Shown here piece by piece: positions 1 through 64,000 of a DNA stretch of 64,000 nt (the first letter of the stretch is position 1; each line of letters starts with the position of its first letter). The notes under the pieces were generated by a model. It was not told where the DNA came from. It worked only from the letters and a program-made list of their open reading frames with translations, and did not search any database. Source of the stretch: Rhodospirillales bacterium (GTDB lineage: Bacteria; Pseudomonadota; Alphaproteobacteria; Micavibrionales; UBA1664). A program made the position numbers and the translations under genes. The DNA lies in NCBI GenBank assembly GCA_023898805.1, contig CP060260.1, positions 1,425,656 to 1,489,655 of the forward strand. The letters are read 5' to 3'.

Positions 1-1081
1 GGTTGTGAATATAGACGCGCTGATACCGCGCGCCAAGCCGTGTCAGCATTTCGTATCCGTTGGTCCCGGCACTTGCGGCCAGCGCGTCGATCGGCTGGTG
101 CGGGCCGATAATCTCCACCATGTCGCCGGGTTTGGGCGCATCGGCCAGATGCCCGACCGAAACGGTCGTAAGGTCCATCGAAACGCGCCCGACGATCGGG
201 CATGCCATGCCGCGCCAGTACACATGTCCGCGGCTGGATTGCGAACGCAGATACCCATCGGCATACCCAAGCGCCAGAACTGCGACCCGGTCATCCCGCT
301 CCGCCCTGTAGGTTGCGTTGTACCCGATGCTCTCACCCGCGCGCACCGGCTTGACCTGCAAGACCCGTGCATGCAGTTGCACCGCCGGACGCATGGGGTT
401 GTCCCGGTGGGGCAGGGGGTTGCCCCCGTACAGCCCGTACCCGGCGCGCGCCAGATCGTAAAGCGCGTCCGGAAAGCGCAGAATGGCGGATGTATTGCAC
501 AGCGACCAGCGCGGCAGGTTCAGACGCGACGTGATCGCGCGGAACCGTTCGATCTGGATTGCGTTCAACGCGTCATCCGGGTCCTCGGACGATGCGAAAT
601 GGCTCATGCCCAGCGTTACGGCGACCCCGTCCAGCAGCGTGGGATCTTCGATCACGCGCGCGGTTTCTCCGGCGTCGAGGCCCAGCCGGTTCATGCCGGT
701 ATCGAAATGCAGCGCGCATGGCCCGGCGCCTTTTTCGCGCCATATCTCGACATCTCCCAGATGATTGAGAACGGGGACAAGGTCGAACGCACGAAACCCG
801 CTGAAGTCGCCGCTACGCGGCCCGCCGATGACGTAGATCGCGGCTTCCGACCCCAGTACCGCACGCAAATCCGCACCTTCCGCGACATTGGCGACGAAGA
901 ATTTGCGCGCGCCCGCGTCGAACAATGTTCGTCCGATTTCCGCGATGCCAAGCCCGTATCCATTGGCCTTGACCACGCCCGCGACCGGCACGCCGCGCGC
1001 GGCCTGCGTCAGGATGGTGTAATTCGCGGCGATCGCATCCAGATCGATGCGCAGAATCGCTTGTGCGTTGCCGCCGCTCAT
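1..1081 (-). CDS. alr: Alanine racemase; the 3' end runs off the window, so it is absent from the ORF track
   Basis: Own translation from ATG at 1081 on the minus strand gives MSGGNAQAILRIDLDAIAANY...AGVVKANGYGLG (PLP-lysine motif)...GRVSMDLTT...NGYEMLTRLG. Its start overlaps the terC stop as ATGA (1078-1081). Confidence 0.9.
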   Translation of the reverse strand, partial: MSGGNAQAILRIDLDAIAANYTILTQAARGVPVAGVVKANGYGLGIAEIGRTLFDAGARKFFVANVAEGADLRAVLGSEAAIYVIGGPRSGDFSGFRAFDLVPVLNHLGDVEIWREKGAGPCALHFDTGMNRLGLDAGETARVIEDPTLLDGVAVTLGMSHFASSEDPDDALNAIQIERFRAITSRLNLPRWSLCNTSAILRFPDALYDLARAGYGLYGGNPLPHRDNPMRPAVQLHARVLQVKPVRAGESIGYNATYRAERDDRVAVLALGYADGYLRSQSSRGHVYWRGMACPIVGRVSMDLTTVSVGHLADAPKPGDMVEIIGPHQPIDALAASAGTNGYEMLTRLGARYQRVYIHN

Positions 1082-2043
1082 GCCTGCCTCCCGCGCGTTT
1101 TCCAAAGCGAGTACCCGACACCCGCCGCCAGCAGCGCGAACGTCACGCCCAGCGAGACAGAGGGCGGAAACCCGGAATCACCCAGAACGAAGTCGGTAAT
1201 GAAGATTTTCGATCCGATGAAGACCAAAACCGCCGAAAGCGCGTATTTCAGATACGCAAACCGCTCCATCGCCGCTGCCAGCGCGAAATACAGGGTCCGT
1301 AGCCCCAGAATGGCGAAGATGTTGGAAGTGTACACGATGTAGGGATCGGTGGTCAGCGCGAAGATCGCAGGCACGGAATCGACCGCGAACACCACGTCCG
1401 CCAGTTCGATCATCACCAGCGCGACCATCAGCGGCGTCATGTATGTGGCGGTCATCTTGTTGTTTGGGTCGCGCAGTCGAACAAAGAAATGATGCCCGTG
1501 CAGTGTATCCTCCACCCGCATGTGGCGGCGCATGAAACCCAGCACGGGGTTCGCGCCGATATCTGTTTCATGGTCGCCCATCGCGACCATTTTGATCCCC
1601 GAAAAGATCAGGAACGCCGAAAACAGATACAGAACCCAGTGGAAATGCGCGACCAGCGCCGCACCCGTCCCGATCATGACGCCGCGCAGGACGACGACGC
1701 CCAGAATCCCCCAGAACAGCACGCGGTGCTGATACGCGCGCGGGATTTTGAAAAACCCGAAAATCAGCGCCATCACGAACAGATTGTCCATCGACAAGGA
1801 CTGTTCGATCACATAGCCGGTGTAATACTGGATCGCCTTTTCCTGCCCCAGCCCCGCCCATATCCATGCGCCGAACCCAAGGGCGCACAATATATAAAAG
1901 CCGTAGGTCAAAAGCGCATCGCGCGCGCTGATCACCTTGTCCGATTTATGCAGGATGCCGAGGTCGAGGATGAGCAGCGCAAGCACCGCGCCCATGAATA
2001 CCGCCCACATCCAGACGGGTTTGCCCAGCCATAAAAGGTCCAT
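1078..2043 (-). CDS. terC: TerC/Alx family integral membrane protein
   Basis: 321-aa multi-pass membrane protein with TerC-family motifs (YVIEQSLSMDNLFV, ELADVVFAVDSVPAI, SNIFAILGLR). Confidence 0.85.
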   Translation of the reverse strand: MDLLWLGKPVWMWAVFMGAVLALLILDLGILHKSDKVISARDALLTYGFYILCALGFGAWIWAGLGQEKAIQYYTGYVIEQSLSMDNLFVMALIFGFFKIPRAYQHRVLFWGILGVVVLRGVMIGTGAALVAHFHWVLYLFSAFLIFSGIKMVAMGDHETDIGANPVLGFMRRHMRVEDTLHGHHFFVRLRDPNNKMTATYMTPLMVALVMIELADVVFAVDSVPAIFALTTDPYIVYTSNIFAILGLRTLYFALAAAMERFAYLKYALSAVLVFIGSKIFITDFVLGDSGFPPSVSLGVTFALLAAGVGYSLWKTRGRQA

Positions 2044-2059
2044 CGTCAGGTTCCGGGTG

Positions 2060-3226
2060 TCAGGCCGCCGCCTGTGCCGGATTTTTCAGCGCCTCGCGCA
2101 CCGACGTACAGATGAAATCGATCTGCGCGTCGCTCAGATACGGGTGCATCGGCAGGCTGATGACCCGGCCCGCCAGATCCTCGCATACGGGAATTCCGTT
2201 GCCCGCGACCGGGTATTTTGAATAGGCGGTCTGGCGATGCAACGGCTTTGGGTAATAGACGGCGCTGGGGATGCCCTTGTCCTTCAGCGCAGCGGCGAGC
2301 GCGGCACGGTCTGTTCCGGGCGCGAGCGTAAGGGTGTATTGCGCCCAAACCGAGCGAAGCTGCGCCGGGACGCGCGGCGTTTGCACGACATCCGACAATT
2401 GGCGCGTATAGGCGTCGGCCACCAGATTGCGGCGGTCGATCTCGTCCTTATAGATCGCCAGTTTTTCGATCAGGATCGCGGCCTGAAGCGTGTCGAGTCG
2501 CGCGTTCATGCCGATGCGCACATTGTCGTATTTGTCCGCGCCCTTGCCGTGGAAGCGCAGCGATTGCAGCGTCGCGGCGATTTCGTCGTCGTCGGTGAAT
2601 ATCGCCCCGCCATCCCCGTAACAGCCCAGCGGCTTGGCCGGGAAAAAGCTGGTGGTCGTGATTTTGCCGATGCTGCCCGTGGTGCGACCTTTATACGTGC
2701 CGCCGAAACCTTGCGCGGAATCGCAAATCAACCACATGCCGTTGGCATCGCAGATTTTTTCGATTCGATCGTAATCGGCGGGTAGGCCGAACAGGTCGAC
2801 CGCGATGACGCCCACGGGCCGCAAACCGGAATCCTTGGCGGTTTTTGTCGCGGCCTCGATGCTGGCCGGGTCGATGTTGAACGTATCAGGCAGCGAGTCT
2901 GCGAAAATCGGCGTCGCACCCATCCACGCCACGACCTCGGCCGTCGCAGCGAAAGTGAAGGCGGGCACGATGACTACATCGCCCGGCCGGACCTTGAGCG
3001 CCATCAAAGAAAGCCCGATCGCATCCGTCCCGTTGGAACAGGCGACTGCGTGCTTGGCGCCGCAAAAACTTTTCAGTCCGTCCTCGAACTGCCGGACCTC
3101 GGGCCCGAGAATAAACTGGCCGTGCGTCAGGACGCGCTGGATCGCGGAATCGATTTGCGCCCCGATGCGGGCACGTTGCTTTTTCAGGTCGACGAATTCA
3201 ATGGGCAGGATGCTGGAATCGGCCAT
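2060..3226 (-). CDS. wbpE: DegT/DnrJ/EryC1/StrS-family sugar aminotransferase, WbpE-like (UDP-3-oxo-GlcNAcA aminotransferase type)
   Basis: 388 aa with a typical PLP sugar-aminotransferase layout (FILGPEV, SNGTDA, TSFFPAKPLGCYGDGGA). It lies in an operon with WbpA/B/D-like genes. Confidence 0.8.
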   Translation of the reverse strand: MADSSILPIEFVDLKKQRARIGAQIDSAIQRVLTHGQFILGPEVRQFEDGLKSFCGAKHAVACSNGTDAIGLSLMALKVRPGDVVIVPAFTFAATAEVVAWMGATPIFADSLPDTFNIDPASIEAATKTAKDSGLRPVGVIAVDLFGLPADYDRIEKICDANGMWLICDSAQGFGGTYKGRTTGSIGKITTTSFFPAKPLGCYGDGGAIFTDDDEIAATLQSLRFHGKGADKYDNVRIGMNARLDTLQAAILIEKLAIYKDEIDRRNLVADAYTRQLSDVVQTPRVPAQLRSVWAQYTLTLAPGTDRAALAAALKDKGIPSAVYYPKPLHRQTAYSKYPVAGNGIPVCEDLAGRVISLPMHPYLSDAQIDFICTSVREALKNPAQAAA

Positions 3227-3244
3227 GGTAGGTATCTCTTTCTT

Positions 3245-3808
3245 TCAGGACGCTTCTTTCAGGACTCCGTTCTCCTCAACATAGCGTCTTCCCTCGCGTG
3301 GGCAAACCAAATCCGGACCCAAAATCTCGCCCGCATGCGAAACCCAGCCCCGCCGCCGCGCCGGAACCCCGACCATCAGCGCGTGGTCGGGCACATCGCA
3401 CGTCACCACCGCGCCCGCGCCGATCATGCAGTATGCGCCAAGCGTATGGCCGCACACGATGGTCGCGTTGGCGCCGATCGTGGCGCCGCGCCTGACCAGC
3501 GTGGGCCTGAATTCATCCTTGCGCTGGACGTTCGCGCGGGGGTTGAGGACGTTGGTGAACACGCAGGACGGGCCGCAGAACACGTCCTCCTCCAGCGTCA
3601 CGCCCTTATATAGGCTGACATTGTTCTGGATCTTGCACCCGTCGCCGACGCGCACGTCCGGCCCCACCATCGCGTTTTGCCCGACGACACAGCCCGCACC
3701 GATCACGGTATCGGGCAGGATATGCGCGAAATGCCAGATCTTGCTGCCCGCGCCGATCGTGGCCCCGTCGTCGACATAGGCGCTTTCATGGACAAATACG
3801 TTGCTCAT
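3245..3808 (-). CDS. wbpD: Left-handed beta-helix N-acetyltransferase, WbpD-like
   Basis: Hexapeptide repeats throughout (IGAGSKIWHFAHI, IGAGCVVGQNAMVG, VGDGCKIQNNVS). Start trimmed to MSNVFVHE at 3808, which gives an ATGA overlap with the upstream gene's stop. The 224-aa track ORF carries an Arg/Gly-rich extension. Confidence 0.8.
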   Translation of the reverse strand: MSNVFVHESAYVDDGATIGAGSKIWHFAHILPDTVIGAGCVVGQNAMVGPDVRVGDGCKIQNNVSLYKGVTLEEDVFCGPSCVFTNVLNPRANVQRKDEFRPTLVRRGATIGANATIVCGHTLGAYCMIGAGAVVTCDVPDHALMVGVPARRRGWVSHAGEILGPDLVCPREGRRYVEENGVLKEAS

Positions 3809-4800
3809 GCCGCCGCCGCCATCTTTTGGCCCGCCGCGTGATCGCACGCGCGCATGGCCTTGAGAACGCGCAAGCCTTCCCGCCCGTCCGTGCGCGGCGC
3901 GGCGCCGCTGGCGATGCAATCGGCGAAATGTGCGACCTCGTCCTTGAGTGGCTGGCTTTCGGCCAGCGCGACGAATTCGGCCTCGCCCTTGTTCAGGACC
4001 GGCTGCCCGTTCGCATCGAAGGACACGCTATTGGGATAGACCGTGAGCTTTTCGTTCCAGCCTCGCGTGTCGTCGAACACCGCCATGGCCTTGTCGCCGA
4101 TCACGCTCAGCTTCTGTTCCTTGAAGGGATTAAGCCACGACACATGGATATGGCCGTCCAGCCCGTCGCCGAAATCCATGTGCACGATGGCTGTGCTGGC
4201 AAGCGCGCTATCCGCGATGTTGCTGGAATACACGGCCTGAATATGGGTCGGTTCGCGCCCGGCCAGCGCCAGCACCATCGAAAAATCATGCGGCGCGAAG
4301 GACCACAGCACGTTTTCTTCCGTGCGCACCTTCCCGAAATTCAGGCGATTGGAATAAATCCGCCTGACCCGGCCCAGCCGACCCGCCGCGATCATCTCCG
4401 TCAGCGCGATGAATGCCGGATGGTATTGCAGCACGTGCCCGACCATCAGGATGCGTCCGGCCTTGTCGGCCGCCGCGACCATCGCTTCCGCGTCCGTGAC
4501 GCTCATCGCGATGGGTTTTTCGACGAAGCAATGCTTGCCGGATTGGATCGCCCGCAGCGCCATTTCGGCATGCATAGGCGCGGGTGTCGCCAACATCACC
4601 CCCGCGATCGACGGGTCGGCCAGTACGGCGTCGTAAGACAGGGCGGGAACGGCATATTGTGCGCCGAATTTTTCTGCCCGCGCGGCGTCGGAATCCGACA
4701 CTGCCGCCAGAACGCCAAGTTCGGCCGCGCTGCGGACCAGGTTCTGGCCCCAATACCCACACCCAATGACCGCGATGTTTTTTGCTCGTGTTGTGCTCAT
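3805..4800 (-). CDS. wbpB: Gfo/Idh/MocA-family NAD-dependent oxidoreductase, WbpB-like
   Basis: N-terminal Rossmann motif IAVIGCGYWG and the EKP motif (CFVEKPIA). Sits between WbpA- and WbpD-like genes. Confidence 0.8.
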   Translation of the reverse strand: MSTTRAKNIAVIGCGYWGQNLVRSAAELGVLAAVSDSDAARAEKFGAQYAVPALSYDAVLADPSIAGVMLATPAPMHAEMALRAIQSGKHCFVEKPIAMSVTDAEAMVAAADKAGRILMVGHVLQYHPAFIALTEMIAAGRLGRVRRIYSNRLNFGKVRTEENVLWSFAPHDFSMVLALAGREPTHIQAVYSSNIADSALASTAIVHMDFGDGLDGHIHVSWLNPFKEQKLSVIGDKAMAVFDDTRGWNEKLTVYPNSVSFDANGQPVLNKGEAEFVALAESQPLKDEVAHFADCIASGAAPRTDGREGLRVLKAMRACDHAAGQKMAAAA

Positions 4801-4804
4801 AGCC

Positions 4805-6184
4805 TTAAGCCTTGATAACGTTGTCGCGCGGCTGTTTTGCCATCGCGTTGCGTGTGTCGACGACCAGTTTCGCGTGTTTCGATACCATGCCGTAATCGAC
4901 GGCGTCGTGTTCGGTTACGATCACCACCGCATCCGCAGCCTTGAGCGTTTCCGGGCTCAAAGGCACCGACGCCCGCCCGGTATATTCCGGATGCTCGCGC
5001 GTATGCGGAATGACCGGGATCCAGTCGTCGTGATAGCTGACCTGTGCGCCTGCGGCTTCCAGCAGGTCGATGATTTTAAGCGCGGGCGTTTCGCGCATGT
5101 CGTCGACGTTTTTCTTGTACGCCATACCCAAAAGCAAAATCTTCGCACCTGAAAGGGATTTCTGGAATCGCGTGCTCAATCCGGACGCCAGTTTTGAAAC
5201 GACATATTTTGGCATCCCTGCGATGATCTCGCCCGCGAGTTCGATGAACTTGGTGTTCAGTTCGTATTCCCGCGCCTTCCACGTCAGATAGAAGGGATCG
5301 ATGGGAATGCAGTGCCCGCCAAGGCCGGGGCCCGGGTAGAACGGCATGAAGCCGAACGGCTTGGTCGCGGCGCCGCCGATGACCTCCCACACGTCGATGC
5401 CCATCGCGTCGTAGACGACTTTGAGCTCGTTGACCAAAGCGATGTTGATCGACCGGAAGATGTTTTCGGTCAGCTTCACGGCCTCGGCGGTGTCCGGGCT
5501 GGAGACGACGACGGTTTTGTGGATGAACCCGCGATACAGCGCGTCGGCCAGTTGTGTCGCGTCCTCGCCATCACCGCCCACGACCTTGGGAATGGTATGG
5601 GTGTTGAAATTGGGGTTGCCCGGATCTTCGCGTTCGGGGCTGAAGGCCGCAAAGAAATCCTGCCGTGACATCAGGCCCGACCCCTTTTCGAGGAGCGGAA
5701 TCATTACCTCGCGCGTCGTGCCCGGCCATGTGGTGGACTCCAGAATGATCAGCTGTCCGCGCTTAAGGTGTGGTGCGATGACTTCGGACGTATGCACGAT
5801 GTAGGAAAGATCTGGGTCCCGGTGCTTGGTCAGCGGCGTCGGCAGGCAGATGATGACTGCATCGGCGTCCGCGACGTGGGAAAGGTCGGATTCGGTTCTG
5901 AATTTGCCTTTTGCCATCGCGGCGGCGACGGAATCGGACGTGATGTGCTTGATGTAGGATTCGCCCGCGCGCAGTTTCTTGATTTTTTCTGCATCGACGT
6001 CGAGGCCCAGCACCGGGAACCCGGCATCCGCGAACCCGAGGATCAGCGGCAAGCCGACATAACCCAGTCCGATGACCGCGACGGTGGCGGTGCGGTCGGC
6101 GATTTTGCGGGCCAACGCCTCGCTCAAGGCATGGTCTGTCGCGGGGGGCATGGCTTTTTGTTGTGCGGCGGCGGGTCTGGACAT
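4805..6184 (-). CDS. wbpA: UDP-N-acetyl-D-hexosamine 6-dehydrogenase (nucleotide-sugar dehydrogenase), WbpA-like
   Basis: VAVIGLGYVGLPL NAD-binding motif, catalytic-Cys region GLGGHCIPIDP and the UDPG/MGDP dehydrogenase architecture. The start could instead be the internal Met (MPPATDH). Confidence 0.85.
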   Translation of the reverse strand: MSRPAAAQQKAMPPATDHALSEALARKIADRTATVAVIGLGYVGLPLILGFADAGFPVLGLDVDAEKIKKLRAGESYIKHITSDSVAAAMAKGKFRTESDLSHVADADAVIICLPTPLTKHRDPDLSYIVHTSEVIAPHLKRGQLIILESTTWPGTTREVMIPLLEKGSGLMSRQDFFAAFSPEREDPGNPNFNTHTIPKVVGGDGEDATQLADALYRGFIHKTVVVSSPDTAEAVKLTENIFRSINIALVNELKVVYDAMGIDVWEVIGGAATKPFGFMPFYPGPGLGGHCIPIDPFYLTWKAREYELNTKFIELAGEIIAGMPKYVVSKLASGLSTRFQKSLSGAKILLLGMAYKKNVDDMRETPALKIIDLLEAAGAQVSYHDDWIPVIPHTREHPEYTGRASVPLSPETLKAADAVVIVTEHDAVDYGMVSKHAKLVVDTRNAMAKQPRDNVIKA

Positions 6185-6405
6185 GGGCTTCCTTGCTGGA
6201 TTTCCTTGGCTTTTCGCCGTTTAGTTAAGCCCTTTGCGGGCCAATTTCCAGCCTTTTTTAAGGTCTATTCGCCAGTCCGTTCGCCGGGGTCGAAAAAAGC
6301 CCAATTCCAGCCTTAACGTGGGCACATTTCCGGGTCATCCTATCTAACGTACCGACCGCGCTTTCAATGTGAACGCGGCGAAACATTTAAGAAAGTGAGA
6401 TTGGC

Positions 6406-6786
6406 ATGACGATCCGCAAAATTCTTCTTTCCACGCTGGCGCTTTCAATGCTGGCTGTCCCCGCTTTGGCGCAGGACGCGCAGACGCCGCCGCCGGGTTA
6501 CATGGGTGGACCTCATGGCGGTCCTGGTGGCCCGCAGGGCGGTCCGCATGGGGGCATGGAAAAAATGCTCAATGCCGACACCAATGGCGATGGCATGCTC
6601 TCCAAGGCTGAATTCATGGCCGTTCAGGAAAAACGTTTCGACGAAATGGACGCCAACAAGGACGGGCAGGTCAGCAAGGATGAGATGAAGGCCTACCGCG
6701 AAACCATGCGCAGCAAGTTCGAGGAAAAGCGTAAGGAATGGGAAGCCAAAAAAGGCGCGGGCGCCAAAAGTGGTGACGCGGAATAA
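6406..6786 (+). CDS. Secreted EF-hand calcium-binding protein
   Basis: Signal peptide (LSTLALSMLAVPALA/QD), a Gly-Pro-His repeat (GGPHGGPGGPQGGPHGG) and two canonical EF-hand loops (DTNGDGMLSKAE, DANKDGQVSKDE). Confidence 0.8.
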   Translation: MTIRKILLSTLALSMLAVPALAQDAQTPPPGYMGGPHGGPGGPQGGPHGGMEKMLNADTNGDGMLSKAEFMAVQEKRFDEMDANKDGQVSKDEMKAYRETMRSKFEEKRKEWEAKKGAGAKSGDAE

Positions 6787-6806
6787 GCCCTGAAATTCCT
6801 TTTTAC

Positions 6807-6839
6807 AAAAAAGGCGGCGTGTTCAAGCGCCGCCTTTTT
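6807..6839. terminator. Bidirectional rho-independent terminator between convergent genes
   Basis: Sequence aaaaaa-GGCGGCG-tgttcaag-CGCCGCC-ttttt. The stem is 6813-6819 paired with 6828-6834, with an A-run on the left and a T-run on the right. It overlaps the trhO stop codon. Confidence 0.75.
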
Positions 6840-7569
6840 CCTTTGCCGGCTGTTCCGCAAGGCCGTGTCCAAGACTTACGCGGCCATCGAATACAAAGCA
6901 CCCGCCGCGCCACAGGCTTTCCGCTTCTGGCACGGTTTCCAGATATTTCAGGATTCCGCCTTTAAGGTGATAGACGTTTTCGAACCCGTGATCGAGAAGA
7001 TAGCTCGTCGCCTTCTCGCAGCGGATCCCGCCGGTGCAGAACATCGCGATTTTTTTATCCCGAGCGGGATTCAGGCGCGTATCGACGAAATCCGGAAATT
7101 CGTGAAAGCTGACCGTGCCGGGGTCGATCGCACGGGCGAACGTGCCTGCCGCGAATTCAAAGCTGTTGCGCGTATCGATGACCAGGACCTCAGGATCGTC
7201 GATCAGGGCGTTCCAGTCCTTCGCCGCGACATAGGTGCCGACGCGCCGGGTCGGGTCCACGCCCGCGCGGCGCATTGTGACGATCTCCGGCTTGACCTTG
7301 ATTTTCATGCGCGCGAAGGGTTTTTCATGTGCGCGCGAATATTTCAGCTCCGGCGCATCGAATTGCGCGGTGATCGCCGCCATGGCGGCGTCCATCTGGT
7401 ATTGCTCGGCCGCGGCGATGGTGCCGTTGATGCCTTCCCCGGCTATGATCAGCGTGCCGCAGATCGCGTTTTGCGTACAGATTTCACGCAGATGCGCGGC
7501 CATCGCGGGAGCATCCTCCACGCGCTTGAATTGGTACAGGGCGGCCACGATCCACGGCATGATATGCAT
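6823..7569 (-). CDS. trhO: Rhodanese-domain tRNA U34 hydroxylase (UPF0176/YceA family)
   Basis: AALYQF N-terminus, a rhodanese domain and the active-site loop CTGGIRCEKA characteristic of YceA/TrhO. Confidence 0.8.
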   Translation of the reverse strand: MHIMPWIVAALYQFKRVEDAPAMAAHLREICTQNAICGTLIIAGEGINGTIAAAEQYQMDAAMAAITAQFDAPELKYSRAHEKPFARMKIKVKPEIVTMRRAGVDPTRRVGTYVAAKDWNALIDDPEVLVIDTRNSFEFAAGTFARAIDPGTVSFHEFPDFVDTRLNPARDKKIAMFCTGGIRCEKATSYLLDHGFENVYHLKGGILKYLETVPEAESLWRGGCFVFDGRVSLGHGLAEQPAKEKGGA

Positions 7570-7614
7570 TCTTTAAGGGGTGGCGTTTCGCACGGTCAAG
7601 GTTAGACTGCGGTC

Positions 7615-7911
7615 ATGCGAATCGGACGAATGACTTTTTCGATGTTTGCGCTGGCCCTGCTTTCGGCCTGTGCCGCCCAATCCCCGGACACTGGCGGCTA
7701 TGGATCTGGCCGCTACGACATGAGCGCGGCCGAGGCCGCCTGTGTCAAAAAAGGCTATCGTCCCGGAAATTACGAATATGACAGCTGCTTTCAAAATCAG
7801 CCGCAGGTTCAGGCCTGGGAACGCGACGGCCGCATGAACGGGCTGAACATTCTCAAGGCCAACCGTTCGTCGGCGGGCACGCGCGGCGGGCGCAGCTATC
7901 CCGTCGAATAA
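7615..7911 (+). CDS. Small putative lipoprotein, unknown function
   Basis: Lipobox ALLSAC near the N-terminus and a 98-aa product. The start could be the internal Met at 7630. Confidence 0.55.
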   Translation: MRIGRMTFSMFALALLSACAAQSPDTGGYGSGRYDMSAAEAACVKKGYRPGNYEYDSCFQNQPQVQAWERDGRMNGLNILKANRSSAGTRGGRSYPVE

Positions 7912-7919
7912 ACAGCTAT

Positions 7920-9218
7920 TTACTGAAACGTGTTCGGCGCCGGCTCGACGACGCGTACTGTGCCGTTGTTGATTTGCAAAACGGCCATGCCGCGATCGGC
8001 CAGCCCGTTGGGTCCGAAGCGGAAAATCCCGTCAACGCCCGAAAACCCGTTCGGATTGGTCAGTGCCGCCTGGTCGTAGCTTACGCGTTGCCCGCTTTGC
8101 GCGGCGTTACGCGCCAGCACGACGGCCAGCGCCGCAGCGTCATACCCGATGCTGGCCAGACGCGGCGGAGTTTGGCCGTAGATATGCTGGTAGTTACGCT
8201 CGAATGTCGCGCGCAATTGGGGCGAGGGCGCGGCATAAATCGCGCCGTTCATTGTCGGATCCCGCGTGACCGCCGGGTCGTCCCACAGCCCGGTGCCCAG
8301 ATAGCGAACCGCGTTTGCCCCCAGCCCGTATTGCCGCAACGCGGAAGCCAGCGTCAAGACGACGGGCGCGCCCACCGGCATGAAGATCGCGTCGTATGGC
8401 AGACGCCCGGAGATCATTGCCTGTCCGCCGGTCAGTTGCTGCACGCCCTGCGGCGCATCGCTGCCGTCGGCGGCGATGCGTACCGTCTTGACAACGGTGA
8501 TGCCCGCGCGCGCGGCCTCGGTCTGGAACACGCTCAGCACGGCATCGCCGTACATGTCGCGTGGCGCGATGACGCCCACGCGCTTTAGCCCCTGTTGCGC
8601 GGCGTACCGGGCGATGCGCTGCGCCTGTTCAAAGGGCAGCACGCCCATCGAATAAACGTTTCCGCCCGCCGTGCGCCAATCGGTCGAAAACCCGATGACC
8701 GTCAGGCCGTATGCGCGCGCCGCGTCCTTGGCGGCGGTGACTTCTTGCGAAAACAGTGGGCCCAGAATCAGCCGCGCGCCGTCGCGCGCCGCTTGGTCGA
8801 CCGCCATGCGCGCGCCTTCGGGCGTGCCCATCGTGTCTTTCGGGATCAGTTGGAAATTCGGCTCGTTCAGATCGAACACCGCAAGCTGCGCCGCCTGTAA
8901 AAGCGCTTGACCCATCGCGGCGTTCGAGCCGCTTTGCGGCACCAGAATCGCGACCCGCACAGGCTCGGCAAAATTGCCCGCGACCACCGCGCCGCCCTGT
9001 TGCACCAGCGGCGGCTGCGCGCCGCCCATGACGGTATTGGCGCCGTTGATCATCGATTCGGAAGACGGAAAGGGGCTGCTAGTTTGCGCCTGCTCGCTTT
9101 GCGGGCGTCCATCGGCGGTGCCGATGACCGGCGCACGGTGGTCCATCCCGGTTTCGCACCCCGCCAGCACGACCAGCGCCAGAAGCGCAAAAAAGAGAGT
9201 CCGCATTGCGATCAACAC
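7920..9218 (-). CDS. Penicillin-binding protein activator LpoA-like lipoprotein (periplasmic-binding-protein fold)
   Basis: Lipobox LVVLAGC and a type-I periplasmic binding fold (VAILVPQSG...). Its position divergent from rsmI and upstream of yraN matches the E. coli yraL/yraM(lpoA)/yraN arrangement. Confidence 0.7.
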   Translation of the reverse strand: MLIAMRTLFFALLALVVLAGCETGMDHRAPVIGTADGRPQSEQAQTSSPFPSSESMINGANTVMGGAQPPLVQQGGAVVAGNFAEPVRVAILVPQSGSNAAMGQALLQAAQLAVFDLNEPNFQLIPKDTMGTPEGARMAVDQAARDGARLILGPLFSQEVTAAKDAARAYGLTVIGFSTDWRTAGGNVYSMGVLPFEQAQRIARYAAQQGLKRVGVIAPRDMYGDAVLSVFQTEAARAGITVVKTVRIAADGSDAPQGVQQLTGGQAMISGRLPYDAIFMPVGAPVVLTLASALRQYGLGANAVRYLGTGLWDDPAVTRDPTMNGAIYAAPSPQLRATFERNYQHIYGQTPPRLASIGYDAAALAVVLARNAAQSGQRVSYDQAALTNPNGFSGVDGIFRFGPNGLADRGMAVLQINNGTVRVVEPAPNTFQ

Positions 9219-9234
9219 CTTCTATAGTAATTCG

Positions 9235-10110
9235 ATGAAGCGTCATATTGATTCCACGGATGGGCCGCCCGCGCAAGCGTCGGGCTTGTATCTGGTTTCG
9301 ACCCCGATCGGCAATCTGCGCGACATCACCTTGCGCGCGTGCGACGTGCTGGCTGGCTGCACCGCGGTGGTGTGCGAGGATTCGCGCGTCACCGGCCGCC
9401 TGCTGCAATCGCTGGGCATTACGGCGAAACTGGTTGTTTACAACGATCACAGCACGGAATCCGAGCGCGATGCCCTCCTGAAATGGATTGAGGAGGACGG
9501 TGCGTCCCTCGCATTGGTCTCCGACGCGGGTACGCCGCTGCTTTCCGACCCCGGTTATAAACTGGTGCATCTGGCGCTGGCGCGCGGGCTTTCCGTGGTG
9601 CCAGTGCCGGGGGCGAACGCGCTTTTGCCCGCCCTGCAGCTTGCGGGACTGCCTTGCGACCGGTTTTTGTTCGCCGGGTTTCTGCCGCATAAATCGGCCG
9701 CGCGGCGGACGGTTTTTGCCGAACTCGCATCCGTTCCGGCAACGCTGGTATTCTACGAATCGCCCCAGCGCCTGCACGATTGCGTGTGCGACGCGCACGC
9801 GGTTCTGGGCGACCGTCCCGCCGCGACCGCCCGCGAATTGACCAAGATGTACGAGGAATCGCGCCGCTTCACGCTGGCTGCCGGTGCGGCCGACGAATGC
9901 CTTTTGGGGACAATGAAGGGCGAAATCGTGTTGCTGGTCGGCCCGCCGGTCGAATCGCGCGCGGGGCTGGAGGATATCGACACGGCCCTGCGCCGCGCCA
10001 TGGAAACGCTCTCGATTCGCGATGCGGCGGCGCATGTCGCGACCGCGACAGGCGCTCCGAAAAAACAGGTCTACGACCGTGCCCTCAGGTTGAAGAATGG
10101 GGACGATTGA
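9235..10110 (+). CDS. rsmI: 16S rRNA (cytidine1402-2'-O)-methyltransferase
   Basis: GLYLVSTPIGNLRDITLRA..., CEDSRVTGRLL and SDAGTPLLSDPG motifs. Start trimmed to ATG 9235, because the track ORF from 8974 overlaps the divergent lpoA-like gene. Confidence 0.9.
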   Translation: MKRHIDSTDGPPAQASGLYLVSTPIGNLRDITLRACDVLAGCTAVVCEDSRVTGRLLQSLGITAKLVVYNDHSTESERDALLKWIEEDGASLALVSDAGTPLLSDPGYKLVHLALARGLSVVPVPGANALLPALQLAGLPCDRFLFAGFLPHKSAARRTVFAELASVPATLVFYESPQRLHDCVCDAHAVLGDRPAATARELTKMYEESRRFTLAAGAADECLLGTMKGEIVLLVGPPVESRAGLEDIDTALRRAMETLSIRDAAAHVATATGAPKKQVYDRALRLKNGDD

Positions 10111-10447
10111 AACCCATCGCGCGGGCCTGTTCGCAGAAACGCTTGCGGCGCTGGCCTTGCGCCTGTGCGGTTGGCGCATTCTGGCGCGCCGTTTCAGGAC
10201 CCCGGTGGGTGAAATCGATATTATCGCCCGGCGCCGGGGTGTGATCGCCTTTGTCGAGGTCAAGCGCCGCCCCGAGCTGGCCGACGCGCTGGCGGCGGTC
10301 ACGCCCGCCAACGCCGCGCGGGTGCGTCGCGCCGCGGCGTGGTGGCTGAACGCCCATGCCGTGCTTGCGGATAATTGTGCGTGCCGCTTTGACGTGATGG
10401 CGATCGCGCCTTACGCTCTGATTCGGCATATTCCCAACGCGTTCTGA
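10097..10447 (+). CDS. yraN: YraN family (UPF0102) endonuclease-like protein
   Basis: 116 aa with GEIDIIARRRGVIAFVEVKRR, the core of the YraN/UPF0102 PD-(D/E)xK fold. Confidence 0.85.
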   Translation: MGTIETHRAGLFAETLAALALRLCGWRILARRFRTPVGEIDIIARRRGVIAFVEVKRRPELADALAAVTPANAARVRRAAAWWLNAHAVLADNCACRFDVMAIAPYALIRHIPNAF

Positions 10448-10460
10448 TAAAGGGTGCTGC

Positions 10461-11339
10461 ATGTATCGTGCATGGTTTTCTCCGTTTCTGGTCTTTTTTG
10501 CCCTGGTGGCCTTGTCCGGCTGTACGCCGCTTTCGGCGGGTGTCGCCGTTGGGTCCGCCGCAGGCGTGTCCGCCGCGCACGAGGGCGGGATTAAGGCTTC
10601 TCTCGATGATACGCGCATCTCCGCGACCATTCACAACCTGTGGTTTCAGTACAATTTCAACATGTTCACCAAAGTCGGGCTGACTGTCGATCAGGGCCGC
10701 GTGCTGCTGACCGGCGTGGTCCAGAAACCGGAATACAGGGTCGATGCGGTCCGCCTGGCATGGCAGGCCCCGGGGGTACGTCAGGTCATCAACGAAATCA
10801 AGGTGGCGAACTCCGACGGCATATCCGGTTGGGCGCGTGACGCCTGGATCACCAGCCGCCTGCGTACCACGGTCCTGTTCGACAAGAATGTTCAGGGCAT
10901 CAATTATTCTTTCGATACGGTGCAAGGTGTGGTCTACATCATGGGGGTCGCACAAAATCAGGCGGAACTGGATCGGGTTCTGGGCTATGCGCGCTCTCTC
11001 CCCTATGTCAGGCAAGTGGTGTCTTACGTCAAACTGGCGGGCCAGCCCATGAATCAGGTCATCGCCAATGGCGGTCCCAACGCGGTCGGTATGTTGCCCG
11101 CCCAATCCGCCCCCATTCAATCGGCTCCCGTCACTGCTGCGCCGCTTGCCGCCGCGCCCGTCGCCAATGGCGGTATGGTGTACTCTACGAACACGACCAG
11201 CTATGGCACGGCTGGTCCCGTGCCGCTTGACAGCGCTTATCCGAATGCCAACGTCCCGATGACCAGTGTACCCAACCCGCCGCGCGCGGGGGTGGCTGCG
11301 CCGGGACGTCCGGCGCCGATCGTGGATAGCGGGTTCTAG
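10461..11339 (+). CDS. BON-domain lipoprotein (DolP/OsmY-like) with a Pro/Ala-rich C-terminal tail
   Basis: Lipobox ALSGC and two BON-like segments (VGLTVDQGRVLLTGVV...; FDTVQGVVYIMGVA...). It follows yraN, as dolP/yraP does in E. coli. Confidence 0.7.
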   Translation: MYRAWFSPFLVFFALVALSGCTPLSAGVAVGSAAGVSAAHEGGIKASLDDTRISATIHNLWFQYNFNMFTKVGLTVDQGRVLLTGVVQKPEYRVDAVRLAWQAPGVRQVINEIKVANSDGISGWARDAWITSRLRTTVLFDKNVQGINYSFDTVQGVVYIMGVAQNQAELDRVLGYARSLPYVRQVVSYVKLAGQPMNQVIANGGPNAVGMLPAQSAPIQSAPVTAAPLAAAPVANGGMVYSTNTTSYGTAGPVPLDSAYPNANVPMTSVPNPPRAGVAAPGRPAPIVDSGF

Positions 11340-11342
11340 GCC

Positions 11343-12200
11343 ATGAAGCGGGGGTTCAATACCGCCGAAGAAGCCATTGAATATCTGGATTTTGTGGGCA
11401 CGCAGGATGATTCCGCGATAGACCTTTTTGAAGCCGCCCTAGCCTTATCCTCGCACAACCACCCCGGTTTAAGTGTCGATAAATACCGCAATCATCGCAA
11501 ACGTTTGGCGGACGATACGCAAGCATTGCATCAGGAATTTCTGGTCCGTCACGACGACGATATCGACGCCCGTATCTGGGCGTTGGGTGAATGCATGACC
11601 CGTCGCCATGGGTATATCGGCGACGATTATCGCTATAACGATTTGCAAAACGCCGATTTGATTCGCGTTGTCGATCGGCGTCTTGGGTTGCCGGTCGCGC
11701 TCTCTTTGTTGTGCATTACCGTCGGCGACGATCTGGGATGGGCGATTGAGGGGCTGAGCTTTCCTGCGCACTATGTCATAAGACTGGAAAAAGATGGTCG
11801 CCGCGCGATTCTTGACCCGTTTCAGGGCTGCATCGTCTTGGGCGCGCATGAACTGCGTGAGATTCTTAAAAGCGCGCTGGGGCCGCAGGCCGAGCTTTCC
11901 GCAAGTTATTACGAACCGGCCTCGCGCCGCGACACCTTGATCCGGCTTGAGAACAACATCAAATTGCGCCAGATAGAGGCCGAGGATTACCAGTCCGCGC
12001 TGGCCACGGTCGAACTGATGAAGCGAATCGCACCCGATGAATACCGCCTCGATCTTGACGCGGGCGTGCTGCTTTCGCGTCTTGAGCGTCCGGCCGGGGC
12101 CATCGCCGCGCTTGAACGCTATATCGACCGGGTGCCAAACCCTGCCGACCGGCGCGACGCGGCCCTGCTGCTTCAGCAACTGCGCGGCATCGTTCATTGA
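11343..12200 (+). CDS. SirB1/YchA-like transglutaminase-fold + TPR protein
   Basis: YNDLQNADLIRVVDRRLGLPVALSLL...GLSFPAHYVIRL...ILDPFQG, followed by a TPR-like C-terminus, as in the UPF0162/SirB1 family. Confidence 0.6.
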   Translation: MKRGFNTAEEAIEYLDFVGTQDDSAIDLFEAALALSSHNHPGLSVDKYRNHRKRLADDTQALHQEFLVRHDDDIDARIWALGECMTRRHGYIGDDYRYNDLQNADLIRVVDRRLGLPVALSLLCITVGDDLGWAIEGLSFPAHYVIRLEKDGRRAILDPFQGCIVLGAHELREILKSALGPQAELSASYYEPASRRDTLIRLENNIKLRQIEAEDYQSALATVELMKRIAPDEYRLDLDAGVLLSRLERPAGAIAALERYIDRVPNPADRRDAALLLQQLRGIVH

Positions 12201-12348
12201 CCCGCGAATCCGGCCATAATCCAGACATAATCCATCCCCAATATTCATCCGTATAAATGATGAAACCCCCTTGATTGCCGGTGGTCACTGGTTCATCTTG
12301 GTGCCGAACCGAACAACAACCGTCTTGAACTTATTGGAGATTGCGCCG

Positions 12349-12903
12349 ATGCGTACCCCGACCCGTTACAAACTGCTTACCCTGCTGGCCTTATCCACGC
12401 TGGCGCTGGCTGCGTGCGCAAAAGGCAAACAGGAACAGCCTTATGCCGACTCGGTCGTGGAAGGACAAGGCCAGGTGCAGGGCCAGGGCGAAGGCATGCT
12501 TGGCGATCAAGGCGCGGGCATGGCCGGCGTTCAGGGCAACACCCTTCCGGGGTCCCAGGAGGACCTGACGGTCAATGTCGGCGACCGCGTTTATTTCGGC
12601 TACGACCGTTACGACCTGACGCCCGAGGCGCTGCAACAGCTTCAACTCCAGTCCCAGTGGCTTAACCAGTATCCGAACGTAACCGTCATGATCGAAGGCA
12701 ATACCGACGAACGCGGTACGCGTGAATACAACCTTGCCCTTGGCGACCGCCGCGCCAACGCGGTGCGTGACTACCTCGTGTCGCTGGGTGTCAGCCCCTC
12801 GCGCATCAAGACGATCTCCTACGGCAAGGAGCGCCCGGAAGTGACCGGTTCCGATCCCCAGTCCTGGGCTCAGAACCGCCGCGCTGTGACCCGCGTCGAG
12901 TGA
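12349..12903 (+). CDS. pal: Peptidoglycan-associated lipoprotein
   Basis: Lipobox LALAACA, a Gly/Gln-rich linker and an OmpA C-terminal domain (VYFGYDRYDL...IEGNTDERGTREYNLALGDRRA). RBS ggaga lies upstream of ATG 12349. Confidence 0.9.
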   Translation: MRTPTRYKLLTLLALSTLALAACAKGKQEQPYADSVVEGQGQVQGQGEGMLGDQGAGMAGVQGNTLPGSQEDLTVNVGDRVYFGYDRYDLTPEALQQLQLQSQWLNQYPNVTVMIEGNTDERGTREYNLALGDRRANAVRDYLVSLGVSPSRIKTISYGKERPEVTGSDPQSWAQNRRAVTRVE

Positions 12904-12910
12904 TTGGCTG

Positions 12911-13966
12911 ATGCGCGTATTCGCTTCCCTTATTCTGTGTGCAACCCTGCCCTTCGCGGCAGGGTTTGCTCTCTCAAGCCCGGCCAGCGCGCAGGGTATG
13001 CAATATGACGGTCCCGGCGCCATGTCTGGCGGAAGCGCCATGCCCAATCCCTTGCCGGTTCAGGCCGCACCATTGCAACCCATGGCATCGCAGGTTGCGC
13101 CGCAGGTAACCGCGCAAGGCGCAACGCCGGCCCTGATGTCAGGCGCGGCAATGGACATGACGCGCATGGATGCGCTCGAACAACAGGTGCGCGACCTGAC
13201 CAACCAGATCGAACAGCGCGACTTCCAATTCCGTCAGTTGCGCGCAGAATACGATAAATACGTCGCGGCGACTGACCAACGTTTGCAGGCGCTGGAACGC
13301 GCGGCTGTCTCCGCCGGCAATCCTCCCGCCGCTCCTGCCTCTGGCGCTGCATCGGATCTGCCGCCGCAACCCGCGCCGACCGCGCCGCAAGCGACGCCCC
13401 AATCTGCTCCCCAGCCGGGTACGTCCGGTTCGCTGGTCGATCCGAACGGGGCCTACCGGCCCGCGTCCACGCCGCAACTCGGCCAGATCCGCGAACAACA
13501 GGCGGGCGGCAACGGTGGCGCGACCACTTCCGGCACACCACAGGGCACGCCCGCTTCACCGGCTAAGGCCTACGATCAGGCCTTTTCCTACCTTCAGCAA
13601 AGCGATTATCAGGACGCGCAACGTGCGTTTTCCGATTTCCTGAAAACCTATCCGACCCATCCGCTGGCCGCGAACGCGCAATACTGGCTGGGTGAATCCT
13701 ATTTCGCGCAGACCCAGTATTCGCAGGCCGCGAAAACCTTTGCCAAAGCGTTTCAAGAACATCCGCAAGGGCAAAAGGCGCCCGATGCCCTGCTTAAACT
13801 GTCGATCACACTGGATAAGATGAACAAGCGCAGCGATGCCTGCCTGACCTTGGGCGAACTTTCCAAACGCTTTCCCGGCGGCCCGGCCTCGGTTCTGCGC
13901 CGCGGGCAGGAGGAAAGCACCCGCATGAACTGCACGGCCGCCCCCGCCGCCGCCCCTGCGGGTTGA
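12911..13966 (+). CDS. cpoB: Tol-Pal system protein CpoB/YbgF
   Basis: Signal peptide, a coiled-coil segment (LEQQVRDLTNQIEQRDFQFRQLRAEYDKY) and a C-terminal TPR (YPTHPLAANAQYWLGESYF). It lies immediately downstream of pal. Confidence 0.85.
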   Translation: MRVFASLILCATLPFAAGFALSSPASAQGMQYDGPGAMSGGSAMPNPLPVQAAPLQPMASQVAPQVTAQGATPALMSGAAMDMTRMDALEQQVRDLTNQIEQRDFQFRQLRAEYDKYVAATDQRLQALERAAVSAGNPPAAPASGAASDLPPQPAPTAPQATPQSAPQPGTSGSLVDPNGAYRPASTPQLGQIREQQAGGNGGATTSGTPQGTPASPAKAYDQAFSYLQQSDYQDAQRAFSDFLKTYPTHPLAANAQYWLGESYFAQTQYSQAAKTFAKAFQEHPQGQKAPDALLKLSITLDKMNKRSDACLTLGELSKRFPGGPASVLRRGQEESTRMNCTAAPAAAPAG

Positions 13967-13969
13967 GGC

Positions 13970-15004
13970 TTGCGCCCTGGCGGCCGCCTGTCGTTTACTA
14001 GGCTTGTGAAGCTCGATATTCCATCCGATATTGCCGCAGCGCCATTGGCGGTTGCGCTCTCCGGCGGGGCCGATTCCCTGGCGCTGGCGCATATGCTTGC
14101 GCGCACGCACGGCAATCTGCACCTGCTGACCGTCGATCACGCCCTGCGCCCCGAAAGCGGGGACGAGGCGCGGCAGGTCGCTGACCTTGTCGCAAACTGG
14201 GTCGCGAACTGGCCGGGCGTCGCCCATGCGACCCTGCGCTGGGAGGGGGCGAAACCATCTACGCGGCGCATGGAATCCGCGCGCGCGGCGCGCTATGCGC
14301 TGATGGCGGAATATGCGCGCGCCCACGGCATCCGCACGCTGGCGCTGGCGCATCACCGCGACGACCAGACGGAAACCTTCTTGCTGCGCCTCGCGCGCGG
14401 CAGCGGCATCGACGGTCTGGCCGCGATGCGCGAACGCACACAGCGCGATGAAATGACGCTTTGGCGCCCGTTGCTGGCCAGCCATACCCATGCCGATCTG
14501 GTGGCCTATTGCCGCGAACACGGCCTTGCATGGATCGAGGACCCGACCAATGCGAACGACAAATACGCCCGCAACCGTCTGCGCATGGCGCTACGGGGCG
14601 AGGGGTTGAACGATACGCGCCTTGACGCCACCCTGCGTCGTATCGAACGCGCCGCCGATACACTGCGCCTGCTTTCCGACCGGCTGGCCACGCGCGCGAG
14701 CGTGGCGCACGATGACGCGGCATGGGTCTTCGACCTGAACGCGCTGCGGACGGAACCGTTTGAACTCGCGCTGCGCGTGCTGCGCCGCGCGGTTGATGAA
14801 CAGGCGGGCGCGGCAGGTTATGGTGCGCGCCTCGACCGGCTGGAGGATCTGGCGCGCGAATTGCTCGAATCGCCTGCCGCCACCGCGCGCACGTTGGGCG
14901 GATGCGTGCTGCGCGTCGATCCGCATGCGGGTACGCTTTCCGTGGCCGCTGAAATACCGGCACAGGCCGCGAAAACCTTGCCTTTGGCGGCAAACGGTTT
15001 ATGA
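13970..15004 (+). CDS. tilS: tRNA(Ile)-lysidine synthetase
   Basis: PP-loop LSGGADSLAL. The position between cpoB and ftsH is conserved alphaproteobacterial synteny. The TTG start at 13970 is uncertain. Confidence 0.85.
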   Translation: MRPGGRLSFTRLVKLDIPSDIAAAPLAVALSGGADSLALAHMLARTHGNLHLLTVDHALRPESGDEARQVADLVANWVANWPGVAHATLRWEGAKPSTRRMESARAARYALMAEYARAHGIRTLALAHHRDDQTETFLLRLARGSGIDGLAAMRERTQRDEMTLWRPLLASHTHADLVAYCREHGLAWIEDPTNANDKYARNRLRMALRGEGLNDTRLDATLRRIERAADTLRLLSDRLATRASVAHDDAAWVFDLNALRTEPFELALRVLRRAVDEQAGAAGYGARLDRLEDLARELLESPAATARTLGGCVLRVDPHAGTLSVAAEIPAQAAKTLPLAANGL

Positions 15005-15043
15005 TCAGCATATACCCACCCAAACCCTGAAGGGGTCGTTCCC

Positions 15044-16981
<1,938 letters not shown>

Positions 16982-17118
16982 AACGTGTGATCGCGCCTTA
17001 TTCGGAAAACGGCTAGGACGTTTCTTTTTTGATCGACGCGATTTTCGCGCGTCATGTCCCGGCTTGTTCGGGGCATCCATTGTGCCGGATGACCGATATC
17101 CGTCATTCTTTGCCATGG

Positions 17119-17150
17119 ATTACCCGCATACGCGGGTAATGACGGTTTTT
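17119..17150 (+). terminator. Rho-independent terminator downstream of ftsH
   Basis: 9-bp stem ATTACCCGC/GCGGGTAAT (17119-17127 paired with 17132-17140), nested inside an outer CCGTCAT/ATGACGG pairing and followed by TTTTT (17146-17150). Confidence 0.65.
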
Positions 17151-17209
17151 GTAATGATACCGATTCTCATTCATTCGTTATCGCATGATGACAAAACGGT
17201 ATGAGGCTT

Positions 17210-18466
17210 CTACCTGACGGCAGAATGCTCCAGCGCAAGGCGCCGCATGCCGGCATAGGCGGCCACGCCGGCAAAGCACAGCGTGGATACAAACCATGTC
17301 TGCCAGATGCCCCAGATCGACAGCGTGTATAAAAACGCGACCGCCCAGATGAACGTGCCAAAGCGCGCGCCCGTGGTATCGCGCCATGCGCACAGCCGCC
17401 GCGCGAACAGCGCAAACAGGAACACCAGCATCGCCGCGCCTGCCGCCCCCGTTTCGAACCAGATTTGCAGCGGCCCGTTATGCGGATGCAGGTGATGGAT
17501 ATATCTGGCATAAGGCCGTGTCGCGGCAAGGTATGACAATTCCCCGCGATTGGGCATCGCCCGCGCGGAATCAAGGCCCCACCCCAAAAACGTCTTTTCG
17601 CGCGTCCGGCGCGCCGCCTGATCCCAGATTTCGATGCGCGATTTAATCGAATCGTTCAAAACGCTTGAATTCCGCCACTCGACGCGCGCATCGATTTCAA
17701 GCGCGATCATCGGCATCGTCGCCACAATCAGGCCGGATACCGCAAGCGTCAGTAACGCGCCGGTTCGCGCCGGAAACAACAGCAAAGCCGGGGTTAGTGC
17801 GATCACGGCCAAAAGCACAACCTGTGCGGAGGCGCTATGCGTAAAAATCGTGATTCCGATGACGCAGGCGGCGGCCAGTACGAAAATAACGCGTTTGCGC
17901 CAGCCCGCGCGCAGAAAAAAGAAAGCGAACGCCAGATAAAGCCACAGCGCGCTTAATACCACGGCTTTGTTCTGCTTGCTGTCTATGGGGTCGTGGTCGC
18001 TGCCGCCGCGCAAAAGATCGTAAAATTTGAACCCATCCGCCACTTCGCTCAAATACATCGCAAGGCCAAGTCCAAGACCGATCATCAAAAATACGCCGAT
18101 GCGTTTAAAATCCGCCGTCCCCATCCGCCCGATGACCGGCACCAATAACGCGCTTGCGCCGAAATTGAGTATAAGCTGGATGGTCTTGGGCAGGACGTGT
18201 TCGGGATTGATGCTCCAGACGATGCTGGCGATTCCGAATGCGAGAAACGCGCCGAACAGCGTTGCCAGTCCCCGGTCGATGTCTGGCCGTGCGCGGCGTT
18301 GCCAGGAATCGATTGAAACCGCGACCAGCGCGCAACCGATGAACAAAGGCGCCATCACGCCGGGTATGCCGCAGCTCAAAAGCGGCCCCAGCATCAAAAG
18401 TGGCGCAAGCGCCCAGACCGCGGCGGCGGACCTGCCGTTGTCCACCGATATGTCGGACAGGCTCAT
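17210..18466 (-). CDS. O-antigen ligase family (Wzy_C domain) membrane protein; a WaaL-type ligase or a PglL-type O-oligosaccharyltransferase
   Basis: Polytopic membrane protein with the family motif HPHNGPLQIWFETGAAG in a large periplasmic loop. Confidence 0.8.
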   Translation of the reverse strand: MSLSDISVDNGRSAAAVWALAPLLMLGPLLSCGIPGVMAPLFIGCALVAVSIDSWQRRARPDIDRGLATLFGAFLAFGIASIVWSINPEHVLPKTIQLILNFGASALLVPVIGRMGTADFKRIGVFLMIGLGLGLAMYLSEVADGFKFYDLLRGGSDHDPIDSKQNKAVVLSALWLYLAFAFFFLRAGWRKRVIFVLAAACVIGITIFTHSASAQVVLLAVIALTPALLLFPARTGALLTLAVSGLIVATMPMIALEIDARVEWRNSSVLNDSIKSRIEIWDQAARRTREKTFLGWGLDSARAMPNRGELSYLAATRPYARYIHHLHPHNGPLQIWFETGAAGAAMLVFLFALFARRLCAWRDTTGARFGTFIWAVAFLYTLSIWGIWQTWFVSTLCFAGVAAYAGMRRLALEHSAVR

Positions 18467-19623
18467 GCGCGGCCGTAGAAGGCGCGGATCGCGGCGATGA
18501 CATGCCGCACGTCATCGTCGCTCAACGTCATGTTCATCGGCAGCATCATGCAGCGCGCGAAGAAATGATCGACCTTGGGCAATGACGGGGTCTGTGGGTA
18601 CAGATCCTTGAACTGGTGCACCGGCGTGCCCGCCCATTGAATGATCGTGCCGATGCCTTTGTCTTTAAGAAATTCACGCAAGGCGTCGCGGTTTTCGGCG
18701 GCCAGCTCGTAATTCTGGAACACATCGTAATGGTCTGGCTGGCTGTCCGGCCCGGCGGGCAGGCGCAGCTCGGCGACGTCCGAAAGCCCTTGCGTGTACA
18801 TCGCCGCGATGGCGCGCCGGCGCGCCATGATTTCGGGATAGGATTTGAAATTGTAATGCAGGAACGCGGCCTGAAGATTGTCCAGCCGCGAATTCGTACC
18901 CCACAACACCACCTTGCCGGTTTCGTCGCGCCCATGGTCGCGCAATGCGCGCAACGCGGCACCCAGCGTATCGTCGTTGGTGATCACCGCGCCGCCGTCG
19001 CCGAAACAGCCCAGAATCTTGGCGGGGTAAAAGCTGAACGTCCCGAAACGGCCGAACGTGCCGGCGGCCCGACCCTTATAGGTCGATCCCAGCGCCTGTG
19101 CCGCATCCTCCGCCACCATCAGCCCGTGTTTTTCGGCCAGGGCCATGATCGGGTCCATCGCGCAGGTCCGTCCGTTGACATGGGTCGGCAGGATCACGCG
19201 GGTCCGCTCGGTGATCAGGCGCTCGACCGATGCCGGGTCCATCAGGTTGTCCGGCCCGATATCGCACGGCACGGCGCGTGCGCCCAGCATCTGCGCCGCC
19301 GACGCGGTCGCGATATAGGTGTGCGAGGATACGATGACCTCGTCCCCCGGCTTCAGGCCGATGGCCATCAGCCCGATCATGATCGCGTTGGTGCCGTCCG
19401 CCGTGCCGATGACGTGCTTGACCTTCAGGAACTTGGCGATCGCGGCCTCGAACTCGCTCAGGTCCTTTTGCAGGATATACGCGCCGCGCCCGCACACGTC
19501 GCGGAAGATGCGCACGTAATCTTCCTCGTGATCCTTGAACAGGGCGGGATAGTTGAAAAACGGAATCTTGCGGTTATACGCATCAAGGCTTTCGTGAACC
19601 TTGGGGGCGGCGGCGTGCGACAT
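18463..19623 (-). CDS. DegT/DnrJ/EryC1/StrS-family sugar aminotransferase
   Basis: TADGTNA and FSFYPAKILGCFGDGGA motifs. ATGA-type overlap with the ligase gene. Confidence 0.85.
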   Translation of the reverse strand: MSHAAAPKVHESLDAYNRKIPFFNYPALFKDHEEDYVRIFRDVCGRGAYILQKDLSEFEAAIAKFLKVKHVIGTADGTNAIMIGLMAIGLKPGDEVIVSSHTYIATASAAQMLGARAVPCDIGPDNLMDPASVERLITERTRVILPTHVNGRTCAMDPIMALAEKHGLMVAEDAAQALGSTYKGRAAGTFGRFGTFSFYPAKILGCFGDGGAVITNDDTLGAALRALRDHGRDETGKVVLWGTNSRLDNLQAAFLHYNFKSYPEIMARRRAIAAMYTQGLSDVAELRLPAGPDSQPDHYDVFQNYELAAENRDALREFLKDKGIGTIIQWAGTPVHQFKDLYPQTPSLPKVDHFFARCMMLPMNMTLSDDDVRHVIAAIRAFYGRA

Positions 19624-19659
19624 GGGAAACCCTTTTAGGAGTTCGGTTGAACCTTATGT

Positions 19660-20589
19660 TTATGCATTCAAAAGCGTTTTCGCCTTGCGCGCAAGGCTTT
19701 CGGCGTTCAACCCATACAGGTCCTTCAGGTACCCTTGGTCGCCGACCACGGCGGTGTAGGTATCCGAAATCCCGGCTCGCGCGAAACGGGGCAGGGCCAT
19801 GCCGAATTCCAGCACGGTTTCGGCGACCGCGCCGCCCAGCCCGCCCAGGATCGTATTTTCTTCGACCGTGATGACGGCGCGGCTTGTCCCCATGATGGAG
19901 CGCAACCCCTCGGCGTCCAGCGGCTTGATCGTATGCGCGCTGACCACCCCGGCCTTGATGCCGTCGCCTGCCAGCGCCTGTGCCGCGCCGATGGCCGCGC
20001 CAAGGACTCCGCCGCAGGCGATGAAGGTCACGTCCGTTCCTCCCGGCAGAATGGTGCGCAGCCTGCCGATTTCGACCGCCGCGTCGTCATGCCCTTCCGG
20101 AATCGGGGCGGATGCCCGCTCCAGCCGCAGATAGAACACCCCCGGCGTGCGCAGCATGTGCTGCGTGCACGCCACGACCTCGGCGTCCGTCGCGGGCGCC
20201 AGCACGGTGATGTTGGGCAGGGCGCGCAGGATCGAAAGATCCTCGGTCGCGTGGTGCGACATGCCCAGCGCGCCGTATGAAAACCCGCCGCCCACGCACA
20301 CCACCTTGACGTTGGCGTTGTGATAGGCGGCATCGTTGCGGATCTGCTCCAGCGGGCGCAGCGTCGGAAAATTCCCGATCGAATAGCAAACGGTCTTGAA
20401 CCCTTCCTGCGCAAGGCCGGTGGCGACGCCGATCAGGTTTTGTTCGGCCACGCCGACATTCAGGAAGCGGTCCGGAAATTCCGCGACAAACGGCTCGATG
20501 ACGCTGAAGCCCAGATCGCCGGTCAGGAACATCACCGCCTCGTCCTGTGCGGCTTCGTCTTTCAATGTCTTCAGGAACAGATCGCGCAT
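19660..20589 (-). CDS. Transketolase, C-terminal (pyrimidine-binding) subunit
   Basis: FLNVGVAEQNLIGVATGLA and the transketolase C-terminal domain. Start trimmed to MRDLFLKT at 20589, one nt after the stop of the N-terminal subunit. Confidence 0.85.
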   Translation of the reverse strand: MRDLFLKTLKDEAAQDEAVMFLTGDLGFSVIEPFVAEFPDRFLNVGVAEQNLIGVATGLAQEGFKTVCYSIGNFPTLRPLEQIRNDAAYHNANVKVVCVGGGFSYGALGMSHHATEDLSILRALPNITVLAPATDAEVVACTQHMLRTPGVFYLRLERASAPIPEGHDDAAVEIGRLRTILPGGTDVTFIACGGVLGAAIGAAQALAGDGIKAGVVSAHTIKPLDAEGLRSIMGTSRAVITVEENTILGGLGGAVAETVLEFGMALPRFARAGISDTYTAVVGDQGYLKDLYGLNAESLARKAKTLLNA

Positions 20590-20590
20590 C

Positions 20591-21403
20591 TTACGCTCCC
20601 GCCATGATCTCGGCGCGCGCGCGCTCGAATTCCTCACCCCGCGCGGTCCGGTAATGCCACAAAACCGCGTGCTCCATGAACGATACGCCCTTGCCCTTGA
20701 TGGTGTGCGCGATCACCGCGCGCGGGGCTGTGGCTCGCGCCGGATCGACGTCCAGCGCCGCCGCCAGCGCATCGTGGTCGTGTCCGTCGACCTCGACGAC
20801 ATCCCAGCGAAAGGCGCGCAATTTGTCCGCGAACGGCTCCAGCCCCAAAGTTTCCTCGGTCGATTGCAGGCTCTGGATCTTGTTGTGGTCGATGACCGCG
20901 ACCAGATTGCGCAGCTTGTGGTGGCCGGCGAACAAAAACGCCTCCCAGTTCGAGCCCTCGTCGCATTCCCCGTCGCTCAAAACGCAGTACATGCGCGCGT
21001 TCGACTTGCGCTGGCGCAGGGCATAGGCCCGCCCCGCGCTGACCGGCAACCCGTGGCCCAGCGATCCCGTCGAAAGTTCGACCCCCGGCACGTTCTTGTG
21101 CGACACGTGCCCCGACATGATCGACCCGTTGGTGTAATAGGCGTCCAGTGTATCCTTGGGGAAAAAGCCGCGCTCCGAAAGCGCGACATAGATCGCCGCG
21201 CCCGCATGGCCCTTGGACAGGATGAAACGGTCGCGCCCCATCCATTGCGGATTGGCGGGATCGAGTCGCATCACCTTGCCGTATAAAACCGCGATGATGT
21301 CGGCCATCGAGAAGATCGAGCCGATATGCGATCCGCCCCCGCGGCTGGTCATTTCCAGCGTTTTAAGGCGTATGGTCTTGGCCAGCGCGCGCGAATCCAT
21401 CAA
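20591..21403 (-). CDS. Transketolase, N-terminal (ThDP-binding) subunit
   Basis: GGGSHIGSIFSMADI, SKGHAGAAIY and SDGECDEGSNWEA (ThDP/Mg motif). The likely ATG at 21400 overlaps the upstream methyltransferase stop. Confidence 0.85.
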   Translation of the reverse strand: MMDSRALAKTIRLKTLEMTSRGGGSHIGSIFSMADIIAVLYGKVMRLDPANPQWMGRDRFILSKGHAGAAIYVALSERGFFPKDTLDAYYTNGSIMSGHVSHKNVPGVELSTGSLGHGLPVSAGRAYALRQRKSNARMYCVLSDGECDEGSNWEAFLFAGHHKLRNLVAVIDHNKIQSLQSTEETLGLEPFADKLRAFRWDVVEVDGHDHDALAAALDVDPARATAPRAVIAHTIKGKGVSFMEHAVLWHYRTARGEEFERARAEIMAGA

Positions 21404-22221
21404 TTCGTTCCGTCCTTTTTACGCATGGCGCAGAACAGCACCTTGTATTCGCGGTTCGGCCCTTCGCCGGAAATCGGCTGCGGCTTTTCGTAAGGGCAGG
21501 TCGAGGCGCCGATTTCGTCCGGCAGACGGACCATCTGCCCGAATACCAGCCGCTTCATCCATTTCTTGCCCGCCGTGGTCTTGGGCATCAGCCCAAGATG
21601 GACGACGATGCGCTTGACCGGACGCAGCACGCGCTGGCGCAGCGACACGCGTTTAAGCGGCGTGCCCCCCGCAAGCTCGGCCACCGTGAACCCCGCGCTT
21701 TCAGCCAGTGCCGCGAAATCGGCGGCACCGTAATACGCATGGCTGAACGGGCTGGGGTTAAAATCGTACAGATCCTTGTTGGCAGAGGCGATCAGCACCA
21801 TGCCCTCCGGGCGCAGGACGCGTCGCGCCTCGCGCAAAAACGCGGCGGCGTCGGGCAGGTAATAGATGGCCTCGAACATCAGGACGACATCCGCCGAATG
21901 GTCGCCGTAGGGCAGTTTCACGGCGTCCGCGGTGTCGATGCGGATGCGGCTGCCGTAATGCGCGCGCGGCGCGCCCAGCACTTCCTCGGCCACGTCGCAA
22001 GCCTGCACGCTGCGTGCGACCGCCTGTAAATACCCAAGTCCCGCGCCGGTGCCGCACGCGACCTCGACGACATCCTTTTCGCGCGCATATTCGCCCGCCC
22101 AGTAATAACGGTTGCACAGGCGTTGCAACTGCTCGGCCGAAATTTCATCGCCGCTCATTTCGGTGACGTCCTTATAGGTCATGTCCTTGCTGTCGGCTGT
22201 TGCGGTGGCGGTTGCGGTCAT
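21400..22221 (-). CDS. Class I SAM-dependent methyltransferase
   Basis: Motif I VVEVACGTGAG. Start trimmed to MTATATATAD at 22221, giving an ATGA overlap with the upstream stop. The 424-aa track ORF has an Arg-rich spurious extension. Confidence 0.75.
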   Translation of the reverse strand: MTATATATADSKDMTYKDVTEMSGDEISAEQLQRLCNRYYWAGEYAREKDVVEVACGTGAGLGYLQAVARSVQACDVAEEVLGAPRAHYGSRIRIDTADAVKLPYGDHSADVVLMFEAIYYLPDAAAFLREARRVLRPEGMVLIASANKDLYDFNPSPFSHAYYGAADFAALAESAGFTVAELAGGTPLKRVSLRQRVLRPVKRIVVHLGLMPKTTAGKKWMKRLVFGQMVRLPDEIGASTCPYEKPQPISGEGPNREYKVLFCAMRKKDGTN

Positions 22222-22961
22222 GCGGCTACCTTGTCTCTGGTGGTGACGATTTCGCTGGCGCCGGGCGGCGGCGCGGGTTGCAATGGCTCGTGCCGCGCGG
22301 CGATACGACGCAGGTCTTCGGGCGCGCCCAGCGCGGCCAGAATTTGCTGCACGCCCTGCAGCGCCTTTGGCTTGTCCAGAATCGCGACGACGGTCAAAAG
22401 AATCAAGCGGATGTCGAGCCACAAGGAAGCATTTTCGACGTACAGGATTCCAAGGCGACTTTTGCCGGGGCGGATCAACTGGTTGTAGGCGATATCCGGG
22501 TCGGGCTGGTCCTTGAGGATGTCGCCCTCGTCCGAAAACACGATCGATGCGATGTCGGTGATGCCGGGCCGCACGCTCAGAAGCTTGCGTTCCTCGGTCG
22601 TATACAGATCGGTTTCGCGTTTGACGTTGGGACGTGGGCCGACCAGCGACATGTCGCCCCGAAGTACGTTCCAAAGCTGCGTGATTTCGTCCAGCTTGTA
22701 ACGCCGGATCATGTGGCCCACGCGCGTGATGCGCATGTCGTTGGCGCCGGTCGAATCGACACCGGATTTATCGGCGTTCTTGACCATGGAACGCAGCTTG
22801 GCCATGCGAAACGGCGTGCCGTTCAATCCTACGCGCGGCCCCATGTAAAACGGCGAATGTCCATCCTGCCGCCAGACCAGAAACATGAACACGGCGATGA
22901 CGGGGCTGAAGATCAGCAGGCCGCAGGCAGCCGCGATGATATCGAAAGTGCGTTTGATCAT
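22218..22961 (-). CDS. Small monotopic undecaprenyl-phosphate sugar-phosphotransferase (PglC/WbaP-C-terminal type initiating transferase)
   Basis: MIKRTFDIIAAACGLLIFSPV re-entrant helix, then PFRMAKLRSM, DEITQLWNVLRGDMSLVGPRP. Start trimmed to 22961. Confidence 0.85.
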   Translation of the reverse strand: MIKRTFDIIAAACGLLIFSPVIAVFMFLVWRQDGHSPFYMGPRVGLNGTPFRMAKLRSMVKNADKSGVDSTGANDMRITRVGHMIRRYKLDEITQLWNVLRGDMSLVGPRPNVKRETDLYTTEERKLLSVRPGITDIASIVFSDEGDILKDQPDPDIAYNQLIRPGKSRLGILYVENASLWLDIRLILLTVVAILDKPKALQGVQQILAALGAPEDLRRIAARHEPLQPAPPPGASEIVTTRDKVAA

Positions 22962-22971
22962 GCAGCGGACA

Positions 22972-24408
22972 TTAAACCGCTTTTTCGGGATTGCCAATAA
23001 AACCCGCCGAACGTCCCACATGCCGCACGGCATAGAGCAGACCGGCCAGGCACGCCGCGCCCGTGACGCCGATATCGACCATGAACAGCGCCAGCGTATT
23101 GTGGATAAATCGCCCGGCCAGCCAGTCGATGCTGTAAGGCGTAAGCCCGGCGGCCAGCACGCACAGCAACAAAAACGCATAGCGCCGCGCGCGCAAGTGC
23201 AGCGCCCAGAATACAAAGCCGATATAGGACAGGTGGTACAGGCATTGGATGACGACGAACACCGCCACCGCCTCCAGCGCCGCCATGCCCGTGCGCAGGC
23301 CCAGAACGACCGCGACCACCGCCGCGCCGTCGAAAGCGATTTGCAGCATCAGGGGAATATCCTGCCGCCCGCGTACCTCGAACACGCGTTCCGGCCACGA
23401 CGTCATCATGAACAGCACTGCGACCGGTGCGAACAGGCTGGCATACACGCCCGCCTCGGCCCAGCGCGCGCCGAACACGAACCCGAATGTTTCCGTGTCC
23501 CAAAGCGTAAAGGCACCCAGCACCGGCGCGGTCAGGCACGCGGTTGCCAGCATCAGCGCATAGGCGAAATCGGCAAATCGCGGATCGTCGATCGAGCGCG
23601 CCGCCTCGCGGTAGAACACCTGCCCAAGCGATGACGAAACAAGGCTGACCGGCGCCAGCATGGCGGTCCGCGCCATGCCGTAAAGACCGGCGGCGGCGGG
23701 CTGGTGGAACGCGGTCAGGGCCAGAATCAGGAATTCGCGCGTGAACGTGCCGATCAGGCTGTAAGGCATATTGAACAGCGGGAATTTGCGGTATTTTGTG
23801 ACGATCGCCCGAACGTCGACCGGTGCCAGCAGACCGCGGAAATGCGCGCGCAGACGCATAACGCCCAGAATCTGGCCTGCCACCCGCGCGGCGACAAGCC
23901 CCACCGCGCCCAGACCCGTTGCACCCAGACCGATCGCCGCCGCCCCGTTGATCAGCTGGATATGGACATTCGACGCCGCGATAGCGCCGTAATCGCGGTG
24001 CCGTGTCGCGGAATACCCGCCGATCTGGGCGCAGGTCATCAGGAATGCCAGCACCGGCGCGGCGCAGATCCAGTACCCGATATCCGGAAACCCGAATCGC
24101 GCCACCAGTACGGGCTGGAAAACGCCGAAGATCAAAAGCATCGCCACCATGACCCAGAACGCAAGCCGCAAAGCCGCGCGTGCGATCGAAAGCCCTTCGG
24201 TCTCGTCGGCCGGCAGGACGATGGCGACCTCAAGCCGCAAGGCGCCCATCGCGGCCAGCACGCTGGCAAGCGCCAGAATTCCTGAAAAAACGCCATAAGC
24301 CCCCGGCCCGTAAAGCCGCGATATCACGGGCAGCATCACGATCGGGATCAACTGCCCCAGGGCCGCGCCCCGAAACATGGTGAAGGAATGTTTGATGAAC
24401 TGTGACAT
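22972..24408 (-). CDS. wzx: Wzx-type oligosaccharide flippase (MOP superfamily)
   Basis: About 478 aa and 12-14 predicted TM helices, with an N-terminus typical of polysaccharide flippases (FRGAALGQLIPIVMLPVISRLYGPGAYG). Start trimmed to MSQFIKHS at 24408. Confidence 0.75.
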   Translation of the reverse strand: MSQFIKHSFTMFRGAALGQLIPIVMLPVISRLYGPGAYGVFSGILALASVLAAMGALRLEVAIVLPADETEGLSIARAALRLAFWVMVAMLLIFGVFQPVLVARFGFPDIGYWICAAPVLAFLMTCAQIGGYSATRHRDYGAIAASNVHIQLINGAAAIGLGATGLGAVGLVAARVAGQILGVMRLRAHFRGLLAPVDVRAIVTKYRKFPLFNMPYSLIGTFTREFLILALTAFHQPAAAGLYGMARTAMLAPVSLVSSSLGQVFYREAARSIDDPRFADFAYALMLATACLTAPVLGAFTLWDTETFGFVFGARWAEAGVYASLFAPVAVLFMMTSWPERVFEVRGRQDIPLMLQIAFDGAAVVAVVLGLRTGMAALEAVAVFVVIQCLYHLSYIGFVFWALHLRARRYAFLLLCVLAAGLTPYSIDWLAGRFIHNTLALFMVDIGVTGAACLAGLLYAVRHVGRSAGFIGNPEKAV

Positions 24409-24480
24409 TGCTTGCCGTTGACTTTTTCGCTTTAACCTCCGAGAACATGTCCAAAACCTGCGGGATTTGCAATCATCCTC

Positions 24481-25104
24481 ATGTCCTACGTGGCTGTCAT
24501 TGATTATGGTGCGGGCAATATCGGCTCGGTGCTTAATATGTTCAAAAAGATCGGCGTTGCCGCGAAGGCCGCCGCGACGCCCGAATCCGTCGCCGATGCC
24601 GCGCGCATTCTTCTGCCGGGCGTGGGTGCCTTCGACCATTGTATGCAGGCGCTCAACGCCTCCGGCCTGCGCGACGCGCTTGAACGCGCGGCCCTGTCCG
24701 ACAAAAAACCGTTTCTCGGCATCTGCGTGGGGCAACAGATGATGCTCGAAGGCTCGGACGAGGGGAAATTGCCCGGTCTTGGCTGGATCCCGGGGCGCAA
24801 TGTACGCTTTGCCGACATCCCCGGCCGTCGTGTCCCGCATATGGGCTGGACCGAAGTCGCACCCACCTGCGCGCACCCGTTATTCGACGGTTATGCCGAA
24901 CCGCCGTGTTTTTATTTCGTGCATTCATACCATCCTGCCTGCGCGCACGCCGAAAACGTGCTGGCCACCGCCGATTATGGCGGTGCGTTCTGCTGCGCCG
25001 TGCATGCGGATAACGTCGTCGGCGTCCAGTTCCACCCGGAAAAGAGCCATAAATACGGTATGAAATTCCTGATCAACTTTGCCGGCTGGCGGGCCAAGTC
25101 ATGA
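24481..25104 (+). CDS. HisH-like glutamine amidotransferase subunit (WbuY type)
   Basis: Class-I GATase with GICVGQQ (nucleophile Cys) and VQFHPEKS. It lies in a glycan cluster beside HisF-like and WbpG-like genes. Confidence 0.85.
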   Translation: MSYVAVIDYGAGNIGSVLNMFKKIGVAAKAAATPESVADAARILLPGVGAFDHCMQALNASGLRDALERAALSDKKPFLGICVGQQMMLEGSDEGKLPGLGWIPGRNVRFADIPGRRVPHMGWTEVAPTCAHPLFDGYAEPPCFYFVHSYHPACAHAENVLATADYGGAFCCAVHADNVVGVQFHPEKSHKYGMKFLINFAGWRAKS

Positions 25105-25868
25105 TCCGCCCGCGCGTCATACCCACGCTGCTGCTTAAAGGGCGCGGCCTTTATAAAACGGTCAAATTCGCCGATCCCAAATATGTCGGCGATCCGATCA
25201 ACACCATGCGCATTTTCAACGACAAGGAAGTCGATGAAATCGCGGTGCTGGACATTACCGCCAGCCGCGAGGCGCGCGGCCCTGACATGGACCAGATTAT
25301 GGAGATAGTCTCCGAATGCTTCATGCCGCTGGCCTATGGCGGCGGCATCACGACGCGCGATCAGGCGATGCGCCTGTTTCAGTGCGGGGTTGAAAAGGTG
25401 ATCCTGAATACGGCCGCGGTGGAACGCCCGGAACTGATCACCGAAATCGCCGAGGCTGCCGGGGCGCAGGCCGTGGTCGTGGCGATCGACGTGAAAAAGC
25501 CTCTGATCGGCGGGCCGAAAGTCTATACCCACGGCGGTACGCGCAAGACCGCGCTAGACCCGGTTGCATGGGCGAAGGAGGCGCAGGCGCGCGGCGCGGG
25601 CGAGATTCTGCTCACCGCCATCGATCGAGAAGGCACGATGGCGGGATACGACGTGGCCCTGACTCGCGCGGTGGCCGATGCGGTAAACGTGCCTGTCATC
25701 GCTTGCGGCGGCGCGGGCGGGCTGTTAGATTTCCGCGCGGTCCTTGACCAAGGCCATGCATCCGCCGTCGCGGCGGGCAGCCTGTTCGTCTTTCAGGGGC
25801 CGCACCGCGCGGTCCTGATCTCCTATCCGACAAGGGCCGAATTGTTATCGCTGACCCTGGAAAGTTGA
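25101..25868 (+). CDS. HisF-like cyclase/synthase subunit (WbuZ type)
   Basis: RVIPTLLLKGRGLYKTVKF..., YGGGI and GAGEILLTAIDREGT, consistent with a HisF TIM barrel. ATGA overlap with the hisH-like gene. Confidence 0.85.
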   Translation: MIRPRVIPTLLLKGRGLYKTVKFADPKYVGDPINTMRIFNDKEVDEIAVLDITASREARGPDMDQIMEIVSECFMPLAYGGGITTRDQAMRLFQCGVEKVILNTAAVERPELITEIAEAAGAQAVVVAIDVKKPLIGGPKVYTHGGTRKTALDPVAWAKEAQARGAGEILLTAIDREGTMAGYDVALTRAVADAVNVPVIACGGAGGLLDFRAVLDQGHASAVAAGSLFVFQGPHRAVLISYPTRAELLSLTLES

Positions 25869-27007
25869 ATATGACGGCATATCAGGTCTGTACACGCTGC
25901 GTGATGGATACCAGCGACCCGGAAATCACGTTCGACGATGCGGGCGTCTGTTCCCACTGTCACGCATTCGACCGCACCATGCGTGCGGAGCTTGAATCCG
26001 CGCAGGCGGGCCGCCTTGAACCCGCGCTCGATGCGCTGATCGAGACGATGAAGGCCGAAGGCCGCGGCAAGCCGTATGACGCGATCATGGGTCTTTCGGG
26101 CGGCGTGGATTCCAGCTACATCGCCTGGCTGGTCGGGCAAAAGGGTTTGCGTGTTCTGGCGGTCCACTGCGATTCCGGCTGGAACTCGGAACTGGCGGTC
26201 GCCAACATTGAAAACATCGTCAAGAAAATCGGCTTCGACCTATACACGGAAGTAATCGATTGGGAGGAAATGCGCGATCTCCAGCTGGCGTTTTTCAGGG
26301 CTGGTCTTGCCAATTGCGACATCCCGCAGGACCACGCCTTCATGGCGGTGCTCTACAAGGTCGCCAAAAAACACGGCATCCGGCATATCCTCTCCGGCTC
26401 CAATCTTTCCACGGAATCGATCTTACCCTTGTCATGGGGGTATAACGCGCTTGATCTGCGTCATTTACGCGCCGTGCATAAACGCTTCGGGCGGGTGAAA
26501 CTGAAAACTTTCCCCGTCCTGCCGATGTGGAAACGCTATATCCTGTATCCGTTCTTCCACGGGATGCGCTTCGTGCGGGTGCTCAATTACGTGCCGTATT
26601 ACAAGGACCGCGCGAAAAAACTGATCGCGGACGAACTGGGCTGGCGCGATTACGGCGGCAAGCATTACGAATCGATCTTCACCAAATTCTTCCAGTCCTA
26701 TTACCTGCCGGTGAAATTCGGCTTTGACAAACGCCGCGCGCATTACGCGTCCCTGATCGTCTCGAACCAGATGACGCGGGATCAGGCGCTGGCCCAGTTA
26801 CAGCAGCTTTCTTACGACCCCGCGACGATCGAGGGCGACAAGGAATTCGTGGCCAAGAAAATGGGCGTATCCGCCGCGGAGTTCGACGCGATCATGGAAT
26901 CGCCGCCGCATTCATATCGCGATTATCCGTCGAATGAAGGGCTGTTTGAGTTCAAGGATTGGGTCATGAAATCCCTTGTACGAAAACGCGTGCGGAGAGG
27001 CGTATGA
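25865..27007 (+). CDS. wbpG: N-acetyl-sugar amidotransferase (WbpG/WbuX family, PP-loop ATPase)
   Basis: N-terminal Cys cluster CTRCVMDTSDPEITFDDAGVCSHC and PP-loop GLSGGVDSSY. Overlaps the neighbouring genes on both sides. Confidence 0.85.
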   Translation: MNMTAYQVCTRCVMDTSDPEITFDDAGVCSHCHAFDRTMRAELESAQAGRLEPALDALIETMKAEGRGKPYDAIMGLSGGVDSSYIAWLVGQKGLRVLAVHCDSGWNSELAVANIENIVKKIGFDLYTEVIDWEEMRDLQLAFFRAGLANCDIPQDHAFMAVLYKVAKKHGIRHILSGSNLSTESILPLSWGYNALDLRHLRAVHKRFGRVKLKTFPVLPMWKRYILYPFFHGMRFVRVLNYVPYYKDRAKKLIADELGWRDYGGKHYESIFTKFFQSYYLPVKFGFDKRRAHYASLIVSNQMTRDQALAQLQQLSYDPATIEGDKEFVAKKMGVSAAEFDAIMESPPHSYRDYPSNEGLFEFKDWVMKSLVRKRVRRGV

Positions 27008-28626
27008 TCAAAAATGCCGCCATTTTCGCGGGTGTTTTGTCTGCCTATGGCTTGATGAACCTGCTTGCGGCGGTCATGACCAGCGTGGCGCTTTTGCATA
27101 TTTATATTTATAACCGCCATTGGTTTATGCGTCCCAGCCTGATGGTCGCGGGCTTGATGAATTTATTTTTTCAATGGCCGCTCGCGGTTTATGCGGGCTA
27201 TTACGCCGAATGGTTACCCCATCCTTTCGATCTTGCGCTCGTGGTCCATTTGCCGGTGCTGGCCGCGCTGCTGGCGGCGGCGCTTTTTCCGGACCGCGCC
27301 TTGCGCGATACGTGGGCGCGCCTGAACCCGGGTACGGGTGATGGTGGCCTACCCGTACGCGTGTGGGCCGTTATCCTTGGCGGTCTTGGTGTTCTGGTCG
27401 TGTTGTTCGCGGGCGTGTATTTCGCTTATGTGCCGTGGCGTTGCACAGGCCTGCACGCGATGCTTTACGAATTCACGAATGTCGCCATCTATCGCGAAAT
27501 TTCATTGAAAATGCTTAGTCACGCTTTGCCGCGATATGCCTACAGCCTGCTCTCCAGTGCATTGCTGCCGGTATTCTATATGTTTTCTGCATTGCTGGTT
27601 GCGGGGGCGATCAAAAACGGTCAAAAATCCATCGCCGCTCTGGCAGTTTTTTTGTGCATGCTGTGCCTGCCTTTGTTGATGCTCGTCGGTGCGAAGGGCA
27701 TCGCCGTGATGGTGTTATTGCAGACATCTTTGCTTTTTTTCTGGCGTGCGCAGCTGCATGCGACACCCGCGCGTCTGGCGGCAATTATCGTTCTTCCCAT
27801 GCTGCCCGCATTCCTTTTTATGGCTTCGCTGGCGCTGGTATCGCAAAAACAGGGTGTCCCGCTCACGCTGGATCAGGCATACCGGGCCTGTAACGTCGCG
27901 CTGGATTCTCAAATCATCAAGACGCCGCAATTGATTGAAAACGAAAGGATCGCGAAAGAGGTTTCTTTGCCGAAAAAACCGGCGACGGCAAAAATCGACG
28001 ACGATTCTTCTGATATTTCTTCGGTGTCTTCAAAACCTTATGAAGACGCAAACGCCAGACATCCGATCAAACCGCAGGCCGTACAGGATGTTGATACGGG
28101 ACACCTTTCGGACGCAAAGGTAATCTACCTCAATGTAATGGCGGTGATGTTTCGCGTATTCGCCACACCGCTTATGGCAGGAAGCTGGCACATACATTAC
28201 ACACAGTTTCAGGGGGTTACCGGTCTACTTGGATTGAACGCTTACGCGCATCTGGTCGCCGTTCCTTATATCGATATCCCCAATCGCGTGGGATTGATAT
28301 ACGGGCCGGTTTATTACGGACACGAAGTCATCAATACGATCAGCGTAAGCACCGGTTTTGTTTTTACGAATTACGATTATCTGGGGATTTCAAGCGTTAT
28401 CCTTAGCGTCATCATGCTGCTGCTGCAGGATCTTGTAATTCTTGTGTACCGCTTCGTTTCCCGTGACATACTGGCGGCCTTTCTGGCTGTCGTCAGCATG
28501 GCCAGCCTGCGCATGCTGCAGACGGATGTTACGGTGGTTTGGGTATCCCACGGATATCTGATCTCGATGCTGTTGATCGGCGCGGCCCAGACGATTATTT
28601 GTTTTCTGAACCGGAGAGGCGGATGA
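27004..28626 (+). CDS. Polytopic membrane protein, putative O-unit polymerase (Wzy-like), with a central hydrophilic insertion
   Basis: About 540 aa and many TM helices. The codon composition is visibly AT-richer than the neighbours, and there is no recognisable conserved motif. The call rests on context (wzx, ligase and a GT are present; no other polymerase candidate). Start at 27004 (MIKNAAIF), ATGA overlap. Confidence 0.5.
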   Translation: MIKNAAIFAGVLSAYGLMNLLAAVMTSVALLHIYIYNRHWFMRPSLMVAGLMNLFFQWPLAVYAGYYAEWLPHPFDLALVVHLPVLAALLAAALFPDRALRDTWARLNPGTGDGGLPVRVWAVILGGLGVLVVLFAGVYFAYVPWRCTGLHAMLYEFTNVAIYREISLKMLSHALPRYAYSLLSSALLPVFYMFSALLVAGAIKNGQKSIAALAVFLCMLCLPLLMLVGAKGIAVMVLLQTSLLFFWRAQLHATPARLAAIIVLPMLPAFLFMASLALVSQKQGVPLTLDQAYRACNVALDSQIIKTPQLIENERIAKEVSLPKKPATAKIDDDSSDISSVSSKPYEDANARHPIKPQAVQDVDTGHLSDAKVIYLNVMAVMFRVFATPLMAGSWHIHYTQFQGVTGLLGLNAYAHLVAVPYIDIPNRVGLIYGPVYYGHEVINTISVSTGFVFTNYDYLGISSVILSVIMLLLQDLVILVYRFVSRDILAAFLAVVSMASLRMLQTDVTVVWVSHGYLISMLLIGAAQTIICFLNRRGG

Positions 28627-29738
28627 ACAGGCGTGTCGTGCATCTTTCAAGCGCCCATCCGGCCGAGGATACGCGCATTTTCGTCAAGGAATGCCGCACG
28701 CTTGCGGCTGCGGGATACGACACGCATATCGTCATCTCGACGGCTCACGGCTACGAGAAGGATGGCGTCAAATTTCACGCGCTGGCGCAACGTCCGGGGC
28801 GCTTTTACCGCATGTGCGTAAAGCCGCTGCACGCGTATCGGGCTGTGCGTGCGCTTGCGCCGGATGTTTTGCATGTGCATGAGCCTGATCTGTTGCCGTT
28901 GGCATGGTTGTTCGCCCGTCGTGGCGTGCATGTAATCTACGACTCGCATGAAGACCTGCCTCGTCAGATACCTTACAAGGACTGGATACCGGCCCCCCTG
29001 CGCGGGCCGATAGCGCGTATCGTTGAGTGGTTCGAGGACGGAATCTGCCGCAGCCTCGCGGGCGTGGTCGCGGCTACACCGCATATCGCCGATCGGTTTT
29101 ACAAGGCGGGCGTGAACGCCGTGTGCGTTGCCAATTTCCCGAACCTTTCTGAGCTTGCCATGCCTGCGGGGGAAAGCTGGGATGCACGCGAAAAATCCGT
29201 TGCCTATATTGGTACGATCTCCGTGGAACGGGGTGTGAACGAGTTGCTGCAAGCGGCGAAAATAGCGGATGTGAAAATCCATATCGCGGGCTTTCCGCAT
29301 CCAGCCGCGCTTGGCGAAACCTTGAAATCCGCGCACGAACGCGGCGAGATCGTCTATCACGGCGCGATCAGCCGCGATGCGGTACTAGACTTGATGCGCA
29401 CGCTGCGCGGCGGCATCGTATGCTTCCATCCGCTGCCCAATCACGTCGACGCCCAGCCGAACAAACTGTTCGAGTATATGAGCGCGGGCCTGCCGGTCAT
29501 CGCGTCCCATTTTCCGCTATGGCGCGAGATTATCGAAAAATCTGGCTGTGGCATATGCGTCGACCCGAATAAGCCGCGCGCGATCGCCGAAGCCATCCGC
29601 TATATCCTCGATCATGACTGGGATGCCAAGGCCATGGGCGAACGCGGCCAGAATGCGGTGCGCGAACGGTACAATTGGGAAGTGCAGGCCGATATCCTGC
29701 TCGCCTTCTATCGCGATATCCTAAAAGAAGCCGTGTGA
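28623..29738 (+). CDS. GT4-family glycosyltransferase
   Basis: GT-B fold with the C-terminal EX7E-type region (NKLFEYMSAGLPVIAS). Start at 28623 (MNRRVVHLSSAHP), ATGA overlap. Confidence 0.85.
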   Translation: MNRRVVHLSSAHPAEDTRIFVKECRTLAAAGYDTHIVISTAHGYEKDGVKFHALAQRPGRFYRMCVKPLHAYRAVRALAPDVLHVHEPDLLPLAWLFARRGVHVIYDSHEDLPRQIPYKDWIPAPLRGPIARIVEWFEDGICRSLAGVVAATPHIADRFYKAGVNAVCVANFPNLSELAMPAGESWDAREKSVAYIGTISVERGVNELLQAAKIADVKIHIAGFPHPAALGETLKSAHERGEIVYHGAISRDAVLDLMRTLRGGIVCFHPLPNHVDAQPNKLFEYMSAGLPVIASHFPLWREIIEKSGCGICVDPNKPRAIAEAIRYILDHDWDAKAMGERGQNAVRERYNWEVQADILLAFYRDILKEAV

Positions 29739-30815
29739 TTCCAGCGCGTCGACGATCTTGCGCGCGGCTTGGCCGTCGCCGAAATACGGTTTGAACGGCA
29801 CCTGCGGCTCGTGCGCCTGCATCGTGTTCCAAAGATCGGGGCGCAAGGGCTTGTCGAACGCGCCGATGCAGGTCACCCATCCGTCGGCAGTCAGTTGCGG
29901 CCAAGGACTAATGTCCTGCGCAAGGAAACTTTTACGCCCGGCCCAGTAGGATTCTTTTTGCAGCCCGCCGGAATCGGTCACCGTGAACGTGCATTGCAAC
30001 AACGCGGCCATCGTGTCGAAATAGGCCAGCGGCGGTGTCATCGCCAGATGCGGCAGCTTTTCAAACTGTTCCTTCAGGCCGAATTTTTCCATCGCCGCGG
30101 CCGTGCGCGGATGCACCGCGAACAGAATCGGCAGCGGGCTTTGCGCGATCAGATCGTATAAACGGCCCATCGCATCCGCTGTGTCCGTGTTGGCCGGGCG
30201 GTGGATGGTCATGAAGACAAAAGGCTTGCCCGCGAATTTCTTTGTGTGCAGCGCAAGCGTATCCGAAACGGCCGCCGTCGGACGAAATTTGACGAAGGCG
30301 TCGTACATCAGATCGCCGGTCAAAAAGACGCCCGCCTCGATCCCCTCGCGCTTCAGGTTTTCGACTGATACCGCATCGGTGCAAAACCGCAGCCGTGAAA
30401 GATGGTCGGCGGGAATGCGGTTGACTTCCTCCGGCATGGTCATGTCGCCGGTGCGCGGTCCCGCCTCGACATGCGCCAGCGGAATGTTCAGCTTTGCCGC
30501 CGCCAGCACGGCAGCCAGCGTGCTGTTGGTGTCGCCATACACCAGCACGCCGCGCGGCGATTGTTCCAGCATCAAGTCCTCAAGCTGGACCATCATTTCC
30601 GCCGTCATGCGGGCATGGCTGCGCCCGTCGATGGTCAAAAACCGGGACGGAGCGGGAATGCCCAACTGCTCGAAAAACACGCCCGACATGGCATGATCGT
30701 AATGCTGGTTGGTGTGGACAATGTATTCGGTCAGCCCGCGCGCGGCGATTTCCGTGGAAACCGGCGCCATTTTGATCATTTGCGGCCTGTTGCCGATGAC
30801 GGTGAGTAAACTCAC
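29721..30815 (-). CDS. Non-hydrolysing UDP-N-acetylglucosamine(-uronate) 2-epimerase, WecB/WbpI-like
   Basis: IGNRPQMIKMAPV, GDTNSTLA, HVEAGPRT and VTDSGGLQKE motifs of the epimerase_2 family. Confidence 0.85.
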   Translation of the reverse strand: MSLLTVIGNRPQMIKMAPVSTEIAARGLTEYIVHTNQHYDHAMSGVFFEQLGIPAPSRFLTIDGRSHARMTAEMMVQLEDLMLEQSPRGVLVYGDTNSTLAAVLAAAKLNIPLAHVEAGPRTGDMTMPEEVNRIPADHLSRLRFCTDAVSVENLKREGIEAGVFLTGDLMYDAFVKFRPTAAVSDTLALHTKKFAGKPFVFMTIHRPANTDTADAMGRLYDLIAQSPLPILFAVHPRTAAAMEKFGLKEQFEKLPHLAMTPPLAYFDTMAALLQCTFTVTDSGGLQKESYWAGRKSFLAQDISPWPQLTADGWVTCIGAFDKPLRPDLWNTMQAHEPQVPFKPYFGDGQAARKIVDALESHGFF

Positions 30816-31738
30816 GAGGCTTTCGGCTTGGTCAGTTCAAACGTGAATATCCACGCCATCATCTGCATCAGCGGCGTTTTTTCCAGCAACTTGTCCAAAC
30901 TGTGCGCCAGCGCCGCCAAAGGACGCGGCAGATGGGGCGTGGCAATGCCCAGGATATGCCAGTATTTGACCTGGCCGACTTCAAAAAAGCGGCGGGCGAA
31001 GCGCAGGTCTTTATGGCTCAGGATATGCGCCTTTTCCCATTCTGTGCGCATCTGTGGCGTCATCATGCGGTAAAGCTTGATCATGGGATTGTAGTCAAGC
31101 GCTTCAACGGCCAATAGCTTCGCGCCCGGTTTCATGATTCGACGCAACTCCGGAAAGGCATAGGAAAGATCCAGATGATGCAGCATGCCGGAGCAAATCA
31201 CCACGTCCACGGAATTGTCCGGTAAAAGCGTGTTTTCGCAATCTGCCTGAACGAAGCGGGTTGTGGCGCTGACCCCGCTGGCCTGTGCGTCCTTGCGGGC
31301 GTTCTCGACGGAGATGGGGGATATGTCGATACCCACGGCCATCTTGGCGCCGGCCTTTGCCGCAGAAATGGCGTTCATCCCATCGCCACAGGCGTAATCA
31401 AGGAATACGGCGCCCGGCGCGTTCTGCTTGATCCAGTTTTCAACGTACTGACGCGAGCGATCGGTGGCCGTGTAATATTTCTTGTTGCCGTAGAATTTTT
31501 CGTACGTGTCGCCTTCTGCGGCGGCAGGCGCGTTGGCGGCGCGGTCGCGGTGCGAATCGTGGAACTCCAGCTCTTTTTTCTTACGCTCGGAAAGCGTGGC
31601 CTGCCATTGCTGGTCGGTGACCTGCGCGATCTTTTCAATCGCGGCTTCAAGGCGGCTTAAATCAGAGTTAACGGAAACGGAGGCCATGGGCCTGATTGCT
31701 GCGGTTTGTGACAAATCTTGCTCCTGTTTATCAGGCAT
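30812..31738 (-). CDS. Class I SAM-dependent methyltransferase
   Basis: Motif I FLDYACGDGMN and VVICSGMLHHL. Start trimmed to MPDKQEQ at 31738 because the track ORF extension overlaps tRNA-Val. Confidence 0.75.
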   Translation of the reverse strand: MPDKQEQDLSQTAAIRPMASVSVNSDLSRLEAAIEKIAQVTDQQWQATLSERKKKELEFHDSHRDRAANAPAAAEGDTYEKFYGNKKYYTATDRSRQYVENWIKQNAPGAVFLDYACGDGMNAISAAKAGAKMAVGIDISPISVENARKDAQASGVSATTRFVQADCENTLLPDNSVDVVICSGMLHHLDLSYAFPELRRIMKPGAKLLAVEALDYNPMIKLYRMMTPQMRTEWEKAHILSHKDLRFARRFFEVGQVKYWHILGIATPHLPRPLAALAHSLDKLLEKTPLMQMMAWIFTFELTKPKAS

Positions 31739-31755
31739 CGGGATACCGACGCGAA

Positions 31756-31830
31756 TGGTGGGCACTGCAGGGATTGAACCTGCGACCCCCACCATGTCAA
31801 GGTGATGCTCTCCCGCTGAGCTAAGTGCCC
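31756..31830 (-). tRNA. tRNA-Val (anticodon GAC), CCA encoded
   Basis: Hand-folded cloverleaf: acceptor GGGCACT/AGTGCCC, D stem GCTC/GAGC, anticodon stem TCACC/GGTGG with loop TTGACAT, T stem GCAGG/CCTGC with loop TTCAATC, discriminator A, then CCA; 75 nt. Confidence 0.95.
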
Positions 31831-31888
31831 GTACCCGTCCGCAAGTGGCGTATTAGATAGCGGCTAAACCGGCCCGATGCAAGCCTAA

Positions 31889-32257
31889 TTAAGCGGCCAA
31901 AAGCTGGTTTACCTGATCCACCAGATCGCGCAGGTGAAAAGGCTTGGAAAGTACCCGCGCCTGCGTGCGCTGGGGATTGCGGGCACCCATCGCGACGGCG
32001 GCGAAGCCGGTGATGAACATGACCTTGATCGACGGATGCAATTCCGCCGCCTTTTGCGCCAGCTCGATCCCGTCCATGCCGGGCATCACGATATCGGCCA
32101 GAAGCAGGTTGAAATCGCCATCGGTATGCGATTCCAGCGCGCGTAGCGCGTCCAGTCCGTCGATCGTCGCGGTGACTTCGTGCCCGGCCTTTTCCAGGGC
32201 CGCGGCAAGGAATCCGCGCATCGAACCGTCATCTTCGGCAAGCAGTATTTTAGCCAT
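31889..32257 (-). CDS. cpdR: Single-domain response regulator, CpdR-like (ClpXP adaptor type)
   Basis: MAKILLAEDDGSMRGFL...LLLADIVMPGMDGIELA...KVMFITGFAAVA...VLSKPFHLRDLV closely parallels Caulobacter CpdR. Start trimmed to 32257. Confidence 0.85.
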   Translation of the reverse strand: MAKILLAEDDGSMRGFLAAALEKAGHEVTATIDGLDALRALESHTDGDFNLLLADIVMPGMDGIELAQKAAELHPSIKVMFITGFAAVAMGARNPQRTQARVLSKPFHLRDLVDQVNQLLAA

Positions 32258-32351
32258 GGGCCGATCATATAGGGCAAAACCGCGGCATGTGTGAAGGGCG
32301 GAATGAAAAAACCGCTTTGTCCACAATCCGCCGGATGGTTAGGGTGGGGGC

Positions 32352-33308
32352 ATGACCACCGTTCTTATCGCCGATATTGGCGGCACGAATGCGCGTTTCG
32401 CGCTGGCCGACGACACAGGAATCCATGATCCGCGCACCCTTAAGGTCGCCGATTTTCCCGGCCCTGCCGAGGCCGCGCGCGCCTATCTGGACGCTTGCGG
32501 CGCGAAACCGGCGCGCGGCGTGTTCGCGGTGGCGGCGCCGGTGACGGGCGATGACGTCTTTACCCTGACCAATTTTCCGTGGACCTTTTCCCTGCGTGCC
32601 TGCGCCGCTGCGCTGGGTCTGGAATCCCTGCACCTGATCAATGATTTTCACGCGCAGGCGCTGGGCGCGGCGGATGTCGGTGCGTCCTGCCTGTACAAGT
32701 TTGACGATGCTATGCCCCGTTCCGGCGGCAATATCGGCATTATCGGCCCTGGCACCGGCCTTGGCGTCGCGGCGTTGGTCCATGATTCAAAAAGCAACCG
32801 TATGATCGCCGTGCCGGGCGAGGGCGGGCATGTCACCGCTCCGCTGGTCACGCCGCGCGAATTCGCGCTTGCGCGCTGGCTGCTCGAACACCGCTATTCC
32901 CACATCTCCGCCGAGCGTGTCTGCTCCGGAAAGGGGTTGGTCAATCTGTACGACGCGGTGCGCGGCGTCGATGCCCTCGACCTGCCCGACCGCACGCCGG
33001 AGGAGATCAGCGATGCCGCGCTTGCGGGCGCCTGTCCCGCCTGTGCCGAGGTACTGACATTGATGCTGGCTTTTCTGGGCCGCGTCGCGGGCAATCTGGC
33101 GCTGACCGTGACGGCGGATGCCGGAGTCTATCTGACTGGCGGCATCCTGCCGCGCCTGCCGCGCGAATACCTTTTGGCCTCTCCCTTGCGCGCGAACTTC
33201 GTCGCCAAAGGGCGTCAGACCGATTACATCAGCCGCATGCCGCTGTTTCTGGTCGACGATCCGGTTCTTGCCCTGCGCGGGCTGCGCCACGCCGCGCTTA
33301 AAGCATGA
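32352..33308 (+). CDS. glk: Glucokinase
   Basis: LIADIGGTNARFAL, INDFHAQA, GPGTGLG and GEGGH motifs of the bacterial Glk family. Confidence 0.92.
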   Translation: MTTVLIADIGGTNARFALADDTGIHDPRTLKVADFPGPAEAARAYLDACGAKPARGVFAVAAPVTGDDVFTLTNFPWTFSLRACAAALGLESLHLINDFHAQALGAADVGASCLYKFDDAMPRSGGNIGIIGPGTGLGVAALVHDSKSNRMIAVPGEGGHVTAPLVTPREFALARWLLEHRYSHISAERVCSGKGLVNLYDAVRGVDALDLPDRTPEEISDAALAGACPACAEVLTLMLAFLGRVAGNLALTVTADAGVYLTGGILPRLPREYLLASPLRANFVAKGRQTDYISRMPLFLVDDPVLALRGLRHAALKA

Positions 33309-34279
33309 ACGAATTTGTCCTGCCGCAGGAACTTGATGGCGCGCGGCTGGACCGCGCGCTGGCGACCTTGGTCCCCGATCTTTCGCGCTCGCGGCTCAAG
33401 GCGTTGATAGTGGCGGGGGAAGTGCGCGTCGACGGCAAAATCGTGGACAGCGCGTCGCATAAGCTGCGCGCGGGCTCGTTCCTCGCACTGAGCATCCCGC
33501 CGCCCGTCCCGGCCGAACCGGAGGCGCAGGACATCCCGCTGAACATCGTTTTCGAGGATTCATCGCTGTTGGTGCTCGACAAGCCCGCGGGTCTGGTGGT
33601 TCACCCCGCCGCCGGCCATGCCGCGGGCACGCTGGTCAACGCGCTTTTGCATCATTGCGCGGGCACGCTTTCCGGCATCGGCGGGGTGGCGCGGCCCGGC
33701 ATCGTGCACCGTCTGGACAAGGATACGTCCGGCCTGATGCTGGTGGCCAAGACCGACCGCGCCCATGCGGCGCTGGCCAGACAGCTTGCCGAGCGCGCCA
33801 TGTCGCGCACCTACCGGGCCTGTATCTGGGGCGTGCCGGTGCCGTCAAAGGGCCGGATCGACGCCGCGATCGCCCGTCACCCGCGCGACCGCCTGCGCAT
33901 GGCGGTGCATCCGGGCGGGCGCGCCGCCGCCACCAATTACGCGGTATGCGAACGCTTTGGCGCGCTGGCCGCGCTGGTCGAATGCAGGCTTGAATCCGGG
34001 CGCACGCACCAGATCCGGGTGCATATGCGGCATCTGGGATACCCGCTGGTCGGCGACCCGCTTTACGGCCTTCAGCCGACCGCCGCCAAAAGCCGCCTGA
34101 AAAAATCGGGTCTGGAAGGCGATTGCGCCATGGCGATTCTTGAATTTCCGCGTCAGGCGCTGCACGCCGTGGCGCTGGAATTCGTCCATCCGGAAACAGG
34201 GCGCGACATGCGCTTTGAAAGCGCCTTGCCCGCCGACCTTGAAACCCTGTGCGCTTCCCTGCGCCAGGCAAAGTCTTGA
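33305..34279 (+). CDS. rluD: RluA-family 23S rRNA pseudouridine synthase (RluD type, N-terminal S4 domain)
   Basis: S4-like N-terminus, LVLDKPAGLVVHP, the catalytic HRLDKDTSGL and GRTHQIRVH. Confidence 0.85.
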   Translation: MNEFVLPQELDGARLDRALATLVPDLSRSRLKALIVAGEVRVDGKIVDSASHKLRAGSFLALSIPPPVPAEPEAQDIPLNIVFEDSSLLVLDKPAGLVVHPAAGHAAGTLVNALLHHCAGTLSGIGGVARPGIVHRLDKDTSGLMLVAKTDRAHAALARQLAERAMSRTYRACIWGVPVPSKGRIDAAIARHPRDRLRMAVHPGGRAAATNYAVCERFGALAALVECRLESGRTHQIRVHMRHLGYPLVGDPLYGLQPTAAKSRLKKSGLEGDCAMAILEFPRQALHAVALEFVHPETGRDMRFESALPADLETLCASLRQAKS

Positions 34280-34305
34280 GGTAAGAAGAAAATCAAAAAT
34301 AAAGC

Positions 34306-34334
34306 TTGCATCCCGCTAAAATTTTATGTAAATT
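34306..34334 (+). promoter_or_regulatory. Candidate sigma70-type promoter for the sRNA candidate
   Basis: TTGCAT (34306-34311), a 17-nt spacer, then TAAATT (34329-34334), in the only strongly AT-rich patch of this intergenic region. Confidence 0.35.
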
Positions 34335-34340
34335 AAAAGA

Positions 34341-34452
34341 ATAGGGGCTGCGCTTGCCGATCAGTAACGGACCGCCCCTTGCAGATTTACTTTTATGACT
34401 TCGTGTGACCCACTTTTCAAACTTTCGGCCGCCTTCGGGCGGCCGCTTTTTT
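34341..34452 (+). ncRNA. Candidate small RNA (about 110 nt), or a structured rluD 3' UTR
   Basis: 5' stem AGGGGC (34343-34348) paired with GCCCCT (34374-34379), an A/U-rich single-stranded linker, then a strong terminator. No downstream gene on this strand. Confidence 0.4.
34426..34452 (+). terminator. Rho-independent terminator
   Basis: CGGCCGCC-ttcg-GGCGGCCG (GNRA-like/UUCG loop) followed by C and TTTTTT (34447-34452). The U-tract is present only on the plus strand. Confidence 0.85.
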
Positions 34453-34459
34453 ATTGCCG

Positions 34460-35686
34460 TTAATCAAGCATCTGCGGCCAGTGCCGTGCCACCTCGCGCG
34501 CCGAAAATCCCTCGGTCATCCGGTCGAGTGGCAGCGGCCGGTCGAGCGTCTGTCCGCCATCGCGCCCGACCTGCCGGAACGTGGCCTCCACCGCGCGATG
34601 TCTGGAACCGCCCAAAGGCCACACGAAACGCACCGAAGGGTCCAGCCGCGTGTCGCGGAAGAATCCCTGATTTTCCTGATACCCGCTCCATGCGATCCGT
34701 GCCTCCAGCCGCGCGCCGTTGTCAAAGCCCTGCGACATGGTCAAGGCCGCCCCGTAATCTCCGGCCAGAAACCGGCCGGCGGCCAGCGTGGCGCCGAACC
34801 GCGATTCCGGCATGTCGTACCCGATCCGCGCCTGCCCGGTGAAACGTGCCGAGCCCGTAAAGGGCAGGTTGCCGATGCGCGCCGGGTCGCGCCGCCACAC
34901 CGCCCACCCATCCGCGCCCGCCCAGAAGGACGACCCGAAAGGGCGCCAGACGACTTCCGCGCCCGTCCCGCCGTACATTTCCTCAAGCCAGCCAGCGCTG
35001 ACCGCCAGATGCAGGTCGGTGACCGGTGTCCGCCGCCATGACGCGAACAGGCGCTCGACTTCCGGATGCGCAGAATAGAGTGCGATGTCGCGCCGCACGG
35101 GCGGGCGCGTGTCACCGGATAAAAGCAGCGCCGAGGTATTGTCGTTCAGTGTGCCCGCGACCGCGCCGCCGAAAATGAACCCATATGGACGCGTGAACAA
35201 CGCCTCCGCCACCGTGCGCGTACGCTCAAGAATTTTCGGCTCAAATCGGCTGAATCCCGTCAACATGTCGGCATAAACCCGCCAGTAAAATGCCCGCCCC
35301 AGCGATTTGAGCGAGGTCACCGGCGGCGGTGCGCATCCACCCACGCGCTCCATGTTCCACCGCGCCTTTTGCCACAATTCCTGCGGCGATGTCTGGTGCA
35401 AGCCGACCGCCAACCGCACGTCGCGCGAAAGCAATGTCACGCTCGGTCCCATCAGTCCGGCCATGCGCGGCTGTATGGTGACCATGCCGGAATCCTCGAA
35501 TTCCGCACCTTGCCACCGCGCCTTTTTCAATCCATACCCCACCCCGTGCGCCAGATCCTCGTCCAGCCGCAGCGCCACACACCGCCGCGAATCGGCGGAC
35601 CACGCCGGCGTCACGCAGACCATGGACAACAGCCCCAAAAGCGGCACAATCATCAGGCAAAACCGCCTGCGCGCGGGGATGTCCAT
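34460..35686 (-). CDS. YjbH-domain-like outer-membrane/exopolysaccharide-associated protein (short form)
   Basis: Sec signal (LLGLLSMVCVTPAWSA). The C-terminal half resembles the YjbH family core (AGRFLAGDYGAALTMSQGFDNGARLEA...). Start ambiguous among 35722, 35695 and 35686. Confidence 0.5.
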   Translation of the reverse strand: MDIPARRRFCLMIVPLLGLLSMVCVTPAWSADSRRCVALRLDEDLAHGVGYGLKKARWQGAEFEDSGMVTIQPRMAGLMGPSVTLLSRDVRLAVGLHQTSPQELWQKARWNMERVGGCAPPPVTSLKSLGRAFYWRVYADMLTGFSRFEPKILERTRTVAEALFTRPYGFIFGGAVAGTLNDNTSALLLSGDTRPPVRRDIALYSAHPEVERLFASWRRTPVTDLHLAVSAGWLEEMYGGTGAEVVWRPFGSSFWAGADGWAVWRRDPARIGNLPFTGSARFTGQARIGYDMPESRFGATLAAGRFLAGDYGAALTMSQGFDNGARLEARIAWSGYQENQGFFRDTRLDPSVRFVWPLGGSRHRAVEATFRQVGRDGGQTLDRPLPLDRMTEGFSAREVARHWPQMLD

Positions 35687-35706
35687 GTAAAACATACGGG
35701 TCCACT

Positions 35707-37244
35707 GTGAATTCGCATACAACCGCCGTCAAAGGGGCGCCACCCTTTGTCCACGAAAATCGCTTCGACCTTGCCATCATCGGTGGCGGGGTGAACGGCA
35801 CCGCCATCGCGCGCGACGCGGCCGGGCGCGGCTATCGCGTGGCGTTGTTTGAAAGCGGCGATCTGGCCTGCGCGACCTCCTGCGCATCGACCAAACTGAT
35901 CCATGGCGGGCTGCGCTATCTCGAATACGGCGAACTGCGTCTGGTCAAAAAGGCGCTGGCGGAACGCGAGGTGTTTTTGAAAACCGCCCCGCATATCGTA
36001 AGCCCGATGCGTTTTGTCCTGCCGCTGACCGACGGCGCGCGCCCGGCCTGGATGATCCGCCTTGGCCTTGCCCTGTACGATCATCTTGCGCGGCGCGACG
36101 TGCTGCCGGATTCGCGTCGGCTTGACCTGCGCGCCGACGCGGCGGGTGCGCCGCTGTTTGCCAATATGCGCACGGGCTTTGTCTATGCCGACGCCCGCGT
36201 CGACGACGCGCGGCTGGTCGTGCTTCAGGCGGTGGACGCCGCGCGCAATGGCGCGCAGATTTTCACGCGCACCCCTGTGCGCGACCTGACGCCGGACGGG
36301 GCGGGGGGCTGGGACGTCGAAACCGAAACCGACCGCCGCTTTCATGCGCGCATGGTGGTCAACGCGGCCGGGCCCTGGGTACGTCGCGTGCTGGAACGCA
36401 ACGGACTGGTGGAGGGGGACACCCCGAAAATCCGTCTTGTGCGCGGATCGCACATCGTTGTCCCGGCGATTTACGATGGCGATCAGGCCTATCTGCTGCA
36501 ACAACCCGACGGCCGCGTCGTGTTTGCAATCCCGTACGAAGGCCGCTTCACCCTGATCGGCACCACCGATGTCGAACACACCGAAGGACCGGACGTGCCC
36601 CCTGCCTGCACCCGCGACGAGGCCGAGTATCTGTGCGATGCCGTCAACCGTTTCTTTACCCGCCAGACCCTGCCGCAGATGATCGTCTGGTCCTATTCCG
36701 GCGTTCGCCCCTTGTTTGACGACGGCAGCGGACGTGCGGCCGCAGTCACGCGCGACTATCACCTTTATCGCCAGTCGGTAAAAAACGCGCCGCTGCTTTC
36801 GGTTTATGGCGGAAAGATCACCACCGCGCGGATGCTGGCCGAAACCGTGACCGACGACGTCGCGCGCACGCTGGACGCCGCGATCGGCCCGCGTCCGCCG
36901 GCATGGACCGCAGGCGTGCCACTGCCCGGCGGCGAATTGCCCGAAGGCAGCCTGTATGAATTCACGGGCGATCTTTGCGCCATGTATCCGTGGCTTGAGG
37001 CCGCGACCATCGAACGTCTGGCGCGCGCCTACGGCACGCGCGCGCTGCGTATTCTGGGCGGCGCGCATCATCCGTCCGATCTTGGTCGCGATTTCGGCGC
37101 GGGTCTGTACGAGGCCGAAATCGCATATCTGTGCGAGGCCGAATGGGCGCGCACGGCCGAGGATATTCTCTGGCGCCGCACCAAGCTGGGCCTGCACGCC
37201 GGGCACGATACGCGCACGTTGCTCGAACGCCATTTGGGGGAAGC

Positions 37245-37248
<4 letters not shown>
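35707..37248 (+). CDS. glpD: FAD-dependent glycerol-3-phosphate dehydrogenase
   Basis: DLAIIGGGVNGTAIARDAAGRG, STKLIHGGLRYLE. The GTG start at 35707 is the only in-frame start upstream of the FAD motif. Confidence 0.92.
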
Positions 37249-38693
<1,445 letters not shown>

Positions 38694-38778
38694 TATTTAC
38701 AAAATTTGCGAATTTCTAAACCCGCGTGTTAGCGTTGTTTTTGACATACGGTTCTTTTCTTTGGGGGAAACAAAGACA

Positions 38779-39546
38779 ATGAAAACCAGCACCGCGCTTT
38801 CGCGCCCGATCACTCACGAACGAATGCAGGCCATGGGGGCCCAGCCGCAGGATATTGCGCGCAAAATCGCGCTGGCGTGGATGGACACGCAAAGCGTCGA
38901 CGCGGCGCTGATGAATGCGGGGCGCGGCATCGCGCTCTGGCATGTCGCGCCTGCGGTACAAAACGCCGCCGCCGCCGCCATCGCCGACCTGATCGACGCG
39001 GACACGCGCGTCATCACCGCCGGTATCCAGCCCTGGGGCTGGATGGTCGCCTCAGGACTTTCGATGGCCGATATCGGTTGCGTCTATCTGGGCAAGCAGC
39101 TGCCGCGCCGCGTCATGCACGTATCGGCCGAGGATGTGACGCAGCATTTTGAAAAGGATGCAATCACGATCGTCGCCATGCATATCGAATCCTCCAGCGG
39201 CTGGAATGACGTGCGTACGATTTCTGCTGCCGCCGTGCGTGCGCAGACACCGATGCTGATGGTGGTGTCGACCGCCGTGCCGGCACCCGAGGGCGTGACC
39301 ATCGAACTTGCCAGCGACTGGAACGTATTGACCGCCAACTTGCGCGACGGGATGCGCGCGGTGCGCGATATGGGGACGATCCGCGTCGTCGCGATTCAAG
39401 ACATGCCGCTCGGCGGCATCGAACGCACGATGATGGAATCCGCCGCGATGTCGCCTGAATCATGGGTGGCGGCGATGCAAAAAAACAACGACGGGGCTGA
39501 ATCAGCGATGAACACCGCCTATCAGGCACCCGTCGAGTCTTTCTAA
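38779..39546 (+). CDS. Hypothetical protein (about 255 aa), no recognisable domain
   Basis: Long ORF preceded by an AT-rich region and GGGGGA about 10 nt upstream of ATG 38779. The track start at 38761 is TTG. I do not recognise any motif. Confidence 0.55.
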   Translation: MKTSTALSRPITHERMQAMGAQPQDIARKIALAWMDTQSVDAALMNAGRGIALWHVAPAVQNAAAAAIADLIDADTRVITAGIQPWGWMVASGLSMADIGCVYLGKQLPRRVMHVSAEDVTQHFEKDAITIVAMHIESSSGWNDVRTISAAAVRAQTPMLMVVSTAVPAPEGVTIELASDWNVLTANLRDGMRAVRDMGTIRVVAIQDMPLGGIERTMMESAAMSPESWVAAMQKNNDGAESAMNTAYQAPVESF

Positions 39547-39561
39547 CCTTTCAGCAGTTCT

Positions 39562-40119
39562 TCAGGCCGCTTTCGGTACGTGTCCGGATCTTGGGGCATC
39601 GGTCATCCGATCACGCAGAATAAGGAAGGCCCATAACCACAGGGCACCATTATTCCGGCGGCGTTCGGCGCGGGGTTGCGTGCGGACATCACGCTTCCTC
39701 TCTTCTTTCGCCCAAAGCTTGTGTGTCGCAAGGTCTTTGCGTGTCGATTCCTCGCGCTTGCGTTTAAGCATCGCCAGCCTTTCGGCATAGGCGCGCTCCA
39801 ACGCGCTGATCTGTGTTTCCAAAGCCTCGGCCATCGCGTCGGCGCGGCCGAACAGGGCGATCATGCGCGCAAGGTTTGCGCGCGCGGCCAGAATGCTGCG
39901 GTCAAGCATCGTCAAAACCGGATCGGTGCGCATGAACGCATCGCTGACGGTATTGCCGTCTTCGGCCAAAGGCATCCGCTCGACGATCTGGCTTACCAGC
40001 GCGAGCGAGTCTTCCAGCGACTGGCGCGCCTGACCTCGTGCCGCCTGTTCATCGGCAGGGCGCGTGGTCTTGCGCGTGGTCTTGTCGGTGGTGCGAATGG
40101 CTTTCATATCTGATTGCAT
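39562..40119 (-). CDS. Hypothetical coiled-coil protein with a C-terminal hydrophobic anchor
   Basis: 185 aa: basic N-terminus, heptad-like helical middle (EALETQISALERAYAERLAMLKRKREE) and a C-terminal hydrophobic stretch GALWLWAFLIL. No convincing RBS. Confidence 0.45.
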   Translation of the reverse strand: MQSDMKAIRTTDKTTRKTTRPADEQAARGQARQSLEDSLALVSQIVERMPLAEDGNTVSDAFMRTDPVLTMLDRSILAARANLARMIALFGRADAMAEALETQISALERAYAERLAMLKRKREESTRKDLATHKLWAKEERKRDVRTQPRAERRRNNGALWLWAFLILRDRMTDAPRSGHVPKAA

Positions 40120-40311
40120 GATAAGGCCAAGAAATGAAGGAAGGCTTAATACATCTGCATTGGTCCGAGCCCTAACGTCGGCCTTCTAACGAAGCCCCCC
40201 GGCCAGCGTTGCGTTTTTGTACCGCAGATCTTCTAACGCGAAGACCCCCGGCACGGGGGAATGTGCCGGGGGCCAAAGGGGGTTACCCTTATTCCGTTGT
40301 AAATGCGCGCC

Positions 40312-40716
40312 TTATGCGGCGTCGCGACGGCGTCTTGGCGCCGGCTTTTCTCGTGTGGCATTCGGCTGGGGCAGGGGGTGGGTGATCGCGCCCGGTGCGC
40401 GCATTTCGGCCAGATAGGCTTCAAGCGCCTCGTGATAATCGTGGTTGACCATCACATACAGGCGCAGCGCATCGCGCAGATGGTCGCGCGCGAATATGGC
40501 TTCGTAACCCAAATAAAGCTTTTCCGTCGCATCGCTTTCGGCGGCGATCTTCTCGCTCAGGGTGCGGTAATCGCGGATCGCCGCGCGCAGCTTTTCGCGG
40601 TGGCGGGTCAGGATTTCGGCCATTTGCTTGACTTCGACATATTGCCACGCCTTGACGCGCGTTTCGCGCAGGCGCGCGGTCAGTTCCGCAAAGCTGCTGT
40701 TCGATGTTTTTTTCAT
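40312..40716 (-). CDS. Hypothetical small helical protein (about 134 aa)
   Basis: ORF trimmed to MKKTSNSS at 40716. Predicted all-helical with an Arg-rich tail. Lies divergent from the XRE gene across an AT-rich region. Confidence 0.45.
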   Translation of the reverse strand: MKKTSNSSFAELTARLRETRVKAWQYVEVKQMAEILTRHREKLRAAIRDYRTLSEKIAAESDATEKLYLGYEAIFARDHLRDALRLYVMVNHDYHEALEAYLAEMRAPGAITHPLPQPNATREKPAPRRRRDAA

Positions 40717-40885
40717 ACCCGTAGTCGCCGTTTGTCCGCTAATATCGACTTTATAAAAACAAAAGTTTCTCTTTTTAAATTTCCATATCGTATAACCGCT
40801 CGACAGGACGGGAGTCAAGTTCTAAATTGAAGCAAGTTAAAAAAACATTTTTTCTTTCTTGCGTTTTTGCGAATTCATCATTATG

Positions 40886-40891
40886 TATAAT
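40886..40891 (+). promoter_or_regulatory. Consensus -10 box (TATAAT) in the AT-rich divergent promoter region 40717..40944
   Basis: TATAAT lies 54 nt upstream of the XRE gene start. No well-spaced -35 hexamer: TTGCGA gives a 13-nt spacer and TTGCGT gives 21 nt. Confidence 0.35.
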
Positions 40892-40944
40892 CCCCAACGA
40901 AAAACTTTGACCGGGGCAAACTCAGGGGTATAGAACGCTTCAAG

Positions 40945-41643
40945 ATGACCATTTCAACAGCACAAATTCGCGGCGCGCGCGGCCTTCTCGATTGGTCGCA
41001 GGCGGAGCTGTCCCGTCGCACCGGCATCTCCACCACCTCGATCGGTAATATCGAAAGCGGGCACACCCAGGCGCGTGAAAGCACGCTGGCTGTCATTCGC
41101 GCGGCGTTTGAACGCGGCGGCATCGACTTCATTGGCAAGGAAGGCGTGCGCATGCAGACCGAGTTTCTGCGCACCTATACCGGCACCGAAGGGTTCAAGG
41201 ACTTCATGAACCACCTGTACGAAACCGCCAAGGCCTATGGCGGGGAAATCGTGCTGTTCAACGCACACCCGGAAGAATGGCAGAAATGGCTGGGTCAGGA
41301 ATGGTTCGCCATGCACTCCAAACGCATGGCCGATCTGGGTGACAAAATCAGCTTCCGCATCACCGCCAACTCGGGGGAGCAGAATTTCATCTCGCGCGAA
41401 TTTGCCGAATATCGCTGGTTCCCCGAGGAATTCATGTCGCGCCGGGCAATGTACGCCTATGCCGATTACATCGCCTTCGTCAATTTCGAGGAAAGCAACG
41501 TTTCGGTCATCGCGCTCAAACAGACGGATTTTGCCAACGCGTTCCGCGTCCTGTTCAATATCGCGTGGGACAAGGTCGCGTTGAAGCTCGACGAAAACGC
41601 GCCTGAAATCACGACGAAAACCAAGGCCAAAGCCGCGTCATGA
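40945..41643 (+). CDS. XRE/Cro-family HTH protein with an uncharacterised ~165-aa C-terminal domain
   Basis: N-terminal HTH IRGARGLLDWSQAELSRRTGISTTSIGNIESGHTQARESTL. I do not recognise the C-terminal domain. Confidence 0.8.
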   Translation: MTISTAQIRGARGLLDWSQAELSRRTGISTTSIGNIESGHTQARESTLAVIRAAFERGGIDFIGKEGVRMQTEFLRTYTGTEGFKDFMNHLYETAKAYGGEIVLFNAHPEEWQKWLGQEWFAMHSKRMADLGDKISFRITANSGEQNFISREFAEYRWFPEEFMSRRAMYAYADYIAFVNFEESNVSVIALKQTDFANAFRVLFNIAWDKVALKLDENAPEITTKTKAKAAS

Positions 41644-42890
41644 CTATGATGTTTAAACCCGGTCGCGAACGATACGTTCCCCTGTTCGTCGGGGGCGACA
41701 TCGTCGCGCAGTCGATTTTAAACGAATTCGTGCCGTTCCTGATTGAGAACGGTTTTACACCTGTCATTTATTTGCCGGCGTACAATCCGGTGAAAGGGGC
41801 GGTTTCGGCTTCGGTTTCGCCCGCGCGACACACATTCAAAAAGGCCAGTAAGGCCAGCAAGTCGATGGTTCTGCCGGACAATCCGGAGATCGCGCGTTTC
41901 CTGAAGCTGGAACGTAAAATCCTCGACGAGGCCGTATTCCCCTTCCTCAAACAAGAATCCTGCCCCGATGCGAAAATGATGACGCCGCATCAGCTGGCGC
42001 AAAAATACGGTCTGACGATCAAAGACGTTACTAACGTCAACGCGCCTGAATTCCTTGACGAGATTCGCAGCCTCAAGGCTAAAGGGCTGGCTGGTGCGCT
42101 TTCCATCCGTTGTTTCCAGATTTTCAAAAAGCCGATTATCGACTTGATCAAGGCCAGCAACGATCCTGCCCATCTGGATCCGGAAACGCTGGGTCCGGGC
42201 GAGCCCTTCTTCATGAACCTGCATCCCGGTCGTTTGCCGCAATATCGCGGCGTGTTTTCAACGCTCCGGGCTATGGCCGACTTTGCGCGCGCGGCGAGCT
42301 TGTATTACTTTGGTGCGACGTTGCACGATGTGAACACGGGAATCGATACAGGCCTGACTTATAAAATGAAGGGTCTGCCAATCAAATCGGACGAGTCGCT
42401 CTATGCGCATAACCTGCGTCTGGTGCTGGTGGCGACCAAGCTTCTGCACGAATTCGTTTCCGAATGGCAGGGCTTGAGCGCATCCACCAATGAGATGAAG
42501 GAAGGCATACCGCTGCACCAGCAGATAAGCCATGCTGGCGACAAGGCGGAATATTTCACCAACCCAACCAACGGCGAAATGGACGAAATGAAAGCCATGG
42601 GAATTCGTCTTGCCTCGGTCGATGAAGTAAAAACCGCGCTGATCGAACGGTACAGCGTCCCCGGCAGCGACCACGCAAAGCGTCTGGAAAAAGTCATGGA
42701 CCGATGGATTGCCGATCAGGGCATCGATCCGGGTCAGGATTATGCCGGCCCGGCGCGCACGGTGGCTGCTTTCGATCGCGGGCCGTCCGTTCGCTCTGCG
42801 CGTCGCGTCGTGTGCGGCCGCCCGCCCGTCAACGATCCGGGGAAGCCGCCTACTGGTACTACGGGTGGGCGCATCGCCTTGAGAGTGTGA
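41640..42890 (+). CDS. Divergent formyltransferase-fold protein (formyl_trans_N-like core; no Fmt C-terminal domain)
   Basis: FFMNLHPGRLPQYRG (Asn/His) and GATLHDVNTGIDTG (Asp) match the Fmt/PurN/ArnA catalytic signature. ATGA overlap with the XRE gene's stop. Confidence 0.7.
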   Translation: MTMMFKPGRERYVPLFVGGDIVAQSILNEFVPFLIENGFTPVIYLPAYNPVKGAVSASVSPARHTFKKASKASKSMVLPDNPEIARFLKLERKILDEAVFPFLKQESCPDAKMMTPHQLAQKYGLTIKDVTNVNAPEFLDEIRSLKAKGLAGALSIRCFQIFKKPIIDLIKASNDPAHLDPETLGPGEPFFMNLHPGRLPQYRGVFSTLRAMADFARAASLYYFGATLHDVNTGIDTGLTYKMKGLPIKSDESLYAHNLRLVLVATKLLHEFVSEWQGLSASTNEMKEGIPLHQQISHAGDKAEYFTNPTNGEMDEMKAMGIRLASVDEVKTALIERYSVPGSDHAKRLEKVMDRWIADQGIDPGQDYAGPARTVAAFDRGPSVRSARRVVCGRPPVNDPGKPPTGTTGGRIALRV

Positions 42891-42894
42891 TTTT

Positions 42895-42929
42895 AAACAA
42901 GCGCCCCGGTTTCGGGGCGCTTGTTTTTT
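42895..42929 (+). terminator. Rho-independent terminator
   Basis: AAACAAGCGCCCCG-gttt-CGGGGCGCTTGTTT, then a T-run to 42929. Confidence 0.9.
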
Positions 42930-42954
42930 GCGGGGTGTCGCTTATTCTTTGTGT

Positions 42955-44949
42955 ATGACGACCGTGATCTCCGCCCCCGATTTTTCCACCTATACGAATT
43001 TTGACTGGATTGCCGCGATCCGCGAACGCATTGCGCTGGCGCGCGGTCGCGTTGCAGAAATAAAAGCGTCGGGCAAGACCGATTTTTCACTGATCGCGGG
43101 GCTTGAAACCTGTGACGAGGAACTGGGGCAGGTGCTGGAGGTTTTCTACAGCCTGCTGGGCACCGACACGACCGACGCCATGCAGGCGCTGGCACAGGAA
43201 ATCGGTCCGATATCCGCTGAATTTTCGTCCGAAATCAGTCAGGACGTCGAATTGTTCCGGCTTGTCGACGCGCTCTGGGCAAAGCGCGATGGCATCAAGG
43301 ATCCCGCGCAATATGCCTGCCTTGAAAAACACTGGAAGGGTTTTGTGCGCAACGGTGCGCTGCTTGATGATGCGGGCAAGGCCCAGTTAAAGGCCATTGA
43401 CGCCGAAATGTCCAAGCTCGGCCCCAGATTTTCCGACAACATGCGCAAAAGCGCCAAGGCCTATCAACTGGTCATTACCGCGCCTGCCGATCTTGCGGGC
43501 TTGCCGGAAAGCGCCGTCGCCGCCGCGCGGGAGGAAGCGGAGGCCAAAGGCCACAAGGATGCCTGGCTGTTCACGCTCGACCATCCGTCCTACGTGCCGT
43601 TCATGACCTATGCCGACAACCGCGAATTGCGCGAACAGATGTGGCGCGCCTTTGCCGCGCGCGCCTACGGCGACGATTTCGACAATCGGGCATTGGCCAA
43701 GGAGATCGTGGGTCTGCGCCACGCGCGCGCCCGGCTTTTGGGCTATGCCGGTCACGCCGATTTCGTGCTGGAACGACGCATGGCCGAAACGCCGGAACGA
43801 GTTTTCGCGTTTCTTGATCGTCTGAAATCCGTGGCGCTGCCCGCCGCGCGGCGGGAGCTTGAGGAATTGCGCGCCTTCGCCGGCACGGACTTGAAACCGT
43901 GGGATGTCGGGTATTACAGCGAAAAACTCAAACAGAAAAAATATGCTTTCGATTCCGAAAGGCTGCGCCCGTATTTCCCTGTCGACGCGGTCCTCAAGGG
44001 CTGCTTTGCGCATTGCGAAAAACTGTTCGGTTTAAGCTTCCGCGAAAGCGGCGCCTATTCCGTCTATCACCCGGATGTCAAACCCTTCGATGTGGTGGAC
44101 AGCGCAACCGGCACGCCGCTTGGCCTTTTATATGCCGATTTCTTCCCGCGCGATGGCAAGAATTCCGGCGCGTGGCAAGGCACGTTCCGCGAACGGCGGA
44201 TCATGCGCGACGGCAATACCGGCCTGCCGCTTTCGGTGATCGTGTGCAATTTCACCAAGCCGACGAAGGACAAGCCATCGCTGCTCTCGTTCGACGAGGT
44301 CGAAACGTTGTTCCACGAAATGGGCCACGCCCTGCACACCTTGCTGACGACCATCGACTACCCGTCGATTTCCGGGACGTCCGTATATTGGGACTTCGTC
44401 GAACTGCCCAGCCAGATCATGGAAAACTGGCTGACCGAAAAAGAAACGCTGGATATTTTCGCGCGGCATTACGAAACCGGTGAAACGATCCCGCAACAGC
44501 TTATCGATGCGCTGAAAAAATCCCAGAATTTCATGGCCGGATGGTTCGTGATGCGGCAACTGCAATTCTGCCTGCTGGACATGACATGGCATACGGCCGA
44601 CCCGGCGTCGATCGGCGACGTTCTGACGTTTGAACGCGGCGTGCTCGACCCGCTTGCCTTGCTGCCTTACGAGGCGGGATGCGTAAGCACGTCCTTCAGC
44701 CACATTTTCGCAGGCGGGTATTCGGCCGGATATTACAGTTATCAATGGGCGGAGGTGCTGGACGCCGACGCGTTTTCGCTGTTCAAGGAAAAGGGCCTGT
44801 ACGACCCCGCCACGGGCCGCGCCTTCCGCGACCGCGTTCTGGCCTTGGGCGGTTCGCGCCCGCCGCTTGATCTGTTTCGTGACTTCCGTGGGCGCGAACC
44901 GGACCCGGATGCGTCCTTGCGCCGACGTGGGCTTTTGGACGCGGCTTAA
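42955..44949 (+). CDS. M3-family zinc metallopeptidase (peptidyl-dipeptidase Dcp / oligopeptidase A type)
   Basis: HEMGHALH zinc motif with a downstream Glu, about 664 aa. Start trimmed to ATG 42955. Confidence 0.88.
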   Translation: MTTVISAPDFSTYTNFDWIAAIRERIALARGRVAEIKASGKTDFSLIAGLETCDEELGQVLEVFYSLLGTDTTDAMQALAQEIGPISAEFSSEISQDVELFRLVDALWAKRDGIKDPAQYACLEKHWKGFVRNGALLDDAGKAQLKAIDAEMSKLGPRFSDNMRKSAKAYQLVITAPADLAGLPESAVAAAREEAEAKGHKDAWLFTLDHPSYVPFMTYADNRELREQMWRAFAARAYGDDFDNRALAKEIVGLRHARARLLGYAGHADFVLERRMAETPERVFAFLDRLKSVALPAARRELEELRAFAGTDLKPWDVGYYSEKLKQKKYAFDSERLRPYFPVDAVLKGCFAHCEKLFGLSFRESGAYSVYHPDVKPFDVVDSATGTPLGLLYADFFPRDGKNSGAWQGTFRERRIMRDGNTGLPLSVIVCNFTKPTKDKPSLLSFDEVETLFHEMGHALHTLLTTIDYPSISGTSVYWDFVELPSQIMENWLTEKETLDIFARHYETGETIPQQLIDALKKSQNFMAGWFVMRQLQFCLLDMTWHTADPASIGDVLTFERGVLDPLALLPYEAGCVSTSFSHIFAGGYSAGYYSYQWAEVLDADAFSLFKEKGLYDPATGRAFRDRVLALGGSRPPLDLFRDFRGREPDPDASLRRRGLLDAA

Positions 44950-45839
44950 AACAGCTCCTGCACCATGCAGCGGGCGGAACCACCGCCATAGGTTTCGATG
45001 GTCGGAATCTCGCCGGTGACGATGGTGGCGTAATACCGCGACAGGCGTGCGCGCTGGTCGGAATTAAGCGCGCCGTACGCGCGTTCCGACATGATAAGCA
45101 GCAACTGGTTTTCAGTGCCTTGCGCCTCAATCGCGTTGCCGCAAAAGGCGCGCAGCTGGCTGTTGTCGAATTCCACCACCTCGCGGTGCGCGCTTAGGGA
45201 TTTCAACACGCGTTCGCGATCCTTCTCGATGATCGCGCCCGAGCATACGCCAGCCACCTCGCTGCCCACCCACATGACGACGTCAGTGTGATAGACGGGC
45301 TTGCCGGTATGATCGACCGTGTCGAAGAACAGCGGTTCATAGCCCATTTTATTGCACCATTCGCGCGCCAATCCTTCATCCGTACGGGCGGACCGGCCGC
45401 AATAAGCAACGCGGTGCACGCGGTCAAGCACCAGCGATCCGGTGCTTTCAAGGGCTTTACCCTCCTCCTCGTGGAATGCCATGTCCATCTTGAGGCCGTA
45501 ATAGCGTTTAAGCAGGTTGATCAATCCCGGCATCCGTTCGGCGCGACGGTTGGGCGTCAGCATGGGATAGATGACCAGCCCCTGTTCCTCGTGGGTCGAA
45601 AACCAGTTGGGGAAGGCCACGTCCGGGCATTTCTTTGGTCCTTGCACCGTGGTCACAAACACGCCGGATGCCACCAGCCTGTCGCGGAAATCGCGGAATT
45701 CGCGCAAGTAACGCGCGGCCACCTCGGTGGCGTTTTCGCGCACGTCGATCTGGTAATCGTTGGTTGCGGCGGTTTCCGGATTGAATCCGGGCTGCGAGGG
45801 CTCGATCATCAGCAGATGGCGCGTGGACTGGCGGGACAT
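44946..45839 (-). CDS. Guanidino-group-modifying enzyme superfamily protein (arginine deiminase-related / CtlX-like hydrolase)
   Basis: About 297 aa with HTDVVM and the C-terminal catalytic-Cys motif GGGSARCM. Confidence 0.65.
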   Translation of the reverse strand: MSRQSTRHLLMIEPSQPGFNPETAATNDYQIDVRENATEVAARYLREFRDFRDRLVASGVFVTTVQGPKKCPDVAFPNWFSTHEEQGLVIYPMLTPNRRAERMPGLINLLKRYYGLKMDMAFHEEEGKALESTGSLVLDRVHRVAYCGRSARTDEGLAREWCNKMGYEPLFFDTVDHTGKPVYHTDVVMWVGSEVAGVCSGAIIEKDRERVLKSLSAHREVVEFDNSQLRAFCGNAIEAQGTENQLLLIMSERAYGALNSDQRARLSRYYATIVTGEIPTIETYGGGSARCMVQELF

Positions 45840-45852
45840 GCTGGGAACCTTT

Positions 45853-47256
45853 CTATTTCTTGCGTTTGCGGGTCTTGACCGATTCAGGATAACCGATTTG
45901 CGCGTCTTCCGGCAGCGGAAGATTGTGCCGTGGCAGTATTTCGGCTTGACGCGCGGCCAGCGCGGCCGTGTCGAACCCTTCGATCATTTCGTTGAACAGT
46001 TTGTGCCAGTTGATGCGCGCCTGCAAATGTATGAAGACCGACCCCAACCCCAGCGCCGCGCGGTCCATGAACACGAATTCGCGCGGTACGATTACGCCAC
46101 CCGCCGCGCGCAGGCGGCGATGCACCTCGATCGCGGTTTCGTGCCCGTACATCCCGCCGCCTTCCGACCTTTTGGTCGCCTGACCGATGACGCGCTCCCG
46201 GTCCTCCAGCAACGGGCCGTATAAAAACCGCGCCCATGTGTTGAGAATGTCGATCAAATCGTTTGAAAGGTTTTCAAACCCCCAGCTCTCATAGGCATGG
46301 ACCGCGCGGGCGCGGTCGTTGTCCTGTAATGCGTGGTAAAGGTCGATGACCCCGCCGACGAAGGCGGGACGAAATACCCGTACGCAGCCGAAATCCAGCA
46401 GGTTCAGGCCGTGATCCGGACGCACGGAGTAATTGCCCAGATGCGGGTCGCCGTGAATGACACCATAAAAATACAAGGGCACGTACCACGCGCGGAACAG
46501 ATTCAGCGCGATTTCGTTGCGCACGGCCTCGGGCGCGTCCACGAAATCCAGAATGCGCTGTCCCTCCAGCCACGTCGAGGTCAGCAGCCGCGCGGTGGAA
46601 AGTTCCGGCACCACGGCGGGTACCGCGACCCGCGACTCGTCTTTCAGGATGTCGGCATACAGGCCGCAATAGCGCGCTTCGAGGTTGTAATCCAGCTCCT
46701 CGCGCAGCCGTGCGGCCAGTTCGGCATGGATATGGCGGGTGTCGATCGCGCTGTCGGCGCGTTCGTAAAGGGAAAACACCAGCTTGAGCTGGTTGAGATC
46801 CGCCTCGATCGCGGCACTCATATCGGGGTATTGCAGCTTGCACGCAACCATGCGCCCGTCATGCAGACTCGCCTTGTGTACCTGTCCGAGCGAGGCCGCG
46901 GCCGCCGCTGATTGCCCGAAGGACGCGAATTTCTTTTCCCACCCATCACCCAGCTCTGCCTTCATCCGGCGGCGGACGAAGGGCCACCCCATCGGCGGCG
47001 CGTTGGATTGCAGTTCTTGAAACGCGCGGGCGTATTCGGGGGGCAGTGCTTCCGGGATCGTGGCGAGGATCTGGCCGATTTTCATGATCGGCCCCTTAAG
47101 CGCGCCCAGCGATTCCAGCAACTGGCGGGCATGGACGTCGCGGTCGATGTTCAAGCCTAGGAATTTTTCGCCCGCCAGCCGTGCGGCCAATCCGGCCATA
47201 GCCGTGGACACTTTGGTGTAACGGCCGATGCGGCTGGTCAGGCGGTTTTTGTCCAT
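45853..47256 (-). CDS. ABC1/UbiB-family atypical kinase, soluble COQ8/ADCK3-like
   Basis: KxGQ motif (IMKIGQILA), AAASLGQVHKASL...VACKLQYPD, HGDPHLGNY and LLDFG. No C-terminal TM helices. Start trimmed to MDKNRLTS at 47256. Confidence 0.85.
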   Translation of the reverse strand: MDKNRLTSRIGRYTKVSTAMAGLAARLAGEKFLGLNIDRDVHARQLLESLGALKGPIMKIGQILATIPEALPPEYARAFQELQSNAPPMGWPFVRRRMKAELGDGWEKKFASFGQSAAAAASLGQVHKASLHDGRMVACKLQYPDMSAAIEADLNQLKLVFSLYERADSAIDTRHIHAELAARLREELDYNLEARYCGLYADILKDESRVAVPAVVPELSTARLLTSTWLEGQRILDFVDAPEAVRNEIALNLFRAWYVPLYFYGVIHGDPHLGNYSVRPDHGLNLLDFGCVRVFRPAFVGGVIDLYHALQDNDRARAVHAYESWGFENLSNDLIDILNTWARFLYGPLLEDRERVIGQATKRSEGGGMYGHETAIEVHRRLRAAGGVIVPREFVFMDRAALGLGSVFIHLQARINWHKLFNEMIEGFDTAALAARQAEILPRHNLPLPEDAQIGYPESVKTRKRKK

Positions 47257-47316
47257 GCCACTTAAATGGCCCGATTTGGCCTTTTTTTCCAGCCCTTTTG
47301 TACCTAAAATACAGGC

Positions 47317-47895
47317 ATGACACAGAATGCCGCAGCCCTGAAAGACCGCGTTGTCCTGCGCGCGCTTTCGGACGCGCCGGAAAAGGGCTGGACCCGCGCC
47401 GCGCTTGAATCGGCCGCACATGCCTGCGGGGCGCGCCCCGGTGTTTTTTCGGGGCCTGACGCGGCGCTGGCGTATGCCAGCGACCTGTTCGACCGGCAGA
47501 TGACGGCGCAACTGGCGGTGGTCGATCCCACACATCTGCGTGTGCGCGAACGCGTGGCCAGGGCTGTGATGACGCGGCTTGATCTGATGGCGCCTTACCG
47601 CGCGGGGTTGCGCGTCGCGCTTCCGCGCCGCGCTCTGCCGCTGCGCGCTTTGCGCGGTGCCGCGCCGCTCTGGCGCAGCGCCGATAAAATCTGGAACTGG
47701 GCGGGGGACACCGCCACTGATTACAACCGTTATACCAAGCGTGCGCTGCTTTCCGGCGTGATGGCGTCGACTGTCCTGTTCTGGCTGTCTGACGATTCAC
47801 CAGGCATGGCAGCCACGCATGGCTTTCTGGAACGGCGTATTGCGAACGTGCTGTGCATCGGGCAGACCATAGGCAAATTCAAACGGGCGGCATGA
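47317..47895 (+). CDS. COQ9-family protein (RpsU-divergently-transcribed protein family)
   Basis: 192 aa with a TetR-like helical N-terminus (LSDAPEKGWTRAAL) and a C-terminal COQ9 core (WNWAGDTATDYNRYTKRALLSGV). Confidence 0.7.
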   Translation: MTQNAAALKDRVVLRALSDAPEKGWTRAALESAAHACGARPGVFSGPDAALAYASDLFDRQMTAQLAVVDPTHLRVRERVARAVMTRLDLMAPYRAGLRVALPRRALPLRALRGAAPLWRSADKIWNWAGDTATDYNRYTKRALLSGVMASTVLFWLSDDSPGMAATHGFLERRIANVLCIGQTIGKFKRAA

Positions 47896-47899
47896 GGCC

Positions 47900-48577
47900 A
47901 TGAAACGATTTCTGATTTTGGCCATGCTGGCCTCCCTGTTTCCCGCTGTGCTGTCCGCTAGATCCGCACTTGCGATGACGGCGCAGGAACTGGGCGCGCT
48001 GTACAGTCCTTATACCGGCGATTCCACCATGGCGCTGGACCAGCCGCATCGCACGGTCACCGAGATCGGGTCGTGGGTATCCGAGATCGTGGGCACGGTA
48101 TTGAAATTCGCGTCCGGAAACACGGGCCGCCATCTGACCGTTATTCGCCCGTATTTCACCGATCAGGGCTACGCCGGTTTCGCGGGATTTTTGAACGCAC
48201 AGGGTTTTGGCGATGCGATCGCCAAACAAACTCTGGGTATGGACGCCACGCCGGATGCGGCGCCGACCCTGCTGGGGCAGGGGGCGTCGAACGGCGCCTA
48301 TGCCTGGGCGTTTGAGGTGCCATTAACTCTGGTCGTTTCAAGCGTACCGGGCAAACCCCCGGTCAACCGCGACGTGACCATCCGCATACAGGTCACCCGT
48401 TCGCCCAAAGGGGCGGACCCGCACGGTGTGCTGATCGACAGCTGGGCCGCGTTCGACGGCGTGGATACGTTCAGGAAGACGGGTTCCGGTTTGGGGCAAG
48501 CCCCGTTGCAAGCCCCGTTGCAAGCCCCGGCGCAAGCCCCGGCGCAAGATAGTGGACAACCGGCACGAACGCCTTGA
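47900..48577 (+). CDS. IcmL/DotI-like domain protein with signal peptide and a repetitive QAP tail
   Basis: Signal peptide MKRFLILAMLASLFPAVLSA. The core pattern (W..E.....F.......YFT..G...F...L, G.YAW.FEVPL, V.V.R.P) resembles the DotI/IcmL family. Confidence 0.55.
   Translation: MKRFLILAMLASLFPAVLSARSALAMTAQELGALYSPYTGDSTMALDQPHRTVTEIGSWVSEIVGTVLKFASGNTGRHLTVIRPYFTDQGYAGFAGFLNAQGFGDAIAKQTLGMDATPDAAPTLLGQGASNGAYAWAFEVPLTLVVSSVPGKPPVNRDVTIRIQVTRSPKGADPHGVLIDSWAAFDGVDTFRKTGSGLGQAPLQAPLQAPAQAPAQDSGQPARTP
48497..48548 (+). repeat. 12-bp tandem repeat x4.3 inside the IcmL-like gene
   Basis: caagccccgttg x2, caagccccggcg x2, then caag, encoding QAPLQAPLQAPAQAPAQ. Confidence 0.95.
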
Positions 48578-48642
48578 TTCTCATCCACACCGCCGCTTAG
48601 TGTGAGCCGTTCCAGCCCATAGCGTGAGGAGTATCCGAACAC

Positions 48643-48930
48643 ATGCCCAAATCCAACGTTACGCCCTTCGACCCGTCGAAACCCGAAACGGCCAATACCG
48701 GCGGCGTTGCCGGTGCGCGGTTGAAATCGCTGGTCGAACGCATCGAAAAGCTGGAGGAAGAAAAATCCGCCATCGCCTCCGACGTCAAGGACGTGTATGC
48801 CGAGGCCAAGGGCACCGGCTTCGACACAAAAACGATCCGCAAACTGATCCGTCTGCGCAAAATGGATGCGCAAAAGCGCCAGGAAGAAGACGAATTACTC
48901 GACCTCTACCGCGCCGCGATCGGCCTTTGA
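48643..48930 (+). CDS. gapR: GapR-type nucleoid-associated protein (DUF2312/UPF0335)
   Basis: LKSLVERIEKLEEEKSAIASDVKDVYAEAKGTGFDTKTIRKLIRLRKMDAQKRQEEDELLDLYRAAIG parallels Caulobacter GapR along its full length. Confidence 0.9.
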   Translation: MPKSNVTPFDPSKPETANTGGVAGARLKSLVERIEKLEEEKSAIASDVKDVYAEAKGTGFDTKTIRKLIRLRKMDAQKRQEEDELLDLYRAAIGL

Positions 48931-48946
48931 TTAAAAGGTAAGGCTC

Positions 48947-49441
48947 TCAGGCGCGGCGCGCCTGCCAGAACGCGAAGGCCGCCAGCACGGCCGATGTTGG
49001 TACGTTGTACCCGGCCATCGAAATACCGAACATTTCCCATGCGATCTTGTCGCACGGCACGCGCGCGCTGTTCAAAATCTGCGCGCGCAAAACATCGATA
49101 TTGCTGGCGTCCAGCTTGACGCTGCACGTCGGCAAACCCGCCCACCAATGCTGTTCGACCCCGACATGGAAGGCGGCGATGCCCATGCCGGCAAGGAAAA
49201 ACACGCCCATCGCGGCCAGCGCGCCGCGCGCCCATCCGGGCCGTGCAAAAACCATGACCGCCAGCACGGCGCCCAGTGCGTAGGGCACCCGTTGCATCAG
49301 GCACAATTCGCACGGCTCAAGCCCGAACCCGTATTGCGCGATATAGGCCATGGCCAGCGCCCCGGCGGAAACGGCGCCAAGGCCCAGCGCGGAAAAACGC
49401 GGCGTCAGGCGTGAGAAAAGATGGAAGCGAGGAAAAATCAC
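48947..49441 (-). CDS. dsbB: Disulfide bond formation protein B family
   Basis: Four TM helices, a CxxC in the first periplasmic loop (PCELC) and a second Cys pair (TCSV...PCDK). Confidence 0.85.
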   Translation of the reverse strand: MIFPRFHLFSRLTPRFSALGLGAVSAGALAMAYIAQYGFGLEPCELCLMQRVPYALGAVLAVMVFARPGWARGALAAMGVFFLAGMGIAAFHVGVEQHWWAGLPTCSVKLDASNIDVLRAQILNSARVPCDKIAWEMFGISMAGYNVPTSAVLAAFAFWQARRA

Positions 49442-49480
49442 GGGACATAACTAGCATGGATACGCTAGGCATGAAAGGGC

Positions 49481-50047
49481 ATGGTAAAAATCGCCTTCAT
49501 CGACTGCGAGGGAACGGTGCGGCCGACGCCCCTGTTCTATAATCCGTTGACGGCCTTCTACATAGCGGCGGCGCGCCGCCATGAGGGCGAAGTGCATCGC
49601 TGCCTTGCGCGTCTGCATCAGGCTGGAGTTGTTTTCGTATGGAACACGCGCGCGCCCGAAATGACACCCGAAACGCCAGCCGGTCGCCTGCATTCTATGA
49701 ATGGCCGCACCATCCGTGATGCCCGCGCCGAACATCTTGCCATGCTGAAGGAAGTGGGGATCGACGAATCCTGGCTTCTGCCCGGTCGCCCCGAGGTCGT
49801 GCATCGAACAAGTATGACAAAAGGCCAGGCGGTCATGGCGTTTCTGGCCGAAGCTGGCATTGACGTTTGTGATACGGTCGCCTTCGACGATAGTCTTGAG
49901 GAAATGGAGGGGTATCCGCATGAACGTTTCGTGCTGGTACAGGCAGAGCGCGGAATTACCAGGGCGAATGTTCTTCACGCCGCGCGGATATTGCGACTGC
50001 CCGGGTTTGGGGTTAAAGCCAGCGCAGGATCGTGTGCGCCCCGATAG
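49481..50047 (+). CDS. Hypothetical protein with degenerate HAD-like motifs
   Basis: IAFIDCEGT (motif I-like, but D-x-E) and VAFDDSLEE (motif IV-like). Its 3' end overlaps the convergent exoD by 35 nt. Confidence 0.4.
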   Translation: MVKIAFIDCEGTVRPTPLFYNPLTAFYIAAARRHEGEVHRCLARLHQAGVVFVWNTRAPEMTPETPAGRLHSMNGRTIRDARAEHLAMLKEVGIDESWLLPGRPEVVHRTSMTKGQAVMAFLAEAGIDVCDTVAFDDSLEEMEGYPHERFVLVQAERGITRANVLHAARILRLPGFGVKASAGSCAPR

Positions 50048-50645
50048 CCACGATCGCGATCAGCCCCGCGACCCACAGCGTCCCGAATATCCCGCCCGCC
50101 AAAGCGGCCAGCCGGTCGCGTGAGAGAATCCCCATCGCCATCACGGCCATACATAGGCTGGGCACCAGATTGCTCATCGGAAACGGCACCATGACCGAGG
50201 TTGTAAGCCCGATCCCAAGCACGCCGCATACACGGTTGACCGATTTATCGGACAGGCCGGTCAGCCTTGGGTGGAACATTCGTTCGAACCGTTCCAGTAA
50301 TCCGCGCGCGCGGGTGAATGCGCGCAAAAGGAAATCCGTGCTGATCTCGCGTTTCAGGATTTTGCGCGGCAGGGCCGGGCGCGCGCGGCCCATGACCATC
50401 TGTCCACACAGGTAATACAGCGGCACGCCGAATATGAAATCAAGCGGCGGCGGTTTTGGAATCGGAACGCATAAAGGAAGCGAAAACAGCAAAAGCAGAA
50501 CGCCGAACCCGCTTCCCTCCAGCGAATCGACCAATTTTCCCAGACTGACGCGTTGGCCGCCATGCTGGTGCAAAACCGCATGGAACAGGGCGCTGATCCG
50601 TGGGTCATCCTGCAAAACGTGGGGGGCGTCGGCGGTTTTGGGCAT
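50013..50645 (-). CDS. exoD: ExoD-family exopolysaccharide synthesis membrane protein
   Basis: VSLGKLVDSLEGSGFGVLLLLFSLPLCVPIP...LPRKIL, typical of the ExoD family, with 4 TM helices. Confidence 0.8.
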   Translation of the reverse strand: MPKTADAPHVLQDDPRISALFHAVLHQHGGQRVSLGKLVDSLEGSGFGVLLLLFSLPLCVPIPKPPPLDFIFGVPLYYLCGQMVMGRARPALPRKILKREISTDFLLRAFTRARGLLERFERMFHPRLTGLSDKSVNRVCGVLGIGLTTSVMVPFPMSNLVPSLCMAVMAMGILSRDRLAALAGGIFGTLWVAGLIAIVAIGAHTILRWL

Positions 50646-50768
50646 GAAGGGCGGTTTTGCCGGGGTTGTGCGCCCCCGTCAAGGCCCGATGCCTGTGCCC
50701 CTTTTCACGCAAGCTATTTATGCTATGACATTCGCGGCTTATATTAAGGCATCCAAAGGAATCGGAAC

Positions 50769-53720
50769 ATGACCCCTTCAGCCAACACCAGATCCCTGCT
50801 TACCGGCGTTAACGCCGAATACATCGCCCATCTTTACGCGCAATATCTTCGCGATCCGGCCTCGGTGCAGGCGGGCTGGGCATCGTTCTTCCGCGATCTT
50901 TCGGATGACGAGGTCACGCTGCTGCGCGAACTGCACGGGCCAAGCTGGGCGATGCCCGAAAATCGAAGCGAAAACCGCGGCTTCACATCGACCACGCAGG
51001 GCAACGTCACTTATATTCAGTCCGCGCCTGCGCAACAGCCTGCCCGTTTCGACCCCATGCCAGCCGCCGCACCCGTGGTCGGTTTGGACCCGGCTTCAGG
51101 GCAAATGATCGCCGCCGCCCGCGACACGTTGCGCGCGATGATGCTGATCCGCGCCTACCGCATTCGTGGCCACTTCAAGGCCGATCTCGACCCGCTGGGC
51201 CTGCGCGAGGTGCCCTCGCATCCGGAACTGGAGCCCGCCTACTGGGGGTTTACCCCGGCCGACATGGAGCGCGTGATTTTTGTCGACGGAAATCTAGGGT
51301 TCCAGCAGGCGACCTTGCGTGAGATTCTTGCCAGATTGCACGAAATTTACTGCGGCACCGTCGGCGTTGAATACATGTATGTGGCCGATCCAGAGCAGCG
51401 TTTCTGGATTCAGGATCGCCTTGAAAAACCGGAAAACAAAATCGAGTTCGACGGCAGCGCGAAAAAGAAAATTCTGGGCGATCTGACCCTGGCCGAAGGG
51501 CTTGAAAAATTCCTGCAGACCAAATTCGTCGGCACCAAGCGTTTTGGGCTTGAAGGCGGCGAAAGCATGATCGCGGCGGTCGAAGAAATTCTAGACCGTG
51601 GCTCCACGCTTGGGTTGAGCGAGGTTGTGTTCGGCATGGCGCATCGCGGCCGCCTCAATATGCTGACCAACGTCCTGGGCAAGCCATTCGTGGCGCTTCT
51701 TTCAGAATTTCAGGGCACTCCGCCCACGCCCGGCGATTTTCAGGGTTCGGGCGACGTAAAATACCATCTGGGTGCGTCCAGCGACCGGCGCTTTTCGGGC
51801 GGCACGGTGCACGTGACGCTGACCCCCAATCCCTCGCACCTCGAAGCGGTCAATCCGGTTGTGGCGGGCCGTGTGCGCGCCAAGCAGGAAATGCACAACG
51901 ACGCCGAACGTCACCGCGTGATGCCCCTGCTCATCCATGGCGATGCCGCTTTTGCCGGGCAAGGCATCGTGGCCGAAACGCTGATGATGTCGGAACTGCA
52001 CGGATACAAGGTCGGCGGCACGGTGCATGTGGTGATCAATAACCAGATCGGCTTTACCACCATGCCGTCCTATTCACGCTCCGGCCCTTACTGCACTGAT
52101 GTCGCGAAAATGCTTGCCGCGCCGATTTTTCACGTCAACGGCGACGATCCGGAGGCCGTGGTGCGTATGGCGCGCACGGCCATCGAATTCCGTCAACAGT
52201 TCAAGAAGGACGTGGTGCTGGACATTACCTGCTATCGCCGCCACGGCCATAATGAAAGCGACGAACCTGCCTTCACCCAGCCGCATATGTACAAGGTCAT
52301 CGCCGAGCTTGATACCACGCGCACCAAATACGCGAAAAGACTTGCTGCCGAAAACGCGGTGACCGAGGCGGAATCGCAGGCCATGGTGGACGAATTCCGC
52401 GCCCGCCTGGAAAAGGATTTCGAATCCGCGAAAACCTACATGCCGAACCGCGCTGATACGCTTGAGGGCATCTGGACCGGCATCGAGCAGTCGCTGGATA
52501 CGGCCGGAAGTGCGCGCCGGGCCAAGACCGCGATTTCCGCAGATGTGATGGAAATCCTGAAAAACGGGTTGACCACCGTGCCTTCGGATTTCGACATCCA
52601 TCCGAAAATCGCCCGCCAGTTGGAAGCCAAGCGCAAAATGTTTGAAACCGGCGAAGGTTTCGACTGGGGTACGGCCGAGGCCTGCGCCTTTGGCTCGCTG
52701 CTGATTGAAGGGCACAGGGTCCGCATTTCCGGGCAGGATGTGGGGCGCGGTACGTTTTCGCACCGCCACTGCATTCTTTACGATCAGACGAGCGAGAAGA
52801 AATATCACCCGCTGCGCAACCTGTCTGCGGATCAGGGAAATTTCGAGGCGTTCGACAGTCCGCTTTCCGAAAACGCGGTGCTTGGTTTCGATTACGGTTA
52901 TTCCCTTGCGGCGCCCGGCGCACTGGTGTGCTGGGAAGGGCAGTTTGGCGATTTCGTCAACGGTGCACAGGTAATGATCGACCAGTTCATCTCCTCAGCC
53001 GAAACCAAATGGCTGCGCATGTCCGGTCTTGTCATGCTGCTGCCGCACGGCATGGAAGGGCAGGGGCCGGAGCACTCATCAGCCCGCCCGGAACGCTTCC
53101 TGCAGCAAAGTGCCGAGGACAACTGGTCTGTGGTCAACATCACGACGCCGGCAAATTATTTTCATGCGCTGCGCCGCCAGTTGAATCGCAATTTCAGGAA
53201 GCCGCTGATCGTCATGTCGCCAAAATCGCTGCTGCGCCACAAGCGTGCGGTCAGCCGCATTGGCGATTTCCTTGGTGAAAGCATGTTCCACCGCGTCCTG
53301 TGGGACGAGGCCGAGGCGCAGGATCAGATCAACAAACCCCGGGACATTCGCCGCATCGTTCTGTGCAGCGGAAAGCTGTATTACGACCTGTACGAAGCGC
53401 GTGAGGCCAAGGGCATCAAGGATGTCGTGATTTTGCGTGTGGAACAACTTTACCCGTGGCCTGCTGATGCGCTGGCCGAGGAATTGAAGCGTTATCCCAA
53501 CGCGGATGTCGTCTGGTGCCAGGAAGAGCCGGGCAATCAGGGCTACTGGTCCTTCGTCGATCGCCGCATTGAAAACGTGCTTACCACTATCAAGCACAAG
53601 GCTGGTCGACCGAAATACGTCGGCAGGCCGGATGCCGCGGCCCCGGCCACCGGTTCGGCCAAGCGCCACGCGAGCGAGCAGGCTGCTTTGATCGATGCGG
53701 CGCTCTCCACCGGCGCGTGA
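50769..53720 (+). CDS. sucA: 2-oxoglutarate dehydrogenase E1 component
   Basis: 983 aa. N-terminus LLTGVNAEYIAHLYAQYLRDPASVQAGWASFF, a ThDP-binding region (HGDAAFAGQGIV) and transketolase-like domains. Confidence 0.97.
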   Translation: MTPSANTRSLLTGVNAEYIAHLYAQYLRDPASVQAGWASFFRDLSDDEVTLLRELHGPSWAMPENRSENRGFTSTTQGNVTYIQSAPAQQPARFDPMPAAAPVVGLDPASGQMIAAARDTLRAMMLIRAYRIRGHFKADLDPLGLREVPSHPELEPAYWGFTPADMERVIFVDGNLGFQQATLREILARLHEIYCGTVGVEYMYVADPEQRFWIQDRLEKPENKIEFDGSAKKKILGDLTLAEGLEKFLQTKFVGTKRFGLEGGESMIAAVEEILDRGSTLGLSEVVFGMAHRGRLNMLTNVLGKPFVALLSEFQGTPPTPGDFQGSGDVKYHLGASSDRRFSGGTVHVTLTPNPSHLEAVNPVVAGRVRAKQEMHNDAERHRVMPLLIHGDAAFAGQGIVAETLMMSELHGYKVGGTVHVVINNQIGFTTMPSYSRSGPYCTDVAKMLAAPIFHVNGDDPEAVVRMARTAIEFRQQFKKDVVLDITCYRRHGHNESDEPAFTQPHMYKVIAELDTTRTKYAKRLAAENAVTEAESQAMVDEFRARLEKDFESAKTYMPNRADTLEGIWTGIEQSLDTAGSARRAKTAISADVMEILKNGLTTVPSDFDIHPKIARQLEAKRKMFETGEGFDWGTAEACAFGSLLIEGHRVRISGQDVGRGTFSHRHCILYDQTSEKKYHPLRNLSADQGNFEAFDSPLSENAVLGFDYGYSLAAPGALVCWEGQFGDFVNGAQVMIDQFISSAETKWLRMSGLVMLLPHGMEGQGPEHSSARPERFLQQSAEDNWSVVNITTPANYFHALRRQLNRNFRKPLIVMSPKSLLRHKRAVSRIGDFLGESMFHRVLWDEAEAQDQINKPRDIRRIVLCSGKLYYDLYEAREAKGIKDVVILRVEQLYPWPADALAEELKRYPNADVVWCQEEPGNQGYWSFVDRRIENVLTTIKHKAGRPKYVGRPDAAAPATGSAKRHASEQAALIDAALSTGA

Positions 53721-53756
53721 TAACCATGATGTGATGCACGATCTGCATCGGTAATG

Positions 53757-53795
53757 AAAAACGGCGATTGGATTTTCCTTTCGCCGTTTTGCTTT
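53757..53795 (+). terminator. Rho-independent terminator after sucA
   Basis: AAAAACGGCGA, a 13-nt loop, then TCGCCGTTTT followed by gcttt. Confidence 0.7.
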
Positions 53796-53803
53796 AATCG
53801 GTC

Positions 53804-54706
53804 ATGGCTTTTTCATGCACCGGCATCATTACGGCTTTGATCACCCCGTTTTGCGATGGAGTCATCGACGATGCGGCTTTACGCCGGTTGATCGAACGCC
53901 AGATCGCGGCGGGTGTGCACGGCCTGTGCGTCGGCGGCACGACGGGTGAGGCCGCGGCACTGGACGATACGCAGATGGATCGCATCTATCGTATCGCGCT
54001 TGAAACGGCCGCGGGCCGTGTCCCGGTCATTGCCGGCTGCGGGTCGAACGACACCGCGCACGCCGTGCGTCTGGCGCATCTGGCGCAGGTGGCGGGCGCC
54101 GATGCCGCGCTGGTGGTGACGCCCTATTACAACCGCCCGACGCAGGAAGGCGTTTTTCGTCATTACGCCGCCATCCACGATTCCTGCGCGCTGCCGTTGA
54201 TTCTTTATAACGTTCCCGGCCGCACCGCGCTGAACATGGATATGGATACGCAAACACGGCTTGTGGCCCTGCCGCGCGTCGTGGGTATCAAGGACGCGGG
54301 CGGCGACATCGCGCGCATTGCGCGCACGCGCCTGTCCTGCGGCCCCTGTTTTCTTCAATACACGGGCGAGGACGCGTTCATGCTCCCTGCGTTGATTCAG
54401 GGTGCGCACGGCGTCATATCTGTGGTGTCCAACATTGCGCCGGAATTATGCGTGCGCCTGTTCGATGCCGTGCAAGCGAACGAAAATGCTACGGCGCGCC
54501 GCCTGTCCGAAGACCTGTTACCCTTGATCGACGCGCTGTTTTGCGAAACCTCGCCGGGACCGGCGAAATACGCGGGCGCCCGCATCAAAATTTGTCGCAA
54601 TGAACTGCGCCTGCCGCTGGTGCCGGTTGCGTGGGAATCCGAACGCCGTATCGACGGCGCGCTGGCGGCGCTGGGGCTGGTTGAACCGGCGCGGGCCTGC
54701 GCATGA
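53804..54706 (+). CDS. dapA: 4-hydroxy-tetrahydrodipicolinate synthase
   Basis: ALITPF, GGTTGE, LYNVPGRT and the Schiff-base Lys context VVGIKDAGGD. Confidence 0.88.
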   Translation: MAFSCTGIITALITPFCDGVIDDAALRRLIERQIAAGVHGLCVGGTTGEAAALDDTQMDRIYRIALETAAGRVPVIAGCGSNDTAHAVRLAHLAQVAGADAALVVTPYYNRPTQEGVFRHYAAIHDSCALPLILYNVPGRTALNMDMDTQTRLVALPRVVGIKDAGGDIARIARTRLSCGPCFLQYTGEDAFMLPALIQGAHGVISVVSNIAPELCVRLFDAVQANENATARRLSEDLLPLIDALFCETSPGPAKYAGARIKICRNELRLPLVPVAWESERRIDGALAALGLVEPARACA

Positions 54707-55326
54707 ATACGGCAATCCACGTACTGGGGCATCAAGGCCGCATGGGAAGTCTGACCTGCGCCGAAATCGCCGCGCGAACGGATTGCGTGTATTCAGGCGA
54801 CATGGAATCCGCCGACGTCGTGATTGATTTCACCCGCGCCGACGCGACGCCGGACCTGTTGGCGCGCGCGGTGCGTCTACATAAACCCTATGTCTGCTGC
54901 GTCACCGGGCTGGACCCGGCGCCGCTGCGCGCGACATCCGAAATCGTACCGGTGCTGCACGCGGTGAATACCAGCGTTTCGCTTGCCGTCTTCAAACGTG
55001 CCGTGGCGGACATCGCAGCCAGCCTGCGCCCCCATGGCTACACGGTCGCGATCCACGACGTGCATCACGCGGCCAAGCGCGACGCGCCATCTGGCACCGC
55101 GCTGGCGCTGGGGGCTGCCATTGGCGGGCCGGTGTCCTATACGTCCGAACGCATGGGCAAAGTGGTGGGCGAACATACCGTGACGTTCACGGGCGCGCAC
55201 GAAACCATCGCCCTGCGCCATGCTGTCACCGACCGCCGCGTTTTCGCGCGTGGCGCGCTGGAAGCCGCAATCTGGCTGGCCAAACAGCCCGCCGGGTTTT
55301 ACGGCATGGATGATGTTTTGTTCTGA
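54703..55326 (+). CDS. dapB: 4-hydroxy-tetrahydrodipicolinate reductase, unusually short (207 aa)
   Basis: GHQGRMG (dinucleotide loop), VIDFT, NTSV, the catalytic HHAAKRDAPSGTA, GEHTVTF and a C-terminal MDDVL. ATGA overlap with dapA. Confidence 0.75.
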   Translation: MNTAIHVLGHQGRMGSLTCAEIAARTDCVYSGDMESADVVIDFTRADATPDLLARAVRLHKPYVCCVTGLDPAPLRATSEIVPVLHAVNTSVSLAVFKRAVADIAASLRPHGYTVAIHDVHHAAKRDAPSGTALALGAAIGGPVSYTSERMGKVVGEHTVTFTGAHETIALRHAVTDRRVFARGALEAAIWLAKQPAGFYGMDDVLF

Positions 55327-55328
55327 TC

Positions 55329-55781
55329 TTAATCACCCCAGTGCAGGACGTGCAGTTGGTAATCGACCAGGGCGAAACCCGCCTTGGCAAATGCCCGTGT
55401 GCTAAGCGCGTTTTTCGCATGGATGTGGCAATAGATTTGCACGCCGCCGTGTTCCGCCGCCCACGCGCGCAGCGCCGCGACGATATGTGACAGATATCCG
55501 CGCCCACGATGATCCGGCGTGAAATACAACCCACCCAGATAAAAACGCTTTTCCGCCCGCCAGTAATTAAACACGCTTTGCATGTGGCAGCATCCGAAAT
55601 GCGTACCGGCCTCGTCCGTGAACAGGAACCAGTGCACGCCTTCGTCGAACGATGCCGTAATCGCCGCCATATTCACGGGCAGGGCGTCGCCCGTCGCGGC
55701 CTCGGTTTCCGCCGTCATCGCGCGCAGATAGGATTCAAGAACGGGCAAATCCGCCCGCCCGGCTTCTTGCAAGGCAACCAT
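55329..55781 (-). CDS. GNAT-family N-acetyltransferase
   Basis: Acetyl-CoA-binding region HRGRGYLSHIVAAL and an overall GNAT layout. Start trimmed to MVALQEAG at 55781. Confidence 0.75.
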   Translation of the reverse strand: MVALQEAGRADLPVLESYLRAMTAETEAATGDALPVNMAAITASFDEGVHWFLFTDEAGTHFGCCHMQSVFNYWRAEKRFYLGGLYFTPDHRGRGYLSHIVAALRAWAAEHGGVQIYCHIHAKNALSTRAFAKAGFALVDYQLHVLHWGD

Positions 55782-55843
55782 GCGGCATACTCGCATTAAA
55801 AAGCGGCGCATTGAAACGAAATCCGTGTATAGATACGCGTGCC

Positions 55844-57676
<1,833 letters not shown>

Positions 57677-57738
57677 AATTGGACTTTTTCGGAAAACCCG
57701 CATTATAACGGGCCCGAATAACAAAAAAGGAAAAAATC

Positions 57739-58044
57739 ATGGTGATGCAACGCCCTTGGCCGCAGGCACACAAGGACAGACTGGCCGAACTGGCGGACGG
57801 CACGCGCGGGAGCGTGGAAATCGCGGACGTTCTGAATCGCGCGTTCAAAACCGCGTACACGCCGAAAGCGGTTATTGGCCGGGTGCATCGCGAGAATGAA
57901 GGGCGAAAAAAGCGGGAAAAGAGCTTCTTAAATTGCCAGCCCGGGGTACCAGAACGTCTTCTGATCGCACACTGGAAAAAGACCGCGCCTCCCTCCCTAA
58001 AGGTAGGGGTGGTCGCCACAATCAGCCCGGGGCTTTCGGCTTAA
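57739..58044 (+). CDS. GcrA-like protein, N-terminal DNA-binding-domain frame (101-aa zero-frame product)
   Basis: W-x8-L..L......S..EIA..L......TPKAVIGRVHR matches the N-terminal motif of the GcrA cell-cycle regulator family. RBS aaggaaaaaa upstream of ATG 57739. Confidence 0.6.
   Translation: MVMQRPWPQAHKDRLAELADGTRGSVEIADVLNRAFKTAYTPKAVIGRVHRENEGRKKREKSFLNCQPGVPERLLIAHWKKTAPPSLKVGVVATISPGLSA
57906..57912 (+). other. In-phase A_AAA_AAG heptamer (a potential -1 ribosomal slippery site, or the site of a 1-nt indel)
   Basis: Zero-frame codons are CGA AAA AAG (R56 K57 K58). The -1 frame is open from 57900 to 58415. Confidence 0.6.
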
Positions 58045-58415
58045 GGCCCGTCAGGCAGGCACCGTACCGCGCGCCGGAAAAGCCAGAACCTGCGCCCGAG
58101 CCGGCACTTTCGGAATATGATGCGCTTGAAAAACTCGACGCCATGTTCAACTTCAACCTTTCTGCCAACGCTGTGGAAGAAGAGGATCTTTCTCACGCCG
58201 TGGCCAGCATGGGGCCGAAGCCGCCGCGTTGTCAGGAAATTCTGGGTCGCAATAATAAATGTGATATTGCAACCAAACCGGGCGTGACGCGCTGTGCCTT
58301 TCATGCCGCCGTACATCTGTTTGCGGCGCTTGGATACGGCCATGACGACATCTATGACAGCACCCCGGTCGAGGCCGAAATACGCGCCCGGTTTGCCGCC
58401 CTGAAAGCGCCCTGA
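57933..58415 (+). CDS. GcrA-like protein, C-terminal frame (-1 relative to 57739..58044)
   Basis: Pro/Ala-rich linker, then a Cys-x9-Cys-x10-Cys-x2-His cluster (RCQEILGRNNKCDIATKPGVTRCAFH) reminiscent of the GcrA C-terminal C...C...C..H region. No independent RBS/ATG (TTG start in the track). Confidence 0.45.
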   Translation: MPARGTRTSSDRTLEKDRASLPKGRGGRHNQPGAFGLRPVRQAPYRAPEKPEPAPEPALSEYDALEKLDAMFNFNLSANAVEEEDLSHAVASMGPKPPRCQEILGRNNKCDIATKPGVTRCAFHAAVHLFAALGYGHDDIYDSTPVEAEIRARFAALKAP

Positions 58416-58507
58416 ATCAGGGGAAAATTCCCTGCCGCCGCCACTTGACCGGGCGGGGATGACGTGCCAAATTCCTGCTGTCTAATCCGCAGCTTACAGG
58501 CCTTTCC

Positions 58508-59728
58508 ATGACCAGCATCATCGTCCCGTCTTTGGGTGAATCCGTTTCCGAAGCCACGATCGCCAAATGGCTGAAGAAGGAAGGTGATCCCGTCAAGCAG
58601 GACGAGCCGCTGGTCGAACTTGAAACCGACAAGGTGACGGTGGAGGTCAACAGTCCCGCTTCCGGCACGCTGGCCGTGATCGGTGCCAAGGCGGGCGAAA
58701 GCGTGAAACCGGGCGCAGTGATCGGCGATGTTGCCGCCGGTGCCGCTGCGCCAAAGGCGCAAGAAAGCAAACCTGCGCCTGAATCCCCGCAACAATCAAC
58801 CGAACGCCCCGAAGCGACACCCAAGGAACCGACACCTGGTCCTGCCGCGCGTAAAATGATGGCCGATAACAACGTGGCCGCGTCTGAAGTCGCGGGCACG
58901 GGCAGGGACGGACGTGTCACCAAGGGCGACGTGATCGCGCATCTTGAACAACCGGCTGCAAAACCGACACCGTCTGCACCGCCCGCTACGACAGCAGCAA
59001 AGTCAAATCCGCCCCGCGACCTTGGCGCGCGCGAGGAACGCGTGAAAATGACAAGGCTAAGGCAGACCATCGCCCGCCGCCTGAAGGAAGCGCAGAACAC
59101 CGCCGCGATGCTCACCACCTTCAACGAAATCGACATGACCGCGATTTTGGCGATGCGCGAGGCGTACAAGGACAAATTTGAAAAACGCTACGGCGTGAAA
59201 CTCGGCTTCATGGGGCTGTTCGTGCGCGCGGCTATCGCGGGCCTGCGCGAATTTCCGGCGGTGAATGCCGAAATCGACGGCGACGACATTATTTATAAAA
59301 ACCACTATGACATCGGCGTCGCGGTTTCGACGCCGCAGGGTCTGGTCGTGCCGGTGGTGCGTGATGCCGACGCCAAGTCGCTGGCCGATATTGAAAAGGA
59401 TATCGGCGCCTATGCCAAAAAGGCGCGCGACGGGCAACTCGCTCCCGCCGACATGATGGGCGGCACCTTTACCATCACCAATGGCGGCGTGTTCGGAAGC
59501 TTGATGTCCACGCCTATCCTCAACGCGCCGCAGGTCGGTATCCTGGGGATGCACAAAACCATGCAGCGCCCGGTGGTAATGCCCGACGGATCGATCGAGG
59601 CGCGCCCGATGATGTATGTCGCGCTGTCTTACGACCACCGCATCATCGACGGGCGCGAGGCGGTCAGTTTCCTCGTCCGCGTCAAGGAATGCCTCGAGGA
59701 CCCGCAGCGTCTGGTGCTTGAAATCTGA
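58508..59728 (+). CDS. sucB: Dihydrolipoyllysine-residue succinyltransferase (2-oxoglutarate dehydrogenase E2)
   Basis: Lipoyl domain ([12 protein letters not shown]), an Ala/Pro linker, the E3-binding segment and the catalytic DHRIIDG. Confidence 0.97.
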
Positions 59729-59733
59729 TACCG

Positions 59734-60867
59734 GACTCTAAACAAAACGATATGTCGATCGCTGCGTTAGTTCTGCATTCAGACCGGGTAACTGCGCGCG
59801 TTTGACGCGCTTCATGCGCGAATCGAAAGCGCCGTATGTATAATTGCGCAGCAGAAATGAATGGCGCAGCTCCAGATACGTGTTGATGCTCCTGCGCTGG
59901 TATGCCGATACCGGGCATGCGGTATCGACGATGTCCAGCACCCGGTCCACGATGTCGTCCGGCATGGCATCCAGCCGCCGCAACCCGTCCTCGAAAGCGC
60001 TGCGTAAAACGGGAATGCCCTCGCCAATTTCTACCGTCATCGAAGCATCTGCAACCTTTGCGTTGTAACGCATCCGGGCCATGTGCAGCATGCTTTCGGA
60101 TATTCCCTCGGGCGGATGGTTGGGGTCGATGCTGGCGGCCCTGAACGCGTCGGCAAGGCTTGTACTATCAAAATCGAATTCACAAAAACGGGTTTTTGCC
60201 GCCGCATTGAGGCATAAATTGCGCGGATCGCGGTCGGTATCCTGTCCCAACCATAACAAAAAGGGCAAGGCGGATGATGTGTGGCGCAGATAGGCGTAAG
60301 AATCCGCATAATCAAGATTGCTGGAATAGACGATGCGCTCGAACGGGACGATGCTGACCATATGAGGCAATTCCCCGGCTTCAGGCACCCGGGCCACAAA
60401 TGTTGGTGCGACAGGAACTCCGGCATATAGCGCGAGGCGCGAAACAAATAACTCCGCCTGCGCAGATGCGGGGCTTCGTAAATTTTCAATGCCCCACGCA
60501 CCCGTTGTGGATTTGTGTAGGTCGAGATCGTGCGTGACCCCATAAACATGCTGCGCGCGATGCCATTCCCCCGGCAGGAATGCGGTTTTCAACGAGTCCA
60601 TTGCCAGCGCATGCGCGGCGCGTGAAAAACTTGTCGAAATCGGGACGCTCATATCCATGCCATGGTGTTAGCATAGAGCGTAAATGTTTGTCATATTTCA
60701 ATTTCAGGCGCGATCCGTGCGGTCACGAAAACTTCCCCGTCGTCCAGCTCGAAGACGAGATGAAGAAATCCTACCTCGATTACGCGATGAGCGTGATCGT
60801 ATCCCGCGCGCTGCCCGATGCGCGGCGACGGGTTGAAGCCGGTCCATCGCCGCATCCTGTACGTGAT
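59734..60867. repeat. Segmental duplication, copy 1 (paralogue gene + shortened upstream region + gyrA 5' fragment)
   Basis: Begins with gactctaaacaaaacgatatgtcgatcgctgc (also at 60912). Ends within gyrA-homologous sequence ...catcctgtacg (also at 62298-62308). Confidence 0.9.
59738..60658 (-). CDS. Hypothetical protein, paralogue 1 of a tandem pair (306 aa)
   Basis: Long ORF in visibly AT-richer DNA. Near-identical N-terminal ~110 aa and a shared internal block ([49 protein letters not shown]) with 60916..61908. Confidence 0.65.
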
Positions 60868-60870
60868 CAA
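60726..60870 (+). pseudogene. gyrA: gyrA 5' fragment (codons ~15-60), frameshifted, with no start codon
   Basis: About 97% identical to 62172..62315. Encodes [33 protein letters not shown], then an extra C at 60826 shifts the frame. Confidence 0.9.
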
Positions 60871-60911
60871 TACAAGATATATGACACCCGTTGATGGTCG
60901 CCCTAAGGTAA

Positions 60912-62312
60912 GACTCTAAACAAAACGATATGTCGATCGCTGCCTTGGTTTTGCGTCCCGACTGGTTGACCGCGCGCTTCCGATCATCTGCGGATTGGAA
61001 CCACCCAATTTATAATGGATCGCCAATTCTGCGTTCAGACCGGGTGACCGTGCGCTTTCGATCATCTGCGGCTCGAAAACTCCAAGTTCATAATGGAGCG
61101 CCAGAAGTGAGCGGCGCTCCTCCAGATACGTGTTGATGCTCCTGCGCTGGTATGCCGATACCGGGCACGCGGTATCGACGATGTCCAGCACCCGGTCGAC
61201 GATATCGTCCGGCATGGCATCCAGCCGCCGCAACCCGTCCTCGAAAGCGCTGCGTAAAACGGGAATGCCATTTAAAATGGTCACATACACCGCAGCCCTT
61301 TTGACGTTTCTAAAGTAATGATTCTGGACTGCATCCAGCGTGCTTTGGGATATCCCCTCGGGTGGGTGGCTAGGGTCTATGCTGGAGGCCAAGAATGCGT
61401 CGGCAAGGCTTGTCTCGCCGAAATTGAATTCACAAAAACGGGTTTTTGCCGCCGCATTGAGGTATAAATTGTGCGGATCGCGTTTATTATACTGTCCCAA
61501 CCATAACAAAAAGGGCAAAGCAAATGATTCGTGGCGCAGATAGGCGCGATTATAGTCATAATCAAGATCACCGGAATAGACGATGCGCTCGAACGGGACG
61601 ATGCTGACCATATGAGGCAATTCCCCGGCTTCAGGCACCCGGGCCACAAATGTTGGTGCGACAGGAACCCCGGCATATAGAGCGAGGCGTGAAACAAATA
61701 ACTCCGCCTGCGCAGATGCGGGGCTTCGTAAATTTTCAATGCCCCACGCACCCGTTGTGGATTTGTGTAGGTCGAGATCGTGCGTGACCCCATAAACATG
61801 CTGCGTGCGATGCCATTCCCCCGGCAGGAATGCGGTTTTCAACGAGTCCATTGCCAGCGCATGCGCGGCGTGTGAAAAGCTTGTCGAAAGCGGGGTATCC
61901 ATATCCATGCCACGGTATTAGCACAAGATATAGGCATTTGCCATATTTAAATTGCGCATGCTGTCCGGCCGGTCGTGAAAACAGGCCCGCACGCTACACG
62001 AAGCAGAAAAACAGAAAACACATTAAAATCAGCATGTTAAAAACGAAAATTCAGTATAAAAATTCTTGGTTTTCCGCAGCGTTTGGGCTAGGTTTGACGC
62101 GATGATTTCAGCCATAAAACGGACCCTGCCATGAGCGCAAAAAACACCCCGGCGCAAACCCCGCCTTCGGGCGAAAACTTCCCCGTCGTCCAGCTCGAAG
62201 ACGAGATGAAGAAATCCTATCTCGATTACGCGATGAGCGTGATTGTATCCCGCGCGCTGCCCGATGCGCGGGACGGGTTGAAGCCGGTCCATCGCCGCAT
62301 CCTGTACGCGAT
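60912..62312. repeat. Segmental duplication, copy 2 (paralogue gene + full gyrA upstream region + gyrA 5' end)
   Basis: Collinear with 59734..60867, except for about 196 nt (61983..62178) absent from copy 1 and an extra 78-bp internal repeat unit. Confidence 0.9.
60916..61908 (-). CDS. Hypothetical protein, paralogue 2 of a tandem pair (330 aa)
   Basis: See paralogue 1. The C-terminus contains an imperfect 26-aa internal repeat (HYELGVFEPQMIESARS... / HYKLGGSNPQMIGSARS...), encoded at 60968-61019 and 61046-61097. Confidence 0.65.
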   Translation of the reverse strand: MDMDTPLSTSFSHAAHALAMDSLKTAFLPGEWHRTQHVYGVTHDLDLHKSTTGAWGIENLRSPASAQAELFVSRLALYAGVPVAPTFVARVPEAGELPHMVSIVPFERIVYSGDLDYDYNRAYLRHESFALPFLLWLGQYNKRDPHNLYLNAAAKTRFCEFNFGETSLADAFLASSIDPSHPPEGISQSTLDAVQNHYFRNVKRAAVYVTILNGIPVLRSAFEDGLRRLDAMPDDIVDRVLDIVDTACPVSAYQRRSINTYLEERRSLLALHYELGVFEPQMIESARSPGLNAELAIHYKLGGSNPQMIGSARSTSRDAKPRQRSTYRFV

Positions 62313-64000
62313 GAAGGACGGTGGTTACGATTCCACCAAATCCTACAAAAAATCCGCTCGCATCGTCGGGGACGTGATGGGGAAATACCACCCGCACGGC
62401 GATTCCGCGATTTACGACGCCATGGTGCGCATGGCGCAGGATTTTTCGATGCGCCTGCCGGTCATCGACGGTCAGGGCAACTTCGGCTCGATGGACGGCG
62501 ACCCCGCCGCCGCCATGCGTTACACCGAGGCGCGACTGGCCAAGGCTGGCGAGGCGATCCTCGAAGACTACGACAAGGACACGGTCGATTTCCGTCCCAA
62601 CTATGACGAATCGATTCAGGAACCCTCGGTCCTGCCTTCGCGCATCCCCAATTTGCTGGTCAACGGCGCGGGCGGCATCGCGGTCGGCATGGCCACCAAC
62701 ATTCCGCCGCACAATTTGGTCGAGGTCGTGGACGGCTGCATCGCCTATGTCGATAACAACGACATCACGATCGAGGAATTGATGGCCGTTATTCCGGGGC
62801 CGGATTTCCCGACCGGCGGCCAGATTCTGGGCCGCGCCGGTATCCGTTCTGCCTATACCACCGGCAACGGCAGTGTGCTGATGCGCGCCAAAACGACGAT
62901 CGAGGAAATCCGCAAGGATCGCGAGGCGATCATCGTCCACGAAGTCCCGTATCAGGTGAACAAATCCAAACTGCTTGAACGCATCGGCGAACTGGTGCGC
63001 GACAAGCAGGTGGAAGGGATCGCCGATCTGCGCGATGAATCCGACCGCGACGGCGTGCGTGTGGTGATCGAACTCAAACGCGACGCGCAGGGCGACGTGG
63101 TTTTGAACCAGCTGTTCAAATTCACGCCGCTGCAAACCAGCTTTCCGTGCAACATGCTGGCGCTCAACCACGGGCGGCCCCAGACCTTCAACCTCAAACA
63201 GTTTATCGAGGCCTTCGTCAAATTCCGCGAGGAAGTGATCACCCGCCGCACCATCTTTGAACTGGGCAAGGCGCGCGAACGCGCGCACATCTTGGCGGGT
63301 CTTGCGGTTGCTGTCGCCAATATCGACGACGTGATCGCGTTGATCCGCAACGCGCCCGACCCGCAACAGGCGCGCGAACAGTTGATGGCCCGCGATTGGC
63401 CCGCGCGCGACGTCGCGCCGCTGATCGCGTTGATCGACGATCCCGAATATCCGGTCAGCGAAAACGGCACCTACAAAATGTCGGAAACACAGGCCCGCGC
63501 CATTCTCGACCTGCGCCTGCACCGCCTGACGGGGCTTGAGCGCGACAAGATCGGCGACGAACTCAAGGACGTCACCGATGCGATCCGCGAATATCTGGAA
63601 ATCCTCGCCAGCCGTGAAAAACTGCTCACCCTGCTTAAGAACGAGCTGGTCGCGGTCAAAACCCAGTTCGGCACTCCGCGCCGGACCGAGCTTGTCGAAA
63701 ACTACGACGAGGCCGATATCGAGGACCTGATCGCGCGCGAGGACATGGTGGTGACCGTTTCCAACGCGGGTTACGCCAAACGCGTGCCGCTCAACACCTA
63801 CCGCGCGCAAAAACGCGGCGGCAAGGGGCGTATCGGCGCGACCACGAAAGAGGACGATTTCGTCACCGACCTGTTCGTCGCATCGACCCACACGCCGATT
63901 CTGTTCTTCACCTCGCGTGGGATCGTCCACAAGATGAAGGTCTGGCAGTTGCCGCTGGGCAACGCGCAATCGCGCGGCAAGGCGCTGGTCAACATGATGC
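62131..64000 (+). CDS. gyrA: DNA gyrase subunit A; the 3' end runs off the window, so it is absent from the ORF track
   Basis: Own translation from ATG 62131 gives [61 protein letters not shown]...[23 protein letters not shown]...[10 protein letters not shown] (active-site Tyr region). The track's 646-aa minus-strand ORF is its antisense shadow. Confidence 0.97.

Follow-up and report, generated by a model that had tools for sequence, protein, structure and literature searches.

The window, by which we mean the whole 64-kb stretch of DNA analyzed, carries a run of seven minus-strand genes at positions 17210–24408, in which neighbors abut or overlap and whose families were called with Pfam and NCBIfam. 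The run begins with a MOP-family, Wzx-like flippase (22972–24408; Pfam Polysacc_synt_3, 5.6e-16; weak NCBIfam match to MOP flippases) with ten hydrophobic segments. It is followed by a small monotopic PglC-like phosphoglycosyl transferase (PGT; 22218–22961; Pfam Bac_transf, 1.8e-48), a protein of 247 residues that starts at the ATG at 22961, contains a 'KLDE' motif (Asp-Glu dyad) and a 'VGPRP' motif and is 50–79% identical to PGTs from related cassettes. This PGT is predicted to transfer the finished UDP-sugar to undecaprenyl phosphate. The stop of the third gene, a class I SAM methyltransferase (MT; 21400–22221; Pfam Methyltransf_11, 2.3e-18), overlaps the start of the first of two transketolase (TK) genes. 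TK-N is the diphosphate-binding subunit (20591–21403; Pfam Transketolase_N, 2e-41), and in its database copy the start is placed at the ATG at 21400. [quoted passage not shown] The last two genes encode a DegT/DnrJ/EryC1 PLP aminotransferase (18463–19623; Pfam, 1.8e-95), with Lys202 within a 'SFYPAK' motif, and a membrane protein with a Wzy_C domain (17210–18466; Pfam Wzy_C, 3.3e-15), which has eleven hydrophobic segments and is 41% identical to the protein at the same position in a syntenic locus, L086.

The junctions along the run measure, in order, +10, -4, -4 (or -1), +1, +36 and -4 nt, so that translational coupling of its genes looks likely. An earlier note made from the sequence had listed these seven overlapping or abutting genes and their families, and Pfam and NCBIfam confirm them. 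The note's naming of the last product as a Wzy_C ligase held as far as the domain is concerned, but Pfam alone does not separate a ligase from an O-antigen polymerase. An ORF with 11 predicted transmembrane segments and without a Pfam match (26959–28626) is a second candidate for one or the other of them.

Divergent from the run, on the plus strand at 24481–27007, lies a HisH/HisF2(WbuZ)/WbuX module for acetamidino formation (NCBIfam: HisH, 1.4e-64; AglZ/HisF2, 357 bits, and WbuX, 293 bits, both above cut-off), which is part of the same glycan locus. On the minus strand at 2060–6184, WbpA/WbpB/WbpD/WbpE-like genes (Pfam UDPG_MGDP_dh, GFO_IDH_MocA, Hexapep and DegT) are predicted to produce UDP-2,3-diacetamido-2,3-dideoxy-hexuronic acid, a separate sugar supply for the same glycan; their WbpE-like DegT protein is only 35% identical to the DegT of the run. 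A second transketolase, a PglF-type 4,6-dehydratase and a TylF-type methyltransferase are all missing from the 64 kb, and the only candidate keto-sugar-forming enzyme there is the WbpB-like oxidoreductase, about 13 kb from the cassette. The earlier observation that heptose (gmh) genes are missing near the run extends to the whole window.

The closest structural matches of the two TK subunits are those of a split TK (TK-N to PDB 6YAK, 4e-73, 249 bits; TK-C to 6YAJ, 2e-46, 162 bits). TK-N scores 254 bits, below the NCBIfam transketolase cut-off of 488 bits. His26, His66, His99/His102, Asp144 (SDGE), Asn174 and His250 of TK-N are invariant across the clade. Its members thus retain the histidines that bind the C1-OH of the donor, together with the ThDP/metal motif and the catalytic Glu of 'AEQN'. 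The acceptor side differs. Where canonical enzymes have 'THAGxTVGEDGxSHQ', TK-C has 'VGGGFSYGALGMSHH', with the His changed to Gly100 and the Asp to Leu108. Both changes are present in 84 of 84 clade members and in none of 120 housekeeping split TK-C proteins, while TH..GEDG is found in all 120 housekeeping split TKs, in human TK and in 6YAJ. Most TK-C proteins of the cassette clade have also exchanged the Ser for Gly. Studies of yeast and E. coli TK have shown that the His binds the substrate phosphate and the Asp the acceptor C2-OH. Of the four TK phosphate ligands, two are retained, the equivalents of Arg358 and Arg520. Mean TK-C identity between the cassette clade and housekeeping split TKs is only about 37%. 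By these alignments, the acceptor/phosphate site of the cassette TK is remodeled and has lost ligands that real transketolases have.

Searching genomes with TK-N gave at least 590 tblastn-confirmed matches, of which we sampled the best 80; these come from at least 15 phyla, and a TK-C gene adjoins TK-N in all of them. Neighbors were counted with a simple ORF caller, ignoring kinship, in the 47 of these 80 loci that have full 10-kb flanks. The earlier note had proposed such a survey of co-occurrence, and it gave a small PGT in 42/47 loci, a DegT in 41/47, a TylF-type MT in 26/47, a PglF-type dehydratase within 10 kb in 20/47 (43%) and a Methyltransf_11 MT in 13/47. Forty-five TK loci have an orthologous DegT, 11 have an aldo-keto reductase and none has both (Fisher p = 1e-4, kinship ignored). 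The reductase gene immediately precedes TK-N, with an overlap at the TK-N start in locus L076, and was confirmed by Pfam in L021. Orthologues of the window MT (35–69% identity) occur in 18/45 DegT-type cassettes, in 2/6 with a class-I/II aminotransferase and in 0/11 of the reductase type; in the PDB, the MT itself weakly matches two methyltransferases, 3BUS and 6UV6, of which the second is entered as a D-glucose O-methyltransferase. In some loci the TK pair stands without either DegT or reductase. The TK clade is specific to glycan cassettes, and the cassette spans many bacterial phyla. In Actinoplanes missouriensis, the wps-2 cluster has MT, TK-N, TK-C and DegT in the order seen here, and its deletion leaves growth normal (PMC13390465), so the TK of wps-2 is not the essential TK of that organism.

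We then considered the DegT from the other side, with eight homologues (59–70% identity) picked only for their long contigs and blind to TK. All eight lie in a PGT/MT/DegT cassette that has, in place of TK-N and TK-C, either separate PDH-E1 alpha and beta proteins or a single protein in which the two are fused. PGT (60–79% identity to the window), MT (51–69%) and DegT are orthologous between the two cassette types, while E1 alpha and beta are only 23–29% identical to TK-N and TK-C. The MT orthologue is present in six of the eight (L086–L089, L091 and the P0285 contig); L090 has no MT adjoining its DegT, and L092 has a Methyltransf_11 gene that was matched to the window MT by family only. Two of the loci, L086 and L092, share synteny with the window: in both, the Wzy_C gene adjoins ftsH, and tilS comes next in L092. 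In a neighbor-joining tree (drawn without support values) the window DegT is nested within the E1-type clade. The clade of the window DegT is thus always found beside a two-subunit ThDP enzyme (8/8 sampled loci of the E1 type; 45 with the split TK), and the PDH-E1-like enzyme is a non-orthologous replacement of the cassette TK. The best PDB matches of the DegT are three C3-aminotransferases, DesV (2OGA, whose deposited name is 'Transaminase'), WbpE and QdtB; PglE and PseC are absent from its listed matches. The list also includes NtdA and 2-deoxy-scyllo-inosose aminotransferases, which act on non-nucleotide keto substrates.

Taken together, these comparisons lead us to favor, with somewhat more confidence than doubt, a model in which MT, TK-N, TK-C, DegT and the small PGT build the lipid-linked sugar with which a surface glycan begins, and in which TK adds a two-carbon branch to a keto-sugar before amination and methylation. 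The heteromeric TK would take a ketol donor (a ketose phosphate or hydroxypyruvate) to form the ThDP-bound dihydroxyethyl carbanion, and would add this to the carbonyl of a UDP-keto-sugar, giving a tertiary alcohol with a hydroxyacetyl branch. The likeliest acceptor may be UDP-2-acetamido-2,6-dideoxy-hexos-4-ulose from a PglF-type dehydratase; this is a guess, since such an enzyme is missing from the window and turns up within 10 kb in just 43% of related loci. DegT would then transaminate the side-chain ketone to a 1-amino-2-hydroxyethyl branch, a ketone that the aldo-keto reductase of sister cassettes would reduce instead. The product would be methylated by MT, probably at the new amine, and the PglC-like PGT would move the sugar phosphate onto undecaprenyl phosphate, after which Wzx and the Wzy_C protein would handle the repeat unit. 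The earlier note had suggested such a transfer of a two-carbon ketol to a nucleotide keto-sugar, followed by amination and methylation, and the comparative evidence supports it. Some observations speak against the model: the mutual exclusion of DegT and reductase is also expected if both act on a ring C4 carbonyl, as in PglF-PglE-PglC logic, the two retained phosphate ligands leave room for a phosphorylated acceptor, and certain loci carry the TK pair but lack both DegT and reductase. No case of a TK accepting a ketone in vitro is known yet (PMC12247030).

Competition for the ring carbonyl is central to a rather unlikely alternative, a classical 4-amino-sugar module. Here DegT or reductase would act on the C4 carbonyl of the PglF product to give an initiating sugar of the bacillosamine/AAT or QuiNAc/FucNAc type, and the ThDP enzyme would serve separately, for example by supplying a glycolyl or acetyl group for N-acylation. 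A small PGT, a DegT and a PglF-type dehydratase (20/47 full loci) are the textbook layout, and no separate N-acetyltransferase is conserved with the cassette in the related loci surveyed. However, the PDB entries closest to the DegT are those of the C3-aminotransferases DesV, WbpE and QdtB, with PglE and PseC missing from the listed matches, a ThDP enzyme beside all eight blind-sampled members is unexpected for a generic 4-aminotransferase, and reductase-type cassettes keep TK although the amine to be acylated would be absent. Four of the 11 reductase-type loci have an additional DegT at PglE distance. Turning ThDP-bound (di)hydroxyethyl into an acyl donor would also require an E2-lipoyl partner or an oxidant, neither of which the cassettes contain. 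It is improbable that TK instead extends a chain, adding the ketol to a nucleotide-sugar aldehyde (e.g., at C6) to give a higher-carbon octos-7-ulose sugar for amination by DegT, an option that the earlier note also allowed. Aldehydes are the natural TK acceptors, and genes for a UDP-sugar 6-dehydrogenase are found both in 11 related loci and, at 4805–6184, in the window, but no aldehyde-forming enzyme is conserved with the cassette in the related loci, the Asp that recognizes an alpha-hydroxy-aldehyde acceptor is lost, and the interchangeable PDH-E1-like class is documented for ketone acceptors, 4-keto or 3-keto sugars (PMC12247030).

We give an equally small chance to a non-sugar amino-polyol (phosphate) substituent, in which the ThDP enzyme would make a ketose or 1-deoxyketose phosphate in TK- or DXS-like fashion and DegT or reductase would convert it to an amino-alditol or alditol phosphate on the glycan. 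The two basic phosphate ligands of TK-C, the NtdA and 2-deoxy-scyllo-inosose aminotransferases among the DegT matches, the AsnB-like amidoligases in 12 related loci and the LicD-family phospho-alcohol transferase that follows the TK pair in Faecalibacterium (L059; PGT-TKN-TKC-LicD, without DegT or reductase) would fit. Nevertheless, half of the phosphate site disappears with the His-to-Gly and Ser-to-Gly changes, the related loci show no nucleotidyltransferase, kinase or phosphatase as a conserved companion of the cassette, its tightest partner belongs to the PGTs, enzymes that use UDP-sugars, and the partner TylF-type methyltransferases are annotated as sugar O-methyltransferases. An ordinary transketolase for local supply of pentose-phosphate or sedoheptulose-7-phosphate precursors is scarcely credible, even though all cofactor-binding and catalytic residues are intact and the solved structure most like it comes from a functional split TK. 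Neither the window nor the related loci have heptose or pentitol pathway genes, and the idea of sedoheptulose supply found no support. The clade lacks the His and Asp kept in 120/120 housekeeping split TKs, scores below the transketolase cut-offs and gives way to a PDH-E1-like enzyme in orthologous cassettes, and A. missouriensis grows normally once its homologous cluster is deleted (PMC13390465). The glycan-specific clade, the altered site, the E1 replacement and this growth phenotype support the earlier view that the TK pair probably does not serve the pentose-phosphate pathway.

The preferred branching model has relatives among known systems. PDH-E1-like (alpha-KADH2) enzymes attach two-carbon branches to keto-sugars, and the branch ketone is then reduced or transaminated (PMC12247030). 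Those of aldgamycin, kosinostatin, paulomycin and kibdelomycin (KbDH-alpha/beta) are, like the cassette TK, two-subunit ThDP enzymes; they act on a nucleotide keto-sugar to leave an alpha-hydroxy-ketone branch, which in kibdelomycin is transaminated, as proposed for the cassette (PMC12247030). Their Pfam architecture is that of the enzyme that stands in for TK in orthologous cassettes. They differ in belonging to actinomycete secondary-metabolite clusters and in using pyruvate to form an acetyl branch, whereas the cassette has a transketolase, for which hydroxyacetyl is expected, and has its place, in many phyla, within a surface-glycan locus of the Wzx/Wzy kind that carries a PglC-type PGT. 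YerE/YerF (yersiniose A) and the YerE-like ErwE and MMAR_2332 of LPS loci provide a ThDP-dependent C-branching of a nucleotide 4-keto sugar in an O-antigen locus, after which the branch ketone is modified further, as we propose here (PMC12247030, PMC9306805). However, YerE belongs to the decarboxylase (AHAS-like) superfamily and consists of a single chain; its substrates are 2-keto acids and a CDP-3,6-dideoxy sugar, and the ketone undergoes reduction instead of amination. The housekeeping split TK of Carboxydothermus hydrogenoformans (6YAK/6YAJ) has the same two-gene architecture, fold and ThDP-, metal- and donor-binding residues as the cassette TK, but such enzymes lack the fixed His-to-Gly and Asp-to-Leu changes and have another genomic context. 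The PglF-PglE-PglD-PglC bacillosamine module similarly makes an initiating sugar with a DegT and a small monotopic PGT, in many cases alongside a PglF-type dehydratase; the cassette differs from it in having no acetyltransferase, a DegT of another clade, an obligatory ThDP enzyme and at least one methyltransferase.

[quoted passage not shown] As far as the published descriptions go, these enzymes and another 13 from Streptomyces (Krug et al. 2024, summarized in PMC12247030) would share this putative function with the cassette TK, but belong to peptidyl-nucleoside antibiotic pathways and are confined to Streptomycetes. Split TKs for sugar branching had earlier been proposed only in Streptomyces antibiotic clusters.

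The seven tightly packed minus-strand glycan genes that the earlier note had read from the DNA are borne out by coordinates, junctions and Pfam/NCBIfam families. In order, they encode a MOP flippase (22972–24408), a small PglC-type phosphoglycosyl transferase (PGT) of the Bac_transf family (22218–22961, 247 aa, PF02397, 164.9 bits), a Methyltransf_11 methyltransferase (MT; 21400–22221), the two subunits of a split transketolase (TK), TK-N (Transketolase_N; 20591–21403) and TK-C (Transket_pyr and Transketolase_C; 19660–20589), a DegT aminotransferase (18463–19623, PF01041, 320.7 bits against a cut-off of 19.8) and a Wzy_C protein (17210–18466). The junctions from flippase to Wzy_C are +10, -4, -4/-1, +1, +36 and -4 nt. 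The PGT is PglC-like and monotopic by its short length, its Asp-Glu dyad (KLDE) and its PRP motif (VGPRP). DegT carries its Schiff-base lysine at Lys202 (SFYPAK) and falls in none of the characterised equivalogs PseC, WecE, DesI, ArnB and LegC, all of which score far under their cut-offs (PseC, 197 vs 423). No second TK, PglF-type dehydratase, keto-sugar-forming 4,6-dehydratase or TylF-type MT was found within the 64-kb window.

The operon adjoins tilS-ftsH and faces a HisH/HisF2/WbuX acetamidino module (24481–27007, plus strand), an 11-TM ORF, a GT4 gene, a UDP-GlcNAc 2-epimerase-family gene (29721–30815, minus strand) and another MT. A WbpA/B/D/E-like gene set lies at 2060–6184 (minus strand). 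The Wbp-like, 2-epimerase-family and HisH/HisF2/WbuX genes, which housekeeping genes including tilS and ftsH part into two blocks, together look like those of the O5-type pathway by which Pseudomonas aeruginosa makes 2,3-diacetamido/acetamidino mannuronic acids. The Wbp-like and WbuXYZ genes suggest that 2,3-diamino-uronic acids bearing an acetamidino group are probably further constituents of the glycan. The 11-TM ORF between WbuX and GT4 (26959–28626, plus strand, 555 aa, about 11 hydrophobic segments, no Pfam match) may encode an O-antigen polymerase, and the Wzy_C protein could accordingly be either ligase or polymerase. The remainder of the window consists of housekeeping genes; within it, the product of 47900–48577 (plus strand) matches DotI/IcmL, a component of type IVB secretion (Pfam 1.8e-16). 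At 34460–37233 (minus strand), the gene for an exopolysaccharide protein of the YjbH family precedes a 526-aa ORF without a Pfam match; these may be part of a separate polysaccharide export system.

Relatives of TK-N at 56–70% identity occur across a very wide range of bacteria. Our scan, limited to one genome per species, returned at least 590 confirmed relatives, the best 80 of which were analyzed. These 80 come from Alpha-, Beta- and Gammaproteobacteria, Bdellovibrionota, Desulfobacterota, Myxococcota, Planctomycetota, Acidobacteriota, Armatimonadota, Gemmatimonadota, Actinomycetota, Nitrospirota, Nitrospinota, Verrucomicrobiota, Chloroflexota, Bacteroidota, Bacillota, Cyanobacteriota, Patescibacteria and Methylomirabilota. 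In Pfam-annotated contexts from a Bdellovibrio, a Pirellulales member and two metagenome contigs, the block small PGT/TylF-type MT/DegT/TK-N/TK-C sits among Wzx, Wzy, GT4 and Wzz genes, with or without a Methyltransf_11 MT and a PglF-type dehydratase. The survey confirmed the association of split TK with DegT and MT that the earlier note had proposed to look for: of the 47 loci whose 10-kb flanks are complete, all 47 have an adjacent TK-C, 42 a small PGT, 41 DegT, 26 a TylF MT, 20 PglF and 13 a Methyltransf_11 MT (genes were called with a simple ORF caller, in the 80 loci closest to the query). The PGT has been inherited along with the cassette, at 50–79% identity. Unsupervised clustering of the neighbours revealed no conserved nucleotidyltransferase, kinase or heptose gene.

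Some related loci depart from this arrangement. In Faecalibacterium sp. CAG:74 (locus L059, 9222–12495), four genes (PGT/TK-N/TK-C/LicD-family phosphotransferase) directly follow parA-parB, with no DegT, reductase or other glycan gene nearby, and this minimal set does not fit neatly into a branched-amino-sugar scheme. Locus L005 has a second, lone TK-C-like gene (4953–5954, minus strand) without a TK-N partner, beside a second PGT and MT and a few kb from a full cassette. A search of a plasmid collection with TK-C recovered only relatives at most 42% identical, from other split-TK families (rhizobia and others). Split-TK C subunits 37–42% identical, seen for instance in the plasmid record NZ_CP026539.1 (101443–102366) and on many Rhizobium/Sinorhizobium megaplasmids, are common on rhizobial megaplasmids; these TKs belong to different, probably catabolic, families.

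To the earlier note, a more mundane explanation of the TK pair was local supply of sedoheptulose-7-phosphate. The absence of heptose genes, on which that note had already remarked, holds within the 64-kb window. The active site also points away from an aldose phosphate as acceptor. The cofactor and donor residues are kept: the ThDP/Mg2+ motif of TK-N (LSDGECDEG ... DHN) has Asp144 and Asn174 invariant in the clade, the catalytic glutamate of the Pyr domain is conserved in clade TK-C (VAEQN), and His26 and His250 of TK-N, invariant in the clade, align to 6YAK and human TK at the positions of the donor C1-OH-binding histidines (yeast His30/His263, human His37/His258). On the acceptor side, the canonical TK-C motif THAGxTVGEDGxSHQ, which the functional split TK 6YAJ, human TK and 120 of 120 split TK-C proteins of the housekeeping type retain, is changed to xGGGFSYGxLGxSHH in 84 of 84 cassette proteins. 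In yeast numbering, the sugar-phosphate/acceptor site comprises Arg359, Ser386, His469, Asp477 and Arg528. All 84 proteins have lost the His (to Gly) and the Asp (to Leu) of this site, at Gly100 and Leu108 in the window TK-C. In the TKs of yeast and E. coli, this His is a ligand of the substrate phosphate, and this Asp contacts the acceptor C2-OH and sets stereospecificity. The phosphate-binding Ser is replaced by Gly in most clade members and kept in the window TK-C, and both phosphate-site Arg positions are still basic (Arg or Lys). Both subunits score under the cut-off (488 bits) of the full-length TK model NF004559 (TK-N 254, TK-C 180). As the cofactor and donor residues are kept and the acceptor His and Asp are lost, the cassette TK should still form the ThDP-bound ketol carbanion, with something other than an aldose phosphate as the acceptor. 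With a remodelled site and no heptose genes in the window, we rejected heptose precursor supply.

The genes next to the TK pair suggest what becomes of its product. Beside TK, we found either an orthologous DegT (at least 45% identity, 45 loci) or an aldo-keto reductase (AKR, 11 loci), never both (2x2 table 0/45/11/29, Fisher p = 1e-4, kinship of the loci being ignored). The order GT4/TylF-MT/PGT/AKR/TK-N/TK-C is shared by Adhaeretor mobilis (L021, in which Pfam confirmed Aldo_ket_red) and an Acidobacteriaceae genome (L076). A few other loci have a class-I/II aminotransferase or an SDR at this position, and some have a TK pair with neither DegT nor reductase. Five loci (L022, L034, L030, L049 and L072) represent a third cassette variant: the TK pair has with it a class-I/II aminotransferase, which adjoins TK-N or lies no more than about 3 kb away, and a more distant DegT (36–38% identical). 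Acetyl branches on sugars are documented to have their ketone aminated or reduced (PMC9306805; PMC12247030). By analogy, the alternation fits a ThDP product whose new ketone would be aminated or reduced; taken alone, it would also fit two enzymes that work on a ring carbonyl.

To separate these two readings, we analyzed the context of eight homologues of the window DegT (59–70% identity), picked solely because they lie on long contigs. The same cassette surrounds all eight, and in all eight the place of TK-N/TK-C is taken by PDH-E1 alpha and E1 beta, either as two proteins or fused into one of 706–713 aa. The other members of these E1-type cassettes remain close to those of the window (PGT 60–79%, Methyltransf_11 MT 51–69%, DegT 59–70% identity); they are often joined by a Wzy_C gene and, in L089, by an adjacent PglF. 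The E1 proteins are only 23–29% identical to the TK subunits. They match PDH E1 alpha and beta models, under the equivalog cut-offs, and their best PDB match is human PDH E1 alpha. No E2 or E3 was found near the E1-type genes. Without its E2, an E1 enzyme is capable of carboligation, not of acyl transfer. Two of these loci, L086 and L092, share synteny with the window: each has its Wzy_C gene directly beside ftsH, tilS comes next in L092, and the fused genes lie at 7149–9290 and 7149–9269, respectively. One genomic site thus bears either ThDP enzyme. In a neighbour-joining tree without support values, rooted with the window WbpE-like protein, the window DegT lies inside the E1-type clade, itself nested among TK-type DegTs (for the homologues P0243 and P0244, we inferred the TK-type label).

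PDH-E1-like enzymes (alpha-KADH2) are the class known for adding C2 branches to nucleotide keto-sugars, as in the pathways to aldgamycin, kosinostatin, paulomycin and kibdelomycin; in vitro, KbDH-alpha/beta takes ketones as acceptors, and the kibdelomycin branch ketone is transaminated (PMC12247030). By replacement in eight of eight orthologous cassettes, TK would be functionally equivalent to this recognised class of branching enzymes. This non-orthologous replacement is the strongest argument that TK may catalyze an analogous carboligation, with hydroxyacetyl in place of acetyl.

In the resulting scheme, TK would join a UDP-keto-sugar and a ketol donor into a tertiary alcohol with a hydroxyacetyl branch, DegT would convert this branch to 1-amino-2-hydroxyethyl, MT would methylate the aminated product and the small PGT would transfer the sugar to undecaprenyl phosphate. 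Orthologues of the Methyltransf_11 MT occur in 20 of 51 aminotransferase-type cassettes vs none of the 11 reductase-type ones, which hints at N-methylation; weak PDB matches of this MT include a D-glucose O-methyltransferase. A similar absence of TylF-type MTs from reductase-type cassettes was discarded as an artefact of the 45% identity threshold, as Pfam detects divergent TylF genes there. The earlier note had proposed C2 transfer by TK to a nucleotide keto-sugar followed by amination and methylation. This proposal is strengthened by facts at the gene level (the alternating DegT/AKR, the E1 replacement and the remodelled site); its chemistry, acceptor, donor and order of steps are inferred.

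Several observations weigh against branching by TK. Two basic phosphate ligands persist in TK-C. A PglF-type keto-sugar-forming dehydratase, present no more than 10 kb away in 20 of 47 related loci, is missing from the window. The Faecalibacterium TK pair has only PGT and a LicD-family gene, and other loci have neither DegT nor reductase. Ketone carboligation has been shown for no TK (PMC12247030). N-acylation by a ThDP-derived acyl group was dropped as lead idea because reductase-type cassettes lack an amine and neither an oxidant nor an E2 partner accompanies the enzymes. On balance, we lean slightly towards the branching scheme as a whole. Its broader form is more tentative, and we hold it to be possible but somewhat short of probable: more than 15 phyla would start a surface glycan with a hitherto undescribed class of sugar, of HexNAc type and bearing a C-linked 1-amino-2-hydroxyethyl branch (or 1-aminoethyl with the PDH-E1-like enzyme), often N- or O-methylated, and the split TK clade would be the first natural TK family for carboligation of nucleotide-sugar ketones.

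In the full-text literature, we found no functional assignment for a split TK in a glycan locus, and the sole description is that of wps-2 in Actinoplanes missouriensis, where MT/TK-N/TK-C/DegT stand in the same order as in the window (PMC13390465). That paper gives domain annotation only, leaving the functions of these genes unspecified, and neither growth nor sporangia were affected when wps-2 was deleted (PMC13390465). The best 80 of at least 590 TK-N relatives include five Actinoplanes loci. Literature matches for Cobetia and Bordetella avium were irrelevant. For sugar branching by split TK, the accessible literature offers no more than a proposal limited to antibiotic clusters of Streptomyces: PMC12247030 gives 13 putative sequences, all from Streptomycetes, and branching by the miharamycin/amipurimycin enzymes is proposed only. 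In LPS, the accessible literature on ThDP branching has only YerE-like enzymes. The cassette of split TK (or E1 alpha/beta), DegT/AKR, MT and PglC-type PGT in surface-glycan loci of many phyla is therefore new as a variant.

The hundreds of diverse natural enzyme pairs (TK-type, E1-type, aminating and reducing) offer a means to probe ketone acceptance by TK, a question of biocatalysis bearing on functionalised tertiary alcohols. As these genes are annotated as plain "transketolase", metabolic reconstructions, especially of MAGs, can miscredit a pentose-phosphate step. If true, our scheme would carry ThDP-dependent sugar branching by TK beyond a handful of unproven antibiotic clusters in Streptomyces and into primary cell-surface glycans throughout the bacterial tree. 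O-antigens, capsules and EPS would then commonly have, at their reducing end, branched amino sugars of a class that has so far gone unseen.

Follow-up and report, generated by a model that had tools for sequence, protein, structure and literature searches.

A candidate small regulatory RNA gene downstream of rluD in uncultured Alphaproteobacteria

In the stretch of DNA analyzed here (64 kb, called the window below), the rluD gene is followed by an intergenic region (34280–34459), behind which a gene encoding a YjbH-domain protein is located in convergent orientation. The genes and the elements we distinguished between them are listed in Table 1. The stop codon of rluD occupies positions 34277–34279, and the encoded protein is identical to the "RluA family pseudouridine synthase" of a Rhodospirillales MAG (GCA_020638235.1); it is also present on a 1.9-Mb contig. 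Upstream, the stop of glk and the start of rluD overlap by 4 nt (33305–33308), and this overlap suggests that, in the window, the two genes form one operon; glk does not adjoin rluD in several relatives. A tRNA-Val(GAC) gene on the minus strand (31756–31830) is the sole RNA gene that Rfam and ARAGORN detect in the window, and a tRNA is found at the equivalent position in L087, L089, L090, and L091.

Table 1. Genes and predicted elements in and around the rluD–yjbH intergenic region (positions in the window)
Feature	Position	Strand	Remarks
glk, glucokinase	32352–33308		3' end overlaps the start of rluD
rluD, RluA-family 23S rRNA pseudouridine synthase	33305–34279	+	Pfam PF00849 (PseudoU_synth_2), PF01479 (S4)
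A-rich tract upstream of the -35 element	34295–34303	+	AAA(A) invariant or nearly so in 10 lineages
Putative -35 element, TTGCAT	34306–34311	+	TTG invariant in 10 lineages, 17 nt before TAAATT
Promoter box TAAAATTTTATGTAAATTA, including the -10 hexamer	34317–34335	+	conserved in relatives
Putative -10 hexamer, TAAATT	34329–34334	+	17-nt spacing from TTGCAT
Predicted sRNA transcript, ~112 nt	34341–34452	+	predicted +1 to end of the U-tract
SL1, 5' stem-loop	34341–34381	+	outer helix 34341–34349 / 34373–34381
Linker CAGAUUUACUUUUAUGAC, U-rich	34382–34399	+	one RUGAC copy (AUGAC)
Conserved single-stranded motif UUCGUGUGACCCAC, candidate seed, 14 nt	34400–34413	+	
Intrinsic terminator CGGCCGCC-UUCG-GGCGGCCG, then C and U6	34426–34452	+	hairpin 34426–34445, 8/8 GC pairs
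Convergent YjbH-domain gene (yjbH)	34460–35722	-	Pfam PF06082; start 35695 in public gene calls

An earlier sequence-only reading of this region had proposed a small RNA (sRNA), and the elements on which it relied were all recovered at the stated positions. The AT-rich patch that it noticed at the beginning of the intergenic region is reflected in a GC content of 0.39–0.42 over 34250–34399, compared with 0.55–0.77 in the flanks. The two hexamers that it had read as a promoter, TTGCAT and TAAATT (34306–34334), are present and 17 nt apart. They match the sigma-70 consensus at three of six (-35) and four of six positions (-10), which is 7/12 in total, and a generic promoter scan omits the pair; from the window sequence alone, this promoter is not above chance. 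We infer that the A-rich tract upstream of the -35 element resembles an UP element. The proposed 5' stem (34343–34379) is indeed an inverted repeat of AGGGGC (34343–34348) and GCCCCT (34374–34379), which forms the core of the stem-loop SL1, and the interior of SL1 carries a semi-conserved AACGGAC. The terminator that had been called strong consists of eight uninterrupted GC pairs followed by CTTTTTT and is listed by a terminator scan. Its hairpin begins 147 nt behind the stop codon of rluD, in agreement with the roughly 150 nt given before. As had also been stated, the U-tract exists only on the plus strand, the hairpin being preceded by AAACTTT, so that a U-run is absent on the minus strand. 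The stop codon of yjbH is 8 nt away from this U-tract.

One of the earlier descriptions had to be refined. The stretch between the 5' stem and the terminator had been described as about 45 nt of A/U-rich, unstructured sequence. Here, we found that the motif it contains is mostly unpaired by prediction, but that this stretch is no filler, as it ends in a conserved 14-nt motif (34400–34413). It had furthermore been noted that no plus-strand gene follows; the next gene is the convergent yjbH, and the first real gene on the plus strand is glpD, which begins at 35707. The fold of the window sequence itself is unremarkable and only mildly better than that of shuffled sequences (z-score of -2.16 for the 180-nt region and of -1.17 for the 112-nt transcript). 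When we searched the 64-kb window with a sequence profile derived from the hand alignment, in which the window copy was included, no second copy of the sRNA was detected.

For comparative analysis, relatives were collected protein by protein from RluD matches. The unit was found downstream of rluD in at least eleven lineages (the window, L087, L089, L090, L091, L093, L095, L098, L100, L102, and L104), so that the conservation in related genomes which the sequence-only reading had asked about is given. Ten of these, all except L104, are referred to as the standard lineages; L104 was left out of the promoter alignment. The RluD proteins of the ten further lineages share 61–66% identity with that of the window, and at the four-fold degenerate sites of rluD the identity to the window amounts to 0.36–0.52 (nine lineages measured); with the GC3 bias taken into account, these sites are nearly saturated. 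The same species is represented by six contigs from different samples, which are uninformative because their intergenic region is identical. Searching genome contigs with RluD returned distant loci only (at most 55% identity), and a scan of metagenomes with a box-N-seed pattern retrieved no contig beyond one that was already known.

The gene order around the unit is conserved only in part. In the window, L087, L089, and L091, a response regulator gene, glk, rluD, and the gap follow each other in this order, and the genes upstream of rluD differ in the remaining lineages. Downstream, yjbH on the minus strand is followed by glpD and glpK wherever the contig is long enough, with the exception of L104, which lacks yjbH. 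Both glpD and glpK are seen on the same strand in the window, L089, and L090, whereas glpD alone is visible up to the end of the locus in L087, L098, L100, and L102. The immediate downstream neighbor of the sRNA varies: it is the convergent yjbH, an extra minus-strand ORF (L087), a plus-strand gene (L095), or glpD (L104), and in L087 and L095 this other gene stands between the sRNA and yjbH. Only the linkage to rluD is constant across the lineages. Because the downstream neighbor varies, the element is very unlikely to be the leader of the next gene.

In the window, the start codons of the divergently oriented yjbH and glpD genes are about 11 nt apart or overlap (yjbH 35695 or 35722, glpD 35707), so that each promoter must sit within the other gene. 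Across the loci, this distance ranges from about 1 to 85 nt. A promoter-like box for glpD (TGGACA-N16-CACAAT, 35623–35650) is located inside the signal-peptide codons of yjbH and is conserved in L089, L090, L098, L100, and L102. In two lineages the yjbH frame reaches into the oppositely oriented sRNA gene (L098 3601–3629, L100 3574–3630); it overlaps the terminator in L098 and both terminator and seed in L100, and the 3' ends of the sRNA and of the yjbH mRNA would therefore be fully complementary. In L087 (4143–4180) and L091 (4154–4190), a second hairpin with a T-run is found past the sRNA terminator, and these tandem terminators are absent from the window.

The promoter region could be aligned without gaps in the ten standard lineages. 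Both TTG and TTTATGTAAATTA are invariant, the spacing between TTGnnn and TAAATT is always 17 nt, and a T directly precedes TTTATGTAAATTA in nine of the ten. The box occurs once in the 64-kb window and is also present in L104, where the 5' end is AUGGGG. Seven nucleotides past the -10 hexamer, a conserved AU(A/G)GG opens the covarying helix of SL1. From this motif and from the position of the -10 hexamer the transcription start was placed at about 34341, which is where the sequence-only reading had expected it. The box with its fixed spacing is conserved more strongly than any other part of the locus, the RNA body included. The predicted promoter at 34306–34334 is supported by its conservation in relatives and not by the scan of the window. 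The near-invariance of the box suggests that transcription is under the control of a dedicated regulator. By inspection, a sigma-32 promoter (CTTGAAA...xxxxATNT) does not fit, since a 10-nt spacer would be needed, which is too short; a CtrA box (TTAA-N7-TTAA) and a palindromic operator are not present in the box.

The RNA body measures 108–131 nt in the ten standard lineages and about 215 nt in L104, and it has accumulated many insertions and deletions. Covariation of the 5' stem had been suggested as a check, and we scored SL1 on a hand alignment (scored in Python) and on a separate model-fitted alignment. In the model-fitted alignment of seven lineages, 94.8% of the cells of the nine outer-helix pairs are paired, and the covariation score was reached by none of 500 shuffles. 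Five of the nine pairs show changes on both sides; in pair 3, for example, three lineages have A-U and three have G-C. Sliding one arm by 1–3 columns left only 38–65% pairing. In the hand alignment of the ten lineages, 154 of 167 cells are paired versus 57–97 in the slid controls. MAFFT combined with RNAalifold recovered the terminator alone from the ten RNAs because MAFFT cannot align SL1 across the insertions and deletions.

Directly 3' of SL1, most relatives carry UUUUGCC, and UUGCAGA is found at this position in the window, L098, and L100. The motif UUCGUGUGACCCAC follows 8–14 nt upstream of the terminator. Its full 14 nt are invariant in six lineages, GTGTGACCCAC is exact in eight of the ten standard lineages, and ACCCAC is retained in all ten; L098 and L100 keep ACCCAC only. 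The mean unpaired probability predicted for ACCCAC is at least 0.6 in eight of the ten lineages. A GC hairpin with 6–8 U follows the motif in every lineage, and the terminator is also present in L104. The latter is unusual in other respects: its unit (3525–3771) has an A-rich body of about 215 nt with two GUCGUGACGU repeats in place of the seed motif, yjbH is missing, and the terminator abuts the glpD frame. A covariance model (R1) built from five relatives, which covers SL1 through the motif and leaves out the promoter, the terminator, and the window sequence, found the window at 34336–34415 (34.9 bits, E ~1e-7) and L102 (27.5 bits, E ~2e-5). L098 and L100 were not detected by this model even with the filters off. 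Their homology is based on the identical promoter box, the position, ACCCAC, and the sequence profile, whose score is not independent for these two lineages, as they were included when the profile was built.

Taken together, these data make it likely that 34306–34452 is a free-standing sRNA gene whose product acts in trans by base pairing. The independent gene with 5' stem, linker, and terminator that the sequence-only reading had favored is supported by the invariant promoter geometry, the covarying SL1, the conserved motif, and the separation from rluD in L102 (see below). Features of trans-acting sRNAs are present, namely an intrinsic terminator with U-tail in all lineages and a conserved seed that is predicted to be accessible, from which L104 diverges, and the RNA behind rluD is probably a base-pairing regulator of this class. 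In our working model, a sigma-70-type promoter (TTG-N3, 17 nt, TAAATT) in the conserved AT-rich box would drive transcription from about 34341, and the transcript would run for about 112 nt to the strong intrinsic terminator. SL1 may protect the 5' end. The conserved motif would pair with mRNAs encoded elsewhere in the genome, and there may be two or three RUGAC-containing pairing sites, of which UUCGUGUGACCCAC would be one. The U-rich linker and the U-tail of the terminator may form a chaperone-binding module of the Hfq type, which they resemble in structure. A search of the 64-kb window for an hfq gene was negative.

The predicted base pairing was followed up with several target scans, which covered 64 kb of the ~2-Mb genome and the ~6-kb loci of the relatives. 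Target prediction from the single-stranded seed, as recommended by the sequence-only reading, gave no match above shuffled controls within this range. Across the 64-kb window, sequences complementary to the seed showed no enrichment, and when the seed was hybridized in silico to the translation-initiation regions of about 60 ORFs, the duplex energies were no better than those of shuffled seeds. Hexamer complements in the neighboring genes of the relatives (~6-kb loci) did not reveal a conserved complementary site, and duplexes computed for each lineage with the 5' regions of glpD and yjbH remained at background level.

The RUGAC element deserves separate consideration. Most of the RNAs carry two or three copies of it, in the interior of SL1, just before the seed, and within the seed. 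In total, the 11 RNAs contain 23 copies of [AG]TGAC versus 2.4 in mononucleotide shuffles, and GTGAC is the only non-trivial 5-mer that is repeated within one RNA, which is the case in six of the eleven lineages. These counts, together with the two GUCGUGACGU repeats in the expanded body of L104, would also fit an RNA that serves mainly as a protein-binding sponge or decoy, in which the repeats are binding sites and not pairing sites. We consider this rather unlikely. The RUGAC counts are not independent because the RNAs are homologous, two or three copies are few for a sponge, and sRNAs with several seeds typically show such repeats just as well. Moreover, we know of no bacterial RNA-binding protein with RUGAC specificity. 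A more far-reaching proposal would combine several of these features into a dedicated clade-wide regulatory switch of these relatives of Micavibrio, whose genomes are small (about 2 Mb): the promoter box, which has stayed the same across lineages with saturated synonymous sites, would be the operator of an unknown regulator, two or three reiterated RUGAC sites in place of a single classical seed would make the RNA a multi-seed regulator or a decoy for an unknown RNA-binding protein, and the strict linkage to rluD, in a place where most of the sampled Alphaproteobacteria have rpoH, would reflect co-regulation with ribosome maturation or stress. We give this proposal a small chance of being correct.

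The sRNA might alternatively be generated from rluD mRNA by processing, the element being no more than a structured 3' UTR with its terminator and the "promoter" an AT-rich spacer. The -35 element of the window is only about 25 nt away from the rluD stop, with no terminator in between; the unit follows rluD in every lineage in which it was found, and the hexamers match the consensus weakly. However, a passive spacer leaves both the best-conserved box of the locus and its 17-nt spacing unexplained, and AU(A/G)GG is conserved at the predicted +1, as would be expected of a primary 5' end. Furthermore, the rluD stop of L102 is directly followed by a terminator-like hairpin, and the sRNA promoter is reached only after about 195 nt of unrelated sequence. 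An origin from the 3' UTR alone is therefore quite unlikely, as promoter conservation and L102 oppose it. The possibility had been raised in the sequence-only reading, and a part of it survives. Since there is no terminator before 34452 in the window, transcription from rluD should continue across the sRNA and stop at the shared terminator, and processing of such read-through transcripts could yield a second source of the RNA next to the free-standing gene.

A third function considered is that of a cis-acting leader or attenuator, in which read-through of the terminator would give a long plus-strand transcript, antisense to yjbH, that reaches into glpD-glpK. The same-strand location of glpD and glpK downstream in the window, L089, and L090 would be compatible with such a role, as would the close spacing of the yjbH and glpD start codons and the situation in L104, where yjbH is missing and the terminator abuts glpD with little room for a separate promoter. 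Nevertheless, we regard it as very unlikely. With 8 GC pairs, a UUCG loop, and U6-8, the terminator is very strong, no conserved alternative pairing was seen, 1.25 kb of antisense yjbH lie between terminator and glpD in the window, and glpD has its own conserved promoter-like box. A riboswitch or leader should have a same-strand gene directly downstream, but the next gene in the window is convergent, a different plus-strand gene follows the sRNA in L095, and no riboswitch or leader family of Rfam reached the threshold. L104 is the only lineage with glpD directly downstream, and there the true start is likely to lie 33–45 nt further downstream.

That the region encodes a small protein is hardly credible: the 22-codon plus-strand ORF of the window (ATG 34395), for which the earlier reading had correctly stated that it lacks an RBS and reads through the terminator, is absent from the relatives together with its ATG, and the minus-strand ORF that starts from the seed complement (MGHT(K/N)..., in several relatives, many ending in LIYIK) has 6 codons in the window and about 11 in L093, varies in frame and length, and owes its shared ends to the reverse complements of seed and promoter box. 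Among the relatives, no ORF on either strand is conserved in frame and length, and the length differences are not multiples of three. We also considered mimicry of helix 69 of 23S rRNA, the substrate of RluD, as GCCG...AACGGAC in the window resembles GCCGUAACUAUAACGGUC; the hairpin is not kept in the relatives and this candidate was rejected.

The Rfam scan that had been proposed for the region did not assign it to a family. At the gathering thresholds of Rfam 15, the window contains one tRNA only and no hit in the intergenic region, and E-value scans of this region and of ten relatives gave nothing convincing, no family attaining its gathering score there. In the literature, a full-text search returned nothing relevant on the seed motif, on an rluD-linked sRNA in Alphaproteobacteria, or on Micavibrio sRNAs. 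The putative sRNA behind rluD is a new, previously undescribed family with the architecture of a textbook sRNA.

Its range appears to be narrow. In some 40 more distant alphaproteobacterial rluD loci, sequence profile and covariance model did not detect a copy. Of 15 alphaproteobacterial loci that were read, nine (L003, L005-L009, L014, L035, and L044) carry an apparent sigma-factor gene after rluD, presumably rpoH, whose place is taken by the sRNA gene in the present clade. sRNA-like units with a related promoter (TTTTACATAA) were seen after rluD in L001 (3990–4168), L002 (~2540–2790), and L103 (3500–3812). The RluD identity of such distant loci is 54–58% (L001 54%; L103, "Micavibrio sp.", 58%). 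L001 and L103 both begin with AUAGA and have UUGACYGAUCUGGUAYC as a 3' motif of their own, and L001 aligns along the whole sRNA unit. The units of L001, L002, and L103 are probably diverged homologues.

The present data add an sRNA family to a group of uncultured Alphaproteobacteria for which no regulatory RNA was found in the literature searched. They show that comparison across synonymously saturated lineages can validate promoters that are too weak for consensus scans. The alignment, the covariance model, and the landmarks (promoter box, SL1, and seed) could seed an Rfam entry, and the same alignment and landmarks enable comparative target prediction once genomes are scanned. No concept is overturned by these findings. 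They would help with annotation and with understanding an uncultured clade, but would not surprise specialists.

Among the known families, BjrC1505, an sRNA from Bradyrhizobium (RF02356, threshold 50), was the best sub-threshold match in two lineages. Its scores of 15.1 (window) and 27.8 bits (L102) are both below the gathering score; the hits rest on the terminator and on promoter DNA, the 5' third of the L102 match falling into the latter, outside of the RNA. In both RNAs, a GCCGCC-type terminator is closely preceded by a motif. The motifs themselves differ: the BjrC1505 consensus gACgCCUCCCuGUu aligns to GUGUGAC-CCAC and its CCUCCC loop to GACCCAC, and in contrast to the CCUCCC motif of the BjrC1505 model, CCUCC is found in none of the 11 RNAs. 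With the model for suhB/MmgR (alpha-r8; RF00519, threshold 41), the window reached 21.5 and L102 18.7 bits, and this match consists mostly of the terminator. In its overall design, the rluD-linked sRNA resembles chaperone-dependent sRNAs of Alphaproteobacteria that are encoded in trans and act by base pairing, such as AbcR1/2, MmgR/alpha-r8, and EcpR1. As in these, the predicted gene is intergenic, spans about 100–130 nt, and has its own sigma-70-type promoter and a 5' hairpin; a conserved single-stranded motif precedes a GC-rich terminator with a long U-tail, and the promoter has been preserved better than the RNA body. In contrast to these RNAs, it lacks a CCUCC-type anti-Shine-Dalgarno motif and carries UUCGUGUGACCCAC instead, it is always located after rluD, and it is confined to an uncultured clade. 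sRNAs of the DapZ and MicL type derive from 3' UTRs, have their own promoter, and have the terminator in common with the upstream mRNA. The window resembles this type in that the sRNA uses the terminator of rluD, the entire sRNA is part of the rluD 3' UTR, and the RNA could be produced by two routes. It differs from it in that the putative promoter is located after the stop codon and not inside the coding sequence, and in that the two units of L102 are set apart by a terminator-like site and about 195 nt.

Follow-up and report, generated by a model that had tools for sequence, protein, structure and literature searches.

Genes and intergenic regions downstream of glpK

The window, a stretch of 64,000 nucleotides from a Rhodospirillales bacterium, carries three open reading frames downstream of glpK, namely ORF1 (255 aa, 38779..39546, plus strand), ORF2 (39562..40106, minus strand) and ORF3 (134 aa, 40312..40716, minus strand). 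They are followed by the gene of an XRE-family regulator (40945-41643, plus strand; HTH_3, E = 6e-8) and by a gene encoding a divergent formyltransferase-superfamily (FT-like) protein (41640-42890, plus strand), which has a PurN-like core with NLHPGRLPQYRG...GIDTG. All three ORFs were found where an earlier note on this DNA had placed them, and its statement that they carry no recognisable motif was borne out by searches against Pfam, NCBIfam, PHROGs and PADLOC, which were all negative for ORF1-3. The distribution of the three genes is restricted to a small clade of Micavibrio-like Alphaproteobacteria, where glpD-glpK, gapR, COQ9, ubiB, the M3 peptidase gene, dsbB and sucA are their synteny partners. 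They are genuine conserved genes without a family match.

ORF1 is a conserved orphan alpha/beta protein whose gene always lies directly downstream of glpK. In the glpK-ORF1 intergenic region (38694..38778, plus strand), column identity averaged 74% over 4 lineages; the region contains a promoter-like block, CAAAATTTGCGAATTTCYAAACC-GCGTGWTAGCGTT (about 38700-38738), present in 6/6 lineages, as well as the G5 ribosome-binding site UUUGGGGGAAAC (38760-38771), present in 5/6. Six homologues with 43-60% identity were found, and a profile search of 1.84 billion representatives returned only 11 clusters, all of about 255 aa; these were exclusively full-length orthologues, with no bridge to a known family. 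The AF2 model of ORF1 has a mean pLDDT of 61, corresponding to moderate to low confidence. Foldseek comparison of this model with the PDB revealed thiamine diphosphate (ThDP)-dependent E1-alpha subunits for all of the top 36 matches, the best of which had E = 3e-6, a TM of about 0.5 and an rmsd of 7-8 Å, values that have to be read with the pLDDT of 61 in mind. Similarity to ThDP enzymes at the level of sequence or profile was not detected by Pfam, by PDB profiles or by hhalign against the SucA of the window. Asp208 and Asn236-Asn237 of ORF1 are invariant in the six closest homologues, but not across a 14-sequence alignment, and the search for the cofactor motif GDG-X(25-30)-NN showed that no GDG is present. 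The predicted fold would resemble that of the E1-alpha subunits of pyruvate and branched-chain 2-oxoacid dehydrogenases, whereas ORF1 is about 100 aa shorter, has its D...NN spacing within a helix instead of the canonical strand-loop GDG...NN context, and lacks a gene for a beta-subunit partner nearby. As far as the model can be trusted, the alpha/beta protein ORF1 possibly has a fold like that of ThDP enzymes.

ORF2 is a fast-evolving helical protein with orthologues in 5 lineages (40-57% identity), in each of which its gene and ORF1 are convergent. An ORF of 185 aa, as described earlier, does exist from the ATG at 40119; this codon, however, is located inside a conserved non-coding block, and the homologous start at 40107, which NCBI also annotates, gives a protein of 181 aa. 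The C-terminal hydrophobic anchor ascribed to the protein proved to be a short conserved hydrophobic patch of only 11 residues, NNGALWLWAFL. The maximum of a 19-residue Kyte-Doolittle window ranged from 0.93 to 1.30 in the five orthologues and exceeded 1.3 in none. A tail-anchored membrane protein was considered and rejected, as the required segment of about 18-20 hydrophobic residues near the C-terminus is missing. Like ORF3, ORF2 ends in a conserved -AA, and a ClpXP-type degron at these two C-termini was likewise rejected: 7/81 ORFs of the window end in AA, which makes the idea weak. Alignments of the DNA upstream of ORF2 identified the conserved block TATTAAGsCTTCsTTCATnnnTTGGCCTTATnATGC (40120..40151, minus strand), which contains a -10-like TATCAT and is located between gapR and ORF2 in the relatives.

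ORF3 is conserved and consists of a helical hairpin and a basic tail that is disordered. Its 15 homologues share 33 invariant columns, and the AF2 model reaches a pLDDT of 97-98 over two long helices. Foldseek found no significant structural neighbour of this model; all matches were coiled-coil hairpins of a generic kind (E > 0.1 throughout). ORF3 is transcribed divergently from the XRE gene, and the promoter-operator region between both genes (40717..40944) contains 58 invariant columns across 5 lineages, including TTGACT-N17-TATACG directed toward ORF3 and ATTATGTATAAT directed toward XRE. An additional promoter-like site was marked by a scan at 40800-40828; it is located on the plus strand, opposite to the TTGACT box on the ORF3 side. 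The XRE/formyltransferase pair is a conserved partner of ORF3, in an arrangement common to the relatives. ORF3 is a two-helix hairpin protein that would be co-regulated with this pair. Three conserved orphan families with clear orthologue sets, tightly linked to glpK, gapR and the XRE/formyltransferase pair, represent concrete targets in a poorly known clade.

Gene order in relatives and the make-up of the ORF2-ORF3 spacer

The gene order in all relatives recovered is glpD-glpK-ORF1(+)-ORF2(-)-gapR(-)-dotI-like(-)-COQ9(-)-ubiB(+)-DDAH(+)-...-M3 peptidase(-)-FT-like(-)-XRE(-)-ORF3(+)-dsbB(-)-...-sucA, independently observed in L001/L007, L002/L005, L008, L009 and L027. ORF3 is followed by dsbB, to which it is convergent, in 11/11 lineages other than the window that reach the 3' side of ORF3. 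Profile scans of metagenomes and genomes with ORF3 yielded few loci (6 and 5, respectively), which limits the depth of this comparison. The corresponding genes of the window were identified by Pfam (COQ9, DotI_IcmL, GapR, DsbB, ExoD, DDAH and M3). Compared with every relative recovered, the window shows an inversion of ~8.8 kb at about 40.16-48.94 kb. As the flipped block extends from gapR to ORF3, ORF3 is placed head-to-tail upstream of ORF2, and the spacer between these two genes is one of the two inversion junctions. The left breakpoint was confined to 40152..40182, where homology to the ORF3-dsbB spacer of L007, the closest relative, ends and homology to the gapR-ORF2 spacer begins. The right breakpoint was assigned from the Pfam identities and the gene order of the relatives to 48931..48946, a 16-nt gap between the stop codons of gapR (48930) and dsbB (48947). 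A search for long inverted repeats at both breakpoints found none. By parsimony, the inversion is probably derived in the species represented by the window.

We therefore regard it as likely that the region is a vertically inherited neighbourhood specific to a clade of Micavibrio-like bacteria, in which an inversion of ~8.8 kb has joined the terminator and 3'-untranslated region (3'-UTR) of ORF3 to the promoter-like block of ORF2. The odd spacer would then be explained by a datable local event joining a terminator to a promoter. As a corrective to the earlier description, the region would be part of the core, clade-specific genome of an uncultured group of bacteria that are relatives of the predatory Micavibrio.

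The inversion of the gapR-ORF3 block makes the 192-nt spacer (40120..40311) a composite of two parts. Its right ~130-140 nt, read on the minus strand, would be the ORF3 3'-UTR, and its left ~30 nt are the conserved upstream block of ORF2. The putative 3'-UTR would consist, in this order, of a small hairpin with a C-tract, an intrinsic-terminator hairpin, and the 3' half of the latter repeated in tandem as two to three diverged copies. Alignment of the spacer (minus strand) with the ORF3-dsbB spacer of L007 revealed a ~54-nt core that is about 90% identical, compared to only 59-60% identity of the ORF3 proteins. The folding energy of the whole spacer was unexceptional (z = -1.7 for the minus strand and -1.4 for the plus strand).

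The motif CTAACG does occur three times in the spacer, as reported in the earlier note; the positions 40172 and 40233 were correct, while the second copy begins at 40186 and not at 40185. With 6 copies found in the 64-kb window versus 15.6 expected by chance, and 3/6 of them in the spacer, the motif is rare overall and clustered in the spacer. The exact 9-mer CTTCTAACG is present within the window at two mini-hairpin sites only. Both of these mini-hairpins (40183-40200 and 40229-40249), each CTTC-TAAC-GAAG plus a C-run, were found as previously described, and the alignment with L007 identified them as diverged tandem copies of the 3' half of the terminator. On the minus strand, the mini-hairpin UCUUC-GCGUUA-GAAGA (40229..40244) is found where L007 has the terminator U-tract/A-tract UUUUUCUUUAAAA. 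It is followed in tandem unit 1 by a small hairpin, UGCG-N9-CGCA (40210..40226, minus strand), for which the alignment shows UGCG-AUACAGA-CGCA as the homologue in L007. Tandem unit 2 (40183..40203, minus strand) can be aligned to both unit 1 and the 48-nt units of L007; it comprises a G-run (40195-40200), a remnant of the 3' arm of the terminator, and then the mini-hairpin CUUC-GUUA-GAAG (40183-40194). A third mini-hairpin with a CGUUAG loop (40165-40181, minus strand) lies inside the left breakpoint interval. L007 contains 2.6 copies of the 48-nt unit and the window 2-3 diverged copies; duplication of the unit was seen in three lineages, and several lineages have none. TRF did not detect the diverged units in the window, which became visible by alignment with L007 only.

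The putative ORF3 terminator hairpin and its C-rich loop

The 10-bp GC hairpin reported at 40245-54/40263-72 was confirmed. The accompanying remark that it has no U-tract resulted from reading the wrong strand: on the minus strand, which is the sense strand of ORF3, the hairpin is followed by UCUUCGCGUU, and relatives have a proper U-tract. The complete hairpin (40243..40274, minus strand), defined by covariation and a covariance model, has a 12-bp stem GGCCCCCGGCAC/GUGCCGGGGGUC and the loop AUUCCCCC with a C5 run at 40255-40259; the stem lies 37 nt after the ORF3 stop codon. Just upstream in the transcript lies a smaller hairpin, AAGGG-UAACC-CCCUU (40276..40290, minus strand), with a C-run at 40278-40282. 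Downstream of ORF3, the element always lies on the sense strand, at a distance of 15-45 nt from the stop codon. In the relatives scanned, the hairpin is followed by UUUUUCUUU, UUUUUUU or similar tracts. The tail UCUUCGCGUU in the window is a weak U-tract (6 U in 10), and a simple terminator scan made no call here. We infer that the hairpin terminates ORF3 transcription, and judging from its sequence the degraded U-tract of the window may give some read-through into ORF2. The earlier proposal that the hairpins of the spacer act at the RNA level, as transcript-stabilising elements or binding sites, pointed in the right direction, and they can now be assigned to the putative ORF3 terminator, its 3'-UTR and partial tandem copies thereof.

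When the full set of 12 sequences was aligned with MAFFT and analysed with RNAalifold, the stems fell out of register and only 3 pairs were predicted. The stem was instead analysed by a loop-anchored manual count, an in-register alignment of 7 sequences, and a covariance model. The stem covaries across 12 lineages. According to the manual count, 131/132 stem cells are canonical, and compensatory changes occur at 11/12 positions, compared to a shuffle mean of 0.68. In the 7-sequence alignment, 98.8% of the stem cells are paired versus 80.5% after shuffling and 38-52% in slid registers, with double changes in 8 stem pairs. The covariance model built from the 7 sequences recovered 5 held-out orthologous sites (E = 1.6e-6 to 6e-4) and scored the hairpin of the window with 44.8 bits. 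The loop contains CCCCC in all sequences, one truncated sequence included, and reads AUUCCCCC, UCCCCC or GCCCCCC depending on the lineage; the UUCCC(C) tract just 5' of the terminator is kept in 12/12 lineages. Such invariant single-stranded C-rich motifs would point to a function of their own. The most plausible function would be either base pairing with G-rich sequences that resemble Shine-Dalgarno sites, as known from cuckoo/CcsR and 6C RNAs, or protein binding.

A simpler explanation, to which we assign a considerable probability somewhat short of even, is that the element is a slowly evolving intrinsic terminator located beside a promoter, that its C-rich loop serves no separate function and that the tandem units are neutral products of slippage. 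In the relatives, the stop codon is directly followed by hairpin and U-tract, which agrees with this explanation, as does the variation of the tandem units in both sequence and number. Furthermore, a duplex-energy scan of the start regions in the window singled out no target; the ribosome-binding site of ORF1 ranked 39th of 967 candidate starts. Loop sequence, however, is not normally constrained by termination, and here the stem has turned over almost completely by compensation while the C5 loop and the upstream UUCCC remained fixed. C-rich loops are also practically absent from the other terminators of these genomes: a CCCC loop was found in 9 of 271 terminator-like hairpins in 220 kb, and since 8 of these are ORF3 terminators, the ~263 others contribute only 1. 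The conservation of the loop could nevertheless stem from the terminator itself or from a protein bound in cis rather than from a trans-acting seed.

It is improbable that the hairpin array is a dispersed repeat of REP or MITE type, or an independent sRNA gene beside ORF3, which possibly mediated the inversion. The tandem duplication in three lineages and the location of the left breakpoint at the edge of the array would fit such an element. Scans of the 64-kb window and of about 220 kb of related loci with the covariance model, however, did not reveal a further copy; the remaining matches were ordinary terminators whose loops differ. The fixed position behind ORF3 and the absence of an inverted copy at the other breakpoint (48931-48946) also argue against a repeat.

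The earlier note had interpreted the ~4.2 kb that separate glpK from the M3 peptidase gene as an islet, a foreign cassette; it would have been acquired horizontally, with the hairpins as part of the mobile unit. This reading is now very improbable and effectively refuted. It could draw on three proteins without a family match, on the AT-rich intergenic stretches and on the slightly lower GC3 of the FT-like gene (0.66). However, the five genes concerned (ORF1, ORF2, ORF3, XRE and FT-like) have conserved neighbours and occur in conserved order at every related locus recovered. The change in composition described downstream of glpK applies to the intergenic stretches, which are indeed AT-rich, but not to the ORFs. 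GC contents of 0.60-0.63 and GC3 values of 0.69-0.77 for ORF1-3, compared to a GC3 of 0.72-0.76 for flanking housekeeping genes, together with a CAI-like index of 0.60-0.73 inside the range of the neighbours, argue against a foreign origin. The AT-rich spacers are themselves conserved as DNA across lineages in which the proteins are only 45-60% identical, which identifies them as regulatory regions and not as island borders. As already stated in the note, integrase and flanking tRNA genes are absent, the sole tRNA gene of the window being that of tRNA-Val (31756-31830), 7 kb off. A search for flanking or direct repeats around the region found none, comparison with plasmid and phage collections gave no match, and with PHROGs and PADLOC the XRE HTH was the only match in the region. 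Finally, an assembly artefact as the cause of the ORF3-ORF2 adjacency, conceivable for a metagenome-assembled genome, has practically no probability left, because the 192-nt spacer, its junction and the order ORF3->ORF2 are identical in six assemblies that derive from separate samples and pipelines (one from NCBI, three from ENA and two from Logan).

Comparison with known terminators and C-rich-loop RNAs

The ORF3 element was compared with known systems. With ordinary Rho-independent or tandem terminators between convergent genes, the element of the relatives shares a GC-rich hairpin and a U-tract directly after the stop codon. It differs from them in its loop and upstream C-tract, which are invariant across lineages with proteins only 45-60% identical, and in the window by the mini-hairpin in place of the U-tract. 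The turnover of a whole stem around a retained C5 loop and C-tract in about a dozen lineages makes the element a candidate 3'-UTR regulatory RNA outside Rfam.

A close parallel is provided by the cuckoo/CcsR RNAs (Rfam ar14 and related; the ccaF1-ccsR1-4 locus of Rhodobacter sphaeroides), which are alphaproteobacterial as well. These RNAs are adjacent hairpins located downstream of a small protein gene, within its 3'-UTR, and form modules prone to tandem duplication; their stems are highly variable by compensatory mutations, and the loop motif alone is conserved (PMC4615179; PMC8034643). The ORF3 element likewise combines a C-rich, anti-Shine-Dalgarno-like loop with a variable stem, a site in a 3'-UTR and tandem duplication. 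Its loop motif, however, is YCCCCC(C) and that of cuckoo CCUCCUCCC. Compared with the 2-4 motif hairpins of cuckoo/CcsR, the terminator hairpin alone carries the motif in every lineage, with a second C-tract in the loop of the small hairpin or in a linker. In contrast to the CIN1 subgroup, the adjacent gene does not encode a DUF1127 protein; ORF3, a two-helix hairpin protein of 134 aa, had no Pfam match above noise. The Rfam models ar14, ar15 and ar35 matched neither the spacer, searched with a limit of E <= 10, nor the region of 36-44 kb, searched with E <= 1, and permissive thresholds added only sub-threshold matches at chance level. Because of the different loop motif, the negative Rfam models and the missing DUF1127 neighbour, membership in cuckoo/CcsR was rejected.

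The actinobacterial 6C RNA (Rfam RF01066) is, like the hairpin of the window, a GC-rich stem-loop with a C-rich loop, and loops of 6C RNAs with five or more C bind G-rich sites of mRNAs in a chaperone-independent manner (PMC6486639). With 19.6 bits, the hairpin of the window stayed below the gathering threshold of 47, and it matched a single hairpin of the two with C-rich loops expected for 6C RNA (model positions 38-68). Membership in this family was rejected as well, and the partial match is retained as an analogy only: 6C RNAs belong to another phylum and are encoded by free-standing sRNA genes, whereas the ORF3 element is the 3'-UTR and terminator of a gene.

One can speculate that the ORF3 3'-UTR is a new C-rich-loop, anti-Shine-Dalgarno RNA of the Micavibrio clade, an independently evolved functional analogue of the cuckoo/CcsR and 6C RNAs that is released from or acts within the ORF3 mRNA, where the invariant UUCCCCC would pair with the unusual, conserved GGGGGAA ribosome-binding sites of glpK and ORF1. 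Such sites were found for glpK in 3/4 and for ORF1 in 5/6 lineages, and we consider this detailed scenario unlikely. If true, pairing by the C-rich RNA would connect both glycerol metabolism and the orphan ORF1 with the XRE/ORF3 module. A functional ORF3 element would extend the theme of C-rich-loop anti-Shine-Dalgarno RNAs to a new alphaproteobacterial lineage.

Gene neighbourhood

The three genes ORF1 (38779..39546, plus strand), ORF2 (39562..40119, minus strand) and ORF3 (40312..40716, minus strand) were found at the coordinates given in an earlier note made from the sequence alone. Their proteins are indeed orphans, as no above-noise match was obtained in Pfam, NCBIfam, PHROGs or PADLOC. 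All three are rare, with 6, 2 and 15 homologue clusters, respectively, in 5.8 billion proteins; for ORF1, HMMER run over the full set of 1.84 billion representatives revealed only 11 clusters, each of about 255 aa. The window belongs to a metagenome assembly labelled 'Rhodospirillales/Alphaproteobacteria bacterium' (locus tags H6865_01165-01175; NCBI assembly recovered, GCA_020638235.1), and contigs bearing these proteins reach 1.94 Mb. Among the species-representative genomes with ORF3 are 'Micavibrio sp. UBA6145' and four alphaproteobacterial MAGs, and the clade accordingly lies close to the Micavibrio group.

The proposal of a foreign islet of about 4.2 kb between glpK and the M3 peptidase gene was not borne out, the region being syntenic, conserved and of typical composition. 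All homologue-bearing contigs share the order glpD-glpK-ORF1(+)-ORF2(-)-gapR(-)-dotI/icmL-like(-)-COQ9(-)-ABC1/ubiB(+)-DDAH(+), followed by one or two small ORFs(-), M3 peptidase(-), a formyltransferase-like gene(-), an XRE-family regulator gene(-), ORF3(+), dsbB(-) and, further on, exoD-sucA. No tRNA, integrase or flanking repeat was found at the region, and blastn of the 2.25-kb region against plasmid and phage collections gave no match. The composition shift claimed downstream of glpK is absent from the ORFs: their GC3 is 0.69-0.77 compared with 0.72-0.76 in flanking housekeeping genes, and AT-rich DNA is confined to promoter-bearing intergenic stretches. Mean column identity of intergenic DNA was 74% between glpK and ORF1 and 63% between the XRE gene and ORF3, in lineages with a protein identity of only 43-60%. 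These AT-rich stretches are conserved promoters, and both intergenic regions are regulatory DNA rather than the borders of an island. What was called an 'islet' is part of the core genome, conserved and specific to the clade.

The small ORFs between DDAH and the M3 peptidase gene encode 124-266 aa without Pfam match in relatives (related locus L002, 15373-16411; closest relative L007, 4566-5797); the window lacks them, and its DDAH and M3 peptidase genes overlap by 4 nt (44946-44949). The gene (47900-48577) for a protein like DotI/IcmL, an inner-membrane component of type IVB secretion, stands alone between COQ9 and gapR, a placement kept in all relatives, with no further T4BSS genes nearby. 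It contains an in-frame 12-nt tandem repeat, GCAAGCCCCGTT, in about four copies (48496-48543). Elsewhere, CGCATTCCTGCCGGGGGAATGGCATCGC occurs twice on the minus strand (~60572 and ~61822, about 1250 nt apart), which suggests a local duplication or paralogous genes.

Orphan proteins and the XRE module

ORF1 (255 aa) is predicted to be an alpha/beta protein (model of moderate confidence, pLDDT 61). The top 36 PDB matches of the model were all ThDP-dependent E1-alpha subunits (best E = 3e-6, TM ~0.5). Since the canonical GDG...NN motif and sequence-level support for ThDP enzymes are lacking, ORF1 may be called ThDP-fold-like at most. ORF2, a helical protein of 181-185 aa, evolves fast (40-57% identity); it carries the conserved patch NNGALWLWAFL, has -AA at its C-terminus and is preceded by gapR in relatives. 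The C-terminal membrane anchor ascribed to it is a hydrophobic patch of 11 residues, short of transmembrane length. Its previously assigned first ATG lies inside a conserved non-coding block, so that the start is likely at 40107. An in-frame 12-nt tandem repeat within ORF2 (40060-40084; GCGCGTGGTCTT, 2.1 copies) encodes KTTRKTTR. The convergent stop codons of ORF1 and ORF2 are 15 nt apart (39546-39562; 14-22 nt in the closest relative loci), leaving no space for terminators; an overlap between the 3' ends of both transcripts is thus probable.

Conservation of ORF3 (134 aa) is strong: 33 columns are invariant in an alignment of 15 sequences. The structure, predicted with high confidence, comprises two long antiparallel helices (pLDDT 97-98) and a disordered basic tail; a search with it returned no significant structural neighbour. 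ORF3 is in every case divergently transcribed from the XRE gene (40945-41643, plus strand), which overlaps a divergent formyltransferase-superfamily gene (41640-42890, plus strand) retaining the N-x-H...D-T-G core. In one lineage (locus L009, 8974-11446) the XRE gene is duplicated and a Methyltransf_33 gene replaces the formyltransferase-like gene downstream of it; the XRE/ORF3 module can hence exchange its enzyme partner. Past the formyltransferase-like gene in the window lies a clean intrinsic terminator (42885-42927), AAGCGCCCCGG-UUU-CGGGGCGCUUGUUUU, with a weak, chance-level Rfam match to sau-6072.

Inversion and anatomy of the spacer

The window carries, in order, ORF2(-), ORF3(-), XRE(+), formyltransferase-like(+), M3(+), DDAH(-), ABC1(-), COQ9(+), DotI-like(+), GapR(+), dsbB(-), exoD and sucA, identities confirmed with Pfam. 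The gapR-to-ORF3 block of about 8.8 kb is thus inverted relative to all other lineages, with breakpoints within 40152-40182 and 48931-48946. As ORF2 adjoins gapR in 5 lineages and ORF3 is followed by dsbB in 11, the window arrangement is derived by parsimony. An assembly error was ruled out by the ORF3-to-ORF2 junction in 6 assemblies from differing samples and pipelines, all with an identical 192-nt spacer. No long inverted repeats were found at the breakpoints.

The spacer (40120..40311) is an inversion junction that joins a probable terminator array to a promoter-like block. Homology with the ORF3-dsbB spacer of relatives covers the first ~130-140 nt past the ORF3 stop; a ~54-nt core, ACGGAAUAAGGGUAAYCCCCUUUGG plus hairpin, shows ~90% identity with L007, compared with 59-60% for the ORF3 protein. 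The final ~30 nt (40120-40151) match a conserved block upstream of ORF2, which in relatives lies downstream of the gapR terminator. Read on the minus strand, the sense strand of ORF3, the spacer contains a small hairpin AAGGG-UAACC-CCCUU with a C-run (40276-40290), a 12-bp hairpin GGCCCCCGGCAC-AUUCCCCC-GUGCCGGGGGUC (40243-40274), UCUUC-GCGUUA-GAAGA (40229-40244) in place of the U-tract of relatives (UUUUUCUUUAAAA in L007), a small UGCG...CGCA hairpin (40210-40226), a second, diverged copy of the G-run and mini-hairpin (40183-40203) and a third mini-hairpin with a CGUUAG loop (40165-40181).

The spacer features of the earlier note are real and by now largely explained. CTAACG occurs three times as counted (40172, 40186, corrected from 40185, and 40233); the window holds 6 copies where 15.6 are expected, and the 9-mer CTTCTAACG is limited to the two mini-hairpin sites. 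The 10-bp GC hairpin is present as well, having been read on the wrong strand. In L007 the corresponding 48-nt unit exists in 2.6 tandem copies; the 'CTTC-TAAC-GAAG plus C-run' motifs are therefore, on the sense strand, a terminator stem's G-rich 3' arm with the former U/A tract behind it, a unit duplicated in tandem and since diverged. In two distant lineages (L014, 6409-6640; L020, 219-420) a second terminator 3' half, CCCCGUUCUUAGAGACCC plus U-tract in L014, lies ~130 nt downstream of the first, so this segment was duplicated in more than one lineage. The inversion placed the array between the co-directional ORF3 and ORF2, and the degraded U-tract (UCUUCGCGUU) could permit read-through into ORF2.

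The 3' element of ORF3

Downstream of ORF3, 12 lineages have a 10-14-bp hairpin, succeeded by a U-tract in relatives. Its stem sequence is almost wholly turned over with pairing kept: in a loop-anchored count 131/132 cells were canonical and 11 of 12 positions showed compensatory double changes (mean of shuffles 0.68; observed value reached by 0/2000). An in-register alignment of 7 sequences gave 98.8% paired cells versus 80.5% when shuffled, with double changes in 8 pairs; sliding the registers lowered pairing to 38-52%. The covariance model built from these 7 recovered 5 held-out orthologous sites (20.7-28.1 bits, E = 1.6e-6 to 6e-4), all at the expected place and strand. It detected no second copy in the window, and its remaining matches were ordinary terminators with unrelated loops. 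These data identify the element as the conserved 3' end of the transcription unit of ORF3, carried along with this gene by the inversion, and we infer with good confidence that it is the intrinsic terminator of ORF3.

The loop holds CCCCC in every case (AUUCCCCC, UCCCCC or GCCCCCC), and a conserved UUCCC(C) tract lies a few nt 5' of the stem. Over 220 kb of these genomes, 9 out of 271 terminator-like hairpins carried CCCC in their loop, 8 of the 9 being ORF3 terminators; a C-rich loop is hence no genome-wide style. The invariant, presumably single-stranded C-tracts may tentatively be assigned a function of their own. The glpK (37233-37242) and ORF1 (38760-38771) ribosome-binding sites are both UUUGGGGGAA, complementary to UUCCCCC of the terminator loop. 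This G5 site is conserved in 3/4 lineages for glpK and 5/6 for ORF1, and is rare at neighbouring gene starts in the same loci. Duplex-energy ranking did not discriminate targets, and the glpK site also lies inside the glpD coding sequence. One can speculate from this complementarity that the two sites represent a possible target class of the C-tracts. Interest now rests on a candidate 3'-UTR RNA motif with a C-rich loop and on three orphan protein families, well defined and from a little-studied clade.

Rfam contains no family for the element; the sole relevant signal came from actinobacterial 6C RNA, whose C-loop hairpin was matched in part and below threshold (19.6 bits versus 47). The element belongs neither to 6C nor to cuckoo/CcsR RNAs, from which it differs by another loop motif and the absence of a covariance-model match and of a DUF1127 neighbour. 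The closest precedents are the cuckoo/CcsR RNAs of Alphaproteobacteria, adjacent hairpins with compensatory stem variation whose loops keep a C-rich anti-SD motif (PMC4615179; PMC8034643), and 6C RNA is another, its C-rich loops pairing with G-rich sites in mRNAs (PMC6486639).

What the first reader, a model, noticed from the sequence alone, without database searches (positions are those of the whole stretch)
40945..42929. Translationally coupled XRE-HTH protein and an orphan formyltransferase-fold enzyme in an AT-rich islet
Seen in sequence: 40945..41643 encodes an XRE/Cro HTH fused to a ~165-aa C-terminal domain I cannot place. Its TGA overlaps (ATGA, 41640-41643) the start of a 416-aa protein. 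The core of that protein carries the formyl_trans_N catalytic signature: FFMNLHPGRLPQYRG supplies Asn/His and GATLHDVNTGIDTG supplies Asp, as in Fmt, PurN and ArnA. It lacks an Fmt-type C-terminal tRNA-binding domain. It has a ~70-aa insertion early in the Rossmann half (roughly residues 40-110) and a Pro/Gly/Arg-rich tail, and it ends at a strong terminator. The pair sits in DNA that is visibly AT-richer than the flanking glpK and M3-peptidase genes. It is not adjacent to purine, Met-tRNA or sugar-nucleotide genes. Inference: a horizontally acquired regulator/partner plus one-carbon (N-formyl) transferase module with an unknown substrate. One testable idea is a toxin-antitoxin-like pair in which the transferase blocks charged tRNAs, by analogy with GNAT toxins (TacT/AtaT) that acetylate aminoacyl-tRNA. 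The alternative is N-formylation of an amino sugar or small molecule.
Basis: partly seen in the sequence, partly recalled or inferred. Interest (0 to 1): 0.75.

Follow-up and report, generated by a model that had tools for sequence, protein, structure and literature searches.

The report
Conserved regulator with swappable transferase partner
A DNA-binding protein kept almost unchanged across Micavibrio-like predatory bacteria is followed by a fast-changing small-group transferase, here an uncharacterised formyltransferase, which points to an undescribed regulator-plus-enzyme module rather than a horizontally acquired toxin-antitoxin pair.

Summary
Gene A (40945..41643, XRE-HTH plus an unknown C-terminal domain) overlaps gene B (41640..42890) by ATGA. 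B has a formyltransferase fold with an intact Asn-His-Asp triad and no Fmt tRNA-binding domain, and it ends at a strong terminator.

The pair is not an acquired islet. A sits in a syntenic locus (M3 peptidase / A-X / DDAH-like) across Micavibrio-like Alphaproteobacteria, and its identity tracks that of the flanking genes.

The gene after A is a replaceable slot. In 68 of 94 A loci it holds a small-group transferase: B-type formyltransferase (27), class-I SAM methyltransferase (16), EgtD-like methyltransferase (15), GNAT (4) or others. 27 of 28 B relatives with visible upstream DNA follow an A gene.

B diverges far faster than A. In one genome pair A is 99% identical, M3 97% and B 51%, with B's synonymous sites saturated. 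Elsewhere B's dN/dS is 0.34-0.42 against about 0.1.

A's C-terminal domain models confidently as a TrmB-effector-like / PLD-like fold.

Best reading (confidence 0.45): an autoregulated operon of a conserved sensor-regulator and an interchangeable amine-modifying enzyme. A conflict or toxin-like role is not excluded. The substrate is unknown.

The parts
40312..40716 (-). Gene U: a small (~134 aa) helical protein of unknown function, transcribed divergently from A. Its C-terminus is ...RRRRDAA. It may be a third component of the module.
   Evidence: 57% identical to the gene at the same position in L003. An iterated HMM finds it in 19 loci, always beside an A-X module: divergent upstream, or convergent downstream of A-MT33. 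No Pfam, NCBIfam, PADLOC or PHROG hit. The longest ORF runs to 40818. The start at 40716 is inferred from the alignment with relatives.
40717..40944 (.). AT-rich divergent promoter/regulatory region. It contains an inverted repeat CTCGAC-N9-GTCAAG (40799-40819), an A7-CA-T6 palindrome (40839-40853) and an extended -10 TGTATAAT (40884-40891).
   Evidence: The non-coding region aligns at 62% mean column identity across 5 genomes, and the listed motifs are conserved. AAAAA-N5-TTTTT occurs in 19 of 83 A upstream regions, against at most 4 for any word-gap pair in shuffles. A -35-like CTGGACA and TTATAGAA just 5' of the start codon recur. That these are A's operators is inference.
40945..41643 (+). 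Gene A: 232-aa XRE/Cro-type HTH (residues ~5-57) plus a ~135-aa C-terminal domain (residues ~75-210) with a TrmB-effector-like / PLD-like fold.
   Evidence: HTH_3 E 5.9e-8. About 200 homologues at 42-83% identity, and at least 515 in species-representative genomes. AF2 pLDDT 88.9. Foldseek matches the C-terminal domain to TrmBL2 5bpi (9e-7), TrmB 2f5t (2e-5) and Nuc/NucT/Zucchini. It matches the HTH to C.Kpn2I 4yba, which is also a sequence hit at 7e-9.
41640..42890 (+). Gene B: 416-aa formyltransferase-fold enzyme of an uncharacterised clade. Catalytic N193/H195 (42216-42224) and D236 (42345-42347). Protein-specific disordered insert at residues ~50-77 (41787-41870). Disordered basic P/G/R-rich tail at residues 360-416 (42717-42887).
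   Evidence: The family has 196 representatives at E<=1e-30 and 1140 at E<=1e-10 in 1.84 billion cluster representatives.
42895..42926 (+). Intrinsic terminator closing the A-B operon: a 14-bp perfect stem, a 4-nt loop and a T run.
   Evidence: -26.6 kcal/mol, z -4.47, and 0 of 200 shuffles fold as well. No terminator-like site lies between A and B, which overlap.

Best explanation
A and B form a two-gene operon. It runs from the conserved AT-rich promoter region to the terminator at 42895-42926, and it is a lineage-wide module of Micavibrio-like Alphaproteobacteria.

A is a vertically inherited, strongly constrained DNA-binding protein. It has an XRE HTH whose recognition helix is nearly invariant. 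Its C-terminal domain has the fold of the TrmB effector/oligomerisation domain, which is PLD-like, with the HKD catalytic motif not conserved. I infer that A binds the conserved intergenic region as an oligomer and controls its own operon. I also infer that the C-terminal domain acts as a sensor or oligomerisation module.

B is a catalytically competent member of a distinct, uncharacterised clade of the N10-formyl-tetrahydrofolate transferase superfamily, with the Asn-His-Asp triad and cofactor loop intact. It has no tRNA-binding domain. I infer that it N-formylates an amine on a small molecule, such as an amino acid or amine, and not Met-tRNA.

The position after A is a replaceable cassette. 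In orthologous loci it is filled by class-I SAM methyltransferases, EgtD-like alpha-N-methyltransferase homologues or GNAT acetyltransferases. Sometimes two of these sit in tandem. The module is therefore best described as a conserved regulator plus an interchangeable amine-capping (formyl/methyl/acetyl) transferase.

Shown: gene structure, folds, catalytic residues, co-occurrence, synteny, cassette replacement and rate asymmetry.

Inferred: DNA target, autoregulation, sensing, formyl donor and substrate class.
For: Operon structure: ATGA overlap, no internal terminator, strong terminator after B.

Conserved synteny: U-A-B-M3-DDAH-ABC1-COQ9 in relatives.

Vertical inheritance of A: A identity tracks M3 identity, r = 0.89. 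The M3-linked A genes form one clade that splits by partner type.

Co-occurrence: 68 of 94 A genes are followed by a transferase of six classes. 27 of 28 B genes follow an A gene.

Fold of A: the C-terminal domain matches TrmBL2/TrmB at E 9e-7 to 2e-5. H124 and R127 are invariant, but K126 and D130 are variable, so the HKD motif is not kept. The HTH positions I33, I36 and E37 are invariant, and S29 and T31 nearly so.

Regulatory DNA: the upstream region is conserved, with palindromes and an extended -10.

B as an active enzyme: N193, H195, G204, H229, D236 and G238 are invariant. The best solved relatives by sequence are sugar N-formyltransferases QdtF and WlaRD (E 8e-22 to 2e-21), ahead of Fmt and PurN. 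There is no Formyl_trans_C domain and the C-terminus is helical.

Small-molecule context of relatives: wider B-family members are fused to, or adjacent to, NAD_binding_9 / Lys_Orn_oxygenase-like flavoenzymes.

Partner chemistry: Methyltransf_33 partners match EgtD/EasF amino-acid alpha-N-methyltransferase models.
Against: - Regulator-first order, translational coupling and promiscuous partner exchange are also hallmarks of type II toxin-antitoxin modules (PMC8832971, PMC10440598).
- B's gene-wide dN/dS is 0.34-0.42 against about 0.1 for A and M3. One allele was replaced outright (B dS saturated, flanks 0.3-1.2). This is more typical of conflict genes than of a housekeeping enzyme.
- Two genomes have 99%-identical A but carry different B alleles and a different second transferase, GNAT or Methyltransf_33. 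A can hardly sense the specific product of each enzyme.
- No substrate, pathway partner or transporter is evident.
- No operator was demonstrated. The only family-wide palindrome is an A/T tract.
- 26 of 94 A genes have no recognised transferase partner.
Confidence: 0.45

Rival explanations
1. Conflict module. X (here B) is a toxin or effector enzyme. It acts either on the cell itself (toxin-antitoxin or abortive-infection type) or on prey or competitors. A is its conserved repressor and/or neutraliser, a hub partner comparable to the hyperpromiscuous Panacea/HTH antitoxins. The first reader's specific version, in which B blocks aminoacyl-tRNA by N-formylation, is a sub-case. I rate that sub-case at about 0.05.
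For: - HTH-first bicistron with ATGA overlap.
- The HTH resembles R-M controller and HipB/Y4mF antitoxin HTHs.
- One conserved partner is paired with unrelated enzyme folds.
- B and MT25 partners diverge much faster than A. Cassette replacement has sharp borders at A's stop codon.
- Tandem, variable transferase arrays occur.
- B has a disordered basic tail, and a DotI/IcmL-like gene lies 5 kb away.
Against: - A is much more conserved than B, and it stays 99% identical while B is exchanged. That argues against a specific neutralising interface.
- The locus is syntenic and vertically inherited, not patchy or mobile.
- No PADLOC defence-family hit for B or U.
- B (330-450 aa) has no tRNA-binding domain or signal peptide, and the tails are not conserved or consistently basic.
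- Relatives of B occur with flavoenzymes in fungi and other bacteria, a biosynthetic context.
- No formyl- or methyltransferase toxin appears in the main text of the NetFlax toxin-antitoxin survey.
Confidence: 0.25
2. X enzymes covalently modify a protein, either A itself or another DNA-binding or nucleoid protein, at an N-terminal alpha-amine or a lysine. Formyl, methyl and acetyl groups would then be alternative marks that tune DNA binding.
For: - Formylation, methylation and acetylation are the three classical modifications of protein amino groups (established knowledge).
- Translational coupling would give co-production of A and X.
- A's N-terminus, M-(T/S)-I-(T/S)-T-A-Q-I-R, is highly conserved.
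- TrmBL2, the best structural match, is a chromatin protein.
Against: No lysine is invariant in A. Formyltransferase-fold enzymes that act on proteins are not known (own knowledge). EgtD/EasF-type methyltransferases act on free amino acids (own knowledge). There is no direct evidence for this reading.
Confidence: 0.1
3. B is not a transferase but a 10-formyl-THF hydrolase or one-carbon-pool modulator. PurU and the FDH hydrolase domain use the same Asn-His-Asp triad. A would regulate it.
For: The triad and cofactor loop are conserved. No acceptor-binding domain or pathway context was identified. PurU chains are among the weaker PDB hits.
Against: The closest solved relatives by sequence are acceptor-dependent N-formyltransferases. 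The slot alternates with methyl- and acetyltransferases, which suggests group transfer to a shared kind of acceptor.
Confidence: 0.07

Closest known systems
Sugar and small-molecule N-formyltransferases (QdtF 4xcz, WlaRD 4lxq, ArnA N-domain, VioF, WbkC)
   Same: They share the Formyl_trans_N catalytic core, the N-x-H...D triad and the 'LPxY(R/K)G' and 'TLHxxxxGIDTG' motifs. They are the best sequence-profile matches to B (E 8e-22 to 1e-14) and among the top fold matches.
   Different: B has a family-specific elaboration of the N-terminal half (long helix 82-105), signature motifs (DVNDPEF, SIRCxQIF, YYTYPT) and a helical C-terminal extension. There is no nucleotide-sugar pathway context. B is always paired with an HTH protein.
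Methionyl-tRNA formyltransferase (Fmt)
   Same: Same fold and catalytic triad, and a Foldseek top-5 match. Both have an insertion after beta-2.
   Different: The TIGR00460 score is 13.2 against a cut-off of 201.5. B has no Formyl_trans_C OB domain for tRNA binding.
N-hydroxylase plus formyltransferase pairs of hydroxamate biosynthesis (for example PvdA/PvdF, CchB/CchA; from my own knowledge)
   Same: More distant B-family members are fused to, or adjacent to, FAD NAD_binding_9 / Lys_Orn_oxygenase-like enzymes.
   Different: The window has no flavoenzyme. PvdF is not among the 60 best-scoring PDB matches listed. The link is contextual only.
TrmB-family regulators (TrmB, TrmBL2)
   Same: The architecture is a DNA-binding domain plus a PLD-like effector/oligomerisation domain. 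These are the best structural matches to A's C-terminal domain.
   Different: A's DNA-binding domain is an XRE/Cro HTH, not the TrmB winged helix. No sequence-level relationship was found. A lacks TrmB's second sugar-binding subdomain, because its C-terminal domain is only ~135 aa.
Restriction-modification controller (C) proteins, for example C.Kpn2I
   Same: This is the best sequence and structural match to A's HTH, including the following beta-hairpin. C proteins also lie upstream of, and are often translationally coupled to, the enzyme gene they control.
   Different: C proteins are 80-100 aa with no extra domain. Their partners are nucleases and DNA methyltransferases. A's partners are not DNA-methyltransferase families.
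Type II toxin-antitoxin modules with promiscuous antitoxin domains (PanA/Panacea, HTH antitoxins; GNAT toxins TacT/AtaT)
   Same: An HTH protein comes first, the genes overlap, and one conserved partner domain is combined with many unrelated downstream enzymes, GNATs included (PMC8832971, PMC10440598).
   Different: The locus is chromosomal, syntenic and vertically inherited. A is far more conserved than its partners. The partners are restricted to small-group transferases of 230-450 aa. Toxicity is untested.

Membership tests
Formyl_trans_N superfamily (N10-formyl-THF transferases/hydrolases) | Catalytic Asn-x-His and downstream Asp in the conserved motifs | tested here: met
   N193, H195 and D236 are invariant in alignments of 20 and 50 family members. 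They align to the motifs of QdtF.
Formyl_trans_N superfamily (N10-formyl-THF transferases/hydrolases) | Significant sequence or fold match to the family | tested here: met
   The single sequence is below the Pfam cut-off (21.6 against 26.1 bits). The family profile hits PDB formyltransferases at E 8e-22. Foldseek gives E 3e-11 at probability 1.0.
Methionyl-tRNA formyltransferase (Fmt, TIGR00460) | C-terminal Formyl_trans_C OB-fold tRNA-binding domain and an equivalog-level score | tested here: not met
   No PF02911 hit. The score is 13.2 bits against a cut-off of 201.5. Residues 254-360 are predicted helical.
PurN / GAR transformylase (TIGR00639) | Equivalog-level score, ~200-aa single domain, purine operon context | tested here: not met
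   23.4 bits against a cut-off of 150.1. B is 416 aa and has no purine genes nearby.
Nucleotide-sugar N-formyltransferases (WlaRD/QdtF/ArnA type) | Genomic association with nucleotide-sugar aminotransferase, dehydratase or glycosyltransferase genes | tested here: not met
   The neighbours are glpD, glpK, M3 peptidase, DDAH-like, ABC1 and COQ9. The same holds in the relatives examined.
Nucleotide-sugar N-formyltransferases (WlaRD/QdtF/ArnA type) | Activity on a dTDP/UDP/GDP-amino sugar | not testable with these tools
   This needs an enzyme assay. It is the closest group by sequence.
Type II toxin-antitoxin system | Adjacent co-transcribed pair with a DNA-binding antitoxin | tested here: met
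   ATGA overlap and an HTH_3 domain in A.
Type II toxin-antitoxin system | Patchy, mobile distribution, with toxin and antitoxin co-evolving | tested here: not met
   The locus is syntenic across the order. A is 99% identical where B is 51%. dN/dS is 0.02-0.11 for A and 0.34-0.42 for B.
Type II toxin-antitoxin system | The toxin inhibits growth and the antitoxin neutralises it | not testable with these tools
   This needs expression experiments.
TrmB family transcription regulators | N-terminal TrmB-type winged-helix domain | tested here: not met
   A has an XRE HTH_3 domain instead.
TrmB family transcription regulators | C-terminal effector domain of the TrmB fold | tested here: inconclusive
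   Foldseek gives E 9e-7 to 2e-5 and TM ~0.4 over the full-length query. There is no sequence-level hit. PLD-fold nucleases match equally well.
Phospholipase D / Nuc superfamily | Conserved HxK(x)4D catalytic motif | tested here: not met
   H124 is invariant, but K126 and D130 vary across 24 members and the spacing is HxKxxxD.
R-M controller (C) proteins | Small HTH-only protein that controls an adjacent nuclease or DNA methyltransferase | tested here: not met
   A is 232 aa with an extra domain. Its partners are formyl-, small-molecule-type methyl- and acetyltransferases. Only the HTH resembles C.Kpn2I.

The most novel reading that the evidence does not exclude
The A family is the fixed anchor of a hypervariable, recombination-exchanged cassette array of small-group transferases (formyl, methyl, acetyl). 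Micavibrio-like predators would use these as toxins or effectors in conflict with prey, phages or kin. This would be a new class of polymorphic enzymatic conflict locus, and it would include the first formyltransferase-fold toxin. A would serve as a universal repressor or neutraliser that does not need to co-evolve with its partners.
Probability: 0.2. Interest if true: 0.85.

Novelty: new variant of a known kind. Interest (0 to 1): 0.62.

Why it matters
If the module works as proposed, it defines two uncharacterised protein families. One is an XRE-HTH fused to a TrmB/PLD-like domain, with at least 515 members in species-representative genomes. The other is a distinct formyltransferase clade, with about 200 to 1100 cluster representatives.

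It also shows an unusual evolutionary pattern. One strongly conserved DNA-binding protein sits next to a slot where enzymes that use three different group donors (formyl-THF, SAM, acetyl-CoA) replace one another in the same chromosomal position. This happens even between genomes whose flanking proteins are 97-99% identical.

That pattern suggests the three chemistries are functionally interchangeable on a common kind of target. A single set of experiments (mass shifts of +28, +14 or +42 Da on metabolites or proteins) could find that target.

The lineage consists of obligate predatory bacteria, which have few characterised regulators. The result could therefore expose a prey-related or conflict-related pathway. 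It also corrects a tempting but weakly founded annotation of a 'horizontally acquired toxin-antitoxin' pair.

Tried and rejected
Homologue searches
- The word-indexed protein search found only 1-2 true B homologues, both with the single sequence and with a 20-sequence profile. It missed relatives that locus-based and exhaustive searches then found.
With a 12-sequence alignment it returned only 8 loci.

The A-B complex was not tested.

Searches that found nothing
- PADLOC and PHROGs gave no defence or phage family for B or U. For A they matched only generic HTH models.
- Rfam found no RNA family in 36-48 kb. The only tRNA is 9 kb away, so there is no island boundary.
- Literature searches found no described XRE-formyltransferase pair and no Micavibrio formyltransferase.

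Ideas considered and rejected
- An operator search for family-wide palindromes yielded only A/T-tract palindromes and promoter elements. I do not claim an operator.
- The partner families are not remote homologues of B. hhalign gave probabilities below 1%.
- HGT of the pair is rejected on synteny and GC3.
- A conserved basic C-terminal secretion signal in B is rejected. Tails vary in length and charge.
- Look-ups of distant B relatives on short contigs (L086, L087) gave little context.
Full report
**1. What is in the window**

Two co-directional ORFs occupy 40945..41643 (A, 232 aa) and 41640..42890 (B, 416 aa). They overlap by ATGA. Identical proteins are on record from a 'Rhodospirillales bacterium' MAG, where B carries locus tag H6865_01155 on a 1.94-Mb contig.

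A has a Pfam HTH_3 domain at residues 8-54 (E 5.9e-8) and nothing recognisable after it.

B alone scores below the Pfam threshold for Formyl_trans_N (21.6 against 26.1 bits). It scores far below every NCBIfam equivalog: PurN 23.4/150, Fmt 13.2/201, ArnA 11.7/777.

A perfect 14-bp hairpin followed by a T run (42895-42926; -26.6 kcal/mol, z -4.5) closes the pair.

The neighbours are glpD, glpK, two ORFs without family hits, a small divergent gene U, then M3 peptidase, a DDAH-like gene, ABC1/UbiB, COQ9 and a DotI/IcmL-like gene.

No Rfam family lies in 36-48 kb, and the nearest tRNA is at 31.7 kb.

The GC dip is real but modest. A and B are 57% and 56% GC, the window is 60.6%, and the trough is the intergenic promoter region. 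GC3 of A (0.75) and B (0.66) lies within the neighbours' range.

**2. B is a genuine, probably active, formyltransferase-fold enzyme of an uncharacterised clade**

I collected B homologues from related loci and built a 20-sequence alignment. N134, N193, H195, G204, H229, D236 and G238 are invariant in it. In a 50-sequence alignment S155, N193, H195, G197, P200, G204, H229, D236 and G238 are invariant. These include the canonical Asn-x-His...Asp triad and the cofactor loop.

The family profile hits solved formyltransferases. Sugar N-formyltransferases come first: QdtF 8e-22, WlaRD 2e-21, 5uij and 7n7a. ArnA and VioF follow, and Fmt and PurN are weaker.

The AF2 model (pLDDT 80.6) matches sugar N-formyltransferases, Fmt and the ArnA N-domain at E ~3e-11.

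There is no Fmt-type C-terminal OB domain. Residues 254-360 are helical.

A ~26-aa disordered, protein-specific segment lies at about residues 52-77. The family-wide helix is 82-105. The tail 360-416 is disordered and basic here, but tails are not conserved across the family.

An exhaustive search gives 196 cluster representatives at E<=1e-30 and 1140 at E<=1e-10.

Some members are C-terminal fusions to FAD NAD_binding_9 / Lys_Orn_oxygenase-like enzymes. The one such cluster whose membership I looked up contains a fungal protein from Sphaerulina musiva. An unfused flavoenzyme-B pair occurs in a bacterial contig. This is a contextual hint that relatives act on small-molecule amines.

**3. A is a large, strongly conserved family with a TrmB/PLD-like C-terminal domain**

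About 200 homologues at 42-83% identity over the full length are in the protein collection. At least 515 are in species-representative genomes. Nearly all come from Micavibrio, 'Pseudobdellovibrionaceae' or unclassified alphaproteobacterial MAGs.

The alignment shows invariant HTH positions (I33, I36, E37). It also shows an invariant set in the C-terminal domain: N106, H124, R127, M128, Y156, W158, Y170, Y172, F181, F204 and W208.

The AF2 model is confident (pLDDT 88.9). Foldseek places the C-terminal domain with TrmBL2 (9e-7), the TrmB effector domain (2e-5) and PLD-fold nucleases (Nuc, NucT, Zucchini, PLD3). It places the HTH with the R-M controller C.Kpn2I, which is also the best sequence hit at 7e-9.

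The PLD HKD motif is not conserved: K126 and D130 vary. No Pfam family covers the domain in any of 24 members.

**4. The pair is a real module, but it is not an acquired islet**

In relatives the order U(-), A, B, M3, DDAH, ABC1, COQ9 is preserved.

Across 80 genome loci the M3-linked locus occurs in two arrangements, A-X-M3-DDAH and M3-A-X-DDAH. A's identity to the window protein tracks M3's. A is 78-82% where M3 is 72-81%. A is about 60-69% where M3 is about 48-54%. Across 55 pairs r = 0.89.

A neighbour-joining tree puts all M3-linked A genes in one clade.

Nucleotide homology between the window and its four closest relatives covers U, the intergenic region and A up to about 41580-41597. 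It resumes inside M3 at about 42972-43081. B itself has no detectable nucleotide similarity, apart from one 62-nt motif.

**5. The gene after A is a replaceable transferase slot**

Among 94 distinct A genes with visible downstream DNA, 68 are followed on the same strand by one of six enzyme classes. The following gene either overlaps A or starts within about 130 nt. The classes are:
- B-type formyltransferase, 27
- Methyltransf_11/25 class-I methyltransferase, 16
- Methyltransf_33 (EgtD/EasF-like), 15
- GNAT, 4
- another class-I methyltransferase, 4
- PALP-like, 2

Profile-profile comparison shows that B is unrelated to the other classes.

Within the M3-linked orthologous clade the partner type is clade-specific: formyl, MT25, MT33 and one GNAT. 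The same chromosomal slot has therefore been refilled by enzymes that use different donors.

Conversely, 27 of 28 B-family genes with visible upstream DNA follow an A gene.

Some A paralogues have no transferase partner. Examples lie upstream of ftsZ or next to LysR or sigma-54 regulators.

**6. Rate asymmetry and cassette replacement**

L011 and L012 have A 99%, M3 97% and DDAH 94% identical, yet B is only 51% identical. Nucleotide identity falls from 92-96% within A to 50-60% just after B's start codon (B starts at 6665; A's stop codon at 6670-6672). It recovers only at the DDAH gene.

In that pair dS is 0.32 for A, 0.80 for M3 and 1.17 for DDAH. It is saturated for B, with dN 0.44. The B alleles are therefore older than their flanks, which indicates replacement by recombination.

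The variable segment also carries a different second transferase: a GNAT in L011 and a Methyltransf_33 in L012. L010 has A-B-Methyltransf_11, and L093 has U(-), A-GNAT, A-B.

Where dS is comparable, B still evolves fast. In L003-L006 its dN/dS is 0.42, against 0.09 for A and 0.11 for M3. In L006-L007 it is 0.34 against about 0.10.

MT25 partners behave like B. MT33 and PALP partners are less extreme at short range.

**7. Regulatory region**

The 228-bp region between U and A is conserved in five genomes. It contains an inverted repeat CTCGAC-N9-GTCAAG, an A7-CA-T6 palindrome and an extended -10 TGTATAAT.

A5-N5-T5 occurs in 19 of 83 A upstream regions, against at most 4 for any word-gap pair in shuffles. 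A -35-like CTGGACA and a TTATAGAA element just before the start codon recur.

These features are compatible with autoregulation by A, but they do not demonstrate it.

**8. Interpretation**

The best-supported reading (0.45) is an autoregulated operon. It encodes a conserved XRE/TrmB-like regulator and an interchangeable amine-modifying transferase. B would be an N10-formyl-THF-dependent N-formyltransferase acting on a small molecule, not on tRNA.

The unifying idea is inference. Formyl-, alpha-N-methyl- (EgtD/EasF-like) and acetyl-transfer, and also PLP chemistry, all have well-known amino-acid or amine acceptors. The persistent neighbours are an oligopeptidase and a DDAH-like guanidino-modifying enzyme.

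Several features fit a conflict (toxin or effector) module at least as well, and I give that 0.25:
- the operon architecture
- partner promiscuity, compare PanA in PMC8832971 and PMC10440598
- elevated dN/dS
- allele replacement

Against direct neutralisation stands the near-identity of A across exchanged partners of different folds.

I rate covalent modification of A or another protein at 0.10 and a formyl-THF hydrolase role at 0.07.

B has no tRNA-binding domain, and its closest relatives are sugar and small-molecule enzymes.

**9. Novelty**

I found no description of this pairing in the searchable literature. The NetFlax toxin-antitoxin survey mentions no formyl- or methyltransferase toxins in its main text.

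The components are known folds. The association, the in-situ exchange of transferases that use different donors, and the two families themselves appear undescribed. I therefore classify the finding as a new variant of a known kind (a regulator- or antitoxin-like HTH plus enzyme operon). Interest is moderate to high because the pattern is unusual and directly testable.

Noticed in passing
window 40312-40716 (-); also L001 4659-5087, L003 4334-4747, L064 7958-8383, L069 7957-8346, L093 406-813: Small helical protein family U (~130 aa). Nearly every member ends in ...RR(x)AA, which may be a degradation tag or signal. It is found only beside A-X modules: divergent upstream of A-B, or convergent after A-Methyltransf_33. 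It matches no known family.
   Followed up: partly
L011 6665-8985 vs L012 6665-8726: Two genomes have 97-99% identical flanking proteins but a completely different segment between A's stop codon and the DDAH gene. The B alleles are 51% identical. L011 adds a GNAT, and L012 adds a Methyltransf_33.
   Followed up: yes
P0149, P0160, P0167, P0173, P0182 (780-880 aa); the P0155 cluster with Sphaerulina musiva XP_016762519; L098 53-2537: B-like formyltransferase domains are fused to the C-terminus of FAD NAD_binding_9 / Lys_Orn_oxygenase-like enzymes. At least one such cluster is fungal. An unfused flavoenzyme-B-TauE arrangement occurs in a bacterial contig. This suggests an N-oxygenation plus N-formylation pathway.
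   Followed up: partly
L072 6001-8913, L085 6001-8984: A-family paralogues without a transferase partner lie about 450-620 bp upstream of ftsZ.
   Followed up: no
window 40925-40935 region and the upstream regions of A genes in >=21 of 83 loci: A conserved TTATAGAA-like element lies immediately 5' of the A start codon. A CTGGACA -35-like element recurs in many paralogues' promoters. Either could be a translational or transcriptional control site.
   Followed up: partly
window 47900-48577 (+); L001 12614-13047: A DotI/IcmL-like type IVB secretion component (Pfam E 1.8e-16) lies next to COQ9 and ABC1/UbiB. The position is conserved in a relative.
   Followed up: no
window 38761-39546 (+) and 39562-40119 (-): Two ORFs (261 and 185 aa) between glpK and U have no Pfam or NCBIfam hit. 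Synteny with relatives begins only at about 40240, so this is where the local gene order differs (relatives have sucA-ExoD-DsbB).
   Followed up: no
L024 5968-9786, L057 2420-5933, L068 5986-7351, L083 4181-6660, L093 1044-5119: Two A paralogues occur in tandem or close together in one locus, each often with its own partner enzyme. This indicates local duplication of the module.
   Followed up: partly
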